A stretch of DNA of 64,000 nucleotides from Parcubacteria group bacterium. Lineage in GTDB: Bacteria; Patescibacteriota; Minisyncoccia; Phycocordibacterales; Zambryskibacteraceae. Below are positions 1-64,000 of the stretch, piece by piece. Both the position numbers and the translations under genes were made by a program. Location of the stretch: assembly GCA_028286565.1 (NCBI GenBank), contig JAQBRH010000004.1:217567-281566 (forward strand). Reading direction: 5' to 3'. Positions within the stretch are counted from its first letter, which is position 1. Each line of letters begins with the position of its first letter. A model generated the notes under the pieces. It searched no databases. It had not been told where the DNA came from and saw only the letters and a list, made by a program, of their open reading frames with translations.

Positions 1-1803
1 GATCTTTTTAACCATCGGAGTGTTGTCGTTGTTTCCTACCCAGGCCCCAATGACGAGATTTGGCGTATATCCCATGATCCACGCGTCCTTTGAGTTGTTC
101 GTGGTACCGGTCTTTACCGCTACCTGCCGATCGGGGATGTTGAGGGGGCTTGAGAGTCCGTATTCGGCGCTGCGCGCGTTATTGTCCGAGAGAATGTCAG
201 ATATCTTGCGGGCGCTGTCGGATGGCAATACTTGAACCGGAGCGGGAGTGAATTCCTCGATCACCCTGCCGCTGCCGTCTTGGATCTTCATGATCGGATT
301 ATAAGGATTCCGTACACCATCGTTCGCAAAGACCGAGTACGCGCTCGTCAGATCGAGGGGGGACACTTCTCCGCCTCCCAGGACCAGGGTGAGTCCGTAT
401 TGTGCCGGATCACCGAGATCTTCGATCCCCATCGCCTTCGCGAGATCGAGAGAGTCCTGGATGCCGTTCAGATACAACCCCTTCACCGCGGGCACGTTGA
501 TGGAGAGTGCGAGCGCTTCCCTGATCCTCATCGGCCCACGGAACTTGCTATCGAAGTTTCCCGGCGAATAGCAGCCGTTGTCCGAAGTGAAATTATCCTG
601 GGCGCAGTTCACGGAAAATTGGGTCGGTACGTCAAAGAGGATGGTGTCCGGGGTGTATCCCTTGTTGAACATGCCGGCATAGACGAACGGCTTGAAGGTC
701 GACCCCGGCTGGCGGTGGGCGGTAGCCACATTGAAGTTGCCGTTGATCGTATCGTCAAAATAATCCCGCGAGCCGGTCATGGCGAGAATGCCGCCGGTCT
801 TCGGATCGATCACCACGAACGCGTTATTGTCCGCATTAAAGTTTTTCTGGTTCGTAGCTCCATATTTCTTGGCGATCGCTTCGGCTTTGGCTTGGATATC
901 ATAATCGAGAGTGGTGATGATCTTCATTCCGCCTTGGGAGAACGTTTCTTCTCCATATTTCTTGGCCAGATAATCCATGACGAAGAAGACGAAGTGGGGC
1001 GCTCGGAGGCCGCCGTTGTTCGCCTTCGGGCTGAAGGTGATCTTTTCTAACATGGCCGCATCGAATTCGGCTTGAGTAATGAAATTATTCTGGAGCATCT
1101 CGCGGAGAACGAGGTTCTTCCTCTCCTCGAGCTTATCTTTATGAAGTCCGTACGGAGAGTAATAGGTCGGAGCTTTGGTCATGGCCGCAAGGTAGGCCGC
1201 TTCGCTCACCGTAACGTTCTTCGATTCTTTGCCAAAATATGAAAGCGACGCTTCCTCAACGCCGTAGATCGCTCCGCCGTACGGGCTTTCGTTCAGATAG
1301 AGGTTCAAGATCTCGTCCTTCGGGAGAGCCTTGTCGAGCTTCTCGGCGAGGATCCACTCCTTGATCTTTCGAGTGGGGGTCTTGTCGCCGTTCAAGATCA
1401 CGTTCTTCACCACCTGCTGGGTGATGGTCGAGCCTCCCTGGCTATACGAGAGTGTGGTGATGTTGACGAGAAGGGCGCGCAAAAACGACGACACCTTTAC
1501 TCCGCCGTGGCTATAGAAATCCTTGTCCTCGATGGCCAGGGTAGCCTTTTTGATATTCGGAGAAATACTTTCAAACGGCACCACCGTGCGCCTGACGTCG
1601 GAGGACATATCGTAGAGGAGGATCTGCCCGGTCCGGTCATAGATCTTGGTCGACTGGATAACCTTCCTATCGGCGAGGTCGGAGAGGTCGGGGATGCGCA
1701 AGGAAGCTACCCACAAAAAGATCATCCCCAAGAGGAAAAGAAGGCCTGAAAAGCCTATTAATACGCGGTTTCGCTTCCTATTGTCCTTGCGGCGCTCTTT
1801 CAT
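1..1803 (-). CDS. Class A penicillin-binding protein (bifunctional glycosyltransferase/transpeptidase); C-terminus lies beyond the window edge
   Basis: Reverse translation from ATG (RC of 1801-1803) gives an N-terminal TM anchor, GT51 motifs EDKDFYSHGG and GGSTITQQ, then transpeptidase motifs RQPGSTFKP (SxxK) and KTGTT. The frame stays open to position 1. It is absent from the ORF track because there is no stop in the window. Confidence 0.85.
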   Translation of the reverse strand, partial: MKERRKDNRKRNRVLIGFSGLLFLLGMIFLWVASLRIPDLSDLADRKVIQSTKIYDRTGQILLYDMSSDVRRTVVPFESISPNIKKATLAIEDKDFYSHGGVKVSSFLRALLVNITTLSYSQGGSTITQQVVKNVILNGDKTPTRKIKEWILAEKLDKALPKDEILNLYLNESPYGGAIYGVEEASLSYFGKESKNVTVSEAAYLAAMTKAPTYYSPYGLHKDKLEERKNLVLREMLQNNFITQAEFDAAMLEKITFSPKANNGGLRAPHFVFFVMDYLAKKYGEETFSQGGMKIITTLDYDIQAKAEAIAKKYGATNQKNFNADNNAFVVIDPKTGGILAMTGSRDYFDDTINGNFNVATAHRQPGSTFKPFVYAGMFNKGYTPDTILFDVPTQFSVNCAQDNFTSDNGCYSPGNFDSKFRGPMRIREALALSINVPAVKGLYLNGIQDSLDLAKAMGIEDLGDPAQYGLTLVLGGGEVSPLDLTSAYSVFANDGVRNPYNPIMKIQDGSGRVIEEFTPAPVQVLPSDSARKISDILSDNNARSAEYGLSSPLNIPDRQVAVKTGTTNNSKDAWIMGYTPNLVIGAWVGNNDNTPMVKKI

Positions 1804-1833
1804 AATGGCATTCTAGCATGCTACATTGTCTCT

Positions 1834-3012
1834 ATGAATGATACAGACGTAACAGATGTGCTTTCTCGCGCCGTGGCCGAAGTCATAGGCCAGAAAGAGA
1901 TAGAAGAAAAGCTTCGCTCCGGGGCTTCTTTGCGGGTCAAGCTCGGGATCGATCCGACGTCCCCCGACCTCCATATAGGGCGCGCGGTGACGCTTTTGAA
2001 GCTCCGGGATTTCCAAAAGCTCGGCCACACCGCTGTCCTCATCGTCGGAGACTTCACGGGCCTTATCGGAGACACTTCCGACAAGGATTCGGAGCGCCCG
2101 ATGCTTTCCGAAGAGACGATCGAAGAGAATAAAAGAACCTATTTCGATCAGATCGGGAAGATCATCGATCTCTCATCGGCCGAGCTTCACTACAACAGCT
2201 CATGGCTTGCTCCTCTGACGTATAAGGACATCGGCAAGCAGGCCGACCTTTTCTCCGTTGCCGATTTTATCGCTCGAGAGAATATCGAGAAGCGCATGGA
2301 TGCGGGAAAGAGAGTTTCGCTTCGGGAAGTGCTCTACCCGCTGATGCAAGGGTACGACAGCGTCGCGGTGAAGGCGGACATCGAACTCGGCGGCACCGAT
2401 CAGCGGTTCAATCTCCTTGCGGGCCGCACCATGCAGGCCGAATACGGCCAACATCCGCAAAACATCATCATGACCCCTCTCATCGAAGGGCTCGACGGGC
2501 GCAAGATGAGCTCGAGCTGGGGGAATACGATCAATTTGAACGCTACTCCGGACGACATGTACGGCAAGATCATGAGTCTCGTCGATTCGGAGATCGTCCG
2601 CTACCTCGAACTTTGTACGCGAGTGCCGATGAAAGAGGTCAAGGAGATCTCCGAAGATCTCGAGAGCGAGAAGCTTCACCCGAAAGACGCCAAGATGCGC
2701 CTGGCTCGCGAGATCGTCGCTTTGTATCACAACAGCGAAGCCGCACAAGCGGCCGAAAATAATTTCATCGAAACTTTTTCAAATAAAGGAGTTCCTTCGG
2801 ATATTCCAAATATACAAGCAGATGAGAACGCCAAGCTCATAGATACACTCCTCGCGGCCGGGATCATTGAGTCCAAAACCGAAGGGCGAAGACTCATCGA
2901 AGAAGAAGCCGTCACCAACACCGAAAGTGGAGAAGTCGTTTCTACCCCCGACGCCCCCTCGCTACCGGGCACATATAAGATCGGCAAGCGCAGATTCTTA
3001 AAAATAGTCTAA
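1834..3012 (+). CDS. tyrS: Tyrosyl-tRNA synthetase
   Basis: Class I HIGH motif (PTSPDLHIGRA), LMQGYD...ELGGTDQ, KMSSS (KMSKS-like), and a C-terminal S4-like domain (SKTEGRRLIEEEAV). 392 aa. Confidence 0.9.
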   Translation: MNDTDVTDVLSRAVAEVIGQKEIEEKLRSGASLRVKLGIDPTSPDLHIGRAVTLLKLRDFQKLGHTAVLIVGDFTGLIGDTSDKDSERPMLSEETIEENKRTYFDQIGKIIDLSSAELHYNSSWLAPLTYKDIGKQADLFSVADFIARENIEKRMDAGKRVSLREVLYPLMQGYDSVAVKADIELGGTDQRFNLLAGRTMQAEYGQHPQNIIMTPLIEGLDGRKMSSSWGNTINLNATPDDMYGKIMSLVDSEIVRYLELCTRVPMKEVKEISEDLESEKLHPKDAKMRLAREIVALYHNSEAAQAAENNFIETFSNKGVPSDIPNIQADENAKLIDTLLAAGIIESKTEGRRLIEEEAVTNTESGEVVSTPDAPSLPGTYKIGKRRFLKIV

Positions 3013-3014
3013 AG

Positions 3015-3041
3015 AAAAAGCCCCATCAGTGGGGCTTTTTC
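3015..3041. terminator. Rho-independent terminator, bidirectional (A-run/hairpin/T-run)
   Basis: AAAAAGCCCCATCAGTGGGGCTTTTT lies between convergent tyrS and the minus-strand acidic ORF. Confidence 0.7.
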
Positions 3042-3248
3042 TTATTCGTATTCGGCGAGTTCTTCGTCGATGTCGAGGCCTTCCTCTTCATCGTCGACGT
3101 CAACAACATCGTCATCATCATCTCCGTCGTCCGAAACTTTCTTTCGCGCTACGGGAGCGAGCTCTTCTTCTCCGAGCTTGTCCGCGCTAAGGTGGCCTTC
3201 ATCGAGGTCTCCTTCGGCGAACAATTCGTCTTTTCTTTCGTCGTCCAT
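3042..3248 (-). CDS. Small highly acidic hypothetical protein (~68 aa if it starts at the internal Met)
   Basis: The ORF ends in a D/E-rich tail (DDGDDDDDVVDVDDEEEGLDIDEELAEYE). The longer ORF-track start (3311) would overlap ruvC. No homology recognised. Confidence 0.35.
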   Translation of the reverse strand: MDDERKDELFAEGDLDEGHLSADKLGEEELAPVARKKVSDDGDDDDDVVDVDDEEEGLDIDEELAEYE

Positions 3249-3288
3249 CGTGAATTTATTGTGATATGAGTAAACGTGTATATTTGTA

Positions 3289-3792
3289 TCAAATGCCTTT
3301 GTATGTGGCAAGGTGAGTTATACCCACCGCCACCGCATCGATCTCGTCATCATGCTTCGGTTTGTGGTCCAGAGCCACTAATCGGAGGACCATGCGCTCA
3401 AGATCTCCCTTACTCGCCTTGCCGTAGCCCGTCACCGCAGCTTTGATTTCCTGGGGAGTATACTCGAAAACGTCGAGGTTTGCTCGCGCCGCCTCGTAGA
3501 GGATCACTCCGCGGGCTTCGGCTACTCGGATGCCGGTGGTGACGTTCTGGCTGAAAAAAAGCTTTTCCATGGCGAGGGTCGAGGGCGCATGTTCCTTGAT
3601 CACTCGCAAGAGCTCCTCGCCGATCTGCCTCAGGCGCTGTTCCTGCGGAGCTTTGCGGTCGGTGACGATGCAGTCCGAATATAATACTTTTTCTTTTGAG
3701 TTCTCTTTTTGAAGCACGGCGATGCCGACGCGGTCGAACCCCGGATCGATCGCGAGGACCCTGCCTCGCGAAGCCGAAATCTTATTCGGCAT
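3289..3792 (-). CDS. ruvC: Holliday junction resolvase RuvC
   Basis: RVLAIDPGFDRVGIAVL (RNase H-like fold, catalytic Asp) and DEIDAVAVGITH at the C-terminus. I chose the start at the Met (3792) that avoids overlapping the yebC stop at 3782. Confidence 0.85.
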   Translation of the reverse strand: MPNKISASRGRVLAIDPGFDRVGIAVLQKENSKEKVLYSDCIVTDRKAPQEQRLRQIGEELLRVIKEHAPSTLAMEKLFFSQNVTTGIRVAEARGVILYEAARANLDVFEYTPQEIKAAVTGYGKASKGDLERMVLRLVALDHKPKHDDEIDAVAVGITHLATYKGI

Positions 3793-4312
3793 TCGTGTAG
3801 ACGCCTTGGACCTCGTCATTTTCTTCAAGATCATTTATAAGCTTTTCCAAAGCAGCCTCATCTTCGGGAGAAAGGGGAACCGTCATCTTTGGCGTCCACT
3901 CGTGGTTCACCTTTTCGAATGCCCAGGCGGCCGAACCTTGAGCGGCGAGGGAACAGCCGTTCTCCGACAAAATAAATTTTACTTCTTGGGCGGCCTTGTT
4001 CCTGTTCGTGGTCAGGGCGTCGATCATGAGAGCAGATCCGCCGGGGCCATAGGCTTCGTAGGTGATGGCCTCAAAGCTCTCCGCGTCTCCGCCCGTGCCT
4101 TTCTTCACCGCGCGGTCGATGTTGTCCGAGGGCATGTTGAATTCGCGGGCTTTCTCTATGGCTGCGCGGAGTGTCGGAGACGAGGTGTCTCCCTTAGCTT
4201 CCTTGGAGGCGGTGGCGATCAGCTTTGCGAACTTGCCGAACATCTTCGACTTCGCCGCATCGGTCGCGCCCTTCTGCCTTTTGATCTTTGACCATTTGTT
4301 ATGTCCGGACAT
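3782..4312 (-). CDS. yebC: YebC/PmpR-family probable transcriptional regulator (short form)
   Basis: N-terminus MSGHNKWSKIKRQKGATDAAK is the hallmark of YebC/DUF28. It sits between ruvC and ruvB, as in many bacteria. Confidence 0.8.
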   Translation of the reverse strand: MSGHNKWSKIKRQKGATDAAKSKMFGKFAKLIATASKEAKGDTSSPTLRAAIEKAREFNMPSDNIDRAVKKGTGGDAESFEAITYEAYGPGGSALMIDALTTNRNKAAQEVKFILSENGCSLAAQGSAAWAFEKVNHEWTPKMTVPLSPEDEAALEKLINDLEENDEVQGVYTNAE

Positions 4313-4332
4313 GCCCTTAGCTTATAACCTAT

Positions 4333-4424
4333 GCTCAGGACAGTCTAGGTTGGTTGACTCAGGCTAGAAATCCTGATTTACTCAGTCCAGAAGTCCTAAC
4401 GTCAATCACCATCCTACGTAGGAG
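4333..4424 (+). promoter_or_regulatory. Repeat-containing upstream region: imperfect ~20-bp tandem direct repeats (ACTCAGGCTAGAAATCCTGA / ACTCAGTCCAGAAGTCCTAA, with a partial third copy) followed by a 10-bp perfect palindrome CCTACGTAGG, then GGAG 7 nt before the ATG
   Basis: Seen directly at 4333-4349, 4358-4377, 4379-4398 (repeats) and 4412-4421 (palindrome). TTGACT is at 4354-4359. Confidence 0.4.
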
Positions 4425-4430
4425 CGGGAC

Positions 4431-4649
4431 ATGTCGCTATTTGAATTTTTACTACGTAATGCTGAGATTCCTGAGGCTACAGGAAAAGAATGTAATTGCG
4501 GCGGCCGCATCATGAAGCATATTGAGCGAACGCCAGCAGGCCCAGCCGAGCCCGACTGGCGTGGTTTGTTCGGGACCAGACGCAGGCCGCCGGATACTGT
4601 CCGGTGGAAATATGAGTGCGAAAAGTGCAAAACAGAATTTTCTAAATAA
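4431..4649 (+). CDS. Small zinc-ribbon protein (CxC...CxxC), hypothetical
   Basis: 72 aa with CNCGG...CEKCK cysteine pairs. It has its own SD and a strong downstream terminator. It is on the opposite strand, embedded in the ruvC-yebC-ruvB cluster. Confidence 0.5.
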   Translation: MSLFEFLLRNAEIPEATGKECNCGGRIMKHIERTPAGPAEPDWRGLFGTRRRPPDTVRWKYECEKCKTEFSK

Positions 4650-4655
4650 GTATCT

Positions 4656-4682
4656 CCAGTCCTACAAGGACTGGCTTTTTAT
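4656..4682 (+). terminator. Rho-independent terminator
   Basis: CCAGTCCTACAAGGACTGG followed by CTTTTTAT; it overlaps the ruvB stop codon. Confidence 0.65.
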
Positions 4683-5701
4683 AAAAGTTTTTCCTGTAGA
4701 TTTTTAGGAACCGGTAATCCGAGGTGCTCATAAGCCTTTTGGGTCAGGCAGCGGCCGCGGGGAGTGCGTTCGATGAACCCCATTTGGATCAAATACGGCT
4801 CGTTGAATTCTTCGATCGTTCCTTCTTCCTCCGAGAGCGCCGCAGCGATGGTGCCGAGCCCGACCGGACCGCCTCCGAATTTCTTGGCGATCGTTTCAAG
4901 AAGCGTGCGATCGGAAGGGGTGAGTCCGACCTCGTCGACTCCGAGGAGCTTCAGGGCTTCTTCGACCGTATCCTTATCGAGGTTCCGCTTGTGCACCTGG
5001 GCATAGTCGCGGGCGCGCTTCAAAAAGTAGTTGGCGGTGCGGGGGGTGAAGCGCGAGCGCTTGGATATTTCTTTCTCGGCCGAGCCGTCGGAGGTGACGC
5101 CAAGGATCTTTGCCGAGCGTTTGATGATCCTCTCGATCTCTCCGTGCGTATAGAACTCGAGTCTGAAAAGTCCGCCGGAAAAGCGAGAGCGAAGAGGGGA
5201 GGAGACCATCGAGAGGCGAGTGGTCGCCGCAAGGAGAGTGAACGGAGGCAGTTCGAGCTGGATCGTCCTCGCGCTCGGGCCTTTGCCGATGATGATGTCG
5301 AGGACGCCGGACTCCATGGCCGGGTAGAGGACTTCCTCGATCGACTTGTTCAATCGGTGGATCTCGTCGACGAAGAGGATGTCGCCCGGCGCGAGGTTTG
5401 TGAGGATCGAAGCGAGGTCGCCGACCTTCTCGATGGCCGGGCCGGAAGTGATCTTCATCGAGCGCCCCGTCTCCTTGGCGATCAGGTGGGCGAGAGTGGT
5501 CTTGCCAAGGCCGGGCGGGCCATAAAAGAGGATGTGCTCGGGCGGAGTACTGCGCTCCGAGGCGGCGCGAAGAAGGATGCGGAGGTTTTCTTTGATGGTC
5601 TCCTGGCCGACGTAGTCTTCCCAGCGCGAAGGACGGAGCTCTTCTCCGACAAGAAGGACTTCGTCTGGTTCTGTATGCGGATCTTTCTCCTTACTTGACA
5701 T
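4679..5701 (-). CDS. ruvB: Holliday junction branch-migration ATPase RuvB
   Basis: Walker A GPPGLGKTTLA, Walker B ILFVDEIHRL, sensor and winged-helix C-terminus. 340 aa. Confidence 0.92.
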   Translation of the reverse strand: MSSKEKDPHTEPDEVLLVGEELRPSRWEDYVGQETIKENLRILLRAASERSTPPEHILFYGPPGLGKTTLAHLIAKETGRSMKITSGPAIEKVGDLASILTNLAPGDILFVDEIHRLNKSIEEVLYPAMESGVLDIIIGKGPSARTIQLELPPFTLLAATTRLSMVSSPLRSRFSGGLFRLEFYTHGEIERIIKRSAKILGVTSDGSAEKEISKRSRFTPRTANYFLKRARDYAQVHKRNLDKDTVEEALKLLGVDEVGLTPSDRTLLETIAKKFGGGPVGLGTIAAALSEEEGTIEEFNEPYLIQMGFIERTPRGRCLTQKAYEHLGLPVPKNLQEKLL

Positions 5702-5967
5702 AAAAAGTAATGTATGCTAGGATACTGGCAGTGATAGGAACTACCCGGTCTCGGGTCATTTTTATCCAAAACGTTCTCCAAATCATAAATCTCTAAGCAA
5801 CAACCGCCTTCACAGGCACTTCGAGCGATTCTTTGAGGACGTTTTGGTTCGCGCTTGCGCGTGCTGACTCCATCCTAAAAAGTTTCGTTTAACTTTTAGC
5901 TTCCGGGTTAAAAGTGTTGCTTGGAGATTTATGCCTTGGAGGCACTTGTCTCCACCTCATTATCCAT

Positions 5968-5998
5968 GAAAAAAGAGCCCTCACAAGGGTTCTTTTTT
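5968..5998. terminator. Bidirectional rho-independent terminator (serves minus-strand pilB)
   Basis: AAAAAAGAGCCCTCACAAGGGTTCTTTTTT. Confidence 0.6.
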
Positions 5999-6038
5999 AT
6001 GCAACAGCAGTTTGTACAAGTTTCAAACTCGTGTCTTA

Positions 6039-7718
6039 TTACACGCTTGAAAGGTCGAGGACTCGGGCGAGTTCGGGGAGGGAGGTTTCGCCCTTGAGGA
6101 CCTTCAAAATGCCATCCTCTGCGAGGTTTAAGAGGTGTTGAGGCTTGGCTGCGGATTCGATATCCCGCTCGGAAGGGTTGTCTATGACCGCCTTTTCGAT
6201 GTTTGCATCAACAAGGACCGCTTCATACACCCCGATGCGTCCTTTGAATCCGAGATTGTGGCATGCCTCGCAGCCTACCGGCTCAAACGACTTTTCTCTT
6301 TGAATGCCTTCGAGATACGTCGGATCGGTGATGCCCGCGAGCGCCCGGTCGACGATCTCTTTCTGCTTGCCTTCGAGCAGGACCTCCTTTTTGCACGTGT
6401 CACAAAGTTTTCGCACCAAGCGCTGGGCGATAGCGACGTTGAGGGCGCTTGAGATGATCTTCGGATTCACTCCGAGGTCGATGAGTCGGGGGAAGGAACC
6501 CGCGGCGGTGTTCGTGTGGAGGGTCGAGAGCACGAGGTGTCCGGTCAGAGCGGCGTTCACCGCCACTTCGGCCGTTTCGTTGTCTCGAATTTCTCCGACC
6601 ATGATCACATCAGGATCTTGTCGGAGAGCGGAGCGGAGTCCTTCGGCGAAGGTGTAGTCTCCCTCGGAGTCGGTCTGGGTCTGGACAATGCCGTCGAGGT
6701 GGTACTCGATCGGGTTTTCGATGGTGATCACCTTGATGTCCGGCGTGTAAATTTTACGAAGGAAGGCGTAGAGGGTCGTTGTCTTTCCTGAACCCGTCGG
6801 ACCGGTGGTGAGGATCATGCCGTTCGGCTTAACCACTTCTTTCATCAGGACCTCAAGGAGGCGCGGGTGGATCCCCAGCTCTTCAAGAGGGACGGAGATC
6901 GCTTCCGGCGTGAGAACTCGAAGGACCACGGACTCATCGTTCGGTCCGGGGAGGAGGGAGGTTCGGACCTCGATCTCTTCGTCGCCGAGCTTGATCGAGA
7001 ATCGTCCGTCTTGAGCTTTACCCTTGGTGTTCAATTTCAAATTGGAGACAAGCTTGATGCGCGAGAGGAGGAGTTCGAAGGTTTCCTTGTCGAAGTGGAG
7101 GATATCGGTCAAGACGCCGTCCAGACGAAAACGCAGTCGGACATTGTCTTCCTCGGGTTCGAGATGGATATCCGAAGCCTTGAGGGCGACGCCTCCGGCG
7201 AGGATGATCTCGAGGATCTTTGAGATGCGATACGCCTTTTTCATGGAGAGCACTTCGGTGATGAGCTTTTCGATATCCGCGAGAGTGGTCACTTTTTTCA
7301 TGACATCGAGGATTTCTTGGTTCGAGATGTCGAGGGCGCCCGCATTCGTCTCGAACGAATAAGAGAGGTCCTTGTATCGGTCCCAGACCTTTTGGAGCGA
7401 AGCGTGGGAGACCATGTAGAGGGTGGGGACATATCCTCGGCCCTCGAGTTCGGCCATGGCGGCGGCGGTCTTGTCGCTCGACGGAGAGAGGGCGGCGACG
7501 TCCAACTTCTTGTCCGTGATATTGAAGACCGCGATCTCGTTCGATCGCGCATCTTCTTCTTTGATCACGCGGAGAGCGTCGATGTTTATCGGATGAGCGG
7601 AGAGGTCGAGGTAGGGGACGCCGTGCCTTGAGGACATCATCGAGGCGAGGCTTTCCTCTTCCTGGCGCTTGAGCATTTCTGTTCGCTCGTCGGATTTTGT
7701 TTCGTCGAATTCAACCAT
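6039..7718 (-). CDS. pilB: Type IV pilus assembly / type II secretion ATPase (PilB/GspE family)
   Basis: N-terminal GSPII_E_N-like region, Walker A GPTGSGKTTT, Asp box and His box, and a CxxC...CxxC tetracysteine motif (CDTCKK...CEAC). I set the start at MVEFDETK (7718) rather than the ORF-track 7820, whose first 34 aa look non-coding. Confidence 0.85.
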   Translation of the reverse strand: MVEFDETKSDERTEMLKRQEEESLASMMSSRHGVPYLDLSAHPINIDALRVIKEEDARSNEIAVFNITDKKLDVAALSPSSDKTAAAMAELEGRGYVPTLYMVSHASLQKVWDRYKDLSYSFETNAGALDISNQEILDVMKKVTTLADIEKLITEVLSMKKAYRISKILEIILAGGVALKASDIHLEPEEDNVRLRFRLDGVLTDILHFDKETFELLLSRIKLVSNLKLNTKGKAQDGRFSIKLGDEEIEVRTSLLPGPNDESVVLRVLTPEAISVPLEELGIHPRLLEVLMKEVVKPNGMILTTGPTGSGKTTTLYAFLRKIYTPDIKVITIENPIEYHLDGIVQTQTDSEGDYTFAEGLRSALRQDPDVIMVGEIRDNETAEVAVNAALTGHLVLSTLHTNTAAGSFPRLIDLGVNPKIISSALNVAIAQRLVRKLCDTCKKEVLLEGKQKEIVDRALAGITDPTYLEGIQREKSFEPVGCEACHNLGFKGRIGVYEAVLVDANIEKAVIDNPSERDIESAAKPQHLLNLAEDGILKVLKGETSLPELARVLDLSSV

Positions 7719-7774
7719 GGATATATTGTATCCTATTCGCGCCTCCAAGGCCCAGTAGAGGGCTATTTCAGCTA

Positions 7775-7803
7775 TTGACATTAGACAAGTTTGGGTGTAT
7801 AAT
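7775..7803 (+). promoter_or_regulatory. Perfect consensus sigma70-type promoter (TTGACA, 17-nt spacer, TATAAT)
   Basis: TTGACA at 7775-7780 and TATAAT at 7798-7803. AGGAGG follows at 7827-7832, then GTG at 7839. Confidence 0.6.
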
Positions 7804-7838
7804 ACTACCAGAACAATCAACCCACCAGGAGGTGGACC

Positions 7839-8348
7839 GTGCGGTACCTTCCCATGCTGTTCCTCGCGCTCGCGACTGCGTGCGCCTCGTCTCGGGTCAT
7901 CCCGATCGTCACTACCTTCAACTCATGCCCGAACACTCGCGTGGACGTGTATCACGCGAACGGGCAGCGGCTGGCAAGCCTCACGTACGGCGAGGGGCCG
8001 AAGGTCATCCAGCTCGACGACAACCCGCAGAACCAGCGGCTGAATGCCTTCGCCTTCGCGCTCAACGGGCACACACCTGTCGGTGCATGGTGGCAGACGT
8101 TCCGTGTGGACGTCTACCAGCCGAACTACTCCGGCTCATACGGCATCACCGCTCCCCAGCCGAGTTCGACCCCGAACGGCTACACGTGGACGTTCGGTTC
8201 GGAGAACGGGTCGTGCCGATCCGTCTCGGACGGAAGCAGCGGAGGCAACAGCGCCTGGGGTTCCGGAGGACCGGCGTGGAATGTCATCCCGCAGGCTCGC
8301 CCGGTTGTCCGTCCCGCTTGGGGGACTCCCGGTCCCGCTTGGGAGTAG
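7839..8348 (+). CDS. Small secreted hypothetical protein (signal peptide, GC-rich, C-terminal PAW repeats)
   Basis: GTG start with a perfect SD. Signal-like N-terminus MRYLPMLFLALATACASS. Triple G-PAW-x repeat at the C-terminus. Local GC is clearly higher than the flanks. Confidence 0.55.
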   Translation: MRYLPMLFLALATACASSRVIPIVTTFNSCPNTRVDVYHANGQRLASLTYGEGPKVIQLDDNPQNQRLNAFAFALNGHTPVGAWWQTFRVDVYQPNYSGSYGITAPQPSSTPNGYTWTFGSENGSCRSVSDGSSGGNSAWGSGGPAWNVIPQARPVVRPAWGTPGPAWE

Positions 8349-8366
8349 AGGCCCGTTCTCGGGCAA

Positions 8367-8397
8367 GGCAGAGCTTCGCGCTCTGCCTTTTTTCTTT
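8367..8397 (+). terminator. Rho-independent terminator
   Basis: GGCAGAGCTTCGCGCTCTGCC followed by TTTTTTCTTTG. Confidence 0.7.
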
Positions 8398-8440
8398 GTC
8401 TAATACGTCTACAAATTCGTAGTGATATAATGACACATAT

Positions 8441-8878
8441 ATGAAGTACGTATCCAAAAGCCTTGAAGACACAAAGAGTTTTGCCAAGACGTTCGTCGAA
8501 TCGCTTACAACGGAAGACGACGCGATCGTCGTCGCTCTCGAAGGCGACCTCGGCTCGGGGAAGACCACCTTTTCTCAGCTTGTCGGAGAGGCGCTCGGCG
8601 TCCGGGACGGGATCCAGAGCCCTACCTTTTTGATCGAGAAGATATACGAGTTGTTCGACAAGCCGTGGAAACACCTCGTTCATATCGACGCCTACCGGCT
8701 CGAGAAGCCCGAAGAGCTCCTTCACCTCGGCTGGCAGGAGATCATCTCGCGTCCGGACAATCTCGTTCTCGTCGAATGGGCGGACAAGGTACGTGATATC
8801 ATGCCGGATGACGCTCTGAGGATCTCCTTCACCTTTGTCGATGAGACCACCCGCGAGATAGATATTCATGAAAGTTAA
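8441..8878 (+). CDS. tsaE: tRNA threonylcarbamoyladenosine biosynthesis protein TsaE
   Basis: 145 aa with P-loop GDLGSGKTTF and typical YjeE length and layout. It is preceded by TGaTATAAT 10 nt upstream of the ATG. Confidence 0.8.
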   Translation: MKYVSKSLEDTKSFAKTFVESLTTEDDAIVVALEGDLGSGKTTFSQLVGEALGVRDGIQSPTFLIEKIYELFDKPWKHLVHIDAYRLEKPEELLHLGWQEIISRPDNLVLVEWADKVRDIMPDDALRISFTFVDETTREIDIHES

Positions 8879-11255
8879 ACCAGATATACAGCGCCTCGTC
8901 CTCCTCGACGCTCATGCGATCATCCACCGGGCCTTTCACGCGCTCCCGGACTTCGCCACTTCGCAGGGCGAGCCGACCGGAGCGCTGTTCGGCGTGGTGA
9001 CCATGCTTACGAAGATCATCGAAGAGCTCGCGCCCGACTCGATCGTCGCTTGCTACGACCTCCCGGAGAAGACGCATCGCCACGAAGCCTACGAAGAGTA
9101 CAAAGGGACAAGGCGGGCCCTCGATCCGAACCTCGTTCTCCAGCTCGAACGATCCAAGGATATATTTCGCGCCTGGAACATCCCGATCTATTCGTGCCCC
9201 GGATTTGAAGCGGACGACATCCTTGGGACGATCGTCGAAGATCTGAAAAAAGACAAAGCGATCGAGATCGTCATCGCCTCGGGGGACATGGATACGCTGC
9301 AGCTCGTCGACGGCAAGAAGGTCCGGGTGTACACCCTGAAAAAAGGCATCAAGGACACGATCCTCTACGACGAGAAAGCGGTCTTCGAGCGATTCGGGTT
9401 TGGTCCGCTCCTCCTTCCGGATTTTAAGGGACTCCGCGGAGATCCTTCGGACAACATCATCGGGGTGAAAGGCATCGGGGAAAAGACCGCCACCTCGCTC
9501 ATCACCGCCTTCGGGACGATCGAGAAAATATATAAAGCTCTAAAGAAAAAGGATGAATACAAGAAAGCCGGCATCACCGAGCGCATAAAAGATCTGTTGC
9601 TTGAGAACGAAGAAGAAGCCCTCTTCTCAAAGACCTTGGCCACTATTCGCCGCGATGCGCCGATCAATTTCACCATGCCCGCGCCGTGGAAAGAAACGCT
9701 CGTCATGGAAAACTTGCTCGAGCTCTTTAAGACGCTTGAGTTCAGGACGATGGGTGAGAGGATTAAAAACCTGCTTGCGAGCAAGAAAGATGATAAAGCT
9801 AAAATTCCTAAGGATAAAAAAAGTCCGAAGATAAAAAAAGAAACGCCCGCTCCTGTCGAACTGAGCAAGGGCGACAAAGAGCTTCTCCTCATGCTCTGGA
9901 TCGTTGATTCGAATTTCACCCTGCCGACGCTCGAGGATGTCTTCGCCTTCACGAAGACCGAAGACAAAAAGGAGGCGCGCGCGATCCTCGAAGCGGAGCT
10001 TGATAAGCGCAAAGTTCGATCCGTGTACGAGGAGATCGAGAAGCCTTTGATGCCTGTGACCGAGCGGATGAACGCGCGCGGGGTAGTGGTGGACAAGGAT
10101 GAGCTCAAGAAGCTTTCGGTGACGTATCACAAAGAACTCTCGCGCCTCGAAGGAGAGATCTGGAAGCACGCGGGCGAGGAGTTCAACATTAATTCTCCAA
10201 AGCAGCTCGGAGAAATATTGTTTACAAAGCTCGATCTCGGAGAGAAGAGGCAAAAGAAGACGGCGACCGGAGGATTTTCTACCAAGGAATCCGAGCTTGA
10301 TAAGCTCGCGGACAAGCATCCGATCATCGGCTGCATCCTCGACTACAGGGAACTTTCTAAACTCCTCGGCACATATATAGATACCATTCCGCTCCTTCTC
10401 GACGCCGAGTCCAGGCTCCACTCGACGTTCACCCAGGAGGGGACGACCACCGGACGCATGGCGTCGAACGATCCGAATTTGCAAAATATCCCCATTAAAA
10501 CTCCGCTTGGCCGGGCTATCAGGCATGCCTTCGTCGCACCGAATGGGTTTGTCCTCCTTTCCCTCGATTATTCGCAGATCGAGCTTCGCATCGCGGCCAT
10601 CCTTTCCAAAGACAAAAAACTGATCGACATATTCAAAAAAGGCGAAGACGTCCACACCGGAGTGGCCATGCGGGTGTTCGGCGTGAAGGCGGAGGAGGTG
10701 GACAAGGCCATGCGCACGAAAGCCAAGACCATCAACTTCGGCGTCCTTTTCGGGATGGGAGTGAACGCTCTGAAGACAAACTTGAAGACTGACAGAAAAG
10801 AAGCGCAGGAATTTTATAACAACTACTTTAATACCTTCAGCGAACTCGCGGCGTATCTCGGTCAGGTGAAGGCCGAGGCGGAGAGGAAGGGATATACGGA
10901 GACCCTCTACGGGCGCCGCAGGTATTTCGCCGGGCTCAAGTCTCCGCTTCCTTTTATCCGCGCCGCCGCCGAGCGCATGGCCATCAATGCTCCGATCCAG
11001 GGCACCGAGGCGGACATCGTGAAGATCGCCATGAAGCGGATCGACGATCGTATATATACAAAGGGCTGGGAGGATCAGGCCTTTCCTGTCTTAAATGTTC
11101 ACGACGAAATAGTCTATGAAGTGAAAAAAGAGATCGCCGAAGAAGCGCAGAGAGAATTTAAAAAGATCATGGAAGAAGTGATCCCCGAGGAAAAGACGCT
11201 CGGCGTGCCTATCGTCGCCGAAGGGAAGACCGCTTCTAATTGGGGAGATATATAG
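8868..11255 (+). CDS. polA: DNA polymerase I (5'-3' exonuclease + polymerase domains; no obvious 3'-5' exonuclease domain)
   Basis: N-terminal 5'-nuclease; PolA motifs DYSQIELRI (A), RTKAKTINFGVLFGMG (B), VHDEIVYEV (C). 795 aa. Confidence 0.92.
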   Translation: MKVKPDIQRLVLLDAHAIIHRAFHALPDFATSQGEPTGALFGVVTMLTKIIEELAPDSIVACYDLPEKTHRHEAYEEYKGTRRALDPNLVLQLERSKDIFRAWNIPIYSCPGFEADDILGTIVEDLKKDKAIEIVIASGDMDTLQLVDGKKVRVYTLKKGIKDTILYDEKAVFERFGFGPLLLPDFKGLRGDPSDNIIGVKGIGEKTATSLITAFGTIEKIYKALKKKDEYKKAGITERIKDLLLENEEEALFSKTLATIRRDAPINFTMPAPWKETLVMENLLELFKTLEFRTMGERIKNLLASKKDDKAKIPKDKKSPKIKKETPAPVELSKGDKELLLMLWIVDSNFTLPTLEDVFAFTKTEDKKEARAILEAELDKRKVRSVYEEIEKPLMPVTERMNARGVVVDKDELKKLSVTYHKELSRLEGEIWKHAGEEFNINSPKQLGEILFTKLDLGEKRQKKTATGGFSTKESELDKLADKHPIIGCILDYRELSKLLGTYIDTIPLLLDAESRLHSTFTQEGTTTGRMASNDPNLQNIPIKTPLGRAIRHAFVAPNGFVLLSLDYSQIELRIAAILSKDKKLIDIFKKGEDVHTGVAMRVFGVKAEEVDKAMRTKAKTINFGVLFGMGVNALKTNLKTDRKEAQEFYNNYFNTFSELAAYLGQVKAEAERKGYTETLYGRRRYFAGLKSPLPFIRAAAERMAINAPIQGTEADIVKIAMKRIDDRIYTKGWEDQAFPVLNVHDEIVYEVKKEIAEEAQREFKKIMEEVIPEEKTLGVPIVAEGKTASNWGDI

Positions 11256-11272
11256 TTCGCTATACTACGCAT

Positions 11273-11716
11273 ATGGAAGAAGAGTTTTATCATAAAAATT
11301 TGTTCGCCGAAGTGGTGGACAAAAACTTCAGCGAAGCGGATGAAGAAAAGGCTCCGCTCGGGAAGAAGGGAAAATTCTTCCCGGATTTTGCCTTTACGGA
11401 TGCCATCACCGCCCGGAACAAAAAGGAAGCTTGGATCCAGTACCAACGAGAGCTCGCTTCGGGGCTCGCCGCCGAACAGCTCTTTTGGGCGACCGCGCGG
11501 CATTTTAAAAATTTAATGCTTGCTAAACGTACGAACTCTGCCGTCGAGGCGGATTTAAATCCTTTTGTCTATAAAAAACTTCAAGCGGGACTCAAAAATT
11601 ATAAAGAAGGAGAATTAGAATCTCTTTCGGAATCTCTGGTGATCGGATACCACGAAGCGAGAAGAGGGGAGGCGGAGATCGAGACGCTCCTTGAAAAAAC
11701 GCTTTTAAAGTTATAA
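11273..11716 (+). CDS. Hypothetical protein, possibly related to the DNA polymerase III delta (HolA) C-terminal domain
   Basis: I preferred the ATG at 11273, which lies 8 nt after a TATACT box, over 11240. There is weak resemblance (LFWATARHFKNLMLAK...) to the HolA C-terminal helices. 147 aa. Confidence 0.35.
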   Translation: MEEEFYHKNLFAEVVDKNFSEADEEKAPLGKKGKFFPDFAFTDAITARNKKEAWIQYQRELASGLAAEQLFWATARHFKNLMLAKRTNSAVEADLNPFVYKKLQAGLKNYKEGELESLSESLVIGYHEARRGEAEIETLLEKTLLKL

Positions 11717-11740
11717 AAAAGGCCCGGATTCCGGGCCGCC
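11715..11740. terminator. Bidirectional terminator hairpin
   Basis: AAAAAAGGCCCGGATTCCGGGCC; the T-run is on the minus strand, where it serves gene 11744..12295. Confidence 0.6.
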
Positions 11741-11743
11741 TGC

Positions 11744-12295
11744 TTATCGATCCTCGAACGTCTCGTCCCAATGGGCGATGCAGTACCGTTGACCCCTATG
11801 GCCGACGAACAGGAAGGGGTCTTTCTCGAAGCTCATGACCGTGAACCTTGCACCAGGCAGATGTTGGTGGATCTCCATTGCCGTCCGGCGGGCCGCCTTC
11901 GGTATGCGCGGCGAGACGGTGGGCACTTCCTCCGGTGTGGTGACCCATCGCATCTCTTTGCATCGCAGGAACGCTTCGTTCATGCAGACGGCAGCCAGAC
12001 CTCCGAATCCCACCGCCACGAGCGCGAAGAAGATCGTAAAGATCCACCCGGCGATGGTCGCGGGCAACGTTACCGAAGCCCAGACGAAGAAGACTGCGGC
12101 CACAAGATCTACTGCGCTCCAAGCTGCAGCCGTCGCCAGAACGAAGAGAGCTGTGTTTCGGAGGAACTTGTTCTGGAATTCCTCGACCTGTTCGGTCGGG
12201 AATATTGTTATCTCCAGATGCACGAGTGTGCCTGCTAGAGTCTCCGGGGCGCTTGGGGCGGTGATCCTACTGGGTTTCAATAGAGTCGCGAGCAC
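11744..12295 (-). CDS. Hypothetical membrane protein (2-3 TM helices)
   Basis: Hydrophobic core (LFVLATAAAWSAVDLVAAVFFVWASVTLPATIAGWIFTIFFALVAVGF). GC-rich. It is flanked by an imperfect ~50-bp direct repeat. Confidence 0.55.
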   Translation of the reverse strand: MLATLLKPSRITAPSAPETLAGTLVHLEITIFPTEQVEEFQNKFLRNTALFVLATAAAWSAVDLVAAVFFVWASVTLPATIAGWIFTIFFALVAVGFGGLAAVCMNEAFLRCKEMRWVTTPEEVPTVSPRIPKAARRTAMEIHQHLPGARFTVMSFEKDPFLFVGHRGQRYCIAHWDETFEDR

Positions 12296-12394
12296 GAGGT
12301 CTCTCCTTGTGGAAGTGGAACTGCATACTACAGAAAAAATAACAGCCTAATATCATAAAATCATTTTATTTAAGAAAGGTCAAATAGGTGAGGA

Positions 12395-12447
12395 AAAACC
12401 GCCGAGGATCTGAGACGCTCCTCGAGAAAACTATTTTGAGATTGTGA
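12395..12447 (+). repeat. Degenerate duplicate of the 3' end of gene 11273..11716 (imperfect direct repeat of 11665-11716)
   Basis: GAGGATCTGAGACGCTCCTCGAGAAAACTATTTTGAGATTGTGA versus GAGATCGAGACGCTCCTTGAAAAAACGCTTTTAAAGTTATAA. There is an identical 11-mer GAGACGCTCCT, with roughly 70% identity on each side. Confidence 0.5.
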
Positions 12448-12540
12448 TGTGTGGCCTCGGATAATTTCCTCGCCGCCGCTTGGAAATTTCCATGGCCTTG
12501 CCTCACGGTCCTTCAAGCTTTCAGGACATCGTTCCGGCTG

Positions 12541-12573
12541 GCACAAAATCATAAAATCCCGAGCAGTCGGGAT
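12541..12573 (-). terminator. Terminator downstream of tRNA-Lys (minus strand)
   Basis: Hairpin ATCCCGAGCAGTCGGGAT, followed on the minus strand by TTTTATGATTTTG. Confidence 0.6.
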
Positions 12574-12587
12574 ATTTATGTATTTTG

Positions 12588-12660
12588 TGCCCCCGGCAGG
12601 AATCGAACCTGCGACCATCTCCTTAAAAGGGAGCTGCTCTACCGACTGAGCTACGAGGGC
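12588..12660 (-). tRNA. tRNA-Lys (anticodon TTT)
   Basis: Cloverleaf: acceptor GCCCTCG/CGGGGGC, D-arm GCTCAGTCGGTAGAGC, anticodon loop CUUUUAA, T-arm GCAGGTTCGATTCCTGC. Very similar to the E. coli tRNA-Lys. Confidence 0.85.
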
Positions 12661-12704
12661 AAAATGCCTTGAAAATATAACTTAAAATCTAAGCAGTGTC
12701 GAGA

Positions 12705-13109
12705 TTATAGCGGGATGTCGAAAGCGAAGGCGCCGGCGCCGGTGAGGAGAAGAGAGAAGGCGATCGCACAGAGGAGGACATAGAAGACGATGTTTCGCTT
12801 CAAGAGCGCCGCTTCCTTGTATTCAAGATAGATCTCCATGCCGGTGAGAATGATGAAGCCGAGAGCGGCGACTTGGGTATAGATGCCGATGAGGAGCATG
12901 ACGCCCCCGAGGACCTCGAGCGCTCCGAGAACGGAGACGAATATTTCTGCGGAGCCGAACCCGAGAGCCTTGAAGGATTCGATCCATCGCCCCTTTTCGC
13001 TTTTGAACTTGAGGAGCCCAAGGTCAATGAAAATGAGGCCTATGACCACTCGAAGAAGAAACGGAGCCATTTGCGAGTAGGTGAGGAGTTCAGGGAACGT
13101 ATTAAGCAT
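12705..13109 (-). CDS. DoxX-family membrane protein
   Basis: Start at MLNTFPELL. It is a 4-TM protein with a DoxX-like pattern (FLLRVVIGLIFIDLGLLKF...VLGALEVLGGVMLLIG). The longer ORF-track N-terminus looks non-coding. Confidence 0.65.
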   Translation of the reverse strand: MLNTFPELLTYSQMAPFLLRVVIGLIFIDLGLLKFKSEKGRWIESFKALGFGSAEIFVSVLGALEVLGGVMLLIGIYTQVAALGFIILTGMEIYLEYKEAALLKRNIVFYVLLCAIAFSLLLTGAGAFAFDIPL

Positions 13110-13131
13110 GGACCTATGATAGCATGGCCAC

Positions 13132-13599
13132 ATGAAAACCGGGGTCCTCATTTTGGATAACGTTCGTAGCGTCGAGAACACCGCTTCGATCTTTCGCACG
13201 GCGGAATGTTTAGGCGTATCCAAGGTCTACCTCATAGGCACGACCCCGGCGCCGACGGACCGGTTTGGGAACAAGCGCGCCGATTTCGCCAAGGTGGCCC
13301 TCGGAGCCGAAGAGCTCGTCTTATGGGAGTATCAAAAAGAGATCCTGCCCGTGATCAAAGAATTAAAGGATCAAAATTTCAAGATCCTTGCCCTTGAGCA
13401 AGATGAAAATTCAAAAGACCTTTCTTCGTTCAAAGCGCCGGAAATGTTTGCACTTATCCTTGGGAACGAAGTCGAGGGTGTATCAAAGGCTGCTCTTGAT
13501 ATCTGTGACGTGATCCTTGAGATAAAGATGAAAGGGGAGAAGGAATCGATGAATGTTTCCGTGGCGGCCGGGATCGCTCTCTATGAGTTACTGAAGTGA
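13132..13599 (+). CDS. SpoU/TrmH-class (SPOUT) RNA 2'-O-methyltransferase
   Basis: 155 aa with SPOUT motifs (ALILGNEVEGVS...NVSVAAGIALYEL). Confidence 0.8.
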   Translation: MKTGVLILDNVRSVENTASIFRTAECLGVSKVYLIGTTPAPTDRFGNKRADFAKVALGAEELVLWEYQKEILPVIKELKDQNFKILALEQDENSKDLSSFKAPEMFALILGNEVEGVSKAALDICDVILEIKMKGEKESMNVSVAAGIALYELLK

Positions 13600-13611
13600 T
13601 ATGATCAGAGC

Positions 13612-14712
13612 ATGCTAGAGAGCCTATTTCTTCGGCGGGCAACTGCTGATCGGATCGAAAACATTCTTAAAAAGGATAAATTTATTTATACCGATGAAGA
13701 TGTCCATAATCTTCTCCAAGGAAATCAAAAGGGAAAAAGGTATGGAAATGCGGTTCTTGTTCGGGAGGAAGAGGGGGAAGCCCGAAAAAGATTTATAAAA
13801 ATAGTTTTAGACGGCAGCCGGAGGACGCTCGCTCTCTTTAGGCGCCACGTAAATGTTGCAGACGCTCTCGCTCATGATGCTCGGTACAATCTTCCAACAA
13901 TGGGGGTTCTTACCTTCTCTTTTGCTCCGCCTCTCCCGTATGCAATATTTGAAACAAGGGAAGAAGGAGAAGGATTCGGGTTCATGAATGATAAGCGGGA
14001 GTTCTATGAGAGATTGAATGAGAAGGACCTCCACAGTCTGGCGAAGGCTATCTATGCTTTTCATCAAGCCGGGTCTGCCGTAGGCAAAAGCGTCATATCC
14101 CATACCCGGCATATTTCTTCGGACTTCACCTACTATCGAGAGGGAATTCTAAAGTCTCTGCATACGCGAGTCACTCACAAGCGAAGCGACGGCAGTGTTG
14201 TAGAGAAAACGATCGAGCAGTTAATCGAAGAATATACGGGAGGCTCCCGCTGTAAGGAAAAGGCTCTCGATCTTTTAAAGAAAAATTGGTTTGTGGGAGA
14301 AAACATGAACCGAGACGATATCTTTTTGGTGCATACCGACTTGGCCATCGACAATGTTTATAAGCATTCGAGCGGCGAATTCGAACTCCTGGACTTTGAG
14401 TGGGTCGGGCACACTGACGATCCTTACATTGCTCTGATGTGGGATTATGGAAATCTCTGGTCCCGAGCTTGGTCGTCGCCCAAATTTCAAGATCTGCTTG
14501 GTCAGGCTGTGGTAGATGCGAATCCATATACAAACGCCAATCCGGATGTTCTTAAAAAAGTTATTATGATAAGCAAGCTTCGTTCTGGATTAAAAATTCT
14601 CCGCTACCATTTTGATTATCTTCACACCACCAAGAATGATAAGCGAAGCGAGGCCGAGTATCAGGAGATGTATCCCAAAAGTCTTGCGCGAATACGAGAA
14701 CTATTGGAATAA
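13612..14712 (+). CDS. Phosphotransferase enzyme family (APH/choline-kinase-like) protein
   Basis: Catalytic loop LVHTDLAIDNV (HxDxxxxN) and DFEW (DFG-like). 366 aa. Confidence 0.6.
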   Translation: MLESLFLRRATADRIENILKKDKFIYTDEDVHNLLQGNQKGKRYGNAVLVREEEGEARKRFIKIVLDGSRRTLALFRRHVNVADALAHDARYNLPTMGVLTFSFAPPLPYAIFETREEGEGFGFMNDKREFYERLNEKDLHSLAKAIYAFHQAGSAVGKSVISHTRHISSDFTYYREGILKSLHTRVTHKRSDGSVVEKTIEQLIEEYTGGSRCKEKALDLLKKNWFVGENMNRDDIFLVHTDLAIDNVYKHSSGEFELLDFEWVGHTDDPYIALMWDYGNLWSRAWSSPKFQDLLGQAVVDANPYTNANPDVLKKVIMISKLRSGLKILRYHFDYLHTTKNDKRSEAEYQEMYPKSLARIRELLE

Positions 14713-15561
14713 TTTTTGATGTACAGGACAGAAGTGCGCCGAGCGGCCTCCGACGATCATGCGCTCGAGGATGCCCGGGCAGCCGCGCTTCTTGCATTTC
14801 TTGTTATTCATTTGATACGCATTGTGCGTAGCTTGGAACTTGCCCCGCTCTCCTTTGATATTTCTATAGTCCGAGGTCGAGTCTCCGCCGAAGTCGATGC
14901 CTTTCTTCAAGGTGTCTTTCATGGCGGTGAACATGAGTTTCATATTTTTCTCCGGGATCTTCTCGACGATCGAAAGCGGGTGCACATTTCCTAGCCACAA
15001 GATCTCGTCCGAATAGATGTTCCCGATCCCGGCCACGACCGTTTGATCCATCAAGACGGACTTTATTTTGCCCTTCGGCTTTTTCATCAATCGAGAACGG
15101 AAGACGAGGAATTGAAAATTTTTATCGAGCGGCTCCGGTCCGAGGTGCGAGAGGTGAGGAGAGTCGGAGAGGGTCGCGGTGTCGAGAACGGTGACCTTGG
15201 CAAATTTGCGCATGTCGGAAAAGACCAGGTCTTTGCGGTTGTCCAAATTAAAGATCAAATGCACGAACGGATAGCCGGGCTTCGGGTCATAGACGAAGTG
15301 TCCGGTCATCTTCATGTGGACAAGGATGGTGTGTCCGCCGGAGAGGTGGAGCAGAATATTTTTGGCTCTCCGCTCCGCCTTGAGTATCTTTTGGCCGATC
15401 ACTTTCTTTTTGAAGCTCCTGAAGAATGCGGGCTCTTTTATGCTGCCCTTATGCATTGGGTGAGCGCTTTTGTATTCGGTCCACACATTTATGATCCTCC
15501 TCCCTTTGACGGTCTTGTTCAGACCGTTCACGGTGGTTTGGACTTCAGGCAGTTCTGGCAT
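14701..15561 (-). CDS. mutM: Formamidopyrimidine-DNA glycosylase (Fpg/Nei family)
   Basis: N-terminus MPELPEVQT (catalytic Pro2/Glu3), H2TH domain, and a C-terminal zinc finger (CxxC...CxxC in KKCKKRGC...HFCPVHQ). Confidence 0.85.
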   Translation of the reverse strand: MPELPEVQTTVNGLNKTVKGRRIINVWTEYKSAHPMHKGSIKEPAFFRSFKKKVIGQKILKAERRAKNILLHLSGGHTILVHMKMTGHFVYDPKPGYPFVHLIFNLDNRKDLVFSDMRKFAKVTVLDTATLSDSPHLSHLGPEPLDKNFQFLVFRSRLMKKPKGKIKSVLMDQTVVAGIGNIYSDEILWLGNVHPLSIVEKIPEKNMKLMFTAMKDTLKKGIDFGGDSTSDYRNIKGERGKFQATHNAYQMNNKKCKKRGCPGILERMIVGGRSAHFCPVHQKLFQ

Positions 15562-16843
15562 TGAGTACTTTTTCTAATTCCTCCTTCGCCACATCATAGT
15601 CGGACCACTCGAGGCGCTTGCCGTTCGCGAGCATGATGCACGGATCGGTGCCTTTGCCTGTGATGAGGACGACGTCGCCCGGTTCGGCTCTGCGGATCGC
15701 TTCAGCGATTGCCGCGCGGCGATCCATGATTATGTGCGGAGTGTGGACGGTAAAGCCCGGGAGCATGTCAGAGATGATCGTGTTCGGATCCTCATCGTAC
15801 GGGTCTTCATTTGTGAGGATGATTTCTTCACCAAAATAATCCGCTACCTTGGCCATTTCCGGCCTTTTCCATTTATCTCGGCCTCCGCCGGTGTTCCCGA
15901 GGACGCAGATCTTTTTCTGATCCCCAAAGGCCTTATAAAGTTCGCTCAAAGATTCAGCCGTGTGTGCATAATCGATAACCACATCAAAGTTTTGTTTTTC
16001 ATGAAGAGGATTGTCTTCGGGAAATTTCACGAACTCGACTCGTCCTTTAATAAGAGATAACTTCTCGATACCTTCCTTGATCGCAAGGAGAGGGATGCCG
16101 AAGGCTTCAGCGCAGACTGCCGCGCCGAGAAGGTTGTAGAGGTTGAAGACGCCGCGGAGAGGGGATCGTATCTCCGTTCCTTTATATGTAAAACAGATCC
16201 CTTTCCCATCCACCGTGTACGGCTCGCCGTCCTTCAAGGAGTACGGATAGCTCTCCGAAGCGCCGCATTTCAAAAAGAGGTCCGCATTCGGATCGTCCGC
16301 GTTCGCGACCACGACGCTTTTGTCCTTCAGTTTTCGTCCCAAGGATTCGGTTATCCTGAGTTTCGCCTCTCGATACTTCTCGAACGAGCCGTGGGACTCG
16401 ATGTGCTCGGGGGAAAGATTGGTGAAGACGAGAGCATCGAGATAGATGAATTTATGCCTGTACTGCTTGGCGGCCTCGGAAGAGATCTCGACGACCGCGA
16501 CGTCGCAGTCTTTCTTCACCGCTTCGCGGAGGAACTTTTGGACGAAGAATCGTCCGGGCAGGGTCATCTTTTGTTTGTTCGGGGTCGACTCATCTCCGAT
16601 CTTGAAGCGGATAGTGCCGAGGAGGGCGGTTTTATATCCGGCTGCTTCGAATATAGAAGAGAGCATCTCCGCGGTCGAGGACTTGCCCTTGGTGCCGGTC
16701 ACCGCAAGGACGGTGAGCTGTCTTGAAGGGAACCAGTATAAAAGAGCGCTCGTCACCGCGAGCCCGTAGTGATAGACGGGAGCGAGGGCGTCAAAAAGAG
16801 AACGAGGGATGAATCTTTTTATAAAACGGAGAATTGAGTTCAT
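15545..16843 (-). CDS. murE: Mur ligase family protein, most like UDP-MurNAc-tripeptide synthetase MurE
   Basis: ATP-binding VTGTKGKSSTA, TNLSPEHIESHG, VIDYAHTAESL, and C-terminal ITGKGTD. At 432 aa it is shorter than a canonical MurE. Confidence 0.7.
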   Translation of the reverse strand: MNSILRFIKRFIPRSLFDALAPVYHYGLAVTSALLYWFPSRQLTVLAVTGTKGKSSTAEMLSSIFEAAGYKTALLGTIRFKIGDESTPNKQKMTLPGRFFVQKFLREAVKKDCDVAVVEISSEAAKQYRHKFIYLDALVFTNLSPEHIESHGSFEKYREAKLRITESLGRKLKDKSVVVANADDPNADLFLKCGASESYPYSLKDGEPYTVDGKGICFTYKGTEIRSPLRGVFNLYNLLGAAVCAEAFGIPLLAIKEGIEKLSLIKGRVEFVKFPEDNPLHEKQNFDVVIDYAHTAESLSELYKAFGDQKKICVLGNTGGGRDKWKRPEMAKVADYFGEEIILTNEDPYDEDPNTIISDMLPGFTVHTPHIIMDRRAAIAEAIRRAEPGDVVLITGKGTDPCIMLANGKRLEWSDYDVAKEELEKVLNARTA

Positions 16844-16845
16844 GG

Positions 16846-17418
16846 TTATTTTTGGGCCAGGAGCTTTAGCGCCTGCTTCACGCGCTCGCTCGTGTTCGTG
16901 ATCTCTTTTGGAACTTTTTTCAACGCGTCGCGTGCATCGCGCTCCGGATAGCCGAGAGAGACCAGGGCTTCGAGGGCGTCGCCCTCGGCCTTGAGGTTCA
17001 TGCCTCCGTCAGCCACGGTGGTGACGAGCTTGTCGCGGAGCTCGAGGACGATCTTCTCGGCGTTCTTCTTGCCGATCCCGCTGACGCGGGTGAGGTACGA
17101 GGTGTCGTCTTCGGCCACGGCCTGGCGGAGCATCGAGGGGGTGGCCACGTTCAAGATCCCCAAGGCGGTCTTCGGTCCGATGCCCGAGATCGTGATGAGG
17201 AGCTCAAAGATGTCCAGGGTCTCTTTATCGGAGAAGCCGTAGAGGTCGAGGGCGTTCTCTCGAACAGCGAGATAGGTCCAGAGAAATACGGGCTCTCCGG
17301 GCAGGGCGACGAGGGAAGTGTCGGTCGTGACCGATACCTTGTAGCCGATCCCGCCGACGTCGACGATGAGGGCGTGAAGATCTTTGTGCTGTACGGTGCC
17401 TCGGAGCGTTCCTATCAT
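16846..17418 (-). CDS. ruvA: Holliday junction DNA helicase subunit RuvA
   Basis: MIGTLRGTV start and paired HhH motifs (LITISGIGPKTALGIL and LTRVSGIGKKNAEKIVLEL). Confidence 0.85.
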   Translation of the reverse strand: MIGTLRGTVQHKDLHALIVDVGGIGYKVSVTTDTSLVALPGEPVFLWTYLAVRENALDLYGFSDKETLDIFELLITISGIGPKTALGILNVATPSMLRQAVAEDDTSYLTRVSGIGKKNAEKIVLELRDKLVTTVADGGMNLKAEGDALEALVSLGYPERDARDALKKVPKEITNTSERVKQALKLLAQK

Positions 17419-17465
17419 GGGACCATACTATCAGATTCAGGCACGCGGTGCCTTGGTAGATAGTA

Positions 17466-17493
17466 TTGATTTATGCGAGGGCATCATGTACTA
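17466..17493 (+). promoter_or_regulatory. Sigma70-like promoter for rpsT (TTGATT, 17 nt, TACTAT), probably giving a leaderless mRNA
   Basis: The -10 box ends 8 nt before the rpsT ATG at 17502, and there is no SD. Confidence 0.5.
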
Positions 17494-17501
17494 TCTCGCA
17501 T

Positions 17502-17765
17502 ATGCCAATCACACGCTCAGCCAAAAAGGCCCTCCGCACTTCGTACAAGAAGCGCGTCTTCAACCAGATCCGAAAGGACAACGTCCAGAAGACCGTAAAG
17601 TCGGTCAAGAAGCTCGTTTCCGAAGGGAAGAAAAAGGATGCCGCCTCGGCTCTCCGCCTCGCCCAAAAGGCCCTCGACAAAGCGGTCAAAGAAAAGACTC
17701 TGAACAAGAACGCCGCTTCAAGAAAGAAGTCCCGACTCTCGAAGATGATCAAAAAGATCGCCTAA
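17502..17765 (+). CDS. rpsT: 30S ribosomal protein S20
   Basis: MPITRSAKKALRTSYKKR... is a basic helical S20 signature. I chose the start at the Met that matches the S20 N-terminus. Confidence 0.85.
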   Translation: MPITRSAKKALRTSYKKRVFNQIRKDNVQKTVKSVKKLVSEGKKKDAASALRLAQKALDKAVKEKTLNKNAASRKKSRLSKMIKKIA

Positions 17766-17772
17766 CAAAAAA

Positions 17773-17796
17773 CCGCCGAGAGGCGGATTTTTGTAC
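17773..17796 (+). terminator. Rho-independent terminator of rpsT
   Basis: CCGCCGAGAGGCGG followed by ATTTTTG. Confidence 0.7.
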
Positions 17797-17823
17797 AGTG
17801 TGGTATATTCTCATTTGTTAAAT

Positions 17824-17895
17824 GCTCCCGTCGTTCAATGGATAGGATGCGACCTTGCGGAGGTTGTGATGTAGGTTCGATTCCTACCGGGAGCA
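17824..17895 (+). tRNA. tRNA-Arg; the anticodon reads GCG (noncanonical in bacteria; needs verification)
   Basis: 72-nt cloverleaf: acceptor GCTCCCG/CGGGAGC, D-arm GTTC-AATGGATA-GGAT, anticodon stem CGACC/GGTTG with loop UUGCGGA, T-arm GTAGGTTCGATTCCTAC. The acceptor, D-loop and T-arm are near-identical to the tRNA-Arg(TCT) at 25341. Confidence 0.7.
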
Positions 17896-17926
17896 CATTT
17901 CTGAATAATGGTCGAATTATGAAAAA

Positions 17927-17954
17927 GAGCGCACAGGTGTGCGCTCTTTTTTGT
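17927..17954 (+). terminator. Rho-independent terminator after tRNA-Arg
   Basis: AGAGCGCACAGGTGTGCGCTCT followed by TTTTTG. Confidence 0.7.
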
Positions 17955-18090
17955 TCTAGCAAGTAGTGAAGAGGGATTCGCCGAATGGCTTCATGTAGCC
18001 AAGCGAGATTTGGAGGGTTGTAGGAATCGAACTTTTGACAGAAAAGGTGGGTGTGGTAGGGTGGGCCTAGAACTTCAATTGGAGCCCCCC

Positions 18091-18429
18091 ATGTTGAATC
18101 TATGGCTGATTGTTCTTGTCGTAGCTGGAACCTTTTGGGTGATCGGCTACAAGTACGGCTGTGACAATGGAATGCGCTGTGCACGTCACATGCTGACGCA
18201 CATCACCAAGCAAGATGATGGAATGACCGGTACGGTCGTCGCGATTAGAGGCGATCGTCACGCCGGTGTGCAATATGTGATTGTTGGGGTGTCTCGTGTA
18301 GCTGTGCTGATTGTGCGAGATACTAGCGTAGCTGGAGGTCCCTTGGAAGTAGGGGTACCGATCCTCATCAGAGGAAACAAGATTCATCGGCTTGATGTTA
18401 ATAGATTACTCACCGAGCGCCTTGCATAG
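18091..18429 (+). CDS. Hypothetical membrane-anchored protein (uncertain)
   Basis: GGAG sits 8 nt upstream of the ATG at 18091. It has an N-terminal TM helix (LWLIVLVVAGTFWVIGY). It lies in a low-coding region of atypical composition. Confidence 0.3.
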   Translation: MLNLWLIVLVVAGTFWVIGYKYGCDNGMRCARHMLTHITKQDDGMTGTVVAIRGDRHAGVQYVIVGVSRVAVLIVRDTSVAGGPLEVGVPILIRGNKIHRLDVNRLLTERLA

Positions 18430-19724
18430 GTGCTCTTTTCTTTTGCTATCCTCTCCCCGTGCCCCTCGCAGACAAAGACATAGAAGACTTCATCGAAGCC
18501 TGGAGACAAGATTTTAACGAGACCCTCATACCAGAGGTGGCACGAAGTGGGACGGTAGGAATCTACTCATGTCGTCGTCCCATCCAGACACCTTCAACTA
18601 TGGCCAGCGTAGCAACTATTGCAATCGCCAGGGCCACTCGAGCGTCGGTGACTCGGAGAGCATGGAATAAGCGCGTTTCGGCATCGATGAAATGAGAATG
18701 GAGGGAGATCGGTGAGATCATCCCTCCATTTTAGCACGTGCCTGTCATCAATCCTTCTGCTCAGTCTTCTCATTACTGGTACCCGTCTACGATTGCAGGC
18801 GACTGTTTTATTGCGATAGTCAAGAAGAAGAGGCGTGTAGTTCGCTATCGACCAATTGAATATCGCCAAATTTCCGGCCGATCGCGAGGACAACGGTAGA
18901 TATGTTGTCTGCAAAACTGTACGAGAAAAACACTCGTGGTCGCATCGTGTGCCGTTCGTGGAGATAGTCCTAGTAAGCTTCTTTGCCGCCTTTGTGAGCA
19001 CAATAGCGCAAGTATGTGTGTCGTAATGCCATAGCGCCATGATACCACGACGGTATGACGGGCGGTACTTACACACTAATAGAATAGGCAAATCAGCACA
19101 TAGATACTCCTGTTGATATTGAGGATTCTTTTTCATTTGAGCGAGTCGATGTGGGGACGTTGTACGGCCCGGGTCTCGTATGATAGGGGGAAAGAAGAAC
19201 CCTTACGCGAGGCAACCGATGCCCGATCTACATGAAAGCATTCACGGTCTGTTCTGTCCTCGACAGGAACGTCCAGTAGTGCTAACTCCGTCATTTGAGC
19301 TTGTGCCACTTTCTCTGATCAGCATGCAAGATTGACGAGTCGAACTGAATGACGACGGTGACAAATGGCGCGTGGTCAACGGCAGTAATTATAAGCCGAT
19401 GTTTGCTGACTTCGGAGAAGTGATCTTGACCCTGCCTTTGCGCGAACTTAGGCTCATCACCGTAGTTGATCTGAACAAGCCCAAATCACTCTCTCTGGCT
19501 CTAGGGATCGCTTATAATACCGGCAGAATTGACGGCGAAGCGGCCCACATGCACAGTCTTGGTACCTCACTACTCGCTAAACACGATGAGAAAAAGCTGA
19601 GAGGTGGTGGCTCGATTCAAGCATGTGGTGATTGACTATTGCGAGCGACTCAACCCGAGTCGCCGTTTTCTTTTGCTATATCGTGCGATGATGCGAGAGT
19701 TCGAGCATCCTCTAGAAATGGGCA

Positions 19725-20195
19725 CTAGAAACCTAAATATTCGAGCAGGGATTCTGCGAAAGGCAATCGATGATATTCGGCGGGGAGGTAGCGGAGAAGG
19801 GTCTTCTCAAGCCGTTCCCATTCGATGTCTTCTCCGAGAGGGACGATGATAAGGGGCATGAGCATCTTCTTCGAACGGAGGATGATCTTTTTGTGCGGAT
19901 GGTCCGTGTCGATCCAGAACGAACGGAGGGTGTCGTACGGGTATCGGGTCTTCTCTTTGATCACGCCCTGTTCGTCGATGACGACATGGACGGTCTCGGG
20001 GAGTCTATTTATAAAGAGAGCGAGAGAAAAGGCCGAGAGGAGAATGAGGATCGCGAAGATAAAGTTCCCGAGGACGATCGCCGCGACGGCAACAGCGACG
20101 GTGATGATGCCCACCGCCCAGAACCAATCCTCGGATCGCTGTTTGTGCTCGTATTCGTGGGCGTCCCATTCGATAGTAAAGGTCTGTCGTGTCAT
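19725..20195 (-). CDS. Hypothetical membrane protein
   Basis: 156 aa with 2 TM helices (WFWAVGIITVAVAVAAIVLGNFIFAILILLSAFSLALFI) and good coding character. Confidence 0.5.
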   Translation of the reverse strand: MTRQTFTIEWDAHEYEHKQRSEDWFWAVGIITVAVAVAAIVLGNFIFAILILLSAFSLALFINRLPETVHVVIDEQGVIKEKTRYPYDTLRSFWIDTDHPHKKIILRSKKMLMPLIIVPLGEDIEWERLEKTLLRYLPAEYHRLPFAESLLEYLGF

Positions 20196-20227
20196 GCAAA
20201 AATTGTAGCACGAGAATATAAAAAGAA

Positions 20228-20258
20228 ATCGCCAAGCGCGCGGTGCGCGCTTGGCGAT
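20228..20258. repeat. Long GC-rich hairpin (14-bp perfect stem), member of a two-copy hairpin family; also acts as the terminator of gene 20268..21044
   Basis: ATCGCCAAGCGCGC-GGT-GCGCGCTTGGCGAT, preceded by AAAAAGAA; there is a T-run on the minus strand. Confidence 0.6.
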
Positions 20259-20267
20259 GATTTCTTC

Positions 20268-21044
20268 TCACGTCTGCTTCGAACCCTTCTTGGGACCCTT
20301 CGTGAACCTGCCCCATTCCTCCGCGGTGAGCTTGAGCTCTTCGCGAGTGAACCGGAACTGATTGTAGAAGTAGGGGATCGACGTTTCGCACATACAGTCG
20401 AGCCAGCGTCCGCCGCCTGAGTACTTCTGGTCGCGCTTGATCTCGGCCGAGAGGATCTCGGCGAATTTAGCGCGAACGGCGGAGGAGATGAGACCCACTG
20501 AATTCGGATCGATGTTCGTCATCCGGACCCAGTCGATCACGCTCGAGATCTGTTCGAGAAGCTCGCCATCTCCGCACGTCGAGTAGACGTATGGGTTCGA
20601 CAAGGAGTCCGAATAGGTGTTCGAGAACTTGCCTTGAATACTCAGAATGGTCTTTGCCGTGGCGCGAACCGCGTCGGTGAAGTGGGTCGTGACGATGTCC
20701 GTCCCCACACCTTCGATAGCGACCTCAGCGTTCTTGTAGTGTTGCTGAAATCTCTCCCACGCTGCGGCTCGTCCGTAGTGATCGCAGGCAGTCGGCTCCG
20801 CATAACCGAAGCTGCGCGGCGCGCTGGCTGCGCTGTCGTCTGCGAGGAGGGTCTTGAACTCCGTTTGGAGCTTCGCCGAAACGACCTGCTTCGCGTGCAC
20901 TTCCAGCGATTCTTTGGCGAACCGAGCCTGGACGGCAGGTGTTTCCTCCCGGGCGACTTCCTTCAGGATGGGCTGTTGCTCTTCCTTCTTGCATGCGCTG
21001 ACGAAGGCGAGGGCCAGTACGAGGACGGCGATGAAACGATTCAT
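20268..21044 (-). CDS. Hypothetical lipoprotein
   Basis: Signal peptide with lipobox (LALAFVSAC). 258 aa. An AGGAG SD sits 5 nt upstream, and there is a strong upstream promoter. Confidence 0.6.
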   Translation of the reverse strand: MNRFIAVLVLALAFVSACKKEEQQPILKEVAREETPAVQARFAKESLEVHAKQVVSAKLQTEFKTLLADDSAASAPRSFGYAEPTACDHYGRAAAWERFQQHYKNAEVAIEGVGTDIVTTHFTDAVRATAKTILSIQGKFSNTYSDSLSNPYVYSTCGDGELLEQISSVIDWVRMTNIDPNSVGLISSAVRAKFAEILSAEIKRDQKYSGGGRWLDCMCETSIPYFYNQFRFTREELKLTAEEWGRFTKGPKKGSKQT

Positions 21045-21100
21045 GGTGTCTCCTAGGGTGAAGTGAGAAGAATGAAAGGTACAACTAATCTACTGCATGT

Positions 21101-21130
21101 ATTATATCACACATTGTATACAAAAGTCAA
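21101..21130 (-). promoter_or_regulatory. Sigma70 promoter with extended -10 (TTGACT, ~18 nt, TGaTATAAT) driving the lipoprotein gene
   Basis: On the minus strand, TTGACTTTTGTATACAATGTGTGATATAAT lies ~50 nt upstream of the ATG at 21044. Confidence 0.55.
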
Positions 21131-21167
21131 GTAAAGAATACGGCCCTGTATAGGCACATAAAGGAAA

Positions 21168-21194
21168 TCGCCGGGCGCGTGATGCGCCCGGCGA
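21168..21194. repeat. Second copy of the GC-rich hairpin family (11-bp perfect stem)
   Basis: TCGCCGGGCGC-GTGAT-GCGCCCGGCGA preceded by GGAAA, just like the copy at 20228. It lies downstream of minus-strand gene 21217..21441. Confidence 0.55.
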
Positions 21195-21216
21195 GGGGTG
21201 GGGAAGGAGCCTTGAG

Positions 21217-21441
21217 CTACGGGCGTTTGACCTTGAGGACGTTCAGGACGGCGGCGAGAGCTGTCGCCTGGACCTCGGCTTCCGCCTCGGTGCGCTCCGT
21301 CCGGGTCCCATAGAAGACCCGGTGGATGAAGCGGCTGCGCTCGTGCCGGACGTTGATCGAGCGGTTGCGTACGTCGGGGACGACCTTCCAGGGTCCGCGG
21401 CCGGGGGTGGTCACATCGAGTCTTGTCAGATCTGCTGCCAT
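21217..21441 (-). CDS. Small hypothetical protein (GC-rich)
   Basis: 74-aa ORF with no recognisable domain. It has a terminator-like hairpin downstream. Confidence is low. Confidence 0.35.
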   Translation of the reverse strand: MAADLTRLDVTTPGRGPWKVVPDVRNRSINVRHERSRFIHRVFYGTRTERTEAEAEVQATALAAVLNVLKVKRP

Positions 21442-21566
21442 AAATCCCTCTCTATCGGGTAGGGGTCCTGCGGGGAAATATTTCCTTTTTTAAACTAGCA
21501 CATTAAATATAGAATGTCAACTGGTCGGTTGATTTAGGGTCATCAATATGATTTGATAGTGGGCAC

Positions 21567-21653
21567 GGAGGAGTGCCAGAGCGGTTGAATGGAACAGTCT
21601 TGAAAACTGTCAGGCTCGAAAGGGTCTCGTGAGTTCGAATCTCACCTCCTCCG
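21567..21653 (+). tRNA. tRNA-Ser (anticodon TGA)
   Basis: 87 nt: acceptor GGAGGAG/CTCCTCC, anticodon stem ACAGU/ACUGU with loop CUUGAAA, a long variable arm, and T-arm GTGAGTTCGAATCTCAC. Confidence 0.85.
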
Positions 21654-21832
21654 CCGATATAAAAATGAGCGCCGGAAGGTGCCATTTTTGTTAGGCGGAG
21701 GAGAGCAAAGAGGCGACTCTCTTTGCGTGTGGGATTCGAAGCCCGATTGAGCATAATTTATGAGTGCACGAAATAAATTATCCAATCGGGGTACTGGTCC
21801 TGTAAGGACCGAATCTCTGACTCCGCAGCGTT

Positions 21833-22072
21833 TTATTTCTCTACCACTTCGACCGAATATTTTCGGGCGATGCCGAAGAGATAGATGATCTCGAGGAGGC
21901 CGAGGGTGTTCAATACGAGGATGGCCACGAACCAGTTCCGATGCTGGAGCTGGGCAGCTTTCCAGAGAGCAAACCCTTTCCAAGCGAGAGCCCAGATGAG
22001 GAGAGCTCCTGCGATGAGAGGATTCATAGAAAGCCAATCCTGGATCATGATCATGTTGGATGCGACTGTCAT
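21833..22072 (-). CDS. Small 2-TM membrane protein, hypothetical
   Basis: 79 aa with two hydrophobic helices (LIAGALLIWALAWKGFALW / WFVAILVLNTLGLLEIIYLFGI). Confidence 0.45.
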   Translation of the reverse strand: MTVASNMIMIQDWLSMNPLIAGALLIWALAWKGFALWKAAQLQHRNWFVAILVLNTLGLLEIIYLFGIARKYSVEVVEK

Positions 22073-22097
22073 CTACATATTGTACTATACTTACCCG

Positions 22098-22496
22098 ATG
22101 AAGCTTTTGGCCGTAGATTATGGAGCAAAGAGGGTGGGGATCGCCTCGACCGATGAAGCGGGAGAGTTCGCGATACCTCGCGCCGTCCTGCCCAATGATG
22201 AAAAGCTTGTCCCGACGATCCTTGATGCGGTGGCGAAATATAAGGTAGAAAGGATAATCCTCGGCGAGTCGAGCAATTTTGCCGGCAAGCCAAACGAGAT
22301 CATGAATGATGCCCACGTGTTCGCGGACAAGCTACGGCAACAGGGGGTCGAGGTGGTGTTCCACCCGGAGGTGTTCACCTCGATGGAGGCGGATCGCCTG
22401 CAGGGACGAACGGATATGCGCGATGCGTCGGCCGCCGCCCTTATATTAAAGAGTTATATTGATACCGAACATAATAAACAAGAGACCAATGCCTAA
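22098..22496 (+). CDS. ruvX: YqgF/RuvX-family Holliday-junction-resolvase-like nuclease (pre-16S rRNA nuclease)
   Basis: MKLLAVDYGAKRVGIA... is an RNase H-like fold with a conserved Asp. I chose the start at the Met that matches the family N-terminus. Confidence 0.8.
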   Translation: MKLLAVDYGAKRVGIASTDEAGEFAIPRAVLPNDEKLVPTILDAVAKYKVERIILGESSNFAGKPNEIMNDAHVFADKLRQQGVEVVFHPEVFTSMEADRLQGRTDMRDASAAALILKSYIDTEHNKQETNA

Positions 22497-22824
22497 CTAC
22501 ATTACGATCGACGAGTTCAAGAAAGGGGAGATCACTATCGGTGAGATCAAGAGCGCGGAGATGATCGAAGGATCGGACAAGCTCCTCAAGCTCTCCGTTG
22601 ATCTTGGAGAAGAGCGTCCTCGCACGGTCGTCTCGGGCATCCGCAAATATTTCGAAGATCCAAGCGCCCTTGTCGGGGTGAAATGCGCCTTTGCCACTAA
22701 CCTCGAACCTCGTCCGCTCATGGGCATTCCGAGCGAAGCGATGATCCTTGCCGTCTCAAATGACGAAACATTCTCTCTTCTCCGCGTCTCAGATGCAACG
22801 ACACCGGGGATGCGCGTGAAATAG
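22489..22824 (+). CDS. tRNA-binding domain protein (CsaA/EMAP-II-like OB fold)
   Basis: ITIDEFKKGEITIGEIKSAE...LKLSVDLGEERPRTVVSGI is typical of the MetRS-C/CsaA tRNA-binding domain. Confidence 0.7.
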   Translation: MPNYITIDEFKKGEITIGEIKSAEMIEGSDKLLKLSVDLGEERPRTVVSGIRKYFEDPSALVGVKCAFATNLEPRPLMGIPSEAMILAVSNDETFSLLRVSDATTPGMRVK

Positions 22825-22860
22825 TAGAAAGAGTGCGCATACTGCGTGTATACTTATAGT

Positions 22861-23883
22861 ATGTCGCATGTTCTTCGTGAGTCAGATAGGAAAAAAGGTT
22901 TTTTTGATTTTTTCCCGACGCCGCATTTTCTTTTTCTCACCACGGTGGGCGTTTCTCTCTCGGATAAAGAGCTCCACCTCATAGAGTTCAGACAGAGCAA
23001 GCATGCGGGGGAGCTCATCCTCTCGGAGTGGAATGAAGCAGGGCTTCCTCCGGGCGCGATCGATGCGGGCTATATCCACGATATTCCCGCTGTGGTGAAG
23101 GCCATCGCCGAGCTCAGGGCCAAGAATCCGTTCACTTTCGTGCGGGCGACGCTCCCGGAAGAAAAGGCCTATCTCTTCACGGTGGAAGTAGAAAAGGAGC
23201 CGTTCGAAAGCCTCCGAGACCGCGTGGCCTTCACCGTCGAAGAGAACGTTCCCGTGACCCTCGCCAAATCGATCTTTGATTTTGATATTATCGGCGAAAC
23301 CCGGGGCAAGTCGACGATCAAGGTCGCCGTCTGCGTGCTTCCGAACAAATCCGTCGCTTTTTATACCCAGATCTTCGAAGAAGCGGGCGCCACTCCGATC
23401 TCCTTTGATGTCGAATCTCAGGCGATCGCCCGCGCGGTCATCCGTTCGGGGGATGCGCGCACCCACCTCATCATTAATACAGGAGAAGAAAAGACGGGGC
23501 TCTATGTGGTCGAAGACGAAGTAGTGCAGTTCAGCTCGACTCCTCCGTACGGTACTCGGGCGGACGCGAACGGGTATAGCGACCTTGCAAACCTCAAAGC
23601 CGAGATACGAAAGGTCTTTGCCTTTTGGAACACTCGGCTTGATAAGGACAGTACGCCGGGCAAAAAGATCGAGAAGGTGCTCATCACCGGAGCCGAAGCC
23701 AAGAAAGAAGACTTTATCAGCGAGCTCATGAGCGACATTGACGTCCCTCACGCCCTCGCCAATGTCTGGGCGAACGCTTTCTCGATCGAGGAATATCCGC
23801 CGGACATCCCGTTCGATGAATCGCTCCGATATGCGGCGGCCATCGGCGCCGCTCTGCCTAAGAAACAACCCCGCTATGTTTAA
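22861..23883 (+). CDS. pilM: Type IV pilus assembly protein PilM (actin-like ATPase fold)
   Basis: PilM-like pattern (FDFDIIGE...KVAVCVLPNKSVAFYTQIFEEAGATPISFDVESQAIARAV). The ATG lies 6 nt after a TATACT box. Confidence 0.75.
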   Translation: MSHVLRESDRKKGFFDFFPTPHFLFLTTVGVSLSDKELHLIEFRQSKHAGELILSEWNEAGLPPGAIDAGYIHDIPAVVKAIAELRAKNPFTFVRATLPEEKAYLFTVEVEKEPFESLRDRVAFTVEENVPVTLAKSIFDFDIIGETRGKSTIKVAVCVLPNKSVAFYTQIFEEAGATPISFDVESQAIARAVIRSGDARTHLIINTGEEKTGLYVVEDEVVQFSSTPPYGTRADANGYSDLANLKAEIRKVFAFWNTRLDKDSTPGKKIEKVLITGAEAKKEDFISELMSDIDVPHALANVWANAFSIEEYPPDIPFDESLRYAAAIGAALPKKQPRYV

Positions 23884-24418
23884 GCTTTTAAACGACGAGA
23901 CGAGGATCATCGCGGTCAAAGAATATTCCCGAAGGCGGATGGTGGTCATCCTGTTCCTTTTCTGCACGCTCGTCCTGATCGCCATATTCGGAATATTTCC
24001 TTCATACACGGTCTCAAGCTCGAGAAAGGAGATCGCCATGTCTCGCATCGAGGTCTTGAAAAAGTCGCCTTCCTCCGAAGACGGGAGGACGCTCGAGAAG
24101 TGGCTCGGTCTGACGAATAAAAAGCTCACCGTCCTCTCACCGGATGCTTCGACCGACGAGCCGTATGAAATATTCCAAAAGATCATCGCCGCCAAGCCTG
24201 CGGGTGTTTCTCTCCTCGGGCTCCGCTGGGACAAAACGGGAACTGCGGTCACCATCTCTCTCTCCGGCATTGCGCGCGACCGCCAGGCTCTTCTCGCCCT
24301 CCAGGAAGCCTTGAACTCGTCGAAGAGTTTTTCAAAGGCGGTGCTGCCGGTCTCAAGCTTTGCCAAGGATAAGGATCTCGAGTTCGAACTCTCGATCTCT
24401 CCGATAATGAAAAAATAA
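23876..24418 (+). CDS. pilN: PilN-like pilus assembly protein (single N-terminal TM)
   Basis: Its ATG overlaps the pilM stop (translational coupling). It has a TM helix (VVILFLFCTLVLIAIFGIF) and then a periplasmic domain. Confidence 0.55.
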   Translation: MFKLLNDETRIIAVKEYSRRRMVVILFLFCTLVLIAIFGIFPSYTVSSSRKEIAMSRIEVLKKSPSSEDGRTLEKWLGLTNKKLTVLSPDASTDEPYEIFQKIIAAKPAGVSLLGLRWDKTGTAVTISLSGIARDRQALLALQEALNSSKSFSKAVLPVSSFAKDKDLEFELSISPIMKK

Positions 24419-24419
24419 T

Positions 24420-24986
24420 ATGCGCGATACCAAAACACTCCTCGTCTCGCTCTCGATCATCGCGCTTTTCTTCGTGTCGCTTCTCGGCTACGCCGTCTAC
24501 GATCTCCGAGGCAAGAACCAGGAGACATCCCTCCTCGTCAACGCTGCCGATGCGTCGGCTCGCTCGACCGATTCGGCCCTTTCTCTCCGCACCGCGAAGA
24601 ATAATTCAGAGGCGGCGATCGCCGAGCTCGACACGTCCATCCTCACCGAAGGGGAGCTCGTACCCTTGATCGAAGAAATAGAAAAAACCGGCAAGGACTT
24701 GGGACTCAAGACCTCGATCTCTTCAGTCACCGTCGACAAGGTGGATCCGACCGCCCACGGCAACGATCCGGACAAGGTCCACGTGGCCCTCGAGGCCGAG
24801 GGGCCGTGGGCGGGGAGCATCGCCTTTATCCACGCGCTCCAAAATCTACCCACGAAGATCTCTATCGATGACGTGTCTATCATCTCCGGCACCTCATCTG
24901 GCGTCAGTCCGACCGGCAAGCCCTTGGCGGCGAAGAAGATTTGGAGACTGCAGGCGGCTCTGACCGTGTATCTATTCAAGCCATGA
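24420..24986 (+). CDS. pilO: PilO-like pilus assembly protein
   Basis: It has an N-terminal TM helix and a coiled-coil plus periplasmic domain. Its operon position follows pilM-pilN. Confidence 0.5.
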   Translation: MRDTKTLLVSLSIIALFFVSLLGYAVYDLRGKNQETSLLVNAADASARSTDSALSLRTAKNNSEAAIAELDTSILTEGELVPLIEEIEKTGKDLGLKTSISSVTVDKVDPTAHGNDPDKVHVALEAEGPWAGSIAFIHALQNLPTKISIDDVSIISGTSSGVSPTGKPLAAKKIWRLQAALTVYLFKP

Positions 24987-25309
24987 AAAACGTAAATATT
25001 CAGATCAAAGGATTGAAGCTTCACAAGAACGGCAGGCTCTTTGGCTTTGGGACCAGCCCGAATGCCGACTGGAAGGTCATCTTTATCATATTCGTCCTTC
25101 TCTTCGTTATCGCTTCCGCCCTCTGCATCGATCTCTTTATCAAAGTGAACAACGGAGAGATCTTCGTGGTCAAAGAAAAGACCTCGACCCCGGTCCCGAC
25201 CCTCAACACCGCCCTCCTCGATAAGACGGTCACCTACTATCGAGATCGCGCGAAGACCCTCGAGGATATAAAGGCAAATAGGGACGCTACCGTTGACCCT
25301 TCGCTATAA
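24983..25309 (+). CDS. Hypothetical membrane protein in the pilus operon (PilP-like position)
   Basis: Its ATG overlaps the pilO stop. It has a TM helix (VIFIIFVLLFVIASALCIDLFI). Confidence 0.4.
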   Translation: MKNVNIQIKGLKLHKNGRLFGFGTSPNADWKVIFIIFVLLFVIASALCIDLFIKVNNGEIFVVKEKTSTPVPTLNTALLDKTVTYYRDRAKTLEDIKANRDATVDPSL

Positions 25310-25340
25310 TACAGTAGTATCTCTTGGTCGGTCCGAATTT

Positions 25341-25412
25341 GTTCCCGTAGTTCAATGGATAGAACAGAGCTCTTCTAAGGCTTTAATGTAGGTTCGATTC
25401 CTACCGGGAACA
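25341..25412 (+). tRNA. tRNA-Arg (anticodon TCT)
   Basis: 72 nt: acceptor GTTCCCG/CGGGAAC, D-stem GTTC/GAAC, anticodon stem GAGCU/GGCUU with loop CUUCUAA, T-arm GTAGGTTCGATTCCTAC. Confidence 0.85.
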
Positions 25413-25424
25413 CAAACAAAAATC

Positions 25425-25450
25425 CTCCGCTTCGGGCGGAGTGGTTTTGT
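25425..25450 (+). terminator. Rho-independent terminator after tRNA-Arg
   Basis: CTCCGCTTCGGGCGGAG followed by TGGTTTTGTTTG. Confidence 0.65.
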
Positions 25451-25545
25451 TTGTGTAGAGGAATCGAACGAGGAGGGGTCGGGAGGAGAGACTCCTCCCG
25501 TGGAGGAAGGATTGGGAAAACCGAGGGTTTCCCAGGGGTGAGATA

Positions 25546-25560
25546 TCCTACCGGGAACAC
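25546..25560 (+). repeat. Direct repeat of the tRNA-Arg(TCT) 3' end (TCCTACCGGGAACAC), an att-like footprint
   Basis: It is identical to 25399-25413. The intervening ~130 bp contain the terminator hairpin, an inverted T-arm-like GGAATCGAAC and the palindrome GGGAGGAGAGACTCCTCCC. Confidence 0.6.
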
Positions 25561-25657
25561 CGTTATCAACAACTCTTGCCGAACGTCAAATTGCGTGGTT
25601 ATTTTCATTGTATAATTATGGGGTCGAACTATTAAAATTAAAGGCTAAATATTCATT

Positions 25658-26035
25658 ATGGGAAAGACATCAGCTTCTGTGTTCGGATGGGTGCTCGTCG
25701 TTGTAGGCGTTTTGGGATTTATCCCTAACCCGATCGTCGGATCTGGCGGCATCTTTGTCACCGATCTGCTTCATAACCTCGTGCACATTATCTCAGGTGC
25801 GATCTTCCTCTGGGCGGCATACAGCGCTCCGATGAAAGCGGGCGCGGTTATGAAGACCTTCGGAGTCATTTACCTCCTCCTCGCAGTTCTCGGATTCTTC
25901 TCTTCAGGAGACATGCTCCTCGGTCTCATTTCCTCGAATATGGCGGATACGTATCTTCATCTGGTGCTCGGTATTGTCTTCGTTCTCGCGGGCGTCAAGG
26001 CCGGCAAGGCCATGGCTCCTCAGCCAATGATGTAA
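25658..26035 (+). CDS. DUF4383-family small integral membrane protein
   Basis: 125 aa with 4 TM helices and a WVLVVVGVLGFIPNP...LLHNLVHIISG pattern. Confidence 0.65.
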   Translation: MGKTSASVFGWVLVVVGVLGFIPNPIVGSGGIFVTDLLHNLVHIISGAIFLWAAYSAPMKAGAVMKTFGVIYLLLAVLGFFSSGDMLLGLISSNMADTYLHLVLGIVFVLAGVKAGKAMAPQPMM

Positions 26036-26096
26036 TCTCCTCGGACACCCTGCGGGTTTCCGACGCTTCGCTGCCTTCCGGCAAATCCGGTGCAAA

Positions 26097-26129
26097 ACAA
26101 AAACCACCCTGTTGGGTGGTTTTTGTTTT
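26097..26129. terminator. Bidirectional rho-independent terminator
   Basis: AAAACCACCCTGTTGGGTGGTTTTTGTTTT. Confidence 0.7.
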
Positions 26130-26131
26130 AG

Positions 26132-26213
26132 TGAGCACGGAGGGATTTGAACCCTCAAGCCTTGCGGCATACGGTTCTGAACCGTACGCGTATACCGATT
26201 CCGCCACGTGCTC
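26132..26213 (-). tRNA. tRNA-Leu (anticodon CAG)
   Basis: 82-nt type II tRNA: acceptor GAGCACG/CGTGCTC, anticodon stem UACGG/CCGUA with loop UUCAGAA, a 13-nt variable arm, and T-arm GAGGGTTCAAATCCCTC. Confidence 0.8.
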
Positions 26214-26252
26214 GTACCAAGAGAATACATTATATGCTAGTATCCTTCCAAC

Positions 26253-26325
26253 GGGCGATTAGCTCAGTTGGTAGAGCAACTCATTTACACTGAGAAGGTC
26301 ACAGGTTCGAGTCCTGTATCGCCCA
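26253..26325 (+). tRNA. tRNA-Val (anticodon TAC)
   Basis: Acceptor GGGCGAT/ATCGCCC, D-arm GCTCAGTTGGTAGAGC, anticodon loop UUUACAC, T-arm ACAGGTTCGAGTCCTGT. Confidence 0.8.
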
Positions 26326-26332
26326 CACTCAT

Positions 26333-27103
26333 ATGGATCTCACGCCTTTTATCATTTATGAAGACGAAGATATTCTCTGCTTGAACAAGCCGGCGGGTAT
26401 TGTCGTGCACGGAGACGGCCGGACAAAGGAGCCTTCGGTATCCGAATGGCTGGTGGAAAAATACCCGGAAGCCAAGGGAGTGGGAGAGATGATCCGGCTT
26501 GAAGCCGGGCTCAACGCGGACGGCTCCATGGCCGAAGGGAAGATCCTCGATCGTTCGGGCGTGGTACACCGCTTGGACCGCGAGACCTCGGGGGCGCTCC
26601 TCTTGGCCAAGACCCAAAAAGGTTTCGAACACCTTAAATCCCAATTCTTGGAGCGCACCATCCAAAAAAGTTATTTTGCCTTTGTGTATGGCAGCGTGAA
26701 GGAAGATCACGGCACTCTCTCGATGCCCATAGGCAAGAGCCCGGTAGATTTTCGCAGGTATTCGGCGAGCCGAGGCGCGTTCGGTGATATGAGGGATGCG
26801 GTCACTCATTTTCAAGTGATGAAGCGGGCCGAAGGAGTAACTCTCCTCGAGGCTCGCCCGAAGACCGGACGCACTCACCAGATCCGCGTCCATTTTCAGG
26901 CTCTCCAGCGCCCGGTCGTCTGCGACTCTCTCTACGCGGCTTCCAAGCCCTGCCTCCTCGGATTCAAGCGTTTGGCCCTCCACGCCCGCAAGGTCACCTT
27001 CAGTAACCTCGACGGTGAGCCGACGACGGTGGTCGCCGACTTTCCGGAGGACTTTTTACATGCTTTTGAGGAGATAGGCTATGTGCCAAAGGAGTTGTCA
27101 TAG
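26333..27103 (+). CDS. RluA-family pseudouridine synthase (RluD/RluC-like)
   Basis: Catalytic motif HRLDRETSG and a GRTHQIRVH motif. 256 aa. Confidence 0.85.
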   Translation: MDLTPFIIYEDEDILCLNKPAGIVVHGDGRTKEPSVSEWLVEKYPEAKGVGEMIRLEAGLNADGSMAEGKILDRSGVVHRLDRETSGALLLAKTQKGFEHLKSQFLERTIQKSYFAFVYGSVKEDHGTLSMPIGKSPVDFRRYSASRGAFGDMRDAVTHFQVMKRAEGVTLLEARPKTGRTHQIRVHFQALQRPVVCDSLYAASKPCLLGFKRLALHARKVTFSNLDGEPTTVVADFPEDFLHAFEEIGYVPKELS

Positions 27104-27135
27104 GGACGGGGTTGTGTTAGATTATTCGGACATTT

Positions 27136-27543
27136 ATGAATACAGTGCATTCACCGGTGAAGGTAGACGAACGAAAGAAACTCGACTTTAGGTCGGGGGA
27201 CACCGTTCGCGTCTGGCAAAAGATCCAGGAAAAGGGCAAAACCCGACTCCAGGCCTTCGAAGGACTCGTCCTCGCCCGAAAGCACGGCCAGGAAGCCGGA
27301 GCCACCTTCACCGTTCGCCGCGTCGCCTCAGGCGTCGGTGTCGAGAGGATCTATCCGCTCTTTTCCCCGATGATCGACAAGATCGAAGTGGTCAAGCGCT
27401 CATCCGTCCGCCGCTCCAAGCTCTATCACATCCGTGATAAGGCAGCCAAGGATATCCGCCGCCAGATGCGAAACACTCGTATGGCAAAGGATCCAGAAGT
27501 TGGGGCCGAGCCGGCGGTCGAAACAGAAGAAGCCAAAGCATAA
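27136..27543 (+). CDS. rplS: 50S ribosomal protein L19
   Basis: [33 protein letters not shown]...[11 protein letters not shown] is the canonical L19 sequence. Confidence 0.9.
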
Positions 27544-27565
27544 TCGCCCCTCGGGCGATTTGTTG
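27543..27565 (+). terminator. Rho-independent terminator of rplS
   Basis: ATCGCCCCTCGGGCGAT followed by TTGTTG. Confidence 0.6.
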
Positions 27566-27599
27566 AAATACGGGGTTTAATTTGGTACTCTTCACTCAC

Positions 27600-27681
27600 G
27601 CTCGGGTGGCGAAATTGGTAGACGCACTACCTTGAGGTGGTAGCGCCGAGAGGCGTGCTGGTTCAAATCCAGTCCCGAGCA
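27600..27681 (+). tRNA. tRNA-Leu (anticodon GAG)
   Basis: 82-nt type II tRNA: acceptor GCTCGGG/CCCGAGC, anticodon stem CUACC/GGUAG with loop UUGAGGU, a long variable arm, and T-arm GCTGGTTCAAATCCAGT. Confidence 0.8.
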
Positions 27682-27776
27682 CACTTCGACTCACTTCGTT
27701 CGCTCAGTGTAAACACTGGGCGAATTAGGTATGAGGAGAAGTACCCTGAGCTTGTCGAAGGGCATATAATTAATCC

Positions 27777-28031
27777 ATGGGTTGGTATGTATATATTGCC
27801 AAAGCAAGGACCGGACACTATTACGTCGGAATAACTACAGATCCAGATTCTAGAATAATTAAGCATAATTCTGGGCAGGGTTCTCAGATGGCAAAACAGC
27901 AAGGCCCATTCGAATTGATGTATCGATCAAAAGATTTGGGTAGTAAATCTGTGGCGCGCAAGAGGGAAGTTCAAATAAAAAAGTGGACTAAGGAAAAGAA
28001 AGATAGATTAATAAATGGTGAATGGGCCTAA
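27777..28031 (+). CDS. GIY-YIG nuclease family protein (YhbQ/UPF0213-like)
   Basis: WYVYIAKARTGHYYVGITTDPDSRIIKHNSG is a GIY-YIG core. 84 aa. TATAAT lies 8 nt upstream of the ATG. Confidence 0.7.
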   Translation: MGWYVYIAKARTGHYYVGITTDPDSRIIKHNSGQGSQMAKQQGPFELMYRSKDLGSKSVARKREVQIKKWTKEKKDRLINGEWA

Positions 28032-28061
28032 TTTGTGTTAAAAAGATATGGTTTCTCTAAT

Positions 28062-28134
28062 GGTGGCTATGGTGTAACGGTTAACACTCGAGCTTGTGGA
28101 GCTTGCAATCAGGGTTCGATTCCCTGTAGCCACC
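28062..28134 (+). tRNA. tRNA-His (anticodon GTG, with extra 5' G-1)
   Basis: G-1 + acceptor GTGGCTA/TAGCCAC, anticodon stem CGAGC/GCUUG with loop UUGUGGA, T-arm CAGGGTTCGATTCCCTG. Confidence 0.85.
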
Positions 28135-29721
28135 CCTAATGTTTCTTATTCTAATAGTGTCCCTAAAGGATTTATTCTTTTGGGCAAACATCCTTTCATG
28201 AGGGACGGGTTTGTGCTTGTTGCTGAAGCATATGGTCCCTGAGGCCACCAAAGCCTCAATTACAGGGCTTGGAACTGCCGTGACGAGTTTCCGGTTAGCC
28301 ACCTCAAAACGTTCCCAGAATAGGCTTATGTAGATCCTCTTAAGCTCTGGTGGAGCCTCCTGGTAGGACTGACCTATATTCTTGGCAAGGTGAACTATCT
28401 GCTGGATTGTGTCCACTTTGATGTTCCTGCTTTTCTCAAGTTTTATCAGCTCCTCGTCGCAAGTGTAGATTGCTTCTCGCTGCTTAAGTTTGATCCGAGT
28501 GAAGTCGCTATCATCTAGAATGCCGGAGACAAGTTTTTCTTCCGCCACAGCAAGCTTCTGTTCCGCACTAGACTTAACAGCAAGAATCTTTCTTTTCTCT
28601 CGGATAACATCTCGCTTTTTTAGATCATATATAAACTGCACACGGGTAAGTAGCTTTTCAATAAATTCTGGCGAGAATTCAATGCCCGTGAATAGCTCCT
28701 CAACAGCTATCTCAATATCAGCTGCTCTGACGCTGCGATCCTCATCAGAGATGATTCCAGGCTTTTGTTTACTTGTAAGATATGGACGGTAATAGGTCTT
28801 GTCTTTCTTCGGATGAGTTTCTCCTATAAAGCGGAGTCCGCTTACTGAGGAGAATATATATCCCCGCAAGAGGAAGTCGTATTTTCTTCTTCTGCAGGCG
28901 TGGTGATTATGGTCATCGCAGACCTCTTGGCAACGATCAAAGATGTCTTTGGTCGTGAGTGGGGGATGTTTGCCGATTTGCTCCATCTCCCTCCAACGCA
29001 TAATGCCGTAATAGAATGGATTGCGGATAAGTCGTAGTAGATTCGCAACGCTGAGCATCCCGCCAGTTCTCGACACAAGTCCTTTCTTCTTGAGTTCCTC
29101 ACCAAGCTCGAGCATGGAGTAAGAACCGGTTGAATATCTTTGAAAGAGTTCGGTTATAAGAGAACCCTTCATTTCATCCAGAATAATTATTCTCTTGTCT
29201 GGGTTGTCTGGTGCTCCGGCATTGAGATATCCGACAGGAACTTTGGTAACCCACCAGCCATCTCTGAACCTCTGCTCCATACTTTTAATAGTTTTCCTTG
29301 AGGTAATCTGTGACTGGTACTGGTTAATCAACGCTATAACGCCATCTTGCACTTCGCCCTCAATTGATTCATCAAGGCCAGGTTGATTTACCGAAATAAG
29401 CTTTACCCCTTTCCGTTTCAGAAGTGCTTTGATTGAAAGATGATCAAGCATATTTCTCGCAAGTCTATCGGTGTCGAGAACGTATACTGCACCAACCCTT
29501 TCATCTTCTTGAACACGTACAAGCAGTTCTTGTAGTGCGGGTCTGTTGGTATTCCTCGCTGTTTTTCCTAGGTCTTTGTAGACTCCATCCTCAGCCAACT
29601 CATATTCCGTACTGGCTAAGATTGCCTTCTTTGAGAGATCAAGCTGCGTCTGGATAGAGTATCGACCCTCACCGGCCTGTTCCTCAGTAGAAACTCTGCA
29701 GTAGATAAGGGCCTTTTCCAT
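28081..29721 (-). CDS. Large serine recombinase (site-specific integrase)
   Basis: N-terminal resolvase domain ALIYCRVSTEEQ (catalytic Ser), a recombinase domain and a Cys-rich zinc ribbon (CDDHNHHACRRRKYD). 546 aa. The last ~18 codons are antisense to tRNA-His, so the true stop is uncertain. Confidence 0.85.
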   Translation of the reverse strand: MEKALIYCRVSTEEQAGEGRYSIQTQLDLSKKAILASTEYELAEDGVYKDLGKTARNTNRPALQELLVRVQEDERVGAVYVLDTDRLARNMLDHLSIKALLKRKGVKLISVNQPGLDESIEGEVQDGVIALINQYQSQITSRKTIKSMEQRFRDGWWVTKVPVGYLNAGAPDNPDKRIIILDEMKGSLITELFQRYSTGSYSMLELGEELKKKGLVSRTGGMLSVANLLRLIRNPFYYGIMRWREMEQIGKHPPLTTKDIFDRCQEVCDDHNHHACRRRKYDFLLRGYIFSSVSGLRFIGETHPKKDKTYYRPYLTSKQKPGIISDEDRSVRAADIEIAVEELFTGIEFSPEFIEKLLTRVQFIYDLKKRDVIREKRKILAVKSSAEQKLAVAEEKLVSGILDDSDFTRIKLKQREAIYTCDEELIKLEKSRNIKVDTIQQIVHLAKNIGQSYQEAPPELKRIYISLFWERFEVANRKLVTAVPSPVIEALVASGTICFSNKHKPVPHERMFAQKNKSFRDTIRIRNIRGGYRESNPDCKLHKLEC

Positions 29722-29722
29722 A

Positions 29723-29989
29723 TTAGGTTCTTAGTTTTCTCAGTGAATCGATACGCACCTGGTCTGCTTCTAGGAAGGGGACTACTCGTCGATTTTTAAT
29801 CGCTGTGAGTTGATCAATCAGAACATTAATCTCGTTTGCCGATGAGGTCTTATTCTCTATAGCTTTATCCGCTCTTTCTCGAACAAGTTTGGCGTTCTTC
29901 TTTGCTCTTGGAAGTGTAAGTAGAAGCATCAGGAATCCGATTGACACAAACAGGCCCACCACGAGGAATATGAAGATGATTATTAGCAT
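29723..29989 (-). CDS. Small membrane-anchored coiled-coil protein, hypothetical (coupled to integrase start)
   Basis: TM helix MLIIIFIFLVVGLFVSIGFLMLLL, then a charged helical tail. Its stop abuts the integrase ATG. Confidence 0.4.
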   Translation of the reverse strand: MLIIIFIFLVVGLFVSIGFLMLLLTLPRAKKNAKLVRERADKAIENKTSSANEINVLIDQLTAIKNRRVVPFLEADQVRIDSLRKLRT

Positions 29990-30252
29990 GAAGGGAGTAA
30001 CAAGCGGTTAATCCCTTGGTGAGATACAAAAAGCCCACCACGGGTAGAGCCCGAAGGCTCTCGTACCAGTTTCCCGATACGGCAGGTCATGCGACCCCAT
30101 GATGGGTTCTTTGAGCACGACCTGACTTTGAACCATGCCTTTGGATTGCTCCAAAGGGTTAGGTTCCCAACTGTTCCCAGCTGTAAGTTAATTATGCCTA
30201 ATTTCATGGTTTTTGCTATAAGTGATCATTCCGCCCATATATGTCTTTAAAT

Positions 30253-30301
30253 TGCCGATGACTGCCGATAAGAGTCCTAAAACTAGCAATGACTAGCAAT
30301 G
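30253..30301. promoter_or_regulatory. Cluster of short tandem direct repeats (TGCCGATGAC-TGCCGATAAG; ACTAGCAATG-ACTAGCAATG), a candidate operator between the RHH gene and the integrase operon
   Basis: Seen directly at 30253-30272 and 30282-30301; both sets share the ATGACT core. Confidence 0.45.
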
Positions 30302-30312
30302 AGGGAGTCTGG

Positions 30313-30513
30313 CTACATGATTTCTGGTAATGATTCGTCCTGGTACTGCTCTATAATTTTTCGGTGCTTTTCTTGGTTAAATAGCTCTTCTAGTGCCTCG
30401 CTCACTATCTCGCTCATGGTCTTATTAAGATAAGTGGTGGCGATCTTACATAGGCGATGAGCTTTTTTGCTTACCCTTATTTGCCTTACGTAGCTAACTT
30501 GTCGATTTGTCAT
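30313..30513 (-). CDS. Ribbon-helix-helix (CopG/Arc-like) DNA-binding protein, putative regulator
   Basis: RQIRVSKKAHRLCKIATTYLNKTMSEIVSEALEELF is a beta-strand-helix-helix pattern. 66 aa. Confidence 0.5.
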   Translation of the reverse strand: MTNRQVSYVRQIRVSKKAHRLCKIATTYLNKTMSEIVSEALEELFNQEKHRKIIEQYQDESLPEIM

Positions 30514-30737
30514 TTTCTTATGCTTTTGGCTTCTATCTCCCTCATAGCTTTTAAGAGAGGCTATTAATTATTTGGCGGACAGAATGCTACTGTTTCCAAC
30601 CAGTCAAGGTTCTCCTAGGTCCTTGAATTTTTGTCTGGCGAAACGATCACATGTGTTCTTCCTGATGTGCAGGTGAGGTCCCCCGTTGAGAAGCCATTAC
30701 TCAGAGCGGGGACTTGCATCCGCACACCAACAAGTTT

Positions 30738-30911
30738 TCAGCCCAAGTTTTTCAAGAGATGTGCTGACAGCTCTTTCTGCTCACTATGGTTAATCGAAGT
30801 CTTTTCTATCTGAAGAAGAAATAGTTCTGCCAACTGATCAATGAAAAGGTTCTCAGATTTCTCTGTTTTTTCTTTTCTATTGGTCTTTTTAATGGCTTGA
30901 TACTTTTTCAT
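30738..30911 (-). CDS. Small hypothetical protein (uncertain)
   Basis: 58-67 aa helical ORF between the RHH and Zn-ribbon genes. No recognisable domain. Confidence 0.25.
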   Translation of the reverse strand: MKKYQAIKKTNRKEKTEKSENLFIDQLAELFLLQIEKTSINHSEQKELSAHLLKNLG

Positions 30912-31028
30912 ACAACAAAAAAGACCCAGCCAGGAAACCAAACAGGGGTGTTTAGTTACTTGGCTGGGTCCTCTAAGTTCTTGCGAACTTCTATATAACC
31001 CGCACTTCAGCTATGAATGTTCTACGAC

Positions 31029-31280
31029 TTAAATGCTATTCTCTATCTCGCTCTCTGTCAAATCTGCTGTAAACACCCCCTCATTGGGACCAAAGCGGAT
31101 CACCTTCATGCCACCCTCAGTATCTTTTCTAGGTGGATAAACAATAGATATCGTGTGGCATTTCGTGCATCTTATTTTTCTGATATTTTTCTCTCCAAGG
31201 TGTGAGTCGCCCATATAGTGTGCACAGTTCGTGCAGATAATTCTCTTGACCCCGTCTTTATTAAAAGTTTTCTGTTTCAT
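31029..31280 (-). CDS. Zinc-ribbon protein (CxxC-x17-CxxC), hypothetical; immediately downstream of the KAP NTPase
   Basis: CTNCAHYMGDSHLGEKNIRKIRCTKCH. 83 aa. Confidence 0.5.
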   Translation of the reverse strand: MKQKTFNKDGVKRIICTNCAHYMGDSHLGEKNIRKIRCTKCHTISIVYPPRKDTEGGMKVIRFGPNEGVFTADLTESEIENSI

Positions 31281-31305
31281 AAATTGATTATAAATTAATC
31301 AGTAT

Positions 31306-33576
31306 CTAGTACATAGGGTCATTTCTTTTTGGAAAATCTTTCTTGAAGAGTGATATTGCATCTTTTTGATTGTCGGGCAGTTTATCTAATTTCACTTTAT
31401 CTATTGTGGTTTTGATGTAATCGAGATCAAAAAATTCTTTGAGTGATGAAAATGATATTCTCGGTATTTGTTCAGTAATCATGCCAGATGATCTGAGAGA
31501 TATTGTTTTAAACTTTGATACAAACTCAGCCAAAGCAAGTCTGCTCTTTTTATAAGTATTAACAAAAGTCCTCATATCTTTTTCACCACCCCATTCCTTC
31601 CATCTATATAAAATGTAGACAAGGTTTTCTTGTTTTTTTAGAGATCCGTCTTTATATGCTTTATTTATTTTCTTAAGACCTTCCTTCGATAGCTCTGTTA
31701 TTTCTAGATTATCAAATAATTTTTCTCGGCCGGAAGATTCTTTTTCAGGTCTGGGGAAGTACGAGGAAATAAGGTGGATAGCCCCATATAAGGATTTAGT
31801 TTTTCGGATAGCTTCTCTGCTCGGTTCAAATATGGAAATTTCCCTATCTTTCAATGATTTTAGATAGAAATGGATTACCCTCATAAGATCTGTCTCGGCT
31901 CCGAAATCAAACATCTGATGGGACTTTATACCTGACACCTCATCTGCAATATCCAATAGAACAGTTAAGGTCTGAGCGATCTTATTTCCCTCGGTAGGGA
32001 ATTCTTTTACGTGATCTAGGATCGTAGTGAGAAACTTCCTGATGTCTTTCTTCTTGTCTTGAGTTTTGAGATAGCCGTGCAGCAGAGCAGAAAATTGTTT
32101 GTAGTCTCTAACTTTTTCTAGTGCTGAAGTAATCTCAGACGACCGCATCTCACCCTCAGGGACATTCAAGAAGAAGTAGGTATCAAAATGATCAGCTGAA
32201 CAAATCCTTCTATTCTGCCGCCACTCTTGTTCAATGGTATCGCCCATTGAGTAGTTCTCGAGCACCGATTTAAGGGGAGGGAAGAGTTCGACAAGAAAAT
32301 CTTTAATAAATGGATCAACTTTAACTAACTCAATTCCAATATTTTTCCTTATTTCATCAAGCCTTTTTGATTGATAGTCTCTATGATGGTTTAGCGTAGT
32401 GAACTCCTCTTTATTGTTAGATATGTAATTGTATAAATCAGGATAGAAGTGTTCGAGGGTTCTTATTCCGAGAAAATCAACAGGATCCACCTCGCTTGAT
32501 ATTAAGCTTGCCGCCATCGTCATTTGGCTCAGTGGCCTCTTGATTATTCTGAGATTCCCTCTTTTAAGAAAAGCTTTACCTAAGCCAGAATGATATAGTG
32601 TTGCCCATCTATTTTTATCCCATTTGCTTTCGGAGAAAAACTTTATCAGTTCGTCTAATTGAGCGAATAAGAATTCAGACAATTTTTTGTCATCAGCTTT
32701 TGGAAGCGAGATGGGAATTTGCACAATTTTCTCAATATATTCCATTCCCTCAATACCGTCCTTACTTATCATTTTTCCTACGGTGCCTACGTCCATAACC
32801 ATAAGATATATAAGATTTGGAAGATCTAAATTGATTTTTACTAGTTGGAATAGATTTCTTACCTCCTCCGGCGTGAGACGATCTATATCATCTATAATGA
32901 ACAGAATTTTGCGATCTCTTTTAGATAAAGTCTCTCTAATATCATTCTTTAGTTGGTTAAGCGTTTTCTCTGTTAAAGAAGATTTTTTCTTATAGAAATC
33001 CTCAGCCATAGATACAAGCCCTTCGATAAAGGTAAGAGATTCTAAAATTAAAATAAGAATTATTGTTCCTACGTAGGCGATAGGGCTAAATGCAAAAATT
33101 TTATCTAGTATCACAACTCCCGTAAGCCCAAGAATTGGGAGCCATAGCCTGATAATAGGAAGAAAAGCTTTGTCTTTGATTTTAGTTATTGTTCCTAAAT
33201 ACAATTTTACAAGACCAAGCTGCCTAGCTATTTCCTTGTCTATTTCATTATTTTTCTGTCCCAGCTCTTTACCAACCTCTAATAGAAAATTCTGGACCAA
33301 GTCTCCTTGGTTGGAGAATATCCAAGGGTTAAACTCTATAATTGTTGGGATCTTGTCCTGATCGATATCCTCCTCAAATTTATCAGGGTGATTATAAAAA
33401 TCTTTAATGAAATTGACGACAGAGGTCTTTCCATCACCCCATTTTGCATATAAACCAATTACAAGACTGTCGGAGTCCTTCCAAGATAGGATGTCTTTTG
33501 CGATACGCTTAGCAAAGCCTTTTCGGCCAAGGAGGTCTTCCTCAACTGTCTCTACCGCTTTATCAGAAAAAGCCAT
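31306..33576 (-). CDS. KAP-family P-loop NTPase (membrane-inserted NTPase domain)
   Basis: Walker A GLYAKWGDGKTSV, two TM helices inserted after the P-loop (LPIIRLWLPILGLTGVVIL / IAYVGTIILILILESL), Walker B ILFIIDDIDRL, and a long helical C-terminus. 756 aa. Confidence 0.8.
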   Translation of the reverse strand: MAFSDKAVETVEEDLLGRKGFAKRIAKDILSWKDSDSLVIGLYAKWGDGKTSVVNFIKDFYNHPDKFEEDIDQDKIPTIIEFNPWIFSNQGDLVQNFLLEVGKELGQKNNEIDKEIARQLGLVKLYLGTITKIKDKAFLPIIRLWLPILGLTGVVILDKIFAFSPIAYVGTIILILILESLTFIEGLVSMAEDFYKKKSSLTEKTLNQLKNDIRETLSKRDRKILFIIDDIDRLTPEEVRNLFQLVKINLDLPNLIYLMVMDVGTVGKMISKDGIEGMEYIEKIVQIPISLPKADDKKLSEFLFAQLDELIKFFSESKWDKNRWATLYHSGLGKAFLKRGNLRIIKRPLSQMTMAASLISSEVDPVDFLGIRTLEHFYPDLYNYISNNKEEFTTLNHHRDYQSKRLDEIRKNIGIELVKVDPFIKDFLVELFPPLKSVLENYSMGDTIEQEWRQNRRICSADHFDTYFFLNVPEGEMRSSEITSALEKVRDYKQFSALLHGYLKTQDKKKDIRKFLTTILDHVKEFPTEGNKIAQTLTVLLDIADEVSGIKSHQMFDFGAETDLMRVIHFYLKSLKDREISIFEPSREAIRKTKSLYGAIHLISSYFPRPEKESSGREKLFDNLEITELSKEGLKKINKAYKDGSLKKQENLVYILYRWKEWGGEKDMRTFVNTYKKSRLALAEFVSKFKTISLRSSGMITEQIPRISFSSLKEFFDLDYIKTTIDKVKLDKLPDNQKDAISLFKKDFPKRNDPMY

Positions 33577-33654
33577 AAGGCCATACTACATGAGGAGTTT
33601 GGAATTACCACACGCAAGCTTCTCTTTTGTTCTATCGAGGTATATTCTGGCTAT

Positions 33655-33966
33655 ATGAAAAAGGTTGTTGTATATGTGCCCCTAACCCACACCGATCAAG
33701 TTCGGGAGGCTATCGGGCAGGCTGGAGGCGGGCAGCTCGGGAAGTACGCCTTCTGTAGCTTCTCTACACGGGGTATAGGGCGTTTTAAGCCTCTGGAAGG
33801 GGCTAACCCTCATATTGGCTTTGTGGGTCAAATGGAGGCTGTAGAGGAAGAAAGAATCGAGGTTTCCGTGGAAGATAGTCTGGTGGAGAGTGTGATATCC
33901 GCCATTAAAAAGGTACATCCGTACGAGGAAGTGGCTTTGGACATATATAATTTAGAGCAAGTATGA
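33655..33966 (+). CDS. Small PII/CutA-like (Nif3 C-terminal-like) protein
   Basis: 103 aa. The C-terminal HPYEEVALDIYNLE resembles the Nif3/CutA HPYE(E/V)P motif, with a beta-alpha-beta pattern. The call is tentative. Confidence 0.4.
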   Translation: MKKVVVYVPLTHTDQVREAIGQAGGGQLGKYAFCSFSTRGIGRFKPLEGANPHIGFVGQMEAVEEERIEVSVEDSLVESVISAIKKVHPYEEVALDIYNLEQV

Positions 33967-34595
33967 AAATCACCAAACTTGGTCATTGCTGCCTACTGCT
34001 AGAAACTAAGGGCCAGAGAATTCTTACAGACCCAGGTAGCTATACCGTAGACGCACATTCTCAACTCACAAACGTCGATTACATTTTGTATACCCACGAG
34101 CATCAGGATCATTACCACCTTGAGTCATTGAAAGTGCTTATTGGAAAAAATCCACAAGCAATTATCTACACTAATGATTCCGTAAGTGAGCTTCTTACCA
34201 AAGAGGGAATAGCTCACACGCTTGTCCGGAACGGAGAAGCGGTATCTCTCGGGGAAATTTCTGTGGTTGGTATTGGTGAAGAACACGCCCAAATGCACAG
34301 CTCGATACCTTTATCGTCCAACATTGGTTTCCTAATTGATGAGAGATTATGGTATCCAGGCGATGCCTTCACTAATCCAGAAAGAGAGATAGAGATCCTC
34401 GCCCTTCCCGTGTCTGGCCCGTGGATGAAGATAGGTGAGGCAATAGATTACGCATTTCTTCTTAAGCCTAAAAAAGCTTTTCCGGTTCATGATGGTACAC
34501 GTTTTGGATCTGCACATAATCTCCCCGCGAAGCTTCTTCCGGCGAATGGCATCGAGTTTGTAGTAATGGCTGAGGGTGACAGCAGGGAATTCTAA
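33963..34595 (+). CDS. Metallo-beta-lactamase-fold hydrolase
   Basis: HEHQDH (HxHxDH) zinc motif, a downstream His, and the WYPGD...PVHDG motif. Confidence 0.75.
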   Translation: MKITKLGHCCLLLETKGQRILTDPGSYTVDAHSQLTNVDYILYTHEHQDHYHLESLKVLIGKNPQAIIYTNDSVSELLTKEGIAHTLVRNGEAVSLGEISVVGIGEEHAQMHSSIPLSSNIGFLIDERLWYPGDAFTNPEREIEILALPVSGPWMKIGEAIDYAFLLKPKKAFPVHDGTRFGSAHNLPAKLLPANGIEFVVMAEGDSREF

Positions 34596-34608
34596 TATAA
34601 TCAAAACC

Positions 34609-35295
34609 ATGACTGAACTTGAAAGGAATTTCCAAAAATTTAAGAAGATTACAAGAGAAGAGTTCTTTATTGCTGAAGAAATTAAAAAGCATGTTGAGAT
34701 TAAAGATACTGATACGATTTTGGATGTCGGCTGTGCTGATGGTAATCTCTCAAAGTCATTAACTAAAGACTCAACAAACATTACATTTCTAGATGTTGAT
34801 GAGTTTAATTTCTCTCCTCAGGAGAAATTTATCCGCTCTTCGTTTGAGGAGGTAGAGTTAGGCGAGAAGTTTGATCTGATTTTAAGTTCGCATGTCTGGG
34901 GACACTTCTACAGGAACAACACCTTTGGTTTCTGCTTTAAGAAAGCCCATGATCTGCTCAAAGAAGGCGGAAAGCTGATCGTGGTGCATAACTCTAATAA
35001 AGACTTTACCGGGAAGCTCATCGAATTCTCGAAGACATTATTCGATCAAATAGAGTTCGATGTCTTTCTCGATGAGTTCTTAGAAGGTGCAGATTATGAG
35101 GAATCCTACTTCGATGTGAATTTGAAAGCGGAAACATTCAGAGAACTGGCAGAACTTGTCCAGGTATTATTGGTTGTTCCAGATGCTATCTATTACTCGA
35201 AGATCGAAGAGATGACCCGCTTCTTAGAAGCTAATCTGGAAAAACCGGAGTTCGCTATTAATCAAAGACTTTTAGTAATAAAGAAGAAAGGTTAG
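34609..35295 (+). CDS. Class I SAM-dependent methyltransferase
   Basis: Motif I ILDVGCADGNLS. I chose the ATG at 34609, 7 nt after a TATAAT box; the ORF-track start at 34576 is in frame and overlaps the upstream gene. Confidence 0.7.
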   Translation: MTELERNFQKFKKITREEFFIAEEIKKHVEIKDTDTILDVGCADGNLSKSLTKDSTNITFLDVDEFNFSPQEKFIRSSFEEVELGEKFDLILSSHVWGHFYRNNTFGFCFKKAHDLLKEGGKLIVVHNSNKDFTGKLIEFSKTLFDQIEFDVFLDEFLEGADYEESYFDVNLKAETFRELAELVQVLLVVPDAIYYSKIEEMTRFLEANLEKPEFAINQRLLVIKKKG

Positions 35296-35312
35296 GCGAA
35301 TGAGGCTATAAA

Positions 35313-36206
35313 ATGACTTACGACAATAATTGGTTCAAACAACGGGCTCTTAATTCTTTCCGCAGGATAGGTCCTAACGTCTGGGATTATTCTGATTCTT
35401 TACTTCTTTATATTTCTTCAGGAGTGGAGAAATACGAATCTCTACAAGAGGAGGATACTCCTTATTTTAAGTTAGTGATTAAACCAGAACGCGAATATTT
35501 AGAATCAATAGCAAAGGATGTTATTAACGCCTTACCTTCGAATTTTGAGTATGTTGATCTTGGTCCAGGCACTGAACACAAGGAACAATTCTTTTTCGAT
35601 GAGCTTAAGAAGCAGGGGAAGAAGTTTACTTATATTCCTGTAGATATTAGCGAGCATTACCTCAAGCTGGCTGAACAACACGCTATCGATCAAGGCATTC
35701 CTGTCAGCACAATACAGTCTTCTTTTGAAGAAGCGGCTGAAGTATTAGGAGAAGGAAGCGTGCCACGCTTTGTAAATATTGGGCTCACTTTCTCTAACTA
35801 TGAACCTCAGGTAATTCTAAAACTACTTAAAACTATTGCAGGCAAGGGAGGGTTCGTTTTTATCAATAGCCAAATGAGAGATAGGTTAGATATAAATAGT
35901 TTACAACGAGTATATGCAGAAGATGCTTTGACTTTGGCGGACGATAAACTCAAGCTAGTCGGTTTAGATCCTAATGCTGATGTGACCCCAAGAAAAGCAG
36001 ATGATGCTATTAAGGTATGGTGTTCAGTTATTAAGCCCTCTCTCGATCTTGAGACGATTGGAGTTGTGGAGGGCGATAAATTGCTTGTTTTTCAATCCCT
36101 CCGATATACACCAGAGAAGCTTAAGGAAGAACTAGAAAAAGCTTCGGAGAACTATCAAGTGTTTGATACAGGTGCTTCTTTCATTGCTGGGTTAATCAAA
36201 ACCTAA
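35313..36206 (+). CDS. EgtD-like (Methyltransf_33/DUF323) SAM-dependent methyltransferase
   Basis: YVDLGPGTEHKEQFFFDEL, YIPVDISEHYL and NIGLTFSNYEP resemble the EgtD-family motifs (ELGSGSSxKTR, VPVDVS, GSTIGN). Confidence 0.5.
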   Translation: MTYDNNWFKQRALNSFRRIGPNVWDYSDSLLLYISSGVEKYESLQEEDTPYFKLVIKPEREYLESIAKDVINALPSNFEYVDLGPGTEHKEQFFFDELKKQGKKFTYIPVDISEHYLKLAEQHAIDQGIPVSTIQSSFEEAAEVLGEGSVPRFVNIGLTFSNYEPQVILKLLKTIAGKGGFVFINSQMRDRLDINSLQRVYAEDALTLADDKLKLVGLDPNADVTPRKADDAIKVWCSVIKPSLDLETIGVVEGDKLLVFQSLRYTPEKLKEELEKASENYQVFDTGASFIAGLIKT

Positions 36207-36447
36207 ACCAAAGCAGGGAAGGAGGAAATAAAATCCAGCTTCTCTTTTACTCCTTCCAGGTATATTCTGTCGGAGAAGATATCCAGAATAATTTTCCTAT
36301 CGGGACCCAAATTTGCGAAGCTAATTTGGCGTAGGCTACAGGGAATCGAAAGACGGAGGCGCGAAGCCGATCCAGCAGGATCGCAGCCGAGTCGGGGTCG
36401 CGGAAATTTTCTGCCGAAAATTATCCGTGCCCGATGAACCCCTTATT

Positions 36448-36531
36448 CTGTAGCCACCCAAATTTTTAGGCCTATAAATAAAGGTAGTTTTTGGTACCCA
36501 GATGGGGATTAGAACCTGATATACTCACAAG
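36448..36531 (+). repeat. Cassette boundary/promoter module R1 (att-like CTGTAGCCACCC + ACCCAAATTTTT + GATATACT -10 box 6 nt before the ATG)
   Basis: It is related to R2 at 38172-38276 (~80% identity over 75 bp). Confidence 0.55.
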
Positions 36532-37248
36532 ATGAAAGAGGATATTTATTTTGAAAGTGGAAGTCTTAAACTTGTTGGCACTTTATATAAAGCGCCTAAG
36601 GAGAAAGCCTCAGCGCTTTTAATTGCAGGAGGGGGGAACACCCATCGACACAAAGGATATTATCCTCCGTGGCAAAACTTTCTTTTGGAGAACGGAGTCA
36701 CAACATTCAACTTTGATTTTCGAGGGGTAGGAGATGCAGAAGGAAATTTAAATGAAAGCAATCTAAATACAAGAGCAGAAGATGCGAAAGCTGCCCTTGA
36801 AATTCTGAAGCAACATTCTGATACAGAAAATATATTTGTAGTCGGTGTAAGCATGGGCGGGCCTGTGGCGATAAGGATAGTAGATCATTCAATTAAAGGA
36901 ATGCTTCTGGTTGTTGCCGCTGCATATTCAATGGAAGCGCGAGATAAGAATTTTGGCCCCGAGTTTTCAGAAGCGATACGAAAACCAGACAGCTGGAAAG
37001 ATTCACCTGATTTTAAAGACTTAGAGAGATACATGGGCGACACATTTTTGCTATATACGGATAGTGATGAAGTAGTTCCTCAGGGTATAAGTTTGAACTA
37101 CGAAGAGATCATAAAAGCAAAAGGGGGACAGGTGCTTGCCCTTAAGGATGCCAACCATCGAACCTGGAAGGAAGGGCAACAAGAATATGCCTTAAGGGAG
37201 ATGTCGAATTTTATCCTTGAGAAGAGCCTATCAAAGGTATACTCATGA
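36532..37248 (+). CDS. Alpha/beta-hydrolase fold protein
   Basis: Nucleophile elbow GVSMGG, then a downstream Asp and His (DSDEVV...ANH). 238 aa. Confidence 0.7.
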   Translation: MKEDIYFESGSLKLVGTLYKAPKEKASALLIAGGGNTHRHKGYYPPWQNFLLENGVTTFNFDFRGVGDAEGNLNESNLNTRAEDAKAALEILKQHSDTENIFVVGVSMGGPVAIRIVDHSIKGMLLVVAAAYSMEARDKNFGPEFSEAIRKPDSWKDSPDFKDLERYMGDTFLLYTDSDEVVPQGISLNYEEIIKAKGGQVLALKDANHRTWKEGQQEYALREMSNFILEKSLSKVYS

Positions 37249-37625
37249 GTATGATAAGTTTCATTTTAAATCTTCCTTGGACTATTCTCGGTGTATTGGC
37301 AGGGATTGTGTCGATACCTAAAAAGTTTCAAGGCAATAAAAATCCTTTCGCTTTAGTATTTACTGTAAAAAGTTTCTGGTGGTATACATGGCAACCCAAG
37401 ATGAGGGGAGCGCGAGCTATGACGATAGGGCATGTGGTTCTTTTGAGCCCAAATATTTTGGAGCACGATCTAGAACATGAACTTATACACGTAGAGCAAG
37501 CTGTGCGTATTCCACTTATACATCCAGTTCTCTATGCAATCGAAAGTTTTAGGAAGGGCTATCGAGAGAATAAATACGAAAAGGAAGCTTATGGTAGGGC
37601 AGGAAACATTTATATAGAAAAATGA
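37245..37625 (+). CDS. Small membrane-anchored HExxH zincin-like protein (paralog A)
   Basis: N-terminal TM, WWYTW, then LEHDLEHELIHVEQ (HExxH plus a downstream Glu). Its start overlaps the upstream stop (ATGA). Its 3' ~360 bp are ~98% identical to 38918-39275. Confidence 0.6.
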   Translation: MSMISFILNLPWTILGVLAGIVSIPKKFQGNKNPFALVFTVKSFWWYTWQPKMRGARAMTIGHVVLLSPNILEHDLEHELIHVEQAVRIPLIHPVLYAIESFRKGYRENKYEKEAYGRAGNIYIEK

Positions 37626-38173
37626 CTGAAAAAGAAATTCTCAAGCTTATCCAAGAGGACTCATGGATGATGGAGACTTTACGTAAAGCAGAAAGTTTGA
37701 ATTTAAAAGATTGGGCTATTGGAGCGGGATTCATTCGAAATAAGATTTGGGATCACCTTCATGGATATACGGAAAGAGAATGGGGGAGCAGCGATGTGGA
37801 TCTGGTCTATTTTGATGAAGATGATAAGGGTGAGGAATATGATGAGAAGTTGTCTGAGAAGTTAAAGAGTGAGACAGGGACCAATTGGGAAGTGGTAAAT
37901 GAGCACCATGCTCACGTATGGAATAAGATTCCGCCTTACACTTCCGTTGAGGATGCAATTTCAAAGTTCCCTGAGACTGTAACCGCTATAGGTGTTCGCA
38001 TAAGAAATGAAGAAATAGAACTGATTACACCCTATGGAATTGAAGATAACGTGAGCATGATCATCCGACCAACGCCCATATTTGAAGACAAGATGGATAA
38101 GATCCGTGAGAGGGTGGCAAAGAAGGGTTGGATGGAAAAATGGCCTAAACTAAAGTATGCGGAGACCGAATAA
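37622..38173 (+). CDS. Nucleotidyltransferase-fold protein (minimal NTase, PF06042-like)
   Basis: GAGFIRNKIWD...SSDVDLVYFD, i.e. the G[GS] and DxD motifs of the Pol-beta superfamily. It is translationally coupled to the HExxH gene (ATGA overlap). Confidence 0.55.
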   Translation: MTEKEILKLIQEDSWMMETLRKAESLNLKDWAIGAGFIRNKIWDHLHGYTEREWGSSDVDLVYFDEDDKGEEYDEKLSEKLKSETGTNWEVVNEHHAHVWNKIPPYTSVEDAISKFPETVTAIGVRIRNEEIELITPYGIEDNVSMIIRPTPIFEDKMDKIRERVAKKGWMEKWPKLKYAETE

Positions 38174-38276
38174 AGTTCTAAACCCATCCACCCACCGACC
38201 CAAATTTTTTCAGGGCTATAAATAAGGTTAGTTTTTGCTACCCAGATGGGAATTTAGAAATGATATACTGAATTCT
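38172..38276 (+). repeat. Cassette boundary/promoter module R2 (AGTTCTAAACCCATCCACCCACCGACCCAAATTTTTT...GATATACT)
   Basis: Shares the AGTTCTAAACCCATCC boundary with R3, and the ACCCAAATTTTT..TATAAATAA..GTTAGTTTTTG..TACCCAGATGGG block with R1. Confidence 0.55.
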
Positions 38277-38810
38277 ATGAAAAGATTTTCAATCGTGATT
38301 CTTGTTCTCGTAGGTTTGAGCGCGGGTTACTGGTATAAAACCGGACATGTCGCACTGCAACCGGCGCTGTGGAAATCTGTTTGGATAGGTACAACGTACC
38401 CCCCGCTCTCTAATGGATTGTCTAGCAACGGCGCGCTCACAGTTGGAGACGCAAGATATGCCACATATGTTATAGACGAGATGAAAACTCCAGACGGCAC
38501 CGAACTATGGTTAGCAAGCATGGTAAAGGGAGTGAACGGAAAGCCTATTTTTACCGTTACTGACGCCCTACCTTTTTTCTCTGGCGCTGATGAAAACGGA
38601 AATATGTCGATTTGGGGAGTATGCGGTTATTCGCCTGACAAAGTACTTAATATCGATAATTCAATTGTCGCTCAGATAAGTGCCAGAGACTATGTATCCA
38701 GTGGGCCCATTAATGCAAAGAAAGCATGGAAGGCGAATAATGCCACTGGAAAATTTGAGTCGATTCCGCCAGTAGGAATCTCCTGTATTAATGAAGGAGG
38801 GCAGGAGTGA
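38277..38810 (+). CDS. Membrane-anchored/secreted hypothetical protein
   Basis: Start at MKRFSIVILVLVGLSAGYWYK, an anchor resembling that of gene 40405. No domain recognised. Confidence 0.45.
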   Translation: MKRFSIVILVLVGLSAGYWYKTGHVALQPALWKSVWIGTTYPPLSNGLSSNGALTVGDARYATYVIDEMKTPDGTELWLASMVKGVNGKPIFTVTDALPFFSGADENGNMSIWGVCGYSPDKVLNIDNSIVAQISARDYVSSGPINAKKAWKANNATGKFESIPPVGISCINEGGQE

Positions 38811-38830
38811 TAAAACACTCCCTTCATTCG

Positions 38831-38900
38831 AAACTAGTTCTAAACCCATCCGCCCGACGACCCGGTTTTCAATCTGTCGACCCAGGGGTATACTCTGAGT
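38831..38900 (+). repeat. Cassette boundary/promoter module R3 (AGTTCTAAACCCATCCGCCCGACGACCCGGTTTTCAATCTGTCGACCCAGGGGTATACT)
   Basis: Nearly identical to R4 at 40349-40404; the TATACT box lies 6 nt before the ATG. Confidence 0.55.
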
Positions 38901-39275
38901 ATGATAAGTTTCGTTTTAAATCTTCCTTGGACCATTCTTGGTGTATTGGCTGCTATTGTTTCAATGCCTAATAAGTTTCGTACTAACCCGAGCCCTTTCG
39001 CTTTGGTATTTACTGTAAAAAGTTTCTGGTGGTATACATGGTTACCAAAGAGGAAAGGAGCACGAGCCATGGCGATAGGGCGTGTGGTTCTTTTGGGCCC
39101 AAATATTTTGGAGCACGATCTAGAGCATGAACTTATACACGTAGAGCAAGCTGCGCGTATTCCACTTATACATCCAGTTCTCTATGCAATCGAAAGTTTT
39201 AGGAAGGGCTATCGAGAGAATAAATACGAAAAGGAAGCTTATGGTAGGGCAGGAAACATTTATATAGAAAAATGA
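38901..39275 (+). CDS. Small membrane-anchored HExxH zincin-like protein (paralog B)
   Basis: MISFVLNLPWTILGVLAAIVSMP...LEHDLEHELIHVEQ. The C-terminal half is nearly nucleotide-identical to paralog A. Confidence 0.6.
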   Translation: MISFVLNLPWTILGVLAAIVSMPNKFRTNPSPFALVFTVKSFWWYTWLPKRKGARAMAIGRVVLLGPNILEHDLEHELIHVEQAARIPLIHPVLYAIESFRKGYRENKYEKEAYGRAGNIYIEK

Positions 39276-39829
39276 ACGAAGATCTTGTTTACATCGACCA
39301 ATACGGCCTCCTTGGTAGTAATTTCTATTGGCACCATAGAGCGGATAAGGGACTGTCTGATCAAGATCTGATCGAAGCCGAACTGACTAATGATCGAGTG
39401 TTGGTGCACAGAGATATTATCGATAAATTAATTTCGATAGATAAAGAATTCCAGAAGAGGGGGTATAGGCTCTATATCAAAGAAGGATACCGTTCAAAAA
39501 AGCTCTACGAGATGATCTACAAGCGACGGGTAGAAATGTTCGGCAAAGAGGAAACAGATAGACTCTTGAACATGAAGGATATGCCGCATTCTTTTGGCAA
39601 GTCTATTGATGTATCCCTGAGAGATATTACCGGTACAGAAGAAGTGCCAATGCGTAACAAGGCGGATGGGACCGGTGCTTTATTTATTAATTTCTATAAA
39701 GGCAAGGAAGACGAACAAAGTAAGAAGTATCAAGAGCTGCAAGATTTTGTGCTTTCAGTAATGCGTGCTCATGGATTTAAGCTTGGAACTAAGAACGAAT
39801 ATTTCCACTTTGATCACAAAGAGTTCTAA
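39272..39829 (+). CDS. Peptidase M15 (VanY/D-Ala-D-Ala carboxypeptidase-like, LAS zinc-binding) family protein
   Basis: PHSFGKSIDVS (H-x2-G-x-S-I-D) and EYFHFDH (second His), as in VanX/VanY. It is coupled to the HExxH gene (ATGA overlap). Confidence 0.55.
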   Translation: MNEDLVYIDQYGLLGSNFYWHHRADKGLSDQDLIEAELTNDRVLVHRDIIDKLISIDKEFQKRGYRLYIKEGYRSKKLYEMIYKRRVEMFGKEETDRLLNMKDMPHSFGKSIDVSLRDITGTEEVPMRNKADGTGALFINFYKGKEDEQSKKYQELQDFVLSVMRAHGFKLGTKNEYFHFDHKEF

Positions 39830-39865
39830 ATTCATCTCCGCGGGGGTATACTTCTTCTCAATCAT

Positions 39866-40333
39866 ATGGATGTACACGTAAGGCGATCTAGGAACGGGCA
39901 GGGCATTTTTGCAAATAGAGATTTTTCTGCACAAGAAGTTATATATGAAGTGAAAGGAAAATTGATCACATGTGGCGAAGATGAGGATATCGATCAGAGG
40001 GTCCGGGATAATACATTTAGATTCGACAAAGAGAAATATCTAAGTCCGGAAGGCGAATTGGGCGATTTCCAGAATCATTCGTGCGAACCGAATGCCGGAG
40101 TTTTCAAAAGTAAGAAAAAACTTTTTATTAAGGCGATTAAAAATATTAAAGAAGGCAAAGAGATCCTTATAGACTATTCCACGATCCTTGCTACAGACGA
40201 CACCTGGACGATGAAATGTAATTGCGGAAGCGCAAACTGCAGGGGGATCATAAAGAAATTCAAGAATATACCAAAAGTAACCAAAGAAAAGTATCTCGCC
40301 TTAGGTATTGTCCCAGAGTACATCTTAAATTAA
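39866..40333 (+). CDS. SET-domain protein (putative protein lysine methyltransferase)
   Basis: NHSCEPN, EILIDYS (ELxxDY) and the post-SET Cys cluster CNCGSANCRG. It has its own GGGGGTATACT promoter box at 39842-39852. Confidence 0.75.
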   Translation: MDVHVRRSRNGQGIFANRDFSAQEVIYEVKGKLITCGEDEDIDQRVRDNTFRFDKEKYLSPEGELGDFQNHSCEPNAGVFKSKKKLFIKAIKNIKEGKEILIDYSTILATDDTWTMKCNCGSANCRGIIKKFKNIPKVTKEKYLALGIVPEYILN

Positions 40334-40348
40334 GGCGGCCCTCATTTC

Positions 40349-40404
40349 ATCATCCGTCCGACGACCCGGTTTTCAATCTGTCGACCCGGGGGTATACTTT
40401 AGGC
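40349..40404 (+). repeat. Cassette boundary/promoter module R4
   Basis: CATCCGTCCGACGACCCGGTTTTCAATCTGTCGACCCGGGGGTATACT; 52 of 55 nt match R3. Confidence 0.55.
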
Positions 40405-40977
40405 ATGAAAAAACAACAAGGATTTGCCACCCCCCTTACGCTGGGGTTACTAGTAGTTTTGCTTGTGGGAGGGGGGTATTATTGGATGAATCACAGGTCT
40501 TCTTCGAATTCTCCGGCCAAGACGCTCAGCATAACCGCCTCGGACTGGAGCACCTACAAATGGATGGGAATCGAACCGACGCATATTTCCTTTGCAGAGG
40601 CGGCGACTCCCGCTCTTGCCATCACGGGGTGGAAAGGTTTTGTGGATTTTAATTCAGACGGTCCGGCGGGGAACCTGAGAGTTGAAACTTTTCAAAAAAC
40701 AAATTCTGAAAAGGACTTTCCTTCATATGTAGCGGCCAACATGGGGATCTTTGAGTCAGTGAAGTTTTTCCAAGTCGCGGGCCACGATGCAGCAAGGATA
40801 CGACACGCATCCAAAGATCAATACGACGCGGACGTCGCCTGGTACTTCATAGATGCGGGCGATAAGTCTATCATTGCCATCTCTACCAGCGGAGACAGCA
40901 TGTATCTCTACGACGATGATCAAAACGGCATGTCATCAAGGGATAGGTACATCGCCGGGTACCAGCCTGCGAAGTAA
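40405..40977 (+). CDS. Membrane-anchored/secreted hypothetical protein
   Basis: N-terminal anchor LLVVLLVGGGYYW, then a soluble domain with no recognised fold. 190 aa. Confidence 0.45.
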   Translation: MKKQQGFATPLTLGLLVVLLVGGGYYWMNHRSSSNSPAKTLSITASDWSTYKWMGIEPTHISFAEAATPALAITGWKGFVDFNSDGPAGNLRVETFQKTNSEKDFPSYVAANMGIFESVKFFQVAGHDAARIRHASKDQYDADVAWYFIDAGDKSIIAISTSGDSMYLYDDDQNGMSSRDRYIAGYQPAK

Positions 40978-40983
40978 CCTGAT

Positions 40984-41148
40984 ATGAGGAAACTCCAATG
41001 GACCCAGGTCACGTGGTATTCCAAACTCGCCACCATTATTTTGCTGATGGGCGCCTTTCCGGCCCTGGCCTTCTATATAGGAACCCAATACGAAGAGACA
41101 ATGCTTGCCACTACTCAGGAACAATATATTGACATTTCGAACATTTAA
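40984..41148 (+). CDS. Small (54 aa) single-TM protein; paralog of 45895..46095
   Basis: LQWTQVTWYSKLATIILLMGAFPALAFYIGTQYEE versus IKWNDITWYSITISGVFFLILLPSIIFYIGNQYKE. It is below the ORF-track size cutoff. Confidence 0.4.
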   Translation: MRKLQWTQVTWYSKLATIILLMGAFPALAFYIGTQYEETMLATTQEQYIDISNI

Positions 41149-41205
41149 GGTAGTATAAAACAAGACCTCGTACTGCGAACGTCCCTTAGAAACAGGAGCT
41201 CTCTC

Positions 41206-41583
41206 ATGTTTGCTCAGTTCTATCAACGGGTACGCTTTGCCGCAGCGGTTCTGATCGTGCCCTGTGCAGTCTCTCTGCTTTCTCTTCTGACCTTTCACTT
41301 CAGCAGCATCCTCGGATGCCTGGTGACGATCGCAGCAAGCCTCTTCGGAGCATTGATGGTGATCTCTGAGGAGGATAGAGACGGACGTATCAGCCTGGCG
41401 TACATCGTTTGGCTCGTGGCTGGTATCGTGATGACGACGGCGTTCTTCTTCCTTCATCCCTCCTACTCATACGCCTACTTTACGGTCGTAGTAGCATTCG
41501 GGGTGTGGAGTTTCGCCATTCTCATGTATCTCGCCGACAAGGTCCGGCAGATCCCTGTCCGGAGCCCCAGTCCGAAGTTCTGA
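41206..41583 (+). CDS. Hypothetical 4-TM membrane protein
   Basis: 125 aa with four hydrophobic segments. Confidence 0.45.
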   Translation: MFAQFYQRVRFAAAVLIVPCAVSLLSLLTFHFSSILGCLVTIAASLFGALMVISEEDRDGRISLAYIVWLVAGIVMTTAFFFLHPSYSYAYFTVVVAFGVWSFAILMYLADKVRQIPVRSPSPKF

Positions 41584-41724
41584 TCGCCATTGCATAAGCT
41601 CTGGCATTTTTTATATCAAAAAAGAGGTGAAATAATTTTTGAATCCCCGATGTACTAATAGATGAAGCTCGGATGCTCACTGCAAACGGCCTCACCATGG
41701 TTGTTATTCGCTAACGTACAATTT

Positions 41725-42135
41725 ATGAAACCTACATTCAAAAAGTCTCTCATGACCTTCGGGGCCTTGGCGGCCATCGGTGCCGGAGCCGGCCTGACCG
41801 GACTCGTCGGCGCCCAAGGAGTGACCACTACTGCATCTACTCAGCCTACGGCAGCCGTATCGGCGCCCGCTGATGCTCGGCAGATGGATCACTCTAAGGG
41901 CGGCCACATCGGCTCGAACGGAACCAAAGAAACACTCCTGACCGGCGATACAGCCTCCAAGGTGACCGCGGCAGCTCTCGCCGCCGTGCCCGGAGGAACG
42001 ATCGAGCGGGTTGAGAATGACGCCGAAGGTGCGGCCTACGAGGCTCACATGACCAAGGCCGACGGAACCCATGTCACCGTGAAGTTCGATTCGAACTTTG
42101 CGGTCACGGCGACCGAGACCGGTCACGGAAGATAA
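41725..42135 (+). CDS. PepSY-domain secreted protein
   Basis: N-terminal signal/TM MKPTFKKSLMTFGALAAIGAGAG and a C-terminal PepSY-like module (GGTIERVENDAEGAAYEAHMTKADGTHVTVKFDSNF). Confidence 0.55.
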   Translation: MKPTFKKSLMTFGALAAIGAGAGLTGLVGAQGVTTTASTQPTAAVSAPADARQMDHSKGGHIGSNGTKETLLTGDTASKVTAAALAAVPGGTIERVENDAEGAAYEAHMTKADGTHVTVKFDSNFAVTATETGHGR

Positions 42136-42167
42136 TACCCGATGCTTCTCTTCACAAAACAGCTCCA

Positions 42168-42800
42168 ATGGAGCTGTTTTGTTTTGAAATATTTCAGCTG
42201 TCCGGATTGTATACTAGAGAGGTGGGGGATATCTATGAACATCTAGCCGACGAGGAGTTGGTCTCGATGGTCCAAAAAGGGGACACACACCCGTTTGGGG
42301 CCCTGGTCGAGAGGTTCGAGCCAAAACTTCTGCGGTACGGCAGGAAATTTCTGGCTACTCCGGAGGACATCGAAGATGCCGTGCAGGATGTATTCATAAG
42401 CGTCTACAAAAATATCCAAAGCTTCGACCTCGGCCAAAAATTCTCTCCATGGATCTACAGGATCGCTCACAACGCGTTCGTCAACGCTCTCAAGAAGCAT
42501 TCGCGAAATCCTTTTCAATTCATGGATTTCGATGTGCTCGTCTCGCATGCGGTCGACGACGATCCGGTGAGGAAGGAGGAAGAGCAAAAGGAGATGCGGC
42601 AGATGATCGACGCGCATCTCGAGAGGCTTCAGCCCAAATACAGGGAAGTGCTTATCCTGTATTATCTTGAGGATATGCAATATAAAGAGATCGGGGATAT
42701 TCTCGAGGTCCCGACAAGCACGGTGGGCATCAGGATCAAGCGAGCCAAGGACGCGCTCAAAAAAATTTATATAGACGAGCACCCGACCTATGGAAAATAA
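42168..42800 (+). CDS. ECF-type RNA polymerase sigma factor (sigma-70 regions 2 and 4)
   Basis: DEELV..GD...F..L..R, region 2.2 FISVYKNIQSF, and region 4 HTH YREVLILYYLEDMQYKEIGDILEVPTSTVGIRIKRA. The start is uncertain: TTG/GTG alternatives at 42207/42222 follow a TGTATACT box. Confidence 0.8.
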   Translation: MELFCFEIFQLSGLYTREVGDIYEHLADEELVSMVQKGDTHPFGALVERFEPKLLRYGRKFLATPEDIEDAVQDVFISVYKNIQSFDLGQKFSPWIYRIAHNAFVNALKKHSRNPFQFMDFDVLVSHAVDDDPVRKEEEQKEMRQMIDAHLERLQPKYREVLILYYLEDMQYKEIGDILEVPTSTVGIRIKRAKDALKKIYIDEHPTYGK

Positions 42801-43512
42801 TCATACACAAAATCTCAAAGACAGCATTCTCGATAAAATAAATTCCAGGGAGCTTTCGATGCGTCCGCGTGTTTACTTTACGCTGAAAGTGGCTGCGACG
42901 GTTCTCACCGCCGGCGCGGTGCTCCTCGCTTCTATTTTCATCTTTAATTTTATTTTCTTCAGTCTCCGCATCAATCATCACGACGCGCTTCTTGGATTCG
43001 GACCAAGAGGCTTCAGAGCGTTCCTCGGCTTCTTCCCCTGGGCCCTCTTTTTCCTCGACATCGGGCTTTTGATCCTCCTCCATTTCCTCCTCAAGCATTT
43101 TAAATTCGCCTACAAGATCCCGTCCCTCTATCTCATCAGCGCGCTTCTCCTCGCGAGCTTCGCCGTCGGACTCGGGCTCGACAGGACTCCTTTGAACGAT
43201 CACTTCCTTCGCCGCTCCGACGAACACGGGCTCCCCGGGCCGTTCAACGGGTTCTATGAACACGCTCGGAGCCCTCATCCTCAGGGAGACGGGGTCTGCA
43301 CATGCACGATCACTGCCATAGAGGGGAATACGCTTTTCGTCAAAGACTCAAGAGGCGAGAAAACAATTCTCCGGATCATTCTTCCCGAGAACGATCCGAG
43401 GGCGACCACCACCTCATTGAGGGTGGGGGACACGGTACTCGTGGCCGGGGACGAAGCGGAAAGCACCATCCGGGCGTACGGCGTTCGCAAAATAGGCTCC
43501 GGCGCGATATAG
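42790..43512 (+). CDS. Putative membrane anti-sigma factor (overlaps sigma gene stop)
   Basis: It has an 11-nt overlap with the ECF sigma gene, multiple TM helices and a C-terminal soluble domain. Confidence 0.5.
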   Translation: MENNHTQNLKDSILDKINSRELSMRPRVYFTLKVAATVLTAGAVLLASIFIFNFIFFSLRINHHDALLGFGPRGFRAFLGFFPWALFFLDIGLLILLHFLLKHFKFAYKIPSLYLISALLLASFAVGLGLDRTPLNDHFLRRSDEHGLPGPFNGFYEHARSPHPQGDGVCTCTITAIEGNTLFVKDSRGEKTILRIILPENDPRATTTSLRVGDTVLVAGDEAESTIRAYGVRKIGSGAI

Positions 43513-43521
43513 TATTCCTCT

Positions 43522-45264
43522 ATGAAGATTCTTCTTGTCTATTTGAAGCGCTACTGGAAGCTCTCTCTCCTGGTCGTCATCCTCGCGGCCGTTAACCAGG
43601 TTTTTTCTCTGTTCGAGCCGATCATCTTCCAGCGCATTATCGACAACTACGCTTTGCGTTTCCATGAGATCACCCAAGCGGAATTCTTCCACGGCACCAT
43701 CCTCCTCCTCCTCGTTTTCGTTGGGAACGCCTTTATCTCCCGCATCGCAAAGAATTTTCAGGACTATTATTTGAATACTGTCAGCCAGCGGTCGGGGGCG
43801 GACATGTATCGCGAAGGGGTAAGGCATTCGCTCGATCTGCCGTACTCGGTGTTCGAGGACGAGAGGAGCGGGGAGACCTTGGGCAAATTGCAAAAAGCGC
43901 GCCAGGACACGGAGAAGCTCGTCATCGACACCATAAACGTTGTGTTCATTTCGGCGATCATCCTTATCTTCATCCTCGTATACGGGGCCATGGTGTACTG
44001 GCTCATCCCGATCATCTTTGTGGGCATGATGGTCGTGGTCGGAGGGATCACCGTTCTCTTCTCGAGAAAGATAAAGACGATCCAGCAAAAGATCGTGGCG
44101 GAGACGACCGCGCTCGCCGGAGCGACGACCGAGTCCTTGCGGAACATCGAGCTCGTAAAGGCGCTCGGCCTCGCCGGCCAAGAAGTGGATCGTTTGAACG
44201 CGGTGACAGAAAAGATCCTCAAGCTCGAACTCAAAAAGCTGCAGTATCTGCGCATGCTCGACTTCGTCCAGGGGACGGTGACGAATTTCATCCGGGCGGG
44301 GCTCTATCTCTTCTTGTTCTATCTCATCTTCGTTCAGAAGATAACCCTTGGGCAATACTTATCGCTCAATATCTATTCGTTCTGGCTCTTTTTCCCGCTT
44401 GCTCAGATCACTTCGTTCATAAGCACATATCGCCAGGCGGAAGCGTCCCTTGAGAACTATACAAAGCTCATGAACACTCCCGCAGAGCCGAAAGCATCAG
44501 CTCCGCAAGAACTCGGCCCTGTGACAACGCTCGAATTCAACAATGTGTCGTTCGGATACAAGTCGAGCACCACTCAAGCCCTCTCGAATATCTCTTACAG
44601 AGCGTCCCGCGGTGAGACCATCGCTTTTGTCGGACCTTCGGGGTCAGGCAAGACGTCTCTCGTTAAGCTTCTCGTTCTATTATACGAACCTACCTCGGGA
44701 GGCATCCTCTATAACGGCATCGCGCATACGGACATCGACAAGGAGGAGTTGCGGGCCCAGATCGGCTTTGTCACGCAGGATACGCAGCTCTTCTCCGGGA
44801 CTATCCGCGAAAACTTATTGTTCGTGAATCCCAGTGCGACGGACGACGAATGCTTAGACGCTCTAGAGAAAGCCCAGTGCCGGAATCTTTTGGAGCGCGG
44901 AGGCAAGGGGCTCGATACGGTGATCGGAGAGGGAGGGGTGAAGGTCTCGGGCGGAGAAAAACAGCGGCTCTCGATCGCACGGGCGCTCCTCAGGAAGCCG
45001 CACATCCTTATCTTCGATGAAGCGACGAGCGCCCTTGATTCGATCACCGAAGCGGAGATCGGTAAGACGATCCGGGATGTCTCGACCCTGCAGTCGCATA
45101 TCACTGTGCTGATCGCGCATCGCCTCTCGACCATCATGCACGCCGACCGCATTTATGTGCTCGAAAAGGGCGTGGTGGCCGAGGCCGGCACTCACGAAGA
45201 GCTCCTTGATACAAAGGGCCTTTACTCGGCAATGTGGAGACAGCAGATCGGAGAGAGAGTCTAG
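43522..45264 (+). CDS. ABC transporter, fused permease/ATP-binding exporter (MsbA/type I exporter-like)
   Basis: Six-TM N-terminal domain; Walker A GPSGSGKTS, signature LSGGEKQRLSIARALL, Walker B ILIFDEATSALD, and an H-loop. Confidence 0.85.
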   Translation: MKILLVYLKRYWKLSLLVVILAAVNQVFSLFEPIIFQRIIDNYALRFHEITQAEFFHGTILLLLVFVGNAFISRIAKNFQDYYLNTVSQRSGADMYREGVRHSLDLPYSVFEDERSGETLGKLQKARQDTEKLVIDTINVVFISAIILIFILVYGAMVYWLIPIIFVGMMVVVGGITVLFSRKIKTIQQKIVAETTALAGATTESLRNIELVKALGLAGQEVDRLNAVTEKILKLELKKLQYLRMLDFVQGTVTNFIRAGLYLFLFYLIFVQKITLGQYLSLNIYSFWLFFPLAQITSFISTYRQAEASLENYTKLMNTPAEPKASAPQELGPVTTLEFNNVSFGYKSSTTQALSNISYRASRGETIAFVGPSGSGKTSLVKLLVLLYEPTSGGILYNGIAHTDIDKEELRAQIGFVTQDTQLFSGTIRENLLFVNPSATDDECLDALEKAQCRNLLERGGKGLDTVIGEGGVKVSGGEKQRLSIARALLRKPHILIFDEATSALDSITEAEIGKTIRDVSTLQSHITVLIAHRLSTIMHADRIYVLEKGVVAEAGTHEELLDTKGLYSAMWRQQIGERV

Positions 45265-45325
45265 GCGTGTCATAATCAAACGCGCAGCTCGTCTGTAGGA
45301 ACAGTTATACATAAATTAAAAACAA

Positions 45326-45523
45326 ATGGACGATCAAAAAACAAAATTACCGGATGACCGAACGACCGTCGACGACCTCGTCTCGCCGGCTAATACCGAA
45401 AAATTATACGGAAAGGAGGCGGATGAAGATGAAGAAAGGCCGGGTCAGGCTGAAACCATCGAGACAGAATTGCCAGATGCGCCCGACGACGTCGATGAGA
45501 ACATGTTCCCAAGCGCGGACTAA
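45326..45523 (+). CDS. Small acidic hypothetical protein (uncertain)
   Basis: 65-aa D/E-rich ORF. Confidence 0.25.
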   Translation: MDDQKTKLPDDRTTVDDLVSPANTEKLYGKEADEDEERPGQAETIETELPDAPDDVDENMFPSAD

Positions 45524-45546
45524 CCTCTCGGTGCTATAATCTCCGC

Positions 45547-45861
45547 ATGAAAATCTCATCCTTTAAGGAGCGGGTATATGCCGTCGCTTCAAAGATCCCC
45601 AGAGGCAAAGTGGCTACCTACGGACAGATCGCCCGGCTCGCCGGTTCCTCCGGAGCGGCTCGGGCCGTCGGACTCTGCATGAAGAATAATCCCGATACAA
45701 AAAAAGTTCCATGCCACAGAGTCGTCGCCTCGGACGGATCATTGACCGGCTATGCCTACGGCAAAGGGATCGTCACCAAGCGGGAAATGCTTGTAAGGGA
45801 AAAGGTGAAATTTAGCCAAGATCGGGTAGACCTCGGCTCATCACTCTGGAAAACCGGCTAG
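45547..45861 (+). CDS. ogt: Methylated-DNA--protein-cysteine methyltransferase (minimal, C-terminal domain only)
   Basis: The active-site motif VPCHRVV, with Cys present, and the preceding HTH (YGQIARLAG). 104 aa. Confidence 0.8.
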   Translation: MKISSFKERVYAVASKIPRGKVATYGQIARLAGSSGAARAVGLCMKNNPDTKKVPCHRVVASDGSLTGYAYGKGIVTKREMLVREKVKFSQDRVDLGSSLWKTG

Positions 45862-45894
45862 TTGGGATGCGGGACTCGCTACGTCTCTATACAT

Positions 45895-46095
45895 ATGATC
45901 AAGTGGAACGACATAACCTGGTATTCGATAACTATCTCAGGGGTCTTTTTTTTGATCCTCCTGCCTTCGATTATCTTTTATATAGGCAATCAGTACAAGG
46001 AAGTGGCGAATACCTATAGCGCAGCTCAACAGATCCTCATCGAGGCGCAAGAAAAAGTGGCCCAGCGCGCCGCCTCAACCACCCCCGGCCGCTGA
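45895..46095 (+). CDS. Small single-TM protein; paralog of 40984..41148
   Basis: Shares the W..ITWYS...FYIG.QY.E pattern with the paralog. Confidence 0.4.
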   Translation: MIKWNDITWYSITISGVFFLILLPSIIFYIGNQYKEVANTYSAAQQILIEAQEKVAQRAASTTPGR

Positions 46096-46117
46096 TCCGT
46101 GGGTATAAGATAAGGCC

Positions 46118-47257
46118 ATGGAACCACTCGCAGCCACAATTCGACCAAAAAACCTCGATGAATTCGTGGGGCAAGCGGATCTGGTCGGTGAGGGCCGGCC
46201 GCTCAGGGTGGCCATTGAAGAAAAACACCTTTTTTCTTTTCTTCTCTGGGGTCCGCCGGGAGTAGGCAAGACCACGCTTGCCCGGATCTATGCGAAGAGC
46301 CTGAACGCGGAATATCACGAACTCTCGGCCGTGTCCGCGGGCAAAGATGATATCCGCACCATCGTCGAAAATGAAGGGACGCTGTTTGGGCCGAAGATAT
46401 TATTTCTCGACGAGATCCACCGGTTCAATAAAGCTCAGCAGGACTTTCTGCTGCCGTATGTTGAGACGGGCAAGCTCACCCTCATCGGAGCCACGACCGA
46501 GAATCCCTCGTTCGAGGTCATCCCCGCGCTTCTTTCTCGGACCAGGGTATTTGTTCTCAAAGAACTTTCGGATCCCGAGATGAAAGAAATTCTGGCGCGG
46601 ACAGGCGTCGCCCTCGAGGGAGCGGCCGAAGAGTGGATCATCCGGATCGCGAACGGCGACGCGCGGCAGGCTCTGGCCATGCTTGAGAATACGAAGAAAT
46701 TGTATACGGATGTGACCGTGGAAAATTTGGAGAAGGCCGTTCAGGATCGGCGGCTCAGGTTCGATAAAAAAGGCGATGAGCATTACAACACCGTCTCCGC
46801 TTTTATAAAATCGATGCGCGCTTCGCAGCCGGACGCCGCACTCTACTATCTCGCTCGGATGATCGCCGGCGGGGAAGATCCGAAATTCATCGCCCGGAGA
46901 ATGGTGATCTTTGCCTCGGAGGATATAGGGATGGAGGATCCCCAGGCCTTGCCTCTGGCCAATGCGGTGTTCAGAGCGGTCGAAACAATCGGTTACCCGG
47001 AAGCGGGGATCAATCTCTCTCACGGCGCGGTCTATCTGTCCCTCGCACAGAAATCGAAAGCGGCGTACAACGCATATACCAAAGCGCTCGCCGCCGCCGA
47101 GACGCACGGCAATCTGCCCATTCCGCCGAAGATCAGGAACGCTCCGACCAAGCTCATGAAGGATCAGGGCTACGGCAAGGGATACGAAAGATACACAAAA
47201 GAGGATCTTCTGCCCGAAGAATTGAAGGGAGAAAAGTTCTGGGAACCCGGATCTTAA
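46118..47257 (+). CDS. rarA: Replication-associated recombination protein A (AAA+ ATPase)
   Basis: Walker A GPPGVGKTT, Walker B LFLDEIHRF, an MgsA C-terminal domain, and length typical of RarA. Confidence 0.85.
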   Translation: MEPLAATIRPKNLDEFVGQADLVGEGRPLRVAIEEKHLFSFLLWGPPGVGKTTLARIYAKSLNAEYHELSAVSAGKDDIRTIVENEGTLFGPKILFLDEIHRFNKAQQDFLLPYVETGKLTLIGATTENPSFEVIPALLSRTRVFVLKELSDPEMKEILARTGVALEGAAEEWIIRIANGDARQALAMLENTKKLYTDVTVENLEKAVQDRRLRFDKKGDEHYNTVSAFIKSMRASQPDAALYYLARMIAGGEDPKFIARRMVIFASEDIGMEDPQALPLANAVFRAVETIGYPEAGINLSHGAVYLSLAQKSKAAYNAYTKALAAAETHGNLPIPPKIRNAPTKLMKDQGYGKGYERYTKEDLLPEELKGEKFWEPGS

Positions 47258-47769
47258 TCCTTTTTTAATACGAACCGATACGGCTTGTCCTTCCATGCGC
47301 CGGCGTAGTCGACGCCGATGCGCGGCGTGCGGAGAATTTTTGAAGAGGGAACAGGCGGCGCGTCCTCGATCCATAGCCCGGACGCCCGGCCGAGCTTTTT
47401 TCCGTTCAGGTTTTTATCTATGCCGAATTCTCTCGCCACTCGGCCCGGGCCTTTTACTTTTTCTGTCGAACGAATGAGAATGGCGGCGGGGAAATCTTTT
47501 TCTTCGGTAACGATGTTCAGCATCCAGTACATCCCGTAGATAAGGTACACATAGATCGTGCCGGGTTTCCCGTGCATCACTTCGGTGCGCGCGGTCCTGC
47601 CTTTGGACGAATGCGAAGCAAGATCGTGCGGGCCGACGTAGGCTTCGACTTCAGTGATACTGTCTCGGACCGTTTTGTCTCCGATCTTTCTCACCAGGGT
47701 TTTTCCGACGAGTGCTCGAGCGGCCGTGAGAGTCTTTTGTTCAAAGAATGAAGATGGAAGGAGAGACAT
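47254..47769 (-). CDS. mpg: DNA-3-methyladenine glycosylase (Mpg/AAG family)
   Basis: GKTLVRK...EVEAY...SHSS.G.T.R...MHGKPGTIYVYLIYGMYWMLNIV is characteristic of PF02245. Confidence 0.8.
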   Translation of the reverse strand: MSLLPSSFFEQKTLTAARALVGKTLVRKIGDKTVRDSITEVEAYVGPHDLASHSSKGRTARTEVMHGKPGTIYVYLIYGMYWMLNIVTEEKDFPAAILIRSTEKVKGPGRVAREFGIDKNLNGKKLGRASGLWIEDAPPVPSSKILRTPRIGVDYAGAWKDKPYRFVLKKD

Positions 47770-47922
47770 ACTTCATTATAACGTTTGACACTCCGCATCA
47801 CTTCTGGTTAGATTGATGAAAGACACCCCACAGAACGCGAAGAACCTTTGGTCCTTCTCAACCCTCTGCACGCACCTTTTCCCACCCCTCCTCCCTTATC
47901 CCTCAGTATTGAGGAACACCGC

Positions 47923-48156
47923 ATGCTGCAAGCTGCACCGGCACGCCCGGGCGTGTCGCCAGTTTCCGTGATCGAAACAGAGGAAGAGATGGCGGAACGC
48001 CGTCTCAGATCCCTGCTTCGTGGAGACTCTGGCATTGTTGCCATCCTGACGCGAGACTATCGGATGACGAAGGACGAGTTGTTCCACATTCGTCCGACCG
48101 CACAGCGGAACATGCCTGAAGCGGTGAGAGAACTGCTCTCGATGAAGAAGAAATGA
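47923..48156 (+). CDS. Small hypothetical protein
   Basis: GAGGAA SD lies 6 nt upstream of the ATG at 47923. 77 aa with no known domain. Confidence 0.3.
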   Translation: MLQAAPARPGVSPVSVIETEEEMAERRLRSLLRGDSGIVAILTRDYRMTKDELFHIRPTAQRNMPEAVRELLSMKKK

Positions 48157-48223
48157 ATCGATGAGTGCTCGAACCGACGAAGGTTTGGGCATTTTTATTT
48201 TATTTTTGTGCTAGGCTGATATC

Positions 48224-48883
48224 ATGCTATTCAAGAACTGGGCAAAAAATCTTTTGTTCCTTCTCGTATATATTTTTTCGGGGATCGCTCTTGTCACTAT
48301 CATCGAAGGAGTGGTCACCGGATCAGAACTCACTCCGTTCAATACCGCTGCAGAAGAAGTGGTCAGTCATTTTCGCACGCCGCTCCTGACGAACATCATG
48401 GTCTTCGTGACGAACGCCGGGAGTCCGTTCTTCCTTTCGATCGCCGCGATCTTCCTCGCGATCTTTATCGTCCTGCATCGAGACACGTATGACGCGATGC
48501 TCTACGTCGTATCGATGGCCCTCGCCCTCATCTCTTTTACGCTTCTGAAGAATATGCTGCATCTCCCTCGTCCGACCGGAGGGCTTATCCATCTCTCGAG
48601 CTGGGCCTTCCCATCCGGGCACGCCACCATCGCCACGGCCTTTTTCTTCGCCACCGCGTATTCATTCTTCGATCGTTTTAAGAGCGCTCTGTGGAAGACC
48701 GTGCTCGTAGCCGTCTCGATCGCCGCGGCGGCGCTCGTCTGCTTTTCTCGCCTCTACCTCGGTGTCCACTCCGCGCTCGATATCCTGGCGGGCATCAGCC
48801 TCGGACTTCTGTGCGTGAGCTTCACCGTCCTTGTCTTCAATATTTTTCTGGAAGAACGCAGATCTCTCCGCAAGCGTACATAG
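48224..48883 (+). CDS. PAP2-family membrane phosphatase (undecaprenyl-diphosphatase / PgpB-like)
   Basis: Motifs KNMLHLPRP (KxxxxxxRP), PSGH and SRLYLGVHSALD (SRxxxxxHxxxD). Confidence 0.8.
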   Translation: MLFKNWAKNLLFLLVYIFSGIALVTIIEGVVTGSELTPFNTAAEEVVSHFRTPLLTNIMVFVTNAGSPFFLSIAAIFLAIFIVLHRDTYDAMLYVVSMALALISFTLLKNMLHLPRPTGGLIHLSSWAFPSGHATIATAFFFATAYSFFDRFKSALWKTVLVAVSIAAAALVCFSRLYLGVHSALDILAGISLGLLCVSFTVLVFNIFLEERRSLRKRT

Positions 48884-48930
48884 ATCTCCGAATGTGATAG
48901 GATAGGGCCATACAAATTTAATCCCCATCC

Positions 48931-49719
48931 ATGAACGAATTTTCATTTGAAATAAAGCGATTGCTGAAATGGTCCGGTTTTGTGGTGATCATCCTCGGCA
49001 TCTTTCTTTTGTTCGCCGCCTTGAACGCTTTCAAGACTTGGCACGCTCCAAGCCCCGCCTTCAACTCCATTTCAGTAACCGGCAAGGGGGAATCGGTGAC
49101 CGTTCCTGATGTGGCCACATTTTCCTTTACTGTCTCGGCGGATGCCACGAGCGTCGGGGGTGCGCAAGATCAAGTGACGAAGAAAATGGATCTCATTTTG
49201 CAGAGCCTCGCTGATCTGAATATCGCGAAGGCGGATATCAAGACCACGGATTATACGGTCTGGCCGAAGTACACATACACCTCCGGAGTATGCACCCAGA
49301 ACTCATGCCCTCCTTCACGGCAGATCGCCGACGGGTATACGGTCAACCACTCGGTCCAGGTGAAGATCAGGAAAACAGATGATGCAGGCAAGGCTCTCGG
49401 CCTCGTCGGCGGCAAGGGAGCGACAAACGTCTCTTCGCTCAACTTTACCTCTGATGATCCGAACAAAGCGCTGAACGAAGCTCGAGCCAAAGCTATCGAC
49501 GATGCCAAGGCTAAGGCGGAAGACCTCGCGGATCACCTCGGAGTAAGGCTTGTTCGAGTGGTCGGCTACTATGATTCGAACGGCCCGTTCCCTATGTACG
49601 AAAGCGCGAGCGCCGGACCTACTATGCTGAAGGCCCAAGACGCGGTTTCGAGCCCGACCGTCCCGAGCGGGGAGAACAAGACGACCGTGAACGTGACCGT
49701 GAACTACGAGATCCGCTAA
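48931..49719 (+). CDS. SIMPL-domain (DUF541) periplasmic/anchored protein
   Basis: N-terminal TM, then the SIMPL pattern (ISVTGKGESVTVPDVATFSFTVSA...Q..K..A..KA.DDAKAKAE.LA..LG). Confidence 0.7.
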   Translation: MNEFSFEIKRLLKWSGFVVIILGIFLLFAALNAFKTWHAPSPAFNSISVTGKGESVTVPDVATFSFTVSADATSVGGAQDQVTKKMDLILQSLADLNIAKADIKTTDYTVWPKYTYTSGVCTQNSCPPSRQIADGYTVNHSVQVKIRKTDDAGKALGLVGGKGATNVSSLNFTSDDPNKALNEARAKAIDDAKAKAEDLADHLGVRLVRVVGYYDSNGPFPMYESASAGPTMLKAQDAVSSPTVPSGENKTTVNVTVNYEIR

Positions 49720-49816
49720 CTTCACCCTCCTTCTCCCAGATAAAGGAGAGGGGTTTGACATTGTCTCTCGAGGTATAGTATGATTAAAGGACGCCACCGA
49801 GGCGTTTTTTAATACA

Positions 49817-49999
49817 ATGTCTGCATTCATCGACTACATCAAGGACACCCGCGGGGAACTTTCGCACGTCTCTTGGCCTACCCGAAAACAGGCGATCGCT
49901 TTCACCGTGATCGTTATCCTGGTCTCGATCTTTACCGCCTTCTTCCTCGGATTCTTCGACTATCTCTTCTCTCTTATTATCAAGAAGTTCGTTATCTAA
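49817..49999 (+). CDS. secE: Preprotein translocase subunit SecE
   Basis: 60 aa with a single C-terminal TM helix. RGELSHVSWPTRKQ follows the SecE pattern. It sits immediately upstream of nusG. Confidence 0.8.
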   Translation: MSAFIDYIKDTRGELSHVSWPTRKQAIAFTVIVILVSIFTAFFLGFFDYLFSLIIKKFVI

Positions 50000-50003
50000 C
50001 CCC

Positions 50004-50549
50004 ATGACAAAACAAAAGCTTTCCGAAGGACGAAATTGGTATGTGATCCACACCTATGCGGGATATGAGAACGCCGTTCAGCGAAACCTCAAGCAGCGCA
50101 TCGAATCACTCGGCATGGAAGACAAGATCTTTCAGGTCATCGTCCCTACAGAGAAGAAGATCAAGATCAAAGGAGGCAAGCGCGTCGAAGAGGAAGAAAA
50201 GATCTACCCGGGTTATATCCTCGTGGACATGATCGTCACCGATGACTCGTGGTACGTGGTTCGAAACACTCCTCGCGTGACCGGCTTCGTCGGATCGGGA
50301 GTCTACCCCGTGCCTATAGACCAAAAGGAGGTCGAGTCGCTCTTCTCCAGAATGAACGCGGACAAGGTCATGCACCAGATCAACCTGTCGCCGGACGACG
50401 CGGTTCAGATCGTCGACGGTCCGTTCAAGGATCTCGAAGGCAAGGTCAACGAAGTCGACGAGGAGCGAGGCAAGGTCAAAGTCCTCGTTTCCATGTTCGG
50501 ACGCGAAACTCCGGTCGAGCTCGACTTCTTGCAAGTGAAGAAGATGTAA
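50004..50549 (+). CDS. nusG: Transcription termination/antitermination protein NusG
   Basis: NGN domain (WYVIHTYAGYENAV) and a KOW domain (VDGPFKDLEGKV). Confidence 0.9.
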   Translation: MTKQKLSEGRNWYVIHTYAGYENAVQRNLKQRIESLGMEDKIFQVIVPTEKKIKIKGGKRVEEEEKIYPGYILVDMIVTDDSWYVVRNTPRVTGFVGSGVYPVPIDQKEVESLFSRMNADKVMHQINLSPDDAVQIVDGPFKDLEGKVNEVDEERGKVKVLVSMFGRETPVELDFLQVKKM

Positions 50550-50569
50550 GGTAGTCTAATCGGACATTT

Positions 50570-50992
50570 ATGGCAAAGAAAGTAACAAAAGTACTCAAAC
50601 TCCAGATCCCGGGCGGCAAGGCCGTCCCAGGACAAGCGCTCGGCCCGGTCCTCGGAGGAGCGGGTATTCAGATCGGAGAATTCGTCAAGCGATTTAACGA
50701 TGAGACCAAGGACCGCGTCGGAGACATCGTCCCCGTCGTCGTCGAGGTGTACGAAGATCGTACCTACAACATGACCTACAAGACCGAGCCAGCGGCGAAC
50801 CTTATCTTGAAGGCCCTCGGCAAGGAGAAGGGTTCAGGCAAGCCGAATACCGCAAAGATCGGAGTGCTCTCGAAAGCTCAGATCCGAGAGATCGCCGAGA
50901 AGAAGATGTCAGACCTCAACGCAGGGGACATCGACGGAGCGGTCAAGATCATTTCCGGTACCGCTCGAAGCATGGGGGTGGATATTAAATAA
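50570..50992 (+). CDS. rplK: 50S ribosomal protein L11
   Basis: MAKKVTKVLKLQIPGGKA...PPVGPALG-like pattern. 140 aa. Confidence 0.9.
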   Translation: MAKKVTKVLKLQIPGGKAVPGQALGPVLGGAGIQIGEFVKRFNDETKDRVGDIVPVVVEVYEDRTYNMTYKTEPAANLILKALGKEKGSGKPNTAKIGVLSKAQIREIAEKKMSDLNAGDIDGAVKIISGTARSMGVDIK

Positions 50993-51017
50993 AAGAATTA
51001 AAAGTGCCTCCGTTGTT

Positions 51018-51048
51018 GCCCCGCTCCTGCGGGGCTTTGACTTTTTAT
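51018..51048 (+). terminator. Rho-independent terminator after rplK
   Basis: GCCCCGCTCCTGCGGGGC followed by TTTGACTTTTTAT. Confidence 0.7.
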
Positions 51049-51158
51049 ACGGGCATGTTATTGTTGAGCCCGGCCTAAATTGTCCTTTGTTGTACTGCTC
51101 GTGCGAGCAGGCTGTACCCCCGGCCACTAGGTCCGGGACCACTCTTCTGGAGATCCAC

Positions 51159-51830
51159 ATGTTTCGACGACTCACTGCAGTTCTCGTTCTTGCTTTCATG
51201 GCTGCTCTGGCAGGTCCGCTCCAGGCTCAGGTGCCCTACGGCACGAACTGCACGCTGCCCGCGAACTCCTTCGGAGGTTCCGGCATCCCGACGAACAACG
51301 TCATGTGCAGCGTGTTGAACGGCGTCCAGCTCGGTATGTCGTCGACAGGAAGCTACACCAGCCCCGCTACGACCACGGACGGTCTCGGCACGTACTACTC
51401 GACCCCGGGCAACCGGACCGGAGCGCCACCGGCGACAACCGTGAACTTCGCCAAGTGGAACTTCAACTGGTTCGTCGGGGGCGCATCCGCGAATGACTTC
51501 TTCTCGCTCGCCATGGACTTGAATTCGGGCCCCTCGTTCACGCCGCAACTCGTGCAGACGTGGTACGGCAACTTCTTCGATTCGTCGAACATGGGCTACC
51601 TCGGCGCGTTGTTCAACAACAACAATCTCGGGCAGTACTCGTTCGAGCTCACCCAGTGGTCCGACGCGAACATGACGACCGAGCTCCAGCATGTCGGCAT
51701 CAACGTCGAAGTGAACGCGGACGGCCAGCCGCCCGTTACCGCCACACCCGAACCCGCCTCGCTGGGACTCCTCGCGACCGGGCTCATCGGCATCGTCGGC
51801 ATCGTTCGCCGGCGCAAGCAGACCACCTGA
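51159..51830 (+). CDS. PEP-CTERM-anchored secreted protein (exosortase substrate motif)
   Basis: N-terminal signal peptide (MFRRLTAVLVLAFMAALAGPLQA); C-terminal PEP + TM + basic tail (TPEPASLGLLATGLIGIVGIVRRRKQTT). It lies in a GC-rich patch. Confidence 0.7.
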   Translation: MFRRLTAVLVLAFMAALAGPLQAQVPYGTNCTLPANSFGGSGIPTNNVMCSVLNGVQLGMSSTGSYTSPATTTDGLGTYYSTPGNRTGAPPATTVNFAKWNFNWFVGGASANDFFSLAMDLNSGPSFTPQLVQTWYGNFFDSSNMGYLGALFNNNNLGQYSFELTQWSDANMTTELQHVGINVEVNADGQPPVTATPEPASLGLLATGLIGIVGIVRRRKQTT

Positions 51831-51937
51831 CCTTCGGGTCTCACCGCTAATCCCTCCCGGGGTTAGCGGCTTTTCTTTTGTCTGAATATGTGTAGAGTAG
51901 GGGGCAGATATCGATCCTCTCAACAGGAAGGAATGCT

Positions 51938-52258
51938 ATGTTTTATGCGATCGTTACCCTGCCGTTCGAAGACAGACCCGGAACTCCCACGAAGGATATT
52001 CGGTTCGTGATGGGGGAGCCGTTGAAAGCTCTCAAGATCGTTCGGGCGATTCAGCGACTCGACACTCAGCGTGTGATCAGCCAGATCATGGTTTTCTCTC
52101 TGGATCCTGAAATGGCCTACAATCTCGCTCATTTGGGTGCATTCAGACTTGCTGCCGACGGCCCAACGATGGAACATGCTTCGTGGCACAGGGACGAGGG
52201 ATGGAACGAGGTTTTCTACGTAGGGCATTTCAAGGCAGTAGAGGGTGTTCCGGCCTAA
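51938..52258 (+). CDS. Hypothetical protein
   Basis: 106-aa ORF with good coding character and no domain recognised. Confidence 0.35.
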   Translation: MFYAIVTLPFEDRPGTPTKDIRFVMGEPLKALKIVRAIQRLDTQRVISQIMVFSLDPEMAYNLAHLGAFRLAADGPTMEHASWHRDEGWNEVFYVGHFKAVEGVPA

Positions 52259-52349
52259 CCGCCGGATTTTTCTTTGACTTCTTTTTGTCCAGGGGTAGAC
52301 TACGCCTAGACCCTTTGTGCTCGTTCCTTATACTAACCCTGAGGCCCGT

Positions 52350-53393
52350 ATGCAAGACGCTCGCAGCCACACCTCCGCCAAGGTCATCGCAGAGAGTGTG
52401 TACAGAGGAAGCAGACTCACCACATTCGAGATCGTGTTTCCGCGGATCATTCTCGCGGAATTCAACACGCATCGCTTGCTGAGTCGTAACTCGGCAAGCT
52501 CCCGAGCCTACCCCACATGGAAGGGTTTGGTGAAAGTGGTGGAATACCCGTTTGTTCCATCTCAGTTTGGAAAGAACAAGGCGGGCATGCAATCGACCGA
52601 GGATGTTTCGGAAGGAGATCTCAACGCAGCCAGGCAGAACTGGCTTGTCGGTCGAGATGTCGCGGTTATCCAGGCCTTCTATCTTGCAGGCGGATACGAC
52701 GAGATCATGAGGAACGCCAAAGGCGACCAGCAGGCTGAAGATGCGTGCAGACGCATCGATGAACTGGCCCGCGAGTATCCTGATGTTGTCCGCAAGATGA
52801 AAGCGTTGTCGGTCGGTGTGCACAAGCAGCATGCCAACCGCGTGCTTGAGCCATACGCTTGGCATACTGTGGTTGCCACAGGCGCCCATTGGCGAAATTT
52901 CTACGGACTGCGTGCCTCTAAGGAGGCACAGCCCGAGATCCGCGAAGCCGCTATCGCCATGATCGATGCTCATTTGCAGAGCGTTCCCCGCGAACTTGAT
53001 TGTGGAGAATGGCATCTGCCCTTTATCACTTCCGAAGATCGGGAAGAGGTCAAGGAATGGGAGCCATTGGCGCGCGTGTCGAGCGCCCGCTGCGGTCGCA
53101 CGAGCACTCTTACCCACGACGGCCATCGGAGTATCTCTGAAGACCTCACCATGGCTGACAGACTGCAGGGCCCGGGACATATGTCTCCGTTCGAACATCC
53201 CGCTCGTGCTCCTGAAAAAGGAATTCACTGGAAGTGGAGCAAAGGAGGTAACTTCGGTCGACCCTGGACGCAGTATCGGAAGATGCTGCAGGGGGAACAT
53301 GATTTTTCGAGGCTGGCATCCCCTGAGGATCTTTTGTTGGGAGTAGGAGGAGATCAGAAGAGGCTGGATTTTATCCTTTCTCTCAATGAATGA
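52350..53393 (+). CDS. ThyX-like (flavin-dependent thymidylate synthase family) protein, divergent, with a ~110-aa C-terminal extension
   Basis: ThyX signature region reads NTHRLLSRNSASSRAYP, where the family has RHRxxSxxxxSxRY; the later block ANRVLEP...HWRNFYGLRASKEAQPEIREAA resembles the ThyX ARxVLP...RSLxHFxxLRxxxxAQxEIR block. An alternative GTG start lies at 52317. Confidence 0.6.
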   Translation: MQDARSHTSAKVIAESVYRGSRLTTFEIVFPRIILAEFNTHRLLSRNSASSRAYPTWKGLVKVVEYPFVPSQFGKNKAGMQSTEDVSEGDLNAARQNWLVGRDVAVIQAFYLAGGYDEIMRNAKGDQQAEDACRRIDELAREYPDVVRKMKALSVGVHKQHANRVLEPYAWHTVVATGAHWRNFYGLRASKEAQPEIREAAIAMIDAHLQSVPRELDCGEWHLPFITSEDREEVKEWEPLARVSSARCGRTSTLTHDGHRSISEDLTMADRLQGPGHMSPFEHPARAPEKGIHWKWSKGGNFGRPWTQYRKMLQGEHDFSRLASPEDLLLGVGGDQKRLDFILSLNE

Positions 53394-53519
53394 TCTATAG
53401 CGAGGACCCATGTCCTCGTTTTTTATATAAAATAACTCGTATTTAAAACCGTTAAGTCAACTTGTTTAGTTTTTATATGAGCTTAAGCTAGGCAAAGATA
53501 CTCAATCGAGAGGTTCTTT

Positions 53520-54143
53520 ATGAATGAATTCGGCAAGTTCATTGTGGTGTGTGGGACGGAAGGATCAGGCAAGACCACGGCAGTCAAACGGCTCATGAGT
53601 AGTGACCTTAAAGACTCTTTCGTGGATTCAAGAGAACCGGGAGGTTCTAAGGGTGGTGAAGATATTCGCAAATTCATTTTCGCGAATCCCGATCTTCATA
53701 CCGAAGCCCGTTTCCATCTTTTCTGGGCTGCACGCAAGGATCATTGGAACACTTTGATCTTGCCTGCATTGAAGAGCGGAAAGCATGTGATTTGCGATCG
53801 ATTCGATTGCTGCACCTATGCCTTTCAGTGCTACGGAGAGGAGCATGTCCACCTGCAGAACATCTTCAGGACAATTAGGGAAGATATGTTTCCTAGCTGG
53901 AAAGTAGAGTGGAGGCCGCAGTATATCCACTTCGACTTACCTCCGCTCGTCGGCCTCGGACGAAAGATCGCCGACGGAGATCGCAACTTCTTCGACGACG
54001 AACAGCTCGCTTTTCATGAGAGAGTACGGCGTGGGTACGAAGAATTTGGCAAATTGTTCCCAGTGAAGCGTCTCAATGCTGACCAGGATCCTGAGATGGT
54101 CTGGCGTGATTTCCGCACAAATGTTGAAAAGATCTTGGTGTGA
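53520..54143 (+). CDS. tmk: Thymidylate kinase
   Basis: P-loop VVCGTEGSGKTT, the REPGG motif, and DRFDCCTYAFQ (DRY-like). Confidence 0.85.
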   Translation: MNEFGKFIVVCGTEGSGKTTAVKRLMSSDLKDSFVDSREPGGSKGGEDIRKFIFANPDLHTEARFHLFWAARKDHWNTLILPALKSGKHVICDRFDCCTYAFQCYGEEHVHLQNIFRTIREDMFPSWKVEWRPQYIHFDLPPLVGLGRKIADGDRNFFDDEQLAFHERVRRGYEEFGKLFPVKRLNADQDPEMVWRDFRTNVEKILV

Positions 54144-54185
54144 GCCAAGGTCTTTTTTCTTTGTCAGTTTTAAGTATGATGAAGA

Positions 54186-55809
54186 GGTGAAAAACACTCT
54201 CTATACCTTGGTCGAAGAAGCCCTCGTCTCGCTCGGGGTCGAAGATCAGAAATTCACCATCGAACATCCGACGAACCTCGCCTTCGGGGACTATTCGACG
54301 AATGCGGGGATCATCTCCGGTAAACCTGAAGAATTGGCCGCCGCCCTTCGACGAGCTCAGGGCGATTTGCTTGGGCAAATCGAGAAGATCGAGGTGAAGA
54401 ACGGCTTCATCAACTTCTATCTCTCAAAAGAATTTTTTAAGAAATCGATCGGAGAGATCGCAGAGAAGGGGGGTGATTTCGGCAAGAATGAGAGTTTGAA
54501 AGGGGAGAGAGTGCTCGTCGAACACACCGACCCGAATCCGTTCAAGCCGTTCCATATCGGGCACCTTATGCCAAACGTCGTCGGTTCAACGCTCGCCCGC
54601 ATTTACGAATGGAACGGCGCCGAGGTAAAGGAAGCCTGCTACCAGGGAGATGTAGGCATCCATGTGGCCAAGGCCATCTGGGGGATCCTTCATGGAGAAA
54701 AAGAAGACGCCTACCCGGCCGGCAACAAGGCCTTTGAGGAGAACGAGGAGGCAAAGGAAGAAATTAAAGCGATCAACAAAAAGATTTATGATCGATCTGA
54801 TGAGAAGATCAATCAGCTCTATGACCAGGGGAGAAAGGTAAGCCTCGATTATTTTGATTCTATATATACAAAGCTGGGTACAAAGTTCGATTATTTCTTT
54901 TTCGAATCAGAAACTGCTGGTGTAGGAAAGAAAATAGTAGAAGATCATCCAGAGATATTTGAAAAGTCCGAAGGGGCGGTGATCTTTCATGCAGAGAACC
55001 ACGACAAGTCACTCCACACCCGAGTGTTCATAAACTCAGAAGGGCTGCCTACGTATGAGACCAAGGAGCTTGGCCTGGCCAAAGTGAAGGCAGAAAAATA
55101 TCCATATACAAAGTCGATCGTGGTGACAGGGAATGAGATCAATGAGTATTTCAAGGTGCTTCTTCAGGCGATGAAGCTTATCTTCCCGGACCTTCGCGAG
55201 AAGACTGTGCACATCTCACACGGGATGCTCCGCCGGCCTACAGGCAAGATGAGTTCACGAACCGGAGATGTGATCACTTTCGAAGAACTCCTTGAACAGG
55301 TGAAAGAGAAAATTGCTGAGAAGGGGGACATTGCCCAGGAAGAAGTGGCGATCGGTGCGATCAAATACATGATCCTCCGGTCAAACATCGGAAGCGACAT
55401 CATCTTTGATATTGATAAGTCCGTCTCGACCGAAGGCGACTCCGGCGTCTATCTCCAATATTCATACGCTCGAACCAATTCGCTGTTGGAGAAAGCGCGC
55501 ATCCAAGGCAAGGCCTTACACGCCGATTCCCAAAGCCCCGCCTTGGATACGCGAGAGACTCATTCGCTCGAAAAGCTTTTGTATAGATTCCCGGAGATCG
55601 TAGAGAGGGCCCGAGAGGAGAATGCTCCCAATCTGCTTGTAACATATCTTACCGAGATCGCCGGTTCTTTCTCAAACCTCTACGCTTCCGAGCAGATCAT
55701 TTCCGATTCTCCCGGATCTTCATATCTCCTTGCGGTCACTGAAGCCTTTAATACGGTCATGAAGAACGGCCTCACTATCCTTGGCATCCCAACCCCCGAG
55801 AAGATGTAA
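54186..55809 (+). CDS. argS: Arginyl-tRNA synthetase
   Basis: HIGH motif (PFHIGHLMPNVVG), a class I core, and a C-terminal DALR anticodon-binding domain. I chose the GTG start at 54186 to avoid a 68-nt overlap with tmk; the ORF-track start is 54076. Confidence 0.85.
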
Positions 55810-55832
55810 TTTGAGCCCAAAAGTGCTACAGT

Positions 55833-58800
55833 ATGCCCACAATGCCTGAAGATAAAGGGCTATCTCGTTCCCAAAGGGAGGAGAAGGTCCTCCAATTTTG
55901 GAAAGACAATTCAATATTCGAAAAGAGCCTTGAGAAGCCCTCTCCCAAGGGCGAATTCGTGTTTTATGAAGGCCCCCCGACGGCGAACGGCCGACCCGCC
56001 CTTCACCATCTCGAAGCTCGCTCGTTCAAGGATGCGATCCCACGGTTTAAGACCATGCAGGGATTCCATGTCCGCCGAAAGGCGGGGTGGGACACGCACG
56101 GTCTTCCCGTAGAGATCGAAGCGGAGAAAACCCTCGGCCTTAAATCCAAAAAAGAGATCGAAGCCTACGGGGTGGCAAAATTTAATGCCGAATGCAAACG
56201 AAGCGTCGGGAAATACATCGACGAATGGGCCCGCTTCACCGACCGCATCGGATACTGGACCGACCTCGACGACGCGTACTTTACGTACCACAATTCATAC
56301 ATCGAATCGGTGTGGTCCGTCCTCGCCCATGTGGAGAAGCGAAAACTTTTGTATAAGGACTACAAGGTGGTACCGTGGTGCCCTCGCTGCGGGACGGCCC
56401 TTTCCTCGCACGAACTTGCTCAAGGGTATAAGGACGTCAAAGACCTTTCGCTCTATGTGAAGTTCAAGCTCGTCGATTTCCCAAATGCCTACTTCCTCGC
56501 CTGGACGACCACTCCGTGGACTCTACCCGGGAACGTCGCGCTCGCGGTCGGGCCAGGGATCACCTATGTCGAAGCAAAAGTGGGAGAGACTATCTATGTT
56601 CTAGCCAAAGAGCGGCTCTCCACCCTCACCGAAGAGTATGAAGTCATCGCCGAACACAAAGGCAAAGACATGGTCGGGATGAAGTACGAACCTTTGTATC
56701 CGTTCGTCGAGAACAACGGCAAGGCCTTTCAGATCTATCCGGCGGATTTTGTCACGACCGAAGACGGGACGGGCATCGTCCATACTGCGGTCATGTACGG
56801 GCAGGAAGACTTCGAGCTTGGCACCAAGGTTGGTTTGCCCAAGGTGCATTTGGTAAACCCCGATGCGACATTCAAAGACGGCCTCGACTGGCTCTCCGGC
56901 CGATCGGTCATCGATGAGACGCTTGCGGTCGATATTTTGAAGGACCTCCAAGCCCGCGGACTTTTCTACCACAAAGAGAATCATCTTCATTCGTATCCGT
57001 TCTGCTGGAGGTGCAAGACCAGGCTCATCTACTATGCAAGAGATTCGTGGTACATCAGGATGTCGGAGGTCAGAGATGATCTGGTAAAGGGGAACCAAGA
57101 GATCCACTGGGAGCCGGAGTATATACAAGAAGGCCGATTCGGCGATTGGCTCAGGGAAGTAAAGGACTGGGCGATCTCTCGCGAGCGATACTGGGGGACT
57201 CCTTTGCCGATCTGGCAGACCGCGGACGGAGAGCGCTTGGTCGTTGATTCGATCGACACGCTGAAAAAACACACTAAGAGATCCGGCAACTCATATTTTG
57301 TGATGCGGCACGGCGGAACCGAAGGCAACAGGCAAGAGATCGTCAGCTACAACAACCAAGCGAACGATCATCTGACCGAAGAAGGGAAGATCGGAGTGGA
57401 GACCGCCGCAGAGAAATTGAAAGGCGAAAAGTTCGACCTCATCATCGCCTCGCCGTTTGCGCGGGCGCAGGAGACGGCGAAGATCGTACAGGAGACGATC
57501 GGATTTGATGCAGACATCATTACGGACGAACGCATCCAGGAAATAAATCCGGGCGACTATGACGGCAAGAGCTGGTTCGATTATCATGAAGCGGTCTCGA
57601 GCGAGAAGGACTGGTTCAAAGGCAAACCTCACGGAGGAGAATCATACGAAGAAGTGCAAAAGCGGGTAGGAGAATTCCTCTACGACCTTGAGACGACCTA
57701 CAAAGATAAAAAGATCCTGGTGGTGACGCACGGCGGACCGGCTTGGCTTTTGCATGCGGTATCCGGCGCATATCTCCCGACAAACAAAGAATACAAAGTG
57801 CCCGAGCACACGGTCCCCACCAAGATCTTCGTGCCCGAGTTCACCCGCTTTATGAACGCCGAAGTCCGCGAACTTCTGTTCGTTCCGCTTCCGCACGATG
57901 AGAATTATACGGTCGACCTCCACAAGCCGTTCATCGACGACGTGGTGCTCGAAAAGGACGGCAAGGAATATACACGAGTGAAAGAAGTGATGGATGTGTG
58001 GTTCGACTCCGGCGCCGTGCCCTTTGCCCAAGACGCGAATGATCGAGAAAAGCCGGGAGATTTTAAAAACATTCTATACCCCGCGGATTTTATTTCCGAA
58101 GCCATCGATCAAACCCGCGGATGGTTCTACACCCTGCATGCGATAGGCATCCTCATGGAGAAAGGCCCCGCCTACAAGAACGTTATCTGCCTCGGCCACA
58201 TCATGGACAAGGAAGGCAAGAAGATGAGCAAATCCATAGGCAACGTCGTGGACCCGTGGGAGCAGATAGAAAAGTACGGAGTGGATACGCTGCGCCTCTG
58301 GATGTATTCGGTGAACCAGCCGGGAGAGTCCAAGAACTTTGATGAGCGCTCGGTTGATGAGATCCAGAAGCGGGTCTTTAACCTCGTCGACAACGTCTTT
58401 GCTTTTTATGAGCTCTATCGGGATGCGGGTGTTGAAACTCCTTCATCCGTGCCACAGAGCAATAATATCCTGGACGCGTGGATCCTCACCAAGCTCGGGG
58501 GACTCGTCCTCTATTCGACGACGAAGCTCGAAGGGTATCAGCTCCTGGAGCCGACCCGCGCAATAAGGGCCTTCATCGACGATCTGTCGACGTGGTACGT
58601 GCGCCGATCGCGAGACCGCCTCAAGGCGGGGGAGACGGAAGCAAAGGCGACGCTCTATTTTGTCTTGAAGACCATTTCTAAGCTCCTGGCCCCGTTCGCT
58701 CCGTTCTATGCGGACGATCTCTATCAAAAACTCCGCACGCCAGGAGATCCTTTGAGCGTGCACCTCGACTCGTGGCCCGCACTCGATGCTTCGAACGAAG

Positions 58801-59204
58801 AGCTTCTCAAAAATATGGATACGACGCGCAAACTCGTCTCCTCGGCGCTTGAATTGCGCTCGAGCGCGAATATCAAAGTTCGCCAACCGCTTCAGAAACT
58901 CACCATCAAGAACGATGAGCTCGGCCAAGAGTTCCTCGACATCATCCGCGACGAGCTGAATGTGAAGGAAGTAACAGTGAATAAAGACCTGGCTACCGAG
59001 ATCGAACTCGACCCGACCATTACTCCGGAACTCATGCTCGAAGGCCGCATGCGAGACATCGTCCGCTCTATCCAAGAGATGAGGAAGGGTAATGACTTGA
59101 ATCCCGGAGATATCATGGAATATTCCGTCGCCGAAGAGGACAGAGAGATATTCGAGCGATTCAAAGACCAGATCGTTGCTTTGACGAATATAGAGATCAA
59201 GTAA
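55833..59204 (+). CDS. ileS: Isoleucyl-tRNA synthetase carrying an in-frame histidine-phosphatase (PGAM-like) domain insertion
   Basis: IleRS motifs: PPTANGRPALHH (HIGH-like), the CP1 editing region, WAISRERYWGTPLPIW, DVWFDSG and KMSKS. A ~190-aa insert between WGTPLPIW and DVWFDSG carries the His-phosphatase motifs RHGGTEGN, LTEEG, SPFARAQETA and VVTHGG. Confidence 0.9.
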   Translation: MPTMPEDKGLSRSQREEKVLQFWKDNSIFEKSLEKPSPKGEFVFYEGPPTANGRPALHHLEARSFKDAIPRFKTMQGFHVRRKAGWDTHGLPVEIEAEKTLGLKSKKEIEAYGVAKFNAECKRSVGKYIDEWARFTDRIGYWTDLDDAYFTYHNSYIESVWSVLAHVEKRKLLYKDYKVVPWCPRCGTALSSHELAQGYKDVKDLSLYVKFKLVDFPNAYFLAWTTTPWTLPGNVALAVGPGITYVEAKVGETIYVLAKERLSTLTEEYEVIAEHKGKDMVGMKYEPLYPFVENNGKAFQIYPADFVTTEDGTGIVHTAVMYGQEDFELGTKVGLPKVHLVNPDATFKDGLDWLSGRSVIDETLAVDILKDLQARGLFYHKENHLHSYPFCWRCKTRLIYYARDSWYIRMSEVRDDLVKGNQEIHWEPEYIQEGRFGDWLREVKDWAISRERYWGTPLPIWQTADGERLVVDSIDTLKKHTKRSGNSYFVMRHGGTEGNRQEIVSYNNQANDHLTEEGKIGVETAAEKLKGEKFDLIIASPFARAQETAKIVQETIGFDADIITDERIQEINPGDYDGKSWFDYHEAVSSEKDWFKGKPHGGESYEEVQKRVGEFLYDLETTYKDKKILVVTHGGPAWLLHAVSGAYLPTNKEYKVPEHTVPTKIFVPEFTRFMNAEVRELLFVPLPHDENYTVDLHKPFIDDVVLEKDGKEYTRVKEVMDVWFDSGAVPFAQDANDREKPGDFKNILYPADFISEAIDQTRGWFYTLHAIGILMEKGPAYKNVICLGHIMDKEGKKMSKSIGNVVDPWEQIEKYGVDTLRLWMYSVNQPGESKNFDERSVDEIQKRVFNLVDNVFAFYELYRDAGVETPSSVPQSNNILDAWILTKLGGLVLYSTTKLEGYQLLEPTRAIRAFIDDLSTWYVRRSRDRLKAGETEAKATLYFVLKTISKLLAPFAPFYADDLYQKLRTPGDPLSVHLDSWPALDASNEELLKNMDTTRKLVSSALELRSSANIKVRQPLQKLTIKNDELGQEFLDIIRDELNVKEVTVNKDLATEIELDPTITPELMLEGRMRDIVRSIQEMRKGNDLNPGDIMEYSVAEEDREIFERFKDQIVALTNIEIK

Positions 59205-59794
59205 TGTCTTATAATATTTACACGACTCGAGGGCTCGTTTTGTCCGCGAGGCCTCTTCGCGAAGCCGATCGCTTGTATTCGATCCTCACCCGCGACCTCG
59301 GGCTTATCTATGCGCGGGCGCTCGGGGTGAGGAAGGAAGCCTCAAAACTTCGAAGCAGCCTTGAGCCATATTCTCTCGTGCATGTATCCGTGGTAAAGGG
59401 GCAGGTCCAGTGGAGAGCGACAAGCGCGTCTCTGGTTGCGCCGCCGAGCGTGCTTGATCACAAGAAAAAAGTATTCAAATCTCTTGTTCGAGGCCTCTCG
59501 CTCCTCGAGCGGCTCGTGCAAGGAGAAGAGAAGCACCCCGAGCTGTACGACTCGGTTGAAGAAATTTGCCGCTTTGCCGCGAGCGAGGAAGTGGGAGCGG
59601 AAGATGGGGAAGCGCTCGAGACGATCCTCGTCGCCCGCCTGCTGTTCCACCTCGGATATCTGTCCGAAAAGGATGTGCCGGAACATATTGTGAAAGGCGA
59701 GCTTACCCGGGAACTCGTAGCAGAAACTTCGAGGAATAAGAAAAAGATAATAGAAGTTATTAACCACGGCCTAGAGAATACGGATCTTACATAA
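59204..59794 (+). CDS. recO: DNA repair protein RecO
   Basis: N-terminal OB fold (RGLVLSARPLREADRLYSILTRDLG) and overall RecO-like length and helical C-terminus. Confidence 0.75.
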   Translation: MSYNIYTTRGLVLSARPLREADRLYSILTRDLGLIYARALGVRKEASKLRSSLEPYSLVHVSVVKGQVQWRATSASLVAPPSVLDHKKKVFKSLVRGLSLLERLVQGEEKHPELYDSVEEICRFAASEEVGAEDGEALETILVARLLFHLGYLSEKDVPEHIVKGELTRELVAETSRNKKKIIEVINHGLENTDLT

Positions 59795-59809
59795 TGATAT
59801 AATACGACC

Positions 59810-61729
59810 ATGGAAGACGAGAGGAGCAATATAAATAAATTGAACGAGTCGCTGTATTCGCGCACCCGCTATCAGGCCCCGGATGACCGCCGTACTCCGC
59901 TTGTTGCAAGCGAGGCGCCGGACGTAAGCGAATCCTTCGACTCCAAATCGATCGACGACATGATAAAAGAAGACCGCCGCAGGAACGAGAACCATCCGAT
60001 CATGGCAAAGATGTTCACCTTTGCTCTTATTTTCTGCTTGGCCGCCGCCGCGGTCGCGGGCTATATCTATCTCGCCGGAGGGAACCTCATTTCTTCGAAG
60101 AATGTGGAGATCTCGGTCCTCGGACCCGTGTCCGTGGCTGCCGGAGCTCCGCTCGAGCTTGGGGTGACCATTTCGAACAAGAATAACGCCGATCTCGCCA
60201 CCGTGAACATGGTGGTCGAATATCCGGAAGGCACCCGCTCCGCCGAAGACTCGACGAAGACCCTGGCTCGAGACAAAGTGGCGGTCGGAGCTATCGCCGC
60301 GGGTGCTTCGGCTACCCGCACCGAGCGGGCCATCCTCTTCGGCCAAAAAGGGGACATTAAAACCGTCATCATTAACCTTGAATACAGGGTCCAAGGATCG
60401 AACGCTATTTTCTCCAAACAAAAGTCGTATGACATTTCCATCGGCTCCGCGCCGGTCACCATGACGGTGGATGAGCCTCCGACGGTTACTTCCGGTAATA
60501 CATTTCAAACCAAGATCACCATTCTCGCTAACTCAAGCGAGATTTTGAAAGATGTGCTGATCCGCGGCGAATATCCGTACGGGTATTCCGTCTCAAGCGC
60601 CGTGCCGAATCCCTCTGCCGGAGACAATATCTGGTCGCTCGGCGACCTCCAGCCCGGAGAGAAGCGAGAGATCGTCATTAAAGGAATTCTTCTCGGTGAG
60701 AATCAAGAGGAGCGAACTTTTAGGTTTTATGCGGGAGTAGGGAAGACCGGAGATCCGAACAAATTCGAAAGCACTCTTTCTCTTTCTACCCAAACGGTCC
60801 AGATCAGCCGCTCATCGCTCAGCCTGGCCGTCAGCTTGAACGGAGAAAATACGTCCTCGTACATCGCTCCGGCGGGCAATGTTATCCAAGGGGCGGTTTC
60901 GTATAAAAATAATCTCCCGACGAACGCCTCGAATGGCCGTATCCAGGTGACGCTTTCGGGGGCGGCGCTTGATAAGTTTTCTATTCAAGCGGACAAGGGC
61001 GGATTTTATAATTCGAGCAACAATACAATAGAATGGAATCCTTCGAACTACCCCGAGCTTGCCACCTTGTCTCCCGGCGAATCGGGGCAGGTTAGCTTCG
61101 CCTTCTCATCCCTCGCCGTCCTTCCTCCCGGAGCGAAGAACAACGAGATGTCCCTGAACACGAGACTCACAGCCGATCCATCAAGCGGGGATACTCAAAG
61201 CATCCTCACGGCTTCCGCCACGAACTCGGTCAAGGTCGCTTCAGAAGTGACGCTGTCGGCCAAGGCTCTTTACTCGCGCGGACCGTTCAAGAACACGGGC
61301 CCTATCCCCCCAAAAGCCGAGAAGCCGACGACCTACACGCTTGTGCTCGACCTCGGGAACACTCAAAACGATGTAACCGGCGCCGTGGTCACGGGCAAGC
61401 TCGGACCGAACGTCACCTGGACGGATAAAACGAGCGTCACCGGAGGACAGATCTCGTACGATCCCGCGGCGAATGTTTTAACATGGGTCGTGGATAAACT
61501 TCCCTCGGGTGCCGGGTTCTCAGGCAAGGCGCTCGAAGCGGTGTTCCAGGTATCCTTGAATCCGTCGATCGGCCAGGTCGGCTCTTCACCGATCCTTGTT
61601 TCCGGACTCTCCTTCAGCGGGACAGACTCGTTCACGAACTCCAAGGTGAGCTTTGCTCTGCCTGCGGTCACTACCCGCATCACTTCCGACCCCGCCTATG
61701 TCCAAGGGGACGACCTGGTTGTTAAATAG
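59810..61729 (+). CDS. Large membrane-anchored surface protein with repeated beta-rich (Ig-like) domains, hypothetical
   Basis: Cytoplasmic N-terminus, a TM helix (FTFALIFCLAAAAVAGYIYLAG), then ~540 aa of Ser/Thr/Gly/Asn-rich extracellular repeats. 639 aa. Confidence 0.55.
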   Translation: MEDERSNINKLNESLYSRTRYQAPDDRRTPLVASEAPDVSESFDSKSIDDMIKEDRRRNENHPIMAKMFTFALIFCLAAAAVAGYIYLAGGNLISSKNVEISVLGPVSVAAGAPLELGVTISNKNNADLATVNMVVEYPEGTRSAEDSTKTLARDKVAVGAIAAGASATRTERAILFGQKGDIKTVIINLEYRVQGSNAIFSKQKSYDISIGSAPVTMTVDEPPTVTSGNTFQTKITILANSSEILKDVLIRGEYPYGYSVSSAVPNPSAGDNIWSLGDLQPGEKREIVIKGILLGENQEERTFRFYAGVGKTGDPNKFESTLSLSTQTVQISRSSLSLAVSLNGENTSSYIAPAGNVIQGAVSYKNNLPTNASNGRIQVTLSGAALDKFSIQADKGGFYNSSNNTIEWNPSNYPELATLSPGESGQVSFAFSSLAVLPPGAKNNEMSLNTRLTADPSSGDTQSILTASATNSVKVASEVTLSAKALYSRGPFKNTGPIPPKAEKPTTYTLVLDLGNTQNDVTGAVVTGKLGPNVTWTDKTSVTGGQISYDPAANVLTWVVDKLPSGAGFSGKALEAVFQVSLNPSIGQVGSSPILVSGLSFSGTDSFTNSKVSFALPAVTTRITSDPAYVQGDDLVVK

Positions 61730-61762
61730 AGAATACGCTAGAATAGGCGCTACAACAGCCCT

Positions 61763-63073
61763 ATGGCCACAAAAAATCCGGAACGAATGGAAAAGCTCAT
61801 CTCCCTCGCCAAGAGGAGAGGTTTTATCTATCCGGGCTCCGAGATCTATGGCGGCCTCGCCGGCACGTGGGACTACGGGCCTCTGGGGATCGCCCTCAAG
61901 AAAAACATCACCGATCTCTGGTGGAAAACGTTCGTCTCGAAACGAGACAATGTATACGGCATCGACGCGGCCATCCTCATGAACGCTCGGGTATGGGAAG
62001 CTTCGGGCCACGTGGCCGGGTTCTCCGATCCTCTGGTCGAGTGCGAGAAGTGCAAGAGACGCTTCCGAGCGGACCACCTCGAAGACAAGGAGAAGTGCCC
62101 CGAATGCGGCGGCAAGCTCGGCGAACCCAAGCAGTTCAACATGATGTTCAAGACGAAAGTAGGAGCGAGCGAAGAAGCGTCCGTATCGTATCTTAGACCG
62201 GAGACGGCTCAAGGTATATTTGTGAATTTTAAAAATGTCCTCGACTCGTTCCATCCAAAGCTGCCGTTCGGCATCGCTCAGATCGGCAAGGCCTTTCGAA
62301 ACGAGATCGCGCCCCGCGACTTTATCTTTCGCGTGCGCGAGCTCGAGCAGATGGAGATAGAATATTTTGTGAAGCCCGACTCCTGGCAGGAAGAGTTCGA
62401 GAAGTGGAGAGAAGGCGTCCGGCTCTGGGTCAGCCTCCTCGGGCTTACGAATGTCCATGAGGTCGAGATAGGGGACGGCGATCGGGCCCACTATTCTGTG
62501 CGGACCGTCGACTTTGAATACGAGTACCCGTTCGGCCAGAACGAGCTTCTCGGCCTCGCCTGCCGAACGGACTTCGATCTAAAGAACCATACGAACGCGA
62601 GCGGCGTGAGCCTCGAATATTTTGATGAAGAGACCAAGGAGCGAGTAACCCCGTACGTCATCGAGCCGTCGTTCGGCGTTGAGCGGGCGGTCCTCGCCGT
62701 TTTGAACGAAGCCTACAGCGAAGACGAGCTTAGCGGAGAGCCGAGAGTATTTTTGAAATTCCCAAAGCACCTTGCTCCGGTCCGCGTCGCAGTCTTCCCA
62801 CTATTGAAGAACAAGCCCGAATTGGTGGCCAAGGCGCGCGAGATCCGCTCATTCCTCTCTGAAGAGTTCGACAATACCGTCTTCGACGACAACGGCAACA
62901 TCGGCAAGAGATACAGAAGGCAGGATGAGATCGGCACCCCGTTCTGCGTCACTATCGACTTTGACACTCTCGGCGAAAATCCAGAACTCAAGGATACCGT
63001 CACTGTCCGCGATCGAGATACAGGCGAACAAAGACGCGTGAAAGTGGCGGATTTGAAGGACGTCTTGAAGTAA
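61763..63073 (+). CDS. glyQS: Glycyl-tRNA synthetase (class II, homodimeric type)
   Basis: RRGFIYPGSEIYGGLAGTWDYGPLG N-terminus, class II motifs, and a Cys cluster CEKCKRRF...CPECGG. Confidence 0.9.
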   Translation: MATKNPERMEKLISLAKRRGFIYPGSEIYGGLAGTWDYGPLGIALKKNITDLWWKTFVSKRDNVYGIDAAILMNARVWEASGHVAGFSDPLVECEKCKRRFRADHLEDKEKCPECGGKLGEPKQFNMMFKTKVGASEEASVSYLRPETAQGIFVNFKNVLDSFHPKLPFGIAQIGKAFRNEIAPRDFIFRVRELEQMEIEYFVKPDSWQEEFEKWREGVRLWVSLLGLTNVHEVEIGDGDRAHYSVRTVDFEYEYPFGQNELLGLACRTDFDLKNHTNASGVSLEYFDEETKERVTPYVIEPSFGVERAVLAVLNEAYSEDELSGEPRVFLKFPKHLAPVRVAVFPLLKNKPELVAKAREIRSFLSEEFDNTVFDDNGNIGKRYRRQDEIGTPFCVTIDFDTLGENPELKDTVTVRDRDTGEQRRVKVADLKDVLK

Positions 63074-63090
63074 GGTATCCTTAGCTTCCT

Positions 63091-64000
63091 ATGCAATACA
63101 AAAAGAAAGTTTTAAAGAACGGGATGAGGGTGATGGTGGTGCCCTTGAAGGACACCAATACGGCGACAGTGCTCGCCCTTGTTGAGGCAGGGTCCAAATA
63201 CGAGACCAAGGACAAGAATGGCATTTCGCATTTCCTCGAACATATGTGTTTTAAAGGTACAACCAAGCGACCTACCTCTTTGCTTATAAATGCCGAGCTC
63301 GATGGGTTGGGAGCTCAACACAACGCTTTTACTAGCGAAGAGTTCACCGGGTATTATGCCAAGGCGGAAGCCTCAAAACTTTCTCAGATCGTTGACGTTA
63401 TCTCGGACATGTATCTCGACCCGATCTTCCCCGAAGCGGACATGCAGAAAGAAAAAGGCGTGATCATCCAAGAGATCAGCATGAAGGAGGATAACCCACA
63501 AAGGCTCATTCACTCTGTATTTAAAAATCTTGTGTACGGCGATCAGCCAGCCGGGTGGACAATTCTTGGGCCAAAGAAAAATATTCAAAAGATGAAAAGG
63601 GAAGACTTCGTAGAGTACAGAAAAAAGCATTATGTGGCTAAAGCCACCACTGTAGTTGTGGCCGGGAAGGTCGAAGCAAGCAAAGCGTTCAACATGATCG
63701 AGAAAGCCTTCAAGAATATCTCTACCGACAAGAAGCATCAAAAGTTAAAAGCGCGAGATGAACAAAAAACTCCGAGGATCCTCATCAAGAAAAAGGACAC
63801 GGATCAAACTCACCTGATCTTGGGTTTTCGTACCTTCGATACGTATGATAAAAGAAACGAAACACTTTCAGTGATGAATGGAGTGCTTAGTGGGGGAATG
63901 TCATCTCGACTCTTTCATAAGCTTAGGGATGAGATGGGAGCTTGTTACTACGTCTATTCGTACGTCGACGATCAAACAGATCATGGGCATCTTGCTATAG
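63091..64000 (+). CDS. M16-family (insulinase/pitrilysin-like) zinc peptidase, partial (continues beyond window)
   Basis: Inverted zinc motif HFLEHM (HxxEH) near the N-terminus, plus a downstream Glu (EISMKEDNPQ). Confidence 0.75.
   Translation, partial: MQYKKKVLKNGMRVMVVPLKDTNTATVLALVEAGSKYETKDKNGISHFLEHMCFKGTTKRPTSLLINAELDGLGAQHNAFTSEEFTGYYAKAEASKLSQIVDVISDMYLDPIFPEADMQKEKGVIIQEISMKEDNPQRLIHSVFKNLVYGDQPAGWTILGPKKNIQKMKREDFVEYRKKHYVAKATTVVVAGKVEASKAFNMIEKAFKNISTDKKHQKLKARDEQKTPRILIKKKDTDQTHLILGFRTFDTYDKRNETLSVMNGVLSGGMSSRLFHKLRDEMGACYYVYSYVDDQTDHGHLAI

What the first reader, a model, noticed from the sequence alone, without database searches (positions are those of the whole stretch)
37245..39275. 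Near-identical HExxH zincin-like paralogs paired with different downstream enzymes
Genes 37245..37625 and 38901..39275 encode 125-aa membrane-anchored proteins with LEHDLEHELIHVEQ. The 3' ~360 bp of each are ~98% identical at the nucleotide level, while the N-terminal anchors differ slightly. Each is translationally coupled (ATGA overlap) to a different enzyme: a minimal nucleotidyltransferase versus a VanY-like M15 peptidase. The HExxH..Q pattern is reminiscent of zincin-like domains that accompany toxin or effector modules, but that is only a tentative analogy. The near-identity implies recent duplication or gene conversion, and it gives a substrate for cassette shuffling.
Basis: partly seen in the sequence, partly recalled or inferred. 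Interest (0 to 1): 0.65.

Follow-up and report, generated by a model that had tools for sequence, protein, structure and literature searches.

The report
Duplicated small DUF4157-like zinc peptidase genes
Two copies of a small, probably membrane-tethered zinc-protease-like gene sit in a foreign DNA island of an ultrasmall (CPR/Parcubacteria) bacterium; they belong to a previously unmodelled branch of the DUF4157 family, whose function is still unknown, and they have no fixed partner gene.

Summary
The two ORFs are real paralogues: 37251(or 37245)-37625 and 38901-39275, 124 aa, both with LEHDLEHELIHVEQ. Each overlaps a downstream enzyme gene by ATGA (NTP_transf_6; LAS/M15 D-Ala-D-Ala-peptidase-like). 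The genes are 90.7% identical overall and 98.9% only over the last 175 nt. dS is 0.50 in the 5' half and 0.028 in the 3' half, which fits an old duplication plus recent 3' gene conversion ending at the ATGA.

Across 65 homologous loci the downstream gene is variable (35 clusters among 40) and is absent or on the opposite strand in a third. Upstream neighbours recur (secA, ligA, dnaK). Rare fusions join the module to ASCH, NUDIX, PPase-like, P-loop or hydrolase-like domains.

The best reading is a small membrane-tethered gluzincin-like peptidase carried on a low-GC island. A toxin-adaptor role is not shown. I class it as a new variant of a known kind, of moderate interest.

The parts
37251..37625 (+). 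HExxH paralogue A (124 aa; an alternative ATG at 37245 gives 126 aa and an ATGA overlap with the upstream hydrolase)
   Evidence: ORF list and sequence. Alignment to copy B starts at this ATG. Corresponds to the 124-aa database entry JWN89_638/P0002. Carries the family invariants N7, P9, P23, R55, D73, H76, E77, H80, P88, E110 and A113.
38901..39275 (+). HExxH paralogue B (124 aa)
37447..37627 (+). High-identity (gene-conversion) tract of copy A. Its counterpart is 39097-39277 in copy B. There are 2 mismatches in about 180 nt, and the last 121 nt are identical. The tract ends at the shared ATGA.
   Evidence: Mismatch positions. dS is 0.028 in this tract and 0.50 in the 5' half. dS against the outgroup L042 is saturated in both halves. 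Permutation p = 1e-5.
39097..39277 (+). High-identity (gene-conversion) tract of copy B
36532..37248 (+). Alpha/beta hydrolase gene immediately upstream of copy A, in the same transcription unit
   Evidence: Pfam Hydrolase_4 and Abhydrolase_1. Its stop TGA at 37246-37248 abuts the start of copy A.
37622..38173 (+). Nucleotidyltransferase (PF06042 NTP_transf_6) overlapping copy A by ATGA
   Evidence: E 1.9e-51; sequence.
39272..39829 (+). LAS/M15 D-Ala-D-Ala dipeptidase/carboxypeptidase-like gene overlapping copy B by ATGA
   Evidence: Sub-threshold PF01427 and PF02557 and NCBIfam DdpX/VanXY/VanX. The Zn and catalytic motifs are visible by eye in the translation.
38847..38900 (+). Promoter-like repeat upstream of copy B (TTTTCA-17-TATACT), duplicated at 40351-40404
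   Evidence: Repeat family D4; consensus scan; motif search.
38298..38810 (+). Gene between the two operons for a protein of unknown function with a hydrophobic N-terminus. It has its own promoter-like repeat at 38207-38269, similar to 36463-36525.
   Evidence: No Pfam, NCBIfam or PADLOC hit.
28137..41000 (.). Low-GC island that carries both copies. It lies beside tRNA-His and holds a large serine recombinase, a PifA-like KAP NTPase and LOOT RNA. The right boundary is approximate.
   Evidence: GC is 0.416 in the island against 0.53 on both flanks. tRNA; recombinase and KAP NTPase; PifA; LOOT.

Best explanation
Both ORFs are real genes for paralogous ~124-aa proteins. They belong to a small family seen almost only in Patescibacteria (CPR). 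The family is a divergent branch of the DUF4157/eCIS_core ('PVC-metallopeptidase') zincin superfamily that carries an N-terminal hydrophobic helix.

Proposed mechanism (inferred): the protein is a minimal gluzincin-type peptidase held at the cytoplasmic membrane by residues ~2-21. H76 and H80 of HExxH, together with the invariant E110 on the GYRxNKYExEAY helix, bind zinc, and E77 acts as the general base. Its substrate is unknown.

Genomic setting (shown): the genes are cargo of a ~13-kb low-GC island next to tRNA-His. They arose by an older duplication (dS about 0.5 in the 5' half). Their 3' ~180 nt were recently homogenised by gene conversion, which stops where homology stops, at the shared ATGA.

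Meaning of the pairing (inferred): the pairing with a nucleotidyltransferase and an M15 peptidase is operon packing with translational coupling, not a dedicated two-gene system. In other genomes the family has no fixed partner. It sits among housekeeping genes and small hydrolases, often just downstream of secA. It is occasionally fused to whichever small enzyme follows it.
For: Family and fold:
- At least 118 clusters of 120-135-aa homologues were found; every named source is CPR, and none has a Pfam domain.
- Invariant residues are N7, P9, P23, R55, D73, H76, E77, H80, P88, E110 and A113.
- 52 of 88 members give sub-threshold PF13699 hits.
- hhalign against a distant branch gives 99.9%. Nearly all top database hits of that branch's profile carry a precomputed PF13699 annotation, and some are named 'DUF4157 domain-containing protein'.
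- hhalign of the CPR family against 40 such proteins gives 99.3%, E 1e-20, with shared motifs A-x-A-x-T/A-x-G, HELxHVxQ and GYxxNxYExEA.

Selection and mosaic structure:
- dN/dS is 0.24 in the diverged half. dS is 0.50 in the 5' half and 0.028 in the 3' half. dS against the outgroup is saturated in both halves. Permutation p = 1e-5.

Island:
- GC is 0.416 in the island against 0.53 in the flanks. It contains tRNA-His, a serine recombinase and a PifA-like gene.

No fixed partner:
- Of 65 non-redundant loci, 40 have a co-oriented downstream gene, and these fall in 35 clusters. In 21 loci the next gene is on the opposite strand.
- Upstream genes are co-oriented in 51 loci. secA lies within 4 genes in 7 distinct loci. 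ligA and dnaK also recur upstream, and one locus reads dnaK-HExxH-dnaJ.

Fusions:
- Fusion partners are ASCH, NUDIX, PPase-like, AAA_18, M60-like and hydrolase-like domains.
Against: - Peptidase activity, metal binding and membrane insertion are all inferred.
- The window proteins score only 13-14 bits against PF13699, whose cut-off is 22 bits.
- Foldseek against the PDB found nothing significant.
- Topology is unresolved. Flanking charges favour a cytoplasmic domain. My by-eye reading of two N-terminally extended polytopic variants (P0122, P0132) favours an external one.
- The high pTM of 0.86 may mean that the N-terminal helix packs on the domain rather than spanning a membrane.
- The fusion partners and neighbours overlap repeatedly (NUDIX, ASCH, hydrolases). 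This could reflect a real functional link that 'operon packing' underrates.
- The family is rare: 41 loci in a scan of one genome from each of 185,579 species, using a pattern matched by 76% of members. That sits awkwardly with a housekeeping role.
Confidence: 0.55

Rival explanations
1. Cargo-adaptor or processing module. By analogy with DUF4157 in eCIS and T6SS loci, the HExxH module would act in cis (fusions) or in trans (the adjacent, translationally coupled gene) on a variable enzyme 'payload'. It would mature, release or tether that enzyme at the membrane or for export. The two island copies would then serve two different payloads, the NTase and the M15 peptidase.
For: - DUF4157 is found N-terminal to, or next to, diverse eCIS toxins (PMC8213781; PMC11297309).
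- Natural fusions have the HExxH module N-terminal to ASCH (two clusters sharing less than 50% identity), NUDIX, PPase-like, AAA_18, M60-like and hydrolase-like domains.
- The same families recur as neighbours. NUDIX is adjacent or nearby in 8 loci. ASCH is adjacent in L045. Serine hydrolases occur in L008, L044 and the window.
- An RHS protein carries the related domain at its C-terminal toxin position.
- Both window copies overlap their downstream genes by ATGA.
Against: - A third of the loci have no co-oriented downstream gene, and tight coupling is at least as frequent with the upstream gene.
- The partners are ordinary cytoplasmic housekeeping-type enzymes, and many neighbours are core genes such as DnaJ, ScpA, FUR, PBP2 and SecA.
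- No CIS, T6SS or immunity-like genes were seen.
- No PADLOC hit was found.
- Four-base overlaps are common in compact genomes (own knowledge).
- In the RHS case the domain is itself the payload, not an adaptor.
Confidence: 0.2
2. Translocon-linked quality-control protease. The family would be a minimal HtpX/M48-like membrane protease working with the Sec machinery and chaperones, for example to clear jammed or misfolded membrane or secretory proteins or signal peptides. The island copies would be extra, horizontally acquired doses.
For: - secA lies immediately upstream, or within 4 genes upstream, in 7 distinct loci spanning Saccharibacteria and several Parcubacteria lineages.
- One locus reads dnaK-HExxH-dnaJ, and ftsH lies two genes upstream in L002.
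- Bona fide small DUF4157 genes of Gemmatimonadota sit directly after comEC, another membrane translocation machine, in four protein clusters.
Against: - Distribution is patchy and rare.
- Most loci lack secA.
- The secA-NUDIX order resembles the secA-mutT order of E. coli (own knowledge), so it may be inherited synteny without functional meaning.
- No sequence-level match to M48 or M56 was found.
- Here the genes lie on a mobile island, not near secA; no secA match was found in the window.
Confidence: 0.2
3. Toxin or defence element. The membrane-targeted zincin would itself be a toxin (as for VgrG2b and the RHS tips), or part of a toxin-antitoxin or anti-phage system on a defence island.
For: - The island carries a PifA-like KAP NTPase (E 8e-76) and a recombinase.
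- The closest solved relative is an antibacterial toxin.
- An RHS protein (P0266) bears the domain at its tip.
Against: - No PADLOC hit was found for the HExxH protein, the NTase or the M15 gene.
- There is no conserved small immunity-like partner.
- Most homologues lie in housekeeping contexts.
- dN/dS of 0.24 shows ordinary purifying selection.
- Viral contigs hold only distant relatives.
Confidence: 0.05

Closest known systems
Pfam PF13699 eCIS_core (formerly DUF4157; 'PVC-metallopeptidase')
   Same: - It shares the A-x-A-x-T/A-x-G strand motif, HELxHVxQ, and (in the small stand-alone clade) GYxxNxYExEA.
- hhalign gives 99.3% against PF13699-annotated proteins.
- It is sometimes N-terminal to variable enzymatic domains, as described for eCIS toxins (PMC8213781).
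   Different: - It scores below the Pfam gathering threshold: 13-14 bits against 22.
- It carries an extra N-terminal hydrophobic helix with invariant N7 and P9, plus two extra strands.
- Named sources are almost all CPR.
- No eCIS or T6SS context was seen.
- Fusion partners are small hydrolases, not recognised toxins.
VgrG2b C-terminal effector domain of Pseudomonas aeruginosa (PDB 6H56)
   Same: - It is a DUF4157-type gluzincin whose zinc is bound by HExxH plus a downstream glutamate (PMC6899460). This matches the invariant H76, H80 and E110 here.
   Different: - VgrG2b is fused to a T6SS spike, acts as a periplasmic antibacterial toxin and has a cognate immunity gene.
- There is no detectable sequence-profile match.
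- The ligand spacing differs: 48 residues there against 34 here.
Small stand-alone DUF4157 proteins of Gemmatimonadota and others (e.g. P0283, P0290, P0295, P0369)
   Same: - They are a similar size (109-120 aa), share the same three motif blocks including the C-terminal GYRxNPYEVEA, and are single-domain.
- They lie in housekeeping gene strings beside a membrane translocation gene. There it is comEC; in CPR it is often secA.
   Different: - They have no N-terminal hydrophobic helix.
- They come from different phyla.
- Their synteny is fixed (MiaB-ComEC-DUF4157-FBPase), whereas CPR contexts are variable.
Minigluzincins and the M48/M56 integral-membrane metallopeptidases (proabylysin 4JIU, HtpX, BepA, BlaR1)
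   Same: - They have a minimal zincin scaffold of about 100 residues with HExxH and a glutamate helix, and are membrane associated.
   Different: - No sequence-profile relationship was detected.
- The secondary-structure order differs, with an N-terminal helix followed by four strands.

Membership tests
Pfam PF13699 eCIS_core / DUF4157 | Whole-protein HMM score at or above the curated gathering threshold (22 bits) | tested here: not met
   The window proteins score 13.8 and 13.1 bits. 52 of 88 family members hit below threshold, best E 0.0012.
Pfam PF13699 eCIS_core / DUF4157 | Homology to bona fide members by profile-profile comparison | tested here: met
   hhalign of A2 against A4 (40 proteins with a precomputed PF13699 annotation, some named 'DUF4157 domain-containing protein') gives 99.3%, E 1.1e-20, 41% identity over 70 columns. 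A2 against the bridging set A3 gives 99.9%. 28 of 44 A3 members hit PF13699, best E 1.2e-6.
Pfam PF13699 eCIS_core / DUF4157 | HExxH embedded in the HELxHVxQ context, preceded by the A-x-A-x-T-x-G strand | tested here: met
   The window proteins read ARAMAIGRVVLLGP...LEHELIHVEQ. The DUF4157 consensus reads AAAVTLGRTIVVHP...LRHELAHVRQ.
Pfam PF13699 eCIS_core / DUF4157 | Genomic association with eCIS or T6SS loci, or an N-terminal position in toxins | tested here: not met
   None of the annotated neighbours in the window or in about 65 homologous loci is a CIS or T6SS component or a recognised toxin. Only a distant RHS-borne relative (P0266) lies in a toxin context.
Gluzincin (MA(E)) metallopeptidases | HExxH plus a third glutamate ligand on a downstream helix, within a zincin fold | tested here: met
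   [not shown]
Gluzincin (MA(E)) metallopeptidases | Zinc binding and peptide-bond hydrolysis | not testable with these tools
   This needs biochemistry.
M48 / M56 / minigluzincin families | Sequence-profile match to the family models | tested here: not met
   [not shown]
Single-pass membrane-anchored protein | One hydrophobic segment of about 20 residues without charges, and a defined topology | tested here: inconclusive
   Kyte-Doolittle is 1.97 for residues 1-19 and the family mean is 1.72. K+R counts are 0.36 on the N-terminal flank and 2.5 on the C-terminal flank, which suggests N-out/C-in. N-terminally extended polytopic variants, read by eye, suggest the opposite. No TM predictor was available.
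Known anti-phage defence or toxin-antitoxin systems (PADLOC) | Match of the HExxH protein or its partners to a defence-system model | tested here: not met
   There was no hit for the HExxH protein, the NTase or the M15 gene. Only the unrelated KAP NTPase matches PifA.
Integron-type gene cassettes | attC-like sites (GTTRRRY core, imperfect inverted repeats) and an IntI integrase | tested here: not met
   The junction repeats (GTTCTAAACCC...) do not fit GTTRRRY and occur only at 38.2-40.4 kb. The only recombinase is a large serine recombinase.

The most novel reading that the evidence does not exclude
In CPR episymbionts, which as far as I know lack eCIS and T6SS, this helix-plus-DUF4157 module could be a general 'handle'. 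It would tether, process or export a changing set of small enzymes (NUDIX, ASCH, PPase, kinase, hydrolase, NTase, M15) at the cell surface or translocon. In that case DUF4157's long-unknown role in toxin loading would derive from an older, translocon-associated (SecA/ComEC-linked) processing function. The two island copies would be two such handles, each with its own payload.
Probability: 0.12. Interest if true: 0.75.

Novelty: new variant of a known kind. Interest (0 to 1): 0.4.

Why it matters
DUF4157/eCIS_core is a widespread marker of contractile-injection toxins, and its function is still unknown. This finding adds a compact, well-conserved branch seen almost only in CPR bacteria. The branch lies entirely outside injection-system loci and has an N-terminal hydrophobic helix and a clear HExxH...E signature.

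Together with the small stand-alone DUF4157 genes found beside comEC in Gemmatimonadota, it shows that the domain has a life unrelated to eCIS. It also offers simple 124-aa proteins on which metal binding, activity, topology and partner dependence could be tested.

Locally, the two copies give a clean example of partial gene conversion between island-borne paralogues in a CPR genome. The practical gain is a seed alignment for a new family model. That model would annotate several hundred currently 'hypothetical' proteins.

Tried and rejected
- Foldseek of the model against the PDB gave no match better than E 0.9. The afdb50 library was unavailable.
- PDB sequence-profile searches gave only a weak LXG fragment (9mno_E, E 0.018) for A2 and nothing for A3. 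I treated these as uninformative.
- NCBIfam had no model for the HExxH protein. PADLOC had no hit for it or for either partner.
- I considered integron-like cassettes because the junction sequences repeat. I rejected this: the core does not fit attC, there is no IntI, and the repeats are local pairwise duplications of promoter-like spacers.
- I considered serial integration at tRNA-His. Only one borderline 21-nt similarity to the tRNA 3' end was found, at 36447-36467 (score 25 against a shuffle maximum of 23, with eight regions tested). This is not established.
- I checked for a phage origin. Viral contigs hold only distant relatives at 26-42% identity.
- Cluster look-ups of distant members returned no informative names.
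- I considered, by eye, programmed -1 frameshifting at GAA AAA TGA that would make HExxH-enzyme fusions. There is no canonical slippery heptamer, so I did not pursue it.
- The 325-nt spacer at 36207-36531 has no Rfam hit and only a modest folding z-score of -1.9.
- The supplement of the paper I expected to describe LOOT RNA (Weinberg 2017) was not held.
Full report
**1. Observation**

The window holds two + strand ORFs, 37245..37625 and 38901..39275, and both contain LEHDLEHELIHVEQ. Aligned, the copies are collinear from the ATG at 37251 in copy A and 38901 in copy B, giving 124 codons each. That length equals the database entries (JWN89_638 and JWN89_641 of a 'Parcubacteria group bacterium' MAG).

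Each stop codon overlaps the next gene's ATG as ATGA. The downstream genes are a PF06042 nucleotidyltransferase (E 1.9e-51) and an M15 (VanX/VanY-like) protein. The M15 protein scores just under the Pfam cut-offs and has weak NCBIfam DdpX/VanXY/VanX hits. It keeps the YRS, H-x3-G-x3-D and E-x2-H motifs (by eye).

There are 35 mismatches in 375 nt (90.7%). Identity is 83.5% over the first 200 nt, 98.9% over the last 175 nt and 100% over the last 121 nt. The proteins share 110 of 124 residues.

**2. History of the two copies**

| Region | dS | dN |
|---|---|---|
| Codons 1-66 | 0.50 | 0.119 |
| Codons 67-124 | 0.028 | 0.007 |

- Against the closest outside relative (L042, 77% protein identity), dS is saturated in both halves. 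The 3' half is therefore not intrinsically constrained at silent sites.
- A 121-nt identical run, or a run of third-codon positions without a mismatch as long as observed, arises in about 1 of 100,000 permutations.
- I read this as an older duplication followed by recent gene conversion of the 3' ~180 nt.
- Homology begins at a GGTATACT box. In copy B this box is the -10 of a promoter-like repeat. In copy A it encodes the last codons of the upstream hydrolase.
- Homology ends exactly after the shared ATGA.
- dN/dS of 0.24 in the diverged half shows that both copies are under purifying selection.

**3. Setting**

- Both genes lie in a ~13-kb low-GC block: GC 0.416 against 0.53 on either side.
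- The block begins at tRNA-His.
- It contains a large serine recombinase whose 3' end overlaps the tRNA, a KAP NTPase that matches PifA (E 8e-76), and a LOOT RNA.
- It then carries a + strand run of small enzyme genes: a PII-like protein, an MBL hydrolase, two methyltransferases, an alpha/beta hydrolase, HExxH-A, the NTase, an unknown anchored protein, HExxH-B, the M15 gene, a SET-domain gene and another unknown anchored protein.
- Promoter-like spacers are duplicated pairwise inside the island only.
- Copy A is the middle gene of a hydrolase-HExxH-NTase unit. Copy B heads its own unit.

**4. What the protein is**

*Family.* The first database search found at least 118 clusters of 120-135-aa homologues. 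Every named source is Patescibacteria, and none has a Pfam domain. Two loci of the genome scan (L031, L039) carry 'uncultured Gammaproteobacteria' titles, which I regard as probable mis-binning. An 88-sequence alignment has invariant N7, P9, P23, R55, D73, H76, E77, H80, P88, E110 and A113. Q83 and NKYExEAY are nearly invariant.

*Link to DUF4157.*
- Pfam gives only sub-threshold matches, but 52 of 88 members point to the same family, PF13699 eCIS_core (the former DUF4157).
- An exhaustive profile search of 1.84 billion representatives found 506 relatives. They include a distant branch of 85-165-aa proteins with the same HELxHVxQ...GYxxNxFExEA signature.
- hhalign joins the CPR family to that branch at 99.9%.
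- 28 of 44 members of that branch hit PF13699, best E 1.2e-6.
- That branch's own profile retrieves proteins that nearly all carry a precomputed PF13699 annotation; some are named 'DUF4157 domain-containing protein'.
- A direct hhalign of the CPR family against 40 such proteins gives 99.3%, E 1e-20, with 41% identity over 70 columns.

*Structure.*
- AlphaFold2 gives a confident model: pLDDT 92.9, pTM 0.86. Its elements are helix 2-20, four strands, the HExxH helix 73-86, helix 91-102 and helix 108-117, which carries E110.
- According to its authors, VgrG2b C-ter is a DUF4157-type gluzincin. Its zinc is held by the HExxH histidines and a glutamate, and its toxicity needs the catalytic glutamate (PMC6899460).

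*Conclusion.* The protein is a divergent, CPR-specific member of the DUF4157 superfamily with a gluzincin signature. By Pfam's own threshold it is not a member of PF13699.

**5. The N-terminal helix**

- Residues 1-19 have a Kyte-Doolittle mean of 1.97, and the family mean for residues 3-21 is 1.72. Most members have no charge in this segment.
- Flanking K+R counts are 0.36 on the N-terminal side and 2.5 on the C-terminal side, which favours N-out/C-in.
- Fusions to NUDIX, ASCH, PPase-like and P-loop domains fit a cytoplasmic domain.
- Two variants with extra N-terminal transmembrane segments (P0122, P0132), read by eye with the positive-inside rule, give the opposite answer.
- The invariant N7 and P9, together with the high pTM, may mean that the helix is part of the fold.
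- I leave topology unresolved.

**6. Is there a variable downstream partner?**

I collected 41 genome loci, 34 metagenome loci and three look-ups. I called ORFs and clustered all neighbours.

*Counts among 65 non-redundant HExxH genes:*

| | Co-oriented within 200 nt | Distinct clusters | Next gene on opposite strand | Gaps of 10 nt or less |
|---|---|---|---|---|
| Downstream | 40 | 35 | 21 | 19 |
| Upstream | 51 | 44 | 5 | 29 |

*Annotated downstream neighbours*: FUR, NUDIX, an AI-2E transporter, serine hydrolase, PaaX/Cas2-like, PNPOx, MsrB, a 2H phosphoesterase, DnaJ, an HD domain, Ham1, ScpA, thioredoxin, aldo-keto reductase, DUF218 and PBP2.

*Recurrent upstream genes*:
- secA, immediately upstream or within four genes in seven distinct loci from Saccharibacteria and several Parcubacteria lineages;
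- ligA;
- dnaK, including one dnaK-HExxH-dnaJ locus;
- class I methyltransferases;
- HAD hydrolases.

Equally, the data do not single out the downstream position.

**7. Fusions**

In several independent assemblies the HExxH module is fused at its C-terminus, without a linker, to a different small domain:

| Fusion partner | Examples |
|---|---|
| AAA_18 P-loop | L001 |
| Pyrophosphatase-like | L010, P0125 |
| ASCH | L012, P0119 |
| NUDIX | P0120 |
| M60-like | P0203 |
| C-terminal domain with a GSSAGG serine-hydrolase-like motif (no Pfam match) | L052 |
| Unknown domains | P0127, P0137 |

The same families recur as neighbours: NUDIX in eight loci, an ASCH gene overlapping the HExxH start in L045, and serine hydrolases in L008, L044 and the window. 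This is the best evidence for a real functional link with small hydrolases. It could also simply reflect fusion of overlapping neighbours in compact genomes. A distant relative sits at the C-terminal toxin position of an RHS protein (P0266).

**8. Comparison with the known**

DUF4157 is described as an eCIS core domain found N-terminal or adjacent to toxins, with unknown role (PMC8213781; PMC11297309). It is also described in T6SS effectors (PMC6899460). The CPR family shares the catalytic core. It differs in three ways: the N-terminal helix, the near-restriction to CPR, and the absence of any injection-system context.

The nearest sequence relatives that Pfam does recognise are about 110-aa stand-alone proteins of Gemmatimonadota. 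They lie in a fixed MiaB-ComEC-DUF4157-FBPase string. One other lies beside NIF3 and FolC. None of these is in an eCIS context either. The small stand-alone clade with the GYxxNxYExEA helix therefore looks like a separate, non-eCIS lineage of the superfamily, and the window genes are a helix-bearing offshoot of it.

**9. Verdict**

The zincin/DUF4157 lead is right. The 'variable partner' idea is half right: neighbours and fusion partners are variable, but there is no dedicated downstream partner and no toxin context.

My favoured mechanism is a small membrane-tethered gluzincin-like peptidase of unknown substrate, duplicated and partly homogenised on a mobile island (confidence 0.55). The rivals are a cargo-adaptor role (0.2), a translocon-linked quality-control role (0.2) and a toxin or defence role (0.05).

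Novelty: a new variant of a known kind. Interest: moderate (0.4). The main value is as a clean, minimal, non-eCIS entry point to the unsolved function of DUF4157, and as a seed for a missing family model.

Noticed in passing
window 28063-41000: A low-GC block (0.416 against 0.53) starts at tRNA-His. The large serine recombinase gene (28081-29721, minus strand) ends inside the tRNA on the opposite strand. This looks like an integrated mobile element. The right border near 41 kb is set only by GC content.
   Followed up: partly
window 31306-33576 (-): A 756-aa KAP-family P-loop NTPase matches the PADLOC PifA model over its full length (E 8.4e-76). This is a candidate abortive-infection gene in a CPR genome.
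   Followed up: partly
window 30046-30165 (-): There is a full-length match to Rfam LOOT RNA (RF03000, 85.5 bits against a cut-off of 46.4). It lies inside the island, near the recombinase.
   Followed up: no
window 36463-36525 / 38207-38269; 38175-38201 / 38837-38863; 38847-38907 / 40351-40411; 33617-33649 / 36237-36269: Promoter-like intergenic spacers are duplicated pairwise (83-89% identity). The searched junction motifs occur only at 38.2-40.4 kb. Most transcription units of the island's right half start with one of them, ending in G-rich + TATACT.
   Followed up: partly
window 36207-36531: A 325-nt, locally GC-rich spacer lies between two promoter-like boxes. It has no Rfam hit and an RNA-fold z-score of -1.9. 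It contains a 21-nt stretch (36447-36467) resembling the 3' end of tRNA-His plus its flank (borderline score). This could be a remnant attachment site that splits the island in two.
   Followed up: partly
window 39866-40333 and 35313-36206: The island cargo includes a SET-domain protein (PF00856, E 7.5e-17; weak resemblance to the Legionella effector LegAS4) and an EgtD/EasF-like methyltransferase.
   Followed up: no
L021, L025, L026, L050, L012, L039, L004; L016: The gene order secA-HExxH(-x)-NUDIX recurs across distant CPR lineages. It recalls the secA-mutT order of E. coli (own knowledge). One locus reads dnaK-HExxH-dnaJ.
   Followed up: partly
L079, L081, L090, L092 (gene at about 4001-5357 in each): Small stand-alone DUF4157 genes of Gemmatimonadota-type contigs always follow comEC, in a MiaB-ComEC-DUF4157-FBPase string. 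This is a conserved non-eCIS context for DUF4157.
   Followed up: partly
P0266 (790 aa), residues about 606-790: An RHS-repeat protein carries, after the DPxGL core end, a hydrophobic stretch and then a domain of this HExxH...NRYEEEA type. Here the domain is used as a polymorphic-toxin tip.
   Followed up: no
window 33655-33966; L044:5684-6001; L019, L046, L052: A ~105-aa PII-like protein family (weak PF00543 hit) recurs in HExxH neighbourhoods in five loci, including this island.
   Followed up: no

Follow-up and report, generated by a model that had tools for sequence, protein, structure and literature searches.

The window that we analysed, a stretch of 64,000 nucleotides (nt) from a Parcubacteria group bacterium, carries a SET-domain protein gene at 39866..40333 on the forward strand, an open reading frame of 155 amino acids with an ATG start (NCBI locus tag JWN89_643) that NCBI currently lists, for a Parcubacteria group MAG, as a "hypothetical protein". 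The original prediction had set its beginning at 39842, which adds 24 nt (39842-39865) upstream of this reading frame that contain the motif GGGGTATACT; its description of a 155-residue protein with canonical SET motifs is borne out, and NHSCEPN, EILIDYS and the post-SET CxCxxxxC can all be read directly from the sequence. Four motifs follow each other on the forward strand, beginning with the GxG SAM-binding motif NGQG (residues 10-13, 39893..39904), which aligns to HGRGLF of MLL1 and of which G11 and G13 are conserved at 90% or more in the family alignment. NHSCEPN (residues 70-76, 40073..40093) is the SAM-binding and pseudoknot motif and provides with C73 the fourth zinc ligand, while EILIDYS (residues 99-105, 40160..40180) represents the ELxF/YDY motif with Y104 as the catalytic tyrosine; it aligns to ELTYDY of MLL1 and has I102 at the Phe/Tyr-switch position. 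CNCGSANC (residues 118-125, 40217..40240) forms the post-SET CxCx4C zinc cluster with C118, C120 and C125 and can be aligned to the post-SET of both MLL1 and SETD2. This combination of motifs is far above chance, and in all 29 homologs that were compared (36-66% identity) the residues G31, N70, H71, S72, C73, P75, N76, E99, D103, Y104, S105, W114, C118, C120, C125 and R126 are invariant, a constancy of catalytic and zinc-binding positions that is a sign of purifying selection.

Profile search and structure prediction, the two checks that had been proposed for the SET assignment, both support it. The Pfam SET model PF00856 matches over its entire length (model positions 1-105 of 105) with an E-value of 7.5e-17 and 62.1 bits against a cut-off of 22.4, and SET is the sole Pfam domain in the protein. 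A phmmer search against the sequences of the PDB retrieved the KMT2A SET domain (E 1.1e-10), which is matched by the profile of the family at 2.5e-23. The AlphaFold2 model (pLDDT 90.1, pTM 0.85) was placed by Foldseek among the SET domains of MLL3, MLL1, MLL4, Set2 and NSD1 as well as SETD2 and ASH1L, with a probability of 1.00 and TMq values of 0.63-0.70. Judging from this overall fold match, the protein is predicted to adopt the SET beta-fold, probably with its pseudoknot topology. The first beta-strand of the model starts already at residue 3, and the SET insert contains a conserved acidic loop, EDEDID. Beyond the zinc cluster follows a family-specific C-terminal tail of ca. 30 amino acids (40241..40330, forward strand) with the consensus LPKxxxxKYxxxxxVPxYIL that is kept in the family alignment and has predicted helices at residues 137-146 and 151-154. 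It can be aligned through residues 153-154 in most of the best 150 representative matches, and none of the eukaryotic SET structures could be aligned past about residue 130.

The motif GGGGTATACT at 39843..39852 on the forward strand is -10-like and lies 13 nt upstream of the SET start codon. It occurs three times in identical form in the window (38885, 39843 and 40389), always on the forward strand and just 5' of start codons, a count that was matched by 0 of 100 shuffles. The idea that the gene has its own leaderless-type promoter holds insofar as a -10-like TATACT with GGGG before it is present upstream of the ATG and no Shine-Dalgarno sequence lies ahead of the start. It fits less well with the spacing, given that the gap of 13 nt compares to 6-8 nt at the other leaderless-looking genes of this genome, and a generic scan for sigma-70 promoters and terminators around the gene gave counts equal to chance expectation. 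Just past the SET stop codon lies a 61-nt repeat (family D4, 40351..40411, forward strand) that is 89% identical to 38847-38907, and the two copies flank a segment composed of the second HExxH gene, an M15 peptidase gene and the SET gene. From its sequence, the downstream copy appears promoter-like and may drive the next gene (40405-40977). The predicted folding of the intergenic repeats does not exceed that of shuffled sequence (z-scores of +1.1 to +1.5). The main text of the paper behind the Rfam LOOT family holds no description of the motif.

Of the clearly low-GC genes on a horizontally acquired integrative island of ca. 12 kb, the SET gene comes last. Its GC content of 0.389 and GC3 of 0.423 stand against a GC3 of 0.64-0.73 in core genes and a genome GC of 53-56%, and across the region from 28.1 to 40.3 kb GC3 stays at 0.33-0.50 compared to 0.64-0.73 on both flanks. 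On the left, the island is bordered by a tRNA-His(GTG) gene (28063..28136, forward strand; ARAGORN and Rfam), at which GC falls from 0.53-0.56 to 0.39-0.49. The 3' part of this gene is overlapped by the 3' end of a large serine recombinase gene on the reverse strand (28081..29721; Pfam Resolvase 2.5e-23 and Recombinase 9e-12, PHROG phrog_95 integrase 6.7e-69), and with an integrase beside a tRNA gene and deviant composition the block qualifies as a tRNA-adjacent integrative island. On the right, GC3 steps from 0.42 in the SET gene over 0.56 in the next gene to 0.68, which places the border, from composition alone, at the 40351..40411 repeat or within ca. 800 nt downstream. At the right side we found no further copy of the tRNA-His 3' end, and a comparison of the two island ends for shared short repeats gave nothing meaningful; serine integrases need just a few bases of identity. 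In the search for an empty site, exact-protein look-ups of the flanking L19 and sigma factor returned only short contigs of the same sample (SRR13312974). The island is mosaic and contains duplicated segments. No conjugation or phage structural genes were found in it, and no secretion-system genes adjoin the SET gene.

Besides the integrase, the island encodes a KAP-family P-loop NTPase on the reverse strand (31306..33576; Pfam KAP_NTPase 2.5e-41) that PADLOC matches over its full length to the abortive-infection defence protein PifA (8.4e-76). The SET gene itself terminates an array of cargo genes on the same strand (33655..39829, forward; GC3 0.33-0.50) that, by Pfam and NCBIfam, comprises a P-II-like reading frame (a weak match), an MBL-fold hydrolase, two class-I methyltransferases, an alpha/beta hydrolase (36532-37248), a first HExxH protein, an NTP_transf_6 protein (37622-38173; E 1.9e-51), an unknown exported protein, a second HExxH protein and an M15/VanX-like peptidase (39272-39829). 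The latter is a weak match that narrowly misses the Pfam cut-off (E 1.2e-5), with H-x6-D and ExxH both present. The hydrolase, peptidase and NTase neighbours on which the original prediction had drawn are real, and so is the location in accessory, horizontally acquired DNA. What had been called a cassette array is indeed an array of accessory genes, but not that of an integron, given that its one recombinase is of the large serine type, IntI is missing, and the repeats show no attC-like hairpins.

SET with post-SET and a conserved C-terminal helical tail defines a large prokaryotic family of which JWN89_643 is one member. A word-index search yielded 82 homologs, mostly of 155-166 amino acids, and clustering at 50% identity gave 4,833 representative clusters at E<=1e-3, 967 at 1e-10 and 34 at 1e-30. 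The notion that such proteins are uncommon in bacteria is accordingly true only in relative terms, with at least 591 of 185,579 species-representative genomes carrying one, and sits poorly with thousands of clusters. The nearest relatives are all from CPR bacteria (50-67% identity); among the matches listed for species genomes, the closest belong to Paceibacterota, Saccharibacteria, Minisyncoccia and Nomurabacteria at 51-60%, and more distant relatives are carried by DPANN archaea and many free-living phyla. A neighbour-joining tree (without bootstrap support) likewise has the protein inside an all-CPR clade. Also among the matches listed are full-length relatives in free-living lineages, i.e., Ruegeria (a cultured isolate), Sphingomonas, Gemmatimonadales and Nitrotoga, as well as members of the wider family in Methanosarcinales and Methanomicrobiaceae genomes at 36-38% identity. 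The C-terminal tail is common to the free-living taxa, too, and a typical association with symbionts and pathogens, as had been suggested, can be upheld in a relative sense only. Cultured phage genomes gave no match to the SET protein, IMG/VR contigs contained only relatives at 36% identity or less, and PHROGs returned one weak match of unknown function. A phage origin was rejected for the lack of cultured-phage matches and of phage structural genes in the island. We found no paper that joins SET domain, Patescibacteria and methyltransferase.

The genomic surroundings of the homologs are variable, with different neighbours in each of the 10 genomes examined, and provide no conserved housekeeping context. 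When all reading frames within 4 kb on either side of the SET gene were clustered across 85 loci, no conserved partner gene emerged for the CPR subfamily, and recurrence of neighbour families was limited to ABC and signalling proteins of a generic kind and, beside distant homologs, to deoxyhypusine synthase. Arrays of small detox-type enzymes recur among the neighbours, and ThsB_TIR, LexA and a DNA methyltransferase are encoded in the vicinity of one homolog. A tblastn search with all island proteins against 92 homolog loci returned weak serine-recombinase matches in two loci and nothing else, so the island as a unit is not common to the other homolog loci.

Taken together, we propose that JWN89_643 encodes a functional, stand-alone and cytoplasmic SET-class SAM-dependent methyltransferase, most probably a protein-lysine N-methyltransferase, and assign this reading a probability of roughly 0.6. 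The gene would have entered a genome of 53-56% GC as cargo of the low-GC tRNA-His/serine-integrase island. SAM would be bound between the GxG and NHSCxPN motifs, the substrate lysine would enter a channel closed by the post-SET zinc cluster (C73, C118, C120 and C125), and the methyl group would be transferred beside the invariant Tyr104. Isoleucine or phenylalanine instead of tyrosine at the Phe/Tyr switch predicts that more than one methyl group might be added per lysine. With a fold that begins at residue 3 and no extra domain, the protein is probably cytoplasmic, and its substrates are most likely one or few proteins inside the bacterium's own cell, with the conserved acidic loop making basic proteins plausible candidates. 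Eukaryotic histones seem less likely. To our knowledge, a Parcubacteria cell has no nucleosomes, nor do we know of MC1 or Hc1, the DNA-binding substrates of other prokaryotic SET enzymes (see below), in these bacteria. Given the host-attached lifestyle that is assumed for CPR bacteria, a target outside the cell is possible; the protein may also be secreted by a non-classical route.

Several other functions have to be weighed against a cytoplasmic protein-lysine methyltransferase. An effector that the CPR cell secretes or injects into its host, there methylating histones if the host is eukaryotic or archaeal and nucleoid proteins if it is bacterial, would be in line with the characterised enzymes NUE, RomA/LegAS4, BtSET and BaSET that work on host histones (PMC3980110) and with the histone H3K4 and H3K36 methyltransferases as top structural matches. 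The concentration of the nearest relatives, among the matches listed, in host-dependent CPR and DPANN and the accessory, horizontally acquired nature of the gene point the same way. Yet with a fold that begins this early, an N-terminal signal of the Sec or T3SS type would not fit in, and the protein has neither a signal peptide or N-terminal secretion leader nor an NLS, ankyrin or other effector modules. It reaches only 22 bits with the LegAS4/AnkI equivalog model against a cut-off of 550, no secretion-system genes adjoin it, and the full-length relatives listed include those of free-living bacteria such as the cultured Ruegeria. We therefore consider this function unlikely and do not follow the effector-like role that had been proposed. 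Decay into a passenger gene without current function, as the position at the edge of a mosaic island with duplicated segments might suggest, is very improbable in view of the full-length frame, the intact catalytic and zinc ligands, and a length and start as in the homologs.

A small molecule as acceptor, be it free methionine as for BurB or another metabolite or xenobiotic, is rather improbable in our estimate, though BurB is a bacterial stand-alone SET enzyme of 172 amino acids that methylates free Met (PMC12542666) and is matched by the family profile at 1.8e-11 in an alignment that continues beyond the post-SET and reaches the tail. The Foldseek TMq to BurB (0.66) is about as good as to lysine methyltransferases, and MBL hydrolase, methyltransferases, hydrolases, NTase, glyoxalase, GST, GNAT and NUDIX genes neighbour the gene here or in several homolog loci. 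The sequence scores lean to the other side, with 21 bits (E 0.0023) for BurB in the single-sequence phmmer search compared to 44.7 bits for lysine methyltransferases and a profile match that falls short of the 2.5e-23 for KMT2A. Moreover, all motifs of a lysine methyltransferase, with the post-SET zinc site among them, are kept without change in the family alignment, the 12 kb to the left and right contain no bur/DMSP or NRPS-PKS genes, and the sister clade from Betaproteobacteria is not BurB-like (34 bits). Orthology of either our protein or that clade to BurB was rejected due to these weak scores. Equally doubtful appears a role in defence or resistance, in which the enzyme would protect from an antibiotic, toxin or phage by methylating a lysine of a phage protein or of a cellular target such as a translation factor or ribosomal protein. 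The PifA-like abortive-infection gene on the same island and resistance-like island genes for an MBL-fold hydrolase, an Erm-like methyltransferase (a weak match), an NTase and a VanX-like peptidase would fit, as would the homolog near ThsB_TIR and the deoxyhypusine-synthase genes, which modify a translation-factor lysine, beside distant homologs. However, the SET protein has no PADLOC match, no defence gene recurs beside the homologs, and the resistance-like annotations are weak, generic matches at the fold level.

For a protein-lysine methyltransferase, a more speculative extension, which we regard as a long shot, is that CPR and DPANN circulate such enzymes as mobile cargo of their shell genomes to methylate a conserved machine for protection or host manipulation. 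This machine could be, e.g., a ribosomal protein, translation factor or nucleoid protein of either the producer or its host. Such a scenario is compatible, without being established, with the detox- and resistance-like neighbours, the presence of a PifA-like gene on the island and the deoxyhypusine-synthase genes beside distant homologs. If true, it would represent an equivalent of the histone-targeting effectors that acts between prokaryotes, or a new mechanism of resistance by target protection. To the best of our knowledge, prokaryotic SET proteins are numerous, with almost none of known physiological substrate. JWN89_643 belongs to an already known kind of protein, the SET methyltransferases, and the gain in annotation is modest, i.e., from a hypothetical protein to a SET domain-containing (putative protein-lysine) methyltransferase whose gene is carried by an integrative island; naming it a histone-targeting effector would not be warranted. 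The CPR-centred subfamily, which at ca. 155 amino acids combines a complete catalytic apparatus with a distinctive conserved tail and has clearly been exchanged horizontally, is by virtue of these features a tractable entry to lysine methylation in ultra-small, host-dependent bacteria.

The island resembles other tRNA-adjacent islands with large serine integrases in that the integrase abuts the tRNA gene, GC and GC3 deviate, and the cargo comprises defence and accessory genes, though unlike these it has no att repeat or empty site that we could find and no conjugation or phage structural genes. With RomA/LegAS4, NUE, BtSET and BaSET, the protein shares its nature as a bacterial SET-domain methyltransferase and a type of gene that is often horizontally acquired. 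These secreted SET nucleomodulins come from pathogens of eukaryotes and, unlike our protein, are larger and carry secretion signals, an NLS or ankyrin repeats; of the T4SS_AnkI/LegAS4 model (NCBIfam NF043024; 22.3 bits against a cut-off of 550) the SET core alone aligns. BurB of Burkholderia thailandensis, a SET-domain methionine S-methyltransferase that converts methionine to S-methylmethionine (PMC12542666), is a stand-alone bacterial SET protein of similar size and fold (PDB 9l4t and 9l4v), but the two share only ca. 20% identity in the structural alignment, and BurB acts within a biosynthetic gene cluster of which there is none around our SET gene. The KMT2 (MLL/SET1) and NSD/SETD2 enzymes have the same fold and likewise combine GxG, NHSCxPN, ELxxDY and the post-SET CxCx4C zinc site, at an identity of ca. 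27% over residues 7-128. Unlike them, JWN89_643 lacks pre-SET/AWS, N-SET and chromatin-reader modules as well as WRAD partners, and it has the extra conserved tail of ca. 30 amino acids and, compared to MLL1, isoleucine for tyrosine at the Phe/Tyr switch. As a small, single-domain prokaryotic SET enzyme, it is by description like Go1-SET of Methanosarcina mazei and cpnSET of Chlamydia pneumoniae, which are reported to methylate the DNA-binding proteins of their own cells, MC1-alpha and Hc1, respectively (PMC3980110).

The gene at 39866-40333 (+ strand) opens with an ATG and encodes a 155-aa protein with canonical SET motifs, as the original prediction had it; the start proposed there, at 39842, adds 24 nt upstream of this reading frame, within which GGGGTATACT is found (39843-39852). 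Read directly in the sequence on the + strand are NGQG (residues 10-13), NHSCEPN (residues 70-76, nt 40073-40093), EILIDYS (residues 99-105, nt 40160-40180), and CNCGSANC (residues 118-125, nt 40217-40240). The Pfam SET model (PF00856) matches over its full length (positions 1-105 of 105; E 7.5e-17, 62 bits, cut-off 22.4). A PDB sequence search returned the SET domain of KMT2A/MLL1 as top match (1.1e-10), followed by yeast Set2, KMT2B, C and D, and then NSD2 and SETD2; the KMT2A match improves to 2.5e-23 with a profile of 29 family members. Structure prediction agrees, with an AlphaFold2 model built on the same 29-member alignment (mean pLDDT 90.1, pTM 0.85, no segment below 50) that Foldseek matches to MLL3, MLL1, MLL4, Set2, NSD1, SETD2, and ASH1L (probability 1.00, TMq 0.63-0.70). 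The best-supported reading is that of a horizontally acquired, intact, and cytoplasmic SET-class enzyme, probably a SAM-dependent protein-lysine methyltransferase, which falls in a CPR (Patescibacteria-type bacteria) clade of a large prokaryotic family. This compact, uncharacterised family is tractable by experiment, and nothing in the window copy is mechanistically unexpected. The identical protein is listed at NCBI as "hypothetical protein" JWN89_643 on a 308-kb contig of a Parcubacteria group MAG.

A word-index search found 82 homologs, mostly of 155-166 aa and all single-domain SET proteins, and an exhaustive HMMER search of 1.84 billion cluster representatives gave 4,833 matching clusters at E<=1e-3, of which 967 reach <=1e-10 and 34 reach <=1e-30; the best 150 cluster matches mostly align from about residue 3-10 through 153-154. 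Across the 29 aligned members (36-66% identity to the query), G31, N70, H71, S72, C73, P75, N76, E99, D103, Y104, S105, W114, C118, C120, C125, and R126 are invariant, a set that includes the SAM and pseudoknot motif, the catalytic Tyr, and the four post-SET zinc ligands. The alignment also keeps a C-terminal tail, LPKxxxxKYxxxxxVPxYIL, which forms two short helices in the model (residues 137-146 and 151-154); since alignments of eukaryotic SET structures end at around residue 130, the family is defined by SET, post-SET, and tail together. At the Phe/Tyr-switch position (by alignment, the first Y of MLL1 ELTYDY), the protein carries Ile102 and the family mostly Ile or Phe. Either residue at this switch is expected to give di- or trimethylation, the predicted outcome for the window enzyme, and its acidic SET-insert loop (EDEDID; family consensus ED...D) would be compatible with a basic substrate.

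Bacterial SET proteins had been described as uncommon, which overstates their rarity: with each GTDB species represented by a single genome, relatives occur in at least 591 genomes, free-living taxa among them. Among the matches listed, those with 51-60% identity all come from CPR (Paceibacterota, Saccharibacteria, Minisyncoccia, Parcubacteria, Nomurabacteria), those with 42-47% from Betaproteobacteria/Burkholderiales MAGs, those with 37-46% from DPANN archaea (Woese-, Aenigm-, Micr-, and Nanoarchaeota), and those with 31-41% from Gemmatimonadales, Spirochaetes, Verrucomicrobia, Bacteroidota, Desulfobacterales, Sphingomonas, Nitrotoga, Bdellovibrio, Methanosarcinales, and the cultured Ruegeria arenilitoris. 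Viral collections hold distant relatives only (<=36% identity), and a search of cultured phage genomes returned none. In a neighbour-joining tree without support values, the window protein falls within a clade of CPR sequences only and the remaining CPR and DPANN sequences are dispersed, which indicates that SET genes have been transferred often. Eukaryotic SET domains reach only ~27% identity to the window protein, which places the immediate source of the gene, as judged from sequence, in prokaryotes rather than in a recent capture from eukaryotes.

Its surroundings in the window bear out the accessory status that had been proposed. In 300-nt windows, GC is mostly 52-57% and drops to 33-50% at 28.1-40.4 kb, and GC3 divides the gene classes cleanly, with 0.64-0.73 for core genes on both sides (pseudouridine synthase, L19, TM protein, ORF157, sigma factor, ABC transporter) and 0.33-0.50 for all genes at 28081-40333, including 0.42 for the SET gene; the gene after it (40405-40977) has 0.56. 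The low-GC block starts at tRNA-His (28063-28136), the 3' part of which is overlapped by the gene for a 546-aa large serine recombinase (28081-29721, - strand) with Resolvase and Recombinase domains, a phage-type serine integrase (phrog_95, E 6.7e-69). These features mark the block as an integrative island beside a tRNA gene, with a cargo of defence and accessory genes of which SET is the last that is clearly foreign. No att repeat was found at the island ends; serine integrases do not need one. Exact-protein look-ups of flanking genes yielded no island-free relative, and the right border, placed by composition only, lies between 40,334 and ~41,200. The ~16 kb upstream of the island (12587-28136) contain eight tRNA genes (Lys, Arg x2, Ser, Leu x2, Val, His), the last of which adjoins the island. 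A Logan short-read assembly of the same sample (SRR13312974) breaks at ~27,630 inside tRNA-Leu and resumes at ~41,935, and the entire island region is absent from the two flanking contigs (L141, L142), a gap for which repeats or strain heterogeneity near the island could be responsible.

Between the integrase with its small ORF and the next large gene lies a LOOT RNA (Rfam RF03000; 30046-30165, - strand like the integrase; 85.5 bits vs a gathering score of 46.4), overlapped by a probably spurious ORF call (29983-30207). The large gene itself encodes a 756-aa KAP-family NTPase (31306-33576, - strand) that matches PADLOC PifA over its full length (E 8.4e-76) and is a candidate for abortive infection (phage exclusion) in a CPR bacterium. 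It is followed by an array of genes, all on one strand, encoding an MBL-fold hydrolase, two class-I methyltransferases, an alpha/beta hydrolase (36532-37248, +), an HExxH membrane protein, NTP_transf_6 (37622-38173, +; E 1.9e-51), an unknown exported protein, a second HExxH copy, an M15/VanX-like peptidase (39272-39829, +), and SET last. The hydrolase, peptidase, and NTase neighbours originally predicted are thus all present, the peptidase by a weak match (E 1.2e-5) with H-x6-D and ExxH metal motifs. The two HExxH copies (~124 aa, motif HDLEHELIHVEQ; 37245-37625 and 38901-39275, + strand) share 88% amino acid identity and 94% DNA identity over 287 nt, and each overlaps the start of the downstream enzyme gene, NTP_transf_6 in one case and the peptidase in the other. 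No Pfam model was found for this protein family, which has more than 100 homologs, and wherever a source is named it is Patescibacteria; in the same sample, a relative with 77% identity is found two genes before an APH-like kinase (L143).

Promoter-like intergenic modules recur before unrelated array genes, type A at 36463-36525 and 38207-38269 and the 61-nt, 89% identical type B at 38847-38907 and 40351-40411, with a partial B at 39823-39853. The type B pair flanks the segment from the second HExxH copy through the peptidase to SET on both sides, which suggests that the array may have been assembled by recombination between common regulatory sequences; the modules could be regulatory sites in common use or the scars of recombination that built the mosaic. 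They contain no hairpins and are not attC-like. Reading the array as an integron was rejected, as there is no IntI and the intergenic repeats fold no better than shuffled controls.

The window holds exactly three copies of GGGGTATACT (38885, 39843, 40389), all on the + strand just before start codons, and six matches with at most one mismatch, a number reached in 0 of 100 shuffles. Many island and core genes lack a Shine-Dalgarno sequence and carry a TATACT- or TAGTAT-like box 6-8 nt ahead of the ATG (for example at 33576, 36532, 38277, 38901, 40405, and 43522), which suggests that leaderless mRNAs would be common in this Parcubacteria genome. Of the leaderless-type promoter ascribed to SET, the box before the ATG stands; it lies 13 nt upstream, so that a very short leader is as probable as a leaderless mRNA. 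The -35 region is poor and a generic promoter scan around the gene is at chance level; a promoter of its own is at most plausible.

SET homologs elsewhere show no conserved housekeeping context, and the window's own neighbours recur in 0 of ten other genomic contexts. Individual homologs lie between a CCA-adding enzyme and unknown genes (P0019), next to a Na/Ca exchanger (P0009, P0022), near ThsB_TIR and LexA (P0062), near an NYN-domain gene (P0007), or among unknown genes (P0008), and three (P0026, P0017, P0033) lie in long same-strand runs of small detox/stress-type enzymes (glyoxalase, GST, AHSA1, DUF1801, NUDIX, GNAT, VanZ, OmdA, DUF1761). The small-accessory-enzyme setting therefore recurs, though no partner gene does: clustering all neighbours across 85 loci gave no conserved partner, and the island's other genes were not found beside SET elsewhere. 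The neighbourhood holds no clue to the substrate. The arrays with P0026 (L004/L005/L006) and P0017 (L145), in Saccharibacteria-like genomes, also contain HAD and CYTH genes, and the local order SET, OmdA-like, DUF1761 is common to two different genomes. Deoxyhypusine-synthase-family genes adjoin distant SET homologs in six of the 85 loci (L032 4850-5989, L047 4778-5749, L054 7060-8085, L062 1596-2669, L068 8521-9528, and L073) from unrelated phyla (Woesearchaeota, Nanohalarchaeota, Nitrotoga, Desulfobacterales, Verrucomicrobiales), with none in the window. The L054 copy is confirmed by PF01916 (E 1.1e-33), and in L032 the gene lies directly upstream of the SET homolog on the same strand. These neighbours may connect prokaryotic SET enzymes with the modification of a translation-factor lysine. 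Two divergent stand-alone SET genes occur within ~2 kb in L048, L080, L086, and L054 (6001-6426, 8101-8622), where the pair flanks the deoxyhypusine-synthase-like gene.

CPR cells are generally regarded as living on host cells, which leaves some room for the effector-like role proposed originally, in which the protein would be secreted and host-directed. The first beta-strand of the model starts at residue 3, which does not fit a Sec, Tat, or T3SS-like leader, SET is the sole domain, the match to the LegAS4/AnkI equivalog model reaches only 22 bits (cut-off 550), PADLOC returned no match for the protein, and relatives occur in free-living taxa, so that we consider such a role unlikely. Bacterial SET effectors that target host histones have secretion and targeting features; endogenous targets are also on record, as Go1-SET methylates MC1-alpha and cpnSET methylates Hc1, and free-living bacteria likewise carry SET genes (PMC3980110).

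A small-molecule methyltransferase like BurB of Burkholderia thailandensis, which S-methylates free methionine (PMC12542666), is an unlikely rival: the family profile does match BurB at 1.8e-11 in an alignment reaching the tail region, and BurB compares to the model with TMq 0.66, but by single sequence it scores 21 bits vs 44.7 bits for lysine methyltransferases, the Betaproteobacteria sister clade is likewise not BurB-like, and no biosynthetic cluster lies near SET. Protein-lysine methylation is the preferred reading; BurB and the window protein are both bacterial SET proteins of similar length (172 vs 155 aa), yet their similarity is much weaker than that of the window protein to lysine methyltransferases.

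Follow-up and report, generated by a model that had tools for sequence, protein, structure and literature searches.

Evidence for a permuted ThyX-like protein with an altered signature encoded beside the dTMP kinase gene of a Parcubacteria group bacterium

ThyX, the flavin-dependent thymidylate synthase, is essential and serves both as an antibacterial target and as a model for flavin-mediated methyl transfer; what is known of its mechanism comes from a small number of colinear enzymes. In the canonical members (PF02511, TIGR02170), among them TM0449 of T. maritima, Rv2754c of M. tuberculosis, the H. pylori enzyme and A674R of PBCV-1, the chain runs from a beta-hairpin through an alpha1-alpha2 hairpin with the GHxxxxEH block and a strand with the RHRxxSxxxxSxR(Y) motif to C-terminal helices. 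The roles of the substrate-binding residues are taken here from PMC6514825, according to which the first Arg of the RHR motif forms hydrogen bonds to the isoalloxazine ring and to dUMP, and the lid Tyr shields C5/N5. The ThyX fold is also found in PolB, the UMP/dUMP C5-methylase of polyoxin biosynthesis (PDB 4p5a), and certain phage proteins of PHROG_85 (N4 gp30, ICP1 gp193, phi92 gp078 and Pakpunavirus C11_123) are called 'ThyX-like' or 'putative thymidylate synthase' by homology only. The classical thymidylate synthase ThyA has an unrelated fold.

The gene described here, termed thyX-like, lies at 52350..53393 on the forward strand of the window, which is the whole 64,000-nucleotide stretch of contig JAQBRH010000004.1 that was analysed, and encodes 347 amino acids followed by a TGA stop. 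The ORF starting from the ATG at 52350 gives a product that matches NCBI protein JWN89_663 (Parcubacteria group bacterium) with 100% identity and is currently named 'hypothetical'. This ATG was preferred over the GTG at 52317 because the homologs begin at the position matching the ATG; the 11 residues added by the GTG have no counterpart in them, and that start was rejected. Two other reading frames, an antisense ORF (52230-53411) and an ORF at 51075-51923, were discarded as neither has a Pfam match. The refuting case named in the initial annotation, a different start or frame that yields a standard ThyX, was dismissed. The protein belongs to the ThyX fold: Pfam Thy1 (PF02511) matched it with 44.8 bits, above the gathering threshold of 24.8, and the match covers profile positions 60-190 only. 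Against the NCBIfam thyX equivalog TIGR02170 the native protein scored 52.5 bits, and an in-silico re-ordered version (see below) 70.2 bits, both below the cutoff of 87.9.

The ThyX signature of the translated protein, THRLLSRNSASSR, is encoded at 52467..52505 (forward strand) and corresponds to RHRxxSxxxxSxR with the first R replaced by T; the next residue, Ala53, stands at the position of the lid Tyr. Read on to Tyr54, the letters are THRLLSRNSASSRA, numbered T40-H41-R42 at the start, S45, S50 and R52 within, and A53-Y54 at the end. The register is perfect, and both Ser residues and the last Arg are retained. The canonical motif itself is absent, its first Arg being an invariant Thr and its Tyr an invariant Ala. 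The change of the first Arg is real, and mis-registration can be set aside; the earlier description of a homolog of ThyX whose signature is altered was borne out. The letters T-H-R...S-R-A-Y given in that description are right; the final Y, on the other hand, is not a displaced lid Tyr, for most relatives have Ile at the Tyr54 position. Alignments reaching from Paceibacteria to phages showed that T40, H41, R46, N47, S50, S51, R52 and A53 are invariant and that S45 is nearly so (at least 90% of aligned members). The position of R42 varies between R, T and C within Paceibacteria.

The dUMP-binding residues were mapped by hhalign and HMMER alignments and by motif offsets, and their conservation was followed in 15 sequences from Patescibacteria, Solirubrobacterales and four phages. 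The equivalents of M. tuberculosis R87, S105, R107, R172 and R199 are R32, S50, R52, R164 and R188, respectively, and these five residues are invariant together with H41, H277 and S279. In this set, in the GH-x-S loop and in the register of the xHRxxSxxxxSxR motif the protein resembles canonical ThyX, from which it differs in having Thr40 for the first RHR Arg, Ala53 for the lid Tyr, and Ala179, at a position not conserved in the family, for T. maritima R165 (M. tuberculosis R190). Since the first RHR Arg and the lid Tyr are both absent, the chemistry or the cofactor use of the subfamily could differ from that of canonical ThyX. The lost residues may be compensated by residues that are invariant in this family specifically, namely R46, K159, Q160, N76, Q81, W221/H222 and R310.

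The protein departs from the canonical enzymes also in the order of its parts, which is strand plus motif, helices, and then alpha1-alpha2 with GHMSPFEH, the GHxSPxEH hairpin being encoded past the core and not ahead of the motif. An N-terminal beta-hairpin (residues 9-31), a helix and the ThyX motif occupy 52374..52508 (forward strand), as judged from alignment and from the AF2 secondary structure (E9-18, E21-31, H32-39), and the two strands follow each other too closely to hold the canonical alpha1-alpha2 segment between them. The core helical/strand region, with HKQxANR and NFxxLR, lies at 52737..52988 (forward strand); by hhalign, residues 130-213 match TM0449 116-199 with an E value of 2e-5, and R164 is the equivalent of T. 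maritima R147, and N183 and R188 those of N169 and R174. The relocated segment is found at 53064..53198 (forward strand), where residues 239-283, ending with G276-H-M-S-P-F-E-H283, correspond to T. maritima 21-59 including His53 (hhalign E 2.7e-6). This His53, in the GH-x-[ST]-P-x-E-H loop, is the subject of the H53A and H53D structures with FAD, dUMP and folate. The HASF/EH region, which the initial annotation could not make out, is accordingly present, and it sits within what had been taken for a C-terminal extension of about 110 residues. That stretch in fact consists of relocated core (239-283), a family-wide part (284-316) and a part that alone is lineage-specific (317-347).

Several comparisons bear on the relocation. 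With HMMER, consecutive stretches of one T. maritima PDB chain (32-73, 74-102 and 130-212) matched positions 227-270, 20-48 and 122-199 of the family profile, respectively, and hhalign gave the same non-colinear order. By BLAST, TM0449 residues 21-61 matched the C-terminal third of one homolog (L043) with an E value of 1.65e-5. The ungapped alignment of residues 25-52 with T. maritima 63-90 is weak by itself (hhalign E 0.13; 0.4-0.5 bits for the HMMER stretch) and directly abuts the 32-73 stretch on the canonical chain. When residues 239-283 were moved ahead of residue 22, the Pfam score rose in all four proteins (from 44.8 to 61.3, 54.1 to 68.1, 32.8 to 49.1 and 41.0 to 56.3 bits), and profile coverage widened from 60-190 to about 12/34-190. 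This gain of 13-16 bits was obtained only with the segment ahead of residue 22; control constructs with the segment reversed or placed at a wrong site gave no Pfam gain at all. A strict circular permutation, which takes residues 212-226 as the old N-terminal strand, performed much like transposition of the hairpin only (60.3 vs 61.3, 67.0 vs 68.1, 48.0 vs 49.1 and 54.4 vs 56.3 bits), and neither construct reached Pfam profile positions 1-11. As an isolated fragment, the C-terminal part of the window protein had no Pfam or NCBIfam match, and that of one homolog matched Thy1 positions 15-61 weakly (E 0.057). Taken at the level of sequence, these comparisons support a permuted domain, in which the GHxSxxEH hairpin has shifted from the front to the back of the chain, and it is because of this permutation that the C-terminal part carries the GHxSxxEH block. 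A hairpin that in canonical ThyX follows the first beta-hairpin and precedes the strand into the RHR motif is here encoded past the last core helix. The rearrangement probably goes back to a tandem duplication or a fusion, after which redundant parts were lost.

Residues 284-316 (53199..53297, forward strand) form, by alignment, a family-specific C-terminal module composed of a variable loop and then GNF..W.QYRK..E. The module is conserved in the Patescibacteria, Solirubrobacterales and phage members, with G300, N301 and R310 invariant, and has no counterpart in canonical ThyX; the window protein is distinguished from the latter also by a conserved P..P..G.N..GMQ loop and by about 100 more residues in length. 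The remaining residues, 317-347 (53298..53390, forward strand), make up a helical tail, recognised by alignment and AF2, that was found only in Paceibacteria-like relatives and is absent from the aligned Saccharibacteria, Solirubrobacterales and phage members. AF2 predicts helices at 325-331 and 336-344 of this tail with pLDDT 75-87; its confidence is low in the 284-316 module (pLDDT about 50-57), and near the relocated loop the model cannot be relied on, with pLDDT under 50 at residues 274-286 and 297-302. The richness in His, Trp and Gly that had been ascribed to the extension is a weak feature, residues 238-347 differing from the rest of the protein in Gly (10.9% vs 5.5%) and His (5.5% vs 3.4%) and very little in Trp (2.7% vs 2.5%).

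The permuted arrangement is common to at least 3,593 protein clusters (50% identity; E<=1e-30) from Patescibacteria and Solirubrobacterales and from phages that include N4 and ICP1. The window protein is similar to this subfamily over its full length, including the C-terminal GHxSPxEH and GN[FY]..W.Q.R blocks. Its closest 120 or so homologs are full-length and 50-66% identical to it across 97-100% of the length, and such source names as occur among them are all Parcubacteria/Paceibacterota. The best family model is that of phage PHROG_85 (E 1.5e-53, residues 33-328). The phage proteins, with 1,034 records in the family, share the permuted architecture and the invariant residues and are 28-40% identical to the window protein; they lack the helical insert at about 113-150 and the 317-347 tail, and some of them have a long loop ahead of GNF. 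The long family members were considered as carriers of fusion partners, and this was rejected as they are intein-containing. The inteins of these relatives are inserted within the ThyX motif, just ahead of the Ser45 equivalent, and intein insertion is typical of essential catalytic sites. A sequence search of the PDB returned no solved structure of the subfamily and only weak matches to canonical ThyX, and in the literature search only homology-based annotations turned up, with neither a permuted ThyX nor any biochemical work on the subfamily described. Our best reading is that the permuted ThyX-like proteins form a large and distinct subfamily for which no structural or biochemical characterisation was found in the literature.

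In the window, the thyX-like gene is surrounded by rplK, the gene of a PEP-CTERM protein, tmk and argS. The tmk gene, encoding the dTMP kinase of the next pathway step, is at 53520..54143 on the forward strand (PF02223, 82 bits; TIGR00041, 93.5 bits with a cutoff of 83.25), and the dTMP role that the initial annotation read from this position agrees with our findings. Of the 21 Paceibacteria-like loci, 19 have a tmk gene at most 8 kb from the thyX-like gene, and genes for dCTP deaminase (5 loci), dut (3), glyA (4) and dCMP deaminase (2) are also nearby. The product of glyA is SHMT, the maker of CH2-THF. Where relatives group the thyX-like gene with dcd, dut, glyA and tmk, the cluster contains no other thymidylate synthase, and the gene fills the slot of that enzyme. 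Canonical ThyX has the same pathway neighbours. The phage genes are found with a dCTP deaminase gene in N4, with genes for thymidine kinase, deoxyribonucleotidase and NrdAB in phi92, and with ribonucleotide reductase genes in C11 and ICP1. Homologs of ThyA, FolA or canonical ThyX were not detectable in the 64-kb window; tblastn of the window with E. coli ThyA, FolA, Dut and GlyA and with T. maritima ThyX gave no match at E<0.5, a threshold at which the T. maritima query misses the thyX-like gene itself.

The gene order nusG-rplK-thyX-like-tmk-argS-ileS is conserved, this neighbourhood being present in 15-18 of the 21 related loci. The GC content of the thyX-like gene is 0.554, close to that of rplK (0.551), and that of tmk is 0.492. 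In 1-kb windows the mean is 0.507 with a standard deviation of 0.054, and only the PEP-CTERM gene, at 0.621, stands out; the initial annotation had called the locus and the PEP-CTERM gene GC-rich relative to tmk, and measured against the window the thyX-like gene is not anomalous. Horizontal transfer of the thyX-like gene as judged by GC was rejected, its value being within the range of the window. The conserved gene order and the normal GC give thyX-like the appearance of a housekeeping gene passed on by vertical descent.

On the basis of homology, fold, non-colinear order, conservation pattern and gene neighbourhoods, we consider it probable that the product of the thyX-like gene is a working flavin-dependent thymidylate synthase, from a permuted subfamily with a modified active site, and that it feeds the adjacent dTMP kinase. 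We infer that the protein binds flavin, forms a tetramer and catalyses dUMP + CH2-THF + NAD(P)H -> dTMP + THF; the net product dTMP would be shared with ThyA, to which nothing in the window has sequence similarity. Among the options left by the initial annotation (canonical ThyX, modified-base enzyme or non-catalytic homolog), the evidence favours a thymidylate synthase that is catalytically active and belongs to a non-canonical subfamily. A further and much more tentative suggestion is that the permuted clade is mechanistically re-wired, doing without the first RHR Arg, the lid Tyr and the phosphate-binding Arg at R165/R190 and achieving flavin placement and solvent exclusion through R46, K159/Q160, W221/H222, R310 and the C-terminal module. 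Such enzymes might use another cofactor or reductant and respond differently to inhibitors, and many Patescibacteria, as well as phages of the N4, ICP1 and Pakpunavirus types, might have no other thymidylate synthase. A very large and widespread branch, with members in candidate-phyla bacteria, soil Actinomycetota and well-studied phages such as N4 and ICP1, appears to fulfil the function of ThyX although its chain is rearranged and it lacks residues credited with contacting the flavin and shielding the reaction centre. If confirmed, this would reveal which ThyX active-site features are dispensable and allow firmer calls of dTMP synthesis in metabolic reconstructions of reduced-genome bacteria. 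It would also warrant a dedicated subfamily model in annotation pipelines, the window protein being 'hypothetical' and below the thyX equivalog cutoff.

Some phage lineages modify thymidine, and the replacement, in every member, of the first RHR Arg and of the lid Tyr, which is Y108 in M. tuberculosis, together with the abundance of the family in phages, might point to another pyrimidine C5-modifying enzyme, for example a flavin-dependent dUMP/dCMP hydroxymethylase for modified bases, in which water would reach the exocyclic methylene intermediate for want of the lid Tyr. This is unlikely, as Patescibacteria and Solirubrobacterales carry the gene on their chromosomes in conserved synteny, the dcd, dut, glyA and tmk clusters of relatives hold no other thymidylate synthase, and no glycosyl-, amino- or kinase-type hypermodification genes adjoin it in the regions examined. 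Methylation of the ribonucleotide UMP, as by PolB, whose structural score is comparable, is hardly credible: canonical ThyX structures match equally well, and the neighbours encode deoxynucleotide enzymes and not a nucleoside-antibiotic cluster. The PolB match does not imply the permutation or the motif changes.

The loss of three canonical active-site residues and the score below the equivalog cutoff would suit a non-catalytic ThyX-fold protein, regulatory or nucleotide-binding for instance, whose activity was lost through the motif changes; we regard this as highly improbable in view of the substrate-site residues kept invariant in very distant members, the 3,593 clusters of the family, the inteins targeting the motif, and the pathway clusters lacking an alternative synthase. 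The PHROG_85 match and the GC-rich PEP-CTERM gene just upstream might suggest that the gene came from a phage recently, as an auxiliary gene, or is left over from a prophage, and is not a host housekeeping gene. Such an origin is very unlikely given the exclusively Parcubacteria/Paceibacterota names of the closest full-length homologs, the low identity of the phage proteins, the conserved chromosomal neighbourhood, the ordinary GC of the gene, and the absence of phage structural or integrase genes nearby.

As to signals around the probable thymidylate synthase gene, an Rfam scan of the whole window revealed no RNA elements near it. A promoter-like site (TTGACT-16-TAGACT, consensus match only) is located upstream at 52274..52301 on the forward strand; it is weak, and the region has three such sites where 1.9 are expected by chance. 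Directly past the stop codon, at 53399..53420 on the forward strand, there is a terminator-like hairpin with a T-run.

The thyX-like gene lies on the forward strand of the window, in an open reading frame (ORF) that runs from a GTG at 52317 or an ATG at 52350 to 53393. The ATG version, which uses the start position common to the homologs, encodes 347 aa and is identical to JWN89_663 at NCBI, which is named "hypothetical protein" and comes from a Parcubacteria group bacterium. A promoter-like site was found upstream of the gene (52274-52301) and a terminator-like hairpin downstream (53399-53420), and no RNA element was detected near it by Rfam. No family matched the long antisense ORF at 52230-53411.

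The window protein matches Pfam Thy1 (PF02511) with 44.8 bits (threshold 24.8), only profile positions 60-190 being covered, and scores 52.5 bits with the NCBIfam thyX equivalog model TIGR02170, below its cutoff of 87.9. A far better match was obtained with the phage family PHROG_85, "thymidylate synthase" (E 1.5e-53); since this match covers residues 33-328, it takes in the C-terminal part that the initial annotation had regarded as an extension beyond the ThyX core. More than 5,000 homologous proteins were found in a word-indexed database, and the best 120 of them show 50-66% identity across 97-100% of the length, are nearly all 340-355 aa long and, where the source is named, come from Parcubacteria or Paceibacterota. 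When 1.84 billion cluster representatives were searched exhaustively with the family profile, 5,565 clusters matched at E<=1e-3, and at the stricter E<=1e-30 there were 3,593, with members typically of 270-350 aa and matches reaching profile position about 316-322. By two family-specific peptide patterns, 424 stretches encoding relatives were detected among 185,579 species genomes; the hosts are Paceibacteria, Saccharibacteria (including the complete genome CP011211.1) and many Solirubrobacterales/Actinomycetota, the latter with chromosomes of 2.5-2.9 Mb. Homologs are also present in 1,034 phage records, at 28-40% identity across 80-97% of the query, including N4 gp30, G7C, ICP1 gp193, phi92 gp078, Pakpunaviruses, and Campylobacter and Caulobacter phages. 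Some subfamily members are named "FAD-dependent thymidylate synthase" by NCBI. We concluded that the window protein is a member of the ThyX superfamily by fold and Pfam, and a true member of the subfamily lumped by PHROGs into phrog_85. It differs from canonical ThyX in three of the defining features tested, namely the equivalog score, the strict motif (RHRxxSxxxxSxR) and the colinear order.

Only 21 residues precede the strand leading into the motif; therefore, there is no room at the N-terminus for the canonical alpha1-alpha2 segment, which was instead located after the core (residues 239-283, ending in GHMSPFEH). The HASF/EH region, earlier reported as not evident, is thus present, as hhalign, a profile search of the PDB and tblastn all indicated. 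The sequence of the T. maritima ThyX TM0449 was checked against PDB 1kq4. By hhalign, the family alignment paired residues 243-283 with TM0449 residues 21-59 (E 1.7e-5; C-terminal part alone, E 2.7e-6), 130-213 with 116-199 (E 2e-5), and 25-52 with 63-90, the last match being weak by itself. An HMM built from a broad alignment of 15 sequences, which include Patescibacteria, Solirubrobacterales and four phages, was searched against all PDB sequences and gave three matching segments on the T. maritima ThyX chains: the consecutive chain residues 32-73, 74-102 and 130-212 correspond to family-profile positions 227-270, 20-48 and 122-199, respectively, and the family "cut" falls exactly at the junction of chain residues 73/74. 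By tblastn, TM0449 residues 21-61 align to the C-terminal third of a homolog from a relative's locus (L043) with 46.5% identity (E 1.65e-5).

The relocated segment was moved in silico to before residue 22 in four family proteins, and Pfam Thy1 was scored; the controls were the reversed segment at the same place and the correct segment at a wrong place. The score rose from 44.8 to 61.3 bits for the window protein (reversed, 40.3; wrong place, 42.1), and for the homologs from 54.1 to 68.1 (42.9; 49.3) in P0004, from 32.8 to 49.1 (24.5; 32.3) in P0066 and from 41.0 to 56.3 (32.2; 39.6) in P0040, neither control giving any gain. Profile coverage, 60-190 before the move, reached 12-15…190 for the three homologs and 34-190 for the window protein. 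The TIGR02170 score increased from 52.5 to 70.2 bits, one stretch spanning the artificial junction. The transposition construct and one modelling a strict circular permutation scored equally well; what corresponds to the first hairpin of canonical ThyX is the N-terminal strand (residues 9-18) or else segment 212-226. The predicted model is poor around the relocated loop. PDB sequence searches returned no solved structure for the permuted subfamily, and no paper on its topology, altered active site or activity was found in the literature searched, which lacks most subscription journals, so that an earlier description is possible.

Active-site residues were mapped by the family, TM0449 and PDB-chain alignments (hhalign, the broad alignment and HMMER) together with fixed offsets to the motif, with roles according to PMC6514825; residues called invariant are so from Paceibacteria through phages. 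Invariant are R32, the equivalent of the dUMP-binding R87 of M. tuberculosis (PMC6514825); H41, the retained His of RHR; S50 and R52 (M. tuberculosis S105 and R107, T. maritima S88 and R90); R164 (T. maritima R147 by HMMER, hhalign being off by one residue); N183, L187 and R188 (T. maritima N169, L173 and R174); and H277, S279 and H283 (H53, T55 and H59 of T. maritima; in M. tuberculosis, H69 and S71). S45 (T. maritima S83) is nearly invariant, occurring in at least 90% of the broad alignment. The altered signature described in the initial annotation was confirmed and is family-wide: every member carries Thr40 for the first Arg of RHR, which canonically hydrogen-bonds to the isoalloxazine ring and dUMP, and Ala53 for the "lid" Tyr, which covers dUMP C5 and flavin N5 (PMC6514825). 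The position of T. maritima R165 / M. tuberculosis R190, an FAD phosphate contact (PMC6514825), is Ala179 in the window protein and unconserved in the family; R42, at the third motif position, is replaced by Thr or Cys in many Paceibacteria, and Tyr54, also remarked on initially, is Ile in most relatives. Without canonical counterpart but invariant family-wide are R46, P67/P70, G74-N76-G79-M80-Q81, W98, H158-K159-Q160, W221-H222-P224, C248, G300-N301 and R310, which are candidates for compensating for the lost contacts.

The long family members (454-866 aa; among them P0176, P0186, P0239, P0257, P0202, P0228 and P0270) are mostly intein carriers, some with HNH homing endonucleases and HTH domains, and their interpretation as fusions was rejected. 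In the first four, whose sequences were read, the intein lies between "EFNTHRxF" and "SRNSASSRA", within the ThyX motif, and its +1 residue is the Ser45 equivalent. Inteins typically sit in indispensable catalytic sites.

The gene order in the window is nusG (50004-50549), rplK (50570-50992), a PEP-CTERM protein gene (51087-51830), an ORF of 106 aa without family match (51938-52258), thyX-like, tmk, argS and ileS, with a terminator-like hairpin after the PEP-CTERM gene and another after the small ORF. As noted initially, the thyX-like gene adjoins tmk, which begins at 53520, after the thyX-like stop. Both the locus and the PEP-CTERM gene had been described as GC-rich relative to tmk; against the window mean (0.507, sd 0.054, 1-kb windows), this holds for the PEP-CTERM gene, the sole outlier (0.621, more than 2 sd above), and not for the thyX-like gene (0.554; rplK 0.551, ileS 0.534). 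Of the 21 most similar genome loci, 15-16 have rplK and nusG on the upstream side, 16-18 have argS and ileS on the downstream side, and 19 have tmk within 8 kb. Because rplK usually directly precedes the thyX-like gene in relatives, the PEP-CTERM gene and the small ORF (51087-52266) look like a local insertion. The mechanically called argS ORF begins within the end of tmk (54076-54143), and the independent gene call (L085) has an argS/tmk overlap of roughly 38 nt; this suggests that the two genes are translationally coupled or that argS truly starts further on.

Several related Paceibacteria carry dTTP-pathway islands around the thyX-like gene, in which a two-domain dCTP deaminase, dUTPase, dCMP deaminase, SHMT (glyA), a dNMP-kinase-like gene and either a single tmk or two copies of it occur. 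The genes are thyX-like, tmk, dCMP deaminase, glyA, dNMP-kinase-like gene and tmk in loci L012 (4753-8482) and L013, and thyX-like, tmk, dCTP deaminase and glyA in L008 (9886-12305) and L014 (3641-6836); dut adjoins the thyX-like gene in L007, L010 (9055-10643) and L015 (9516-11176), the latter two also having dCTP deaminase. These islands give dUMP (by Dcd/Dut or dCMP deaminase) and CH2-THF (by SHMT) and use up dTMP (by Tmk), and the thyX-like gene is their sole candidate for the missing dUMP to dTMP step. In Saccharibacteria-like loci tmk is nearby in 6 of 10. In Solirubrobacterales the gene occupies an unrelated, conserved neighbourhood, preceded by large polytopic membrane proteins that by eye resemble NADH-dehydrogenase subunits. 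Phage neighbourhoods of the homologs are likewise nucleotide-metabolic, and these phage genes are regarded by homology as thyX auxiliary metabolic genes, often with dCMP deaminase (PMC11934525; PMC8265664). Within the 64-kb window no thyA, canonical thyX or folA was detectable by tblastn and partial Pfam annotation.

We consider it likely that the window protein is a functional thymidylate synthase of the permuted subfamily. Loss of the lid Tyr makes a hydroxymethylase or other modified-base enzyme conceivable, but the dTTP-island context in cells speaks against this reading, which we regard as improbable. Recent import from a phage is disfavoured by the conserved synteny and the non-outlier GC content, and is judged very unlikely. 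The intein insertions in the motif are consistent with an active enzyme under selection; that the protein is a non-catalytic homolog seems slightly less probable still, and that it is a PolB-like UMP methylase the least probable of all.

As a thymidylate synthase, the protein would most likely assemble like ThyX, as a flavin-binding oligomer with active sites at the subunit interfaces. The analysis demonstrates the homology, the fold, the permutation, the conservation and the genomic context, and we infer the oligomeric state, the cofactor and the reaction. With dUMP held by R32, S50, R52, R164 and R188, the methylene of CH2-THF from SHMT would pass to flavin N5 and then to C5 of dUMP, and the intermediate would be reduced to dTMP for phosphorylation by Tmk. 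The His277 loop would presumably be contributed from the C-terminal instead of the N-terminal side of the chain.

Elsewhere in the window, two forward-strand ORFs (59810-61729, 639 aa; 13612-14712, 366 aa) gave no significant Pfam match. A tRNA gene cluster (25341-28134) adjoins a large serine recombinase gene (28081-29721, reverse strand), which is grouped with a match spanning the whole Rfam model of the LOOT RNA (RF03000; 30046-30165, reverse strand; 85.5 bits, gathering score 46.4) and a KAP-family P-loop NTPase gene (31306-33576, reverse strand). The region 25341-33576 may be an integrated mobile element.
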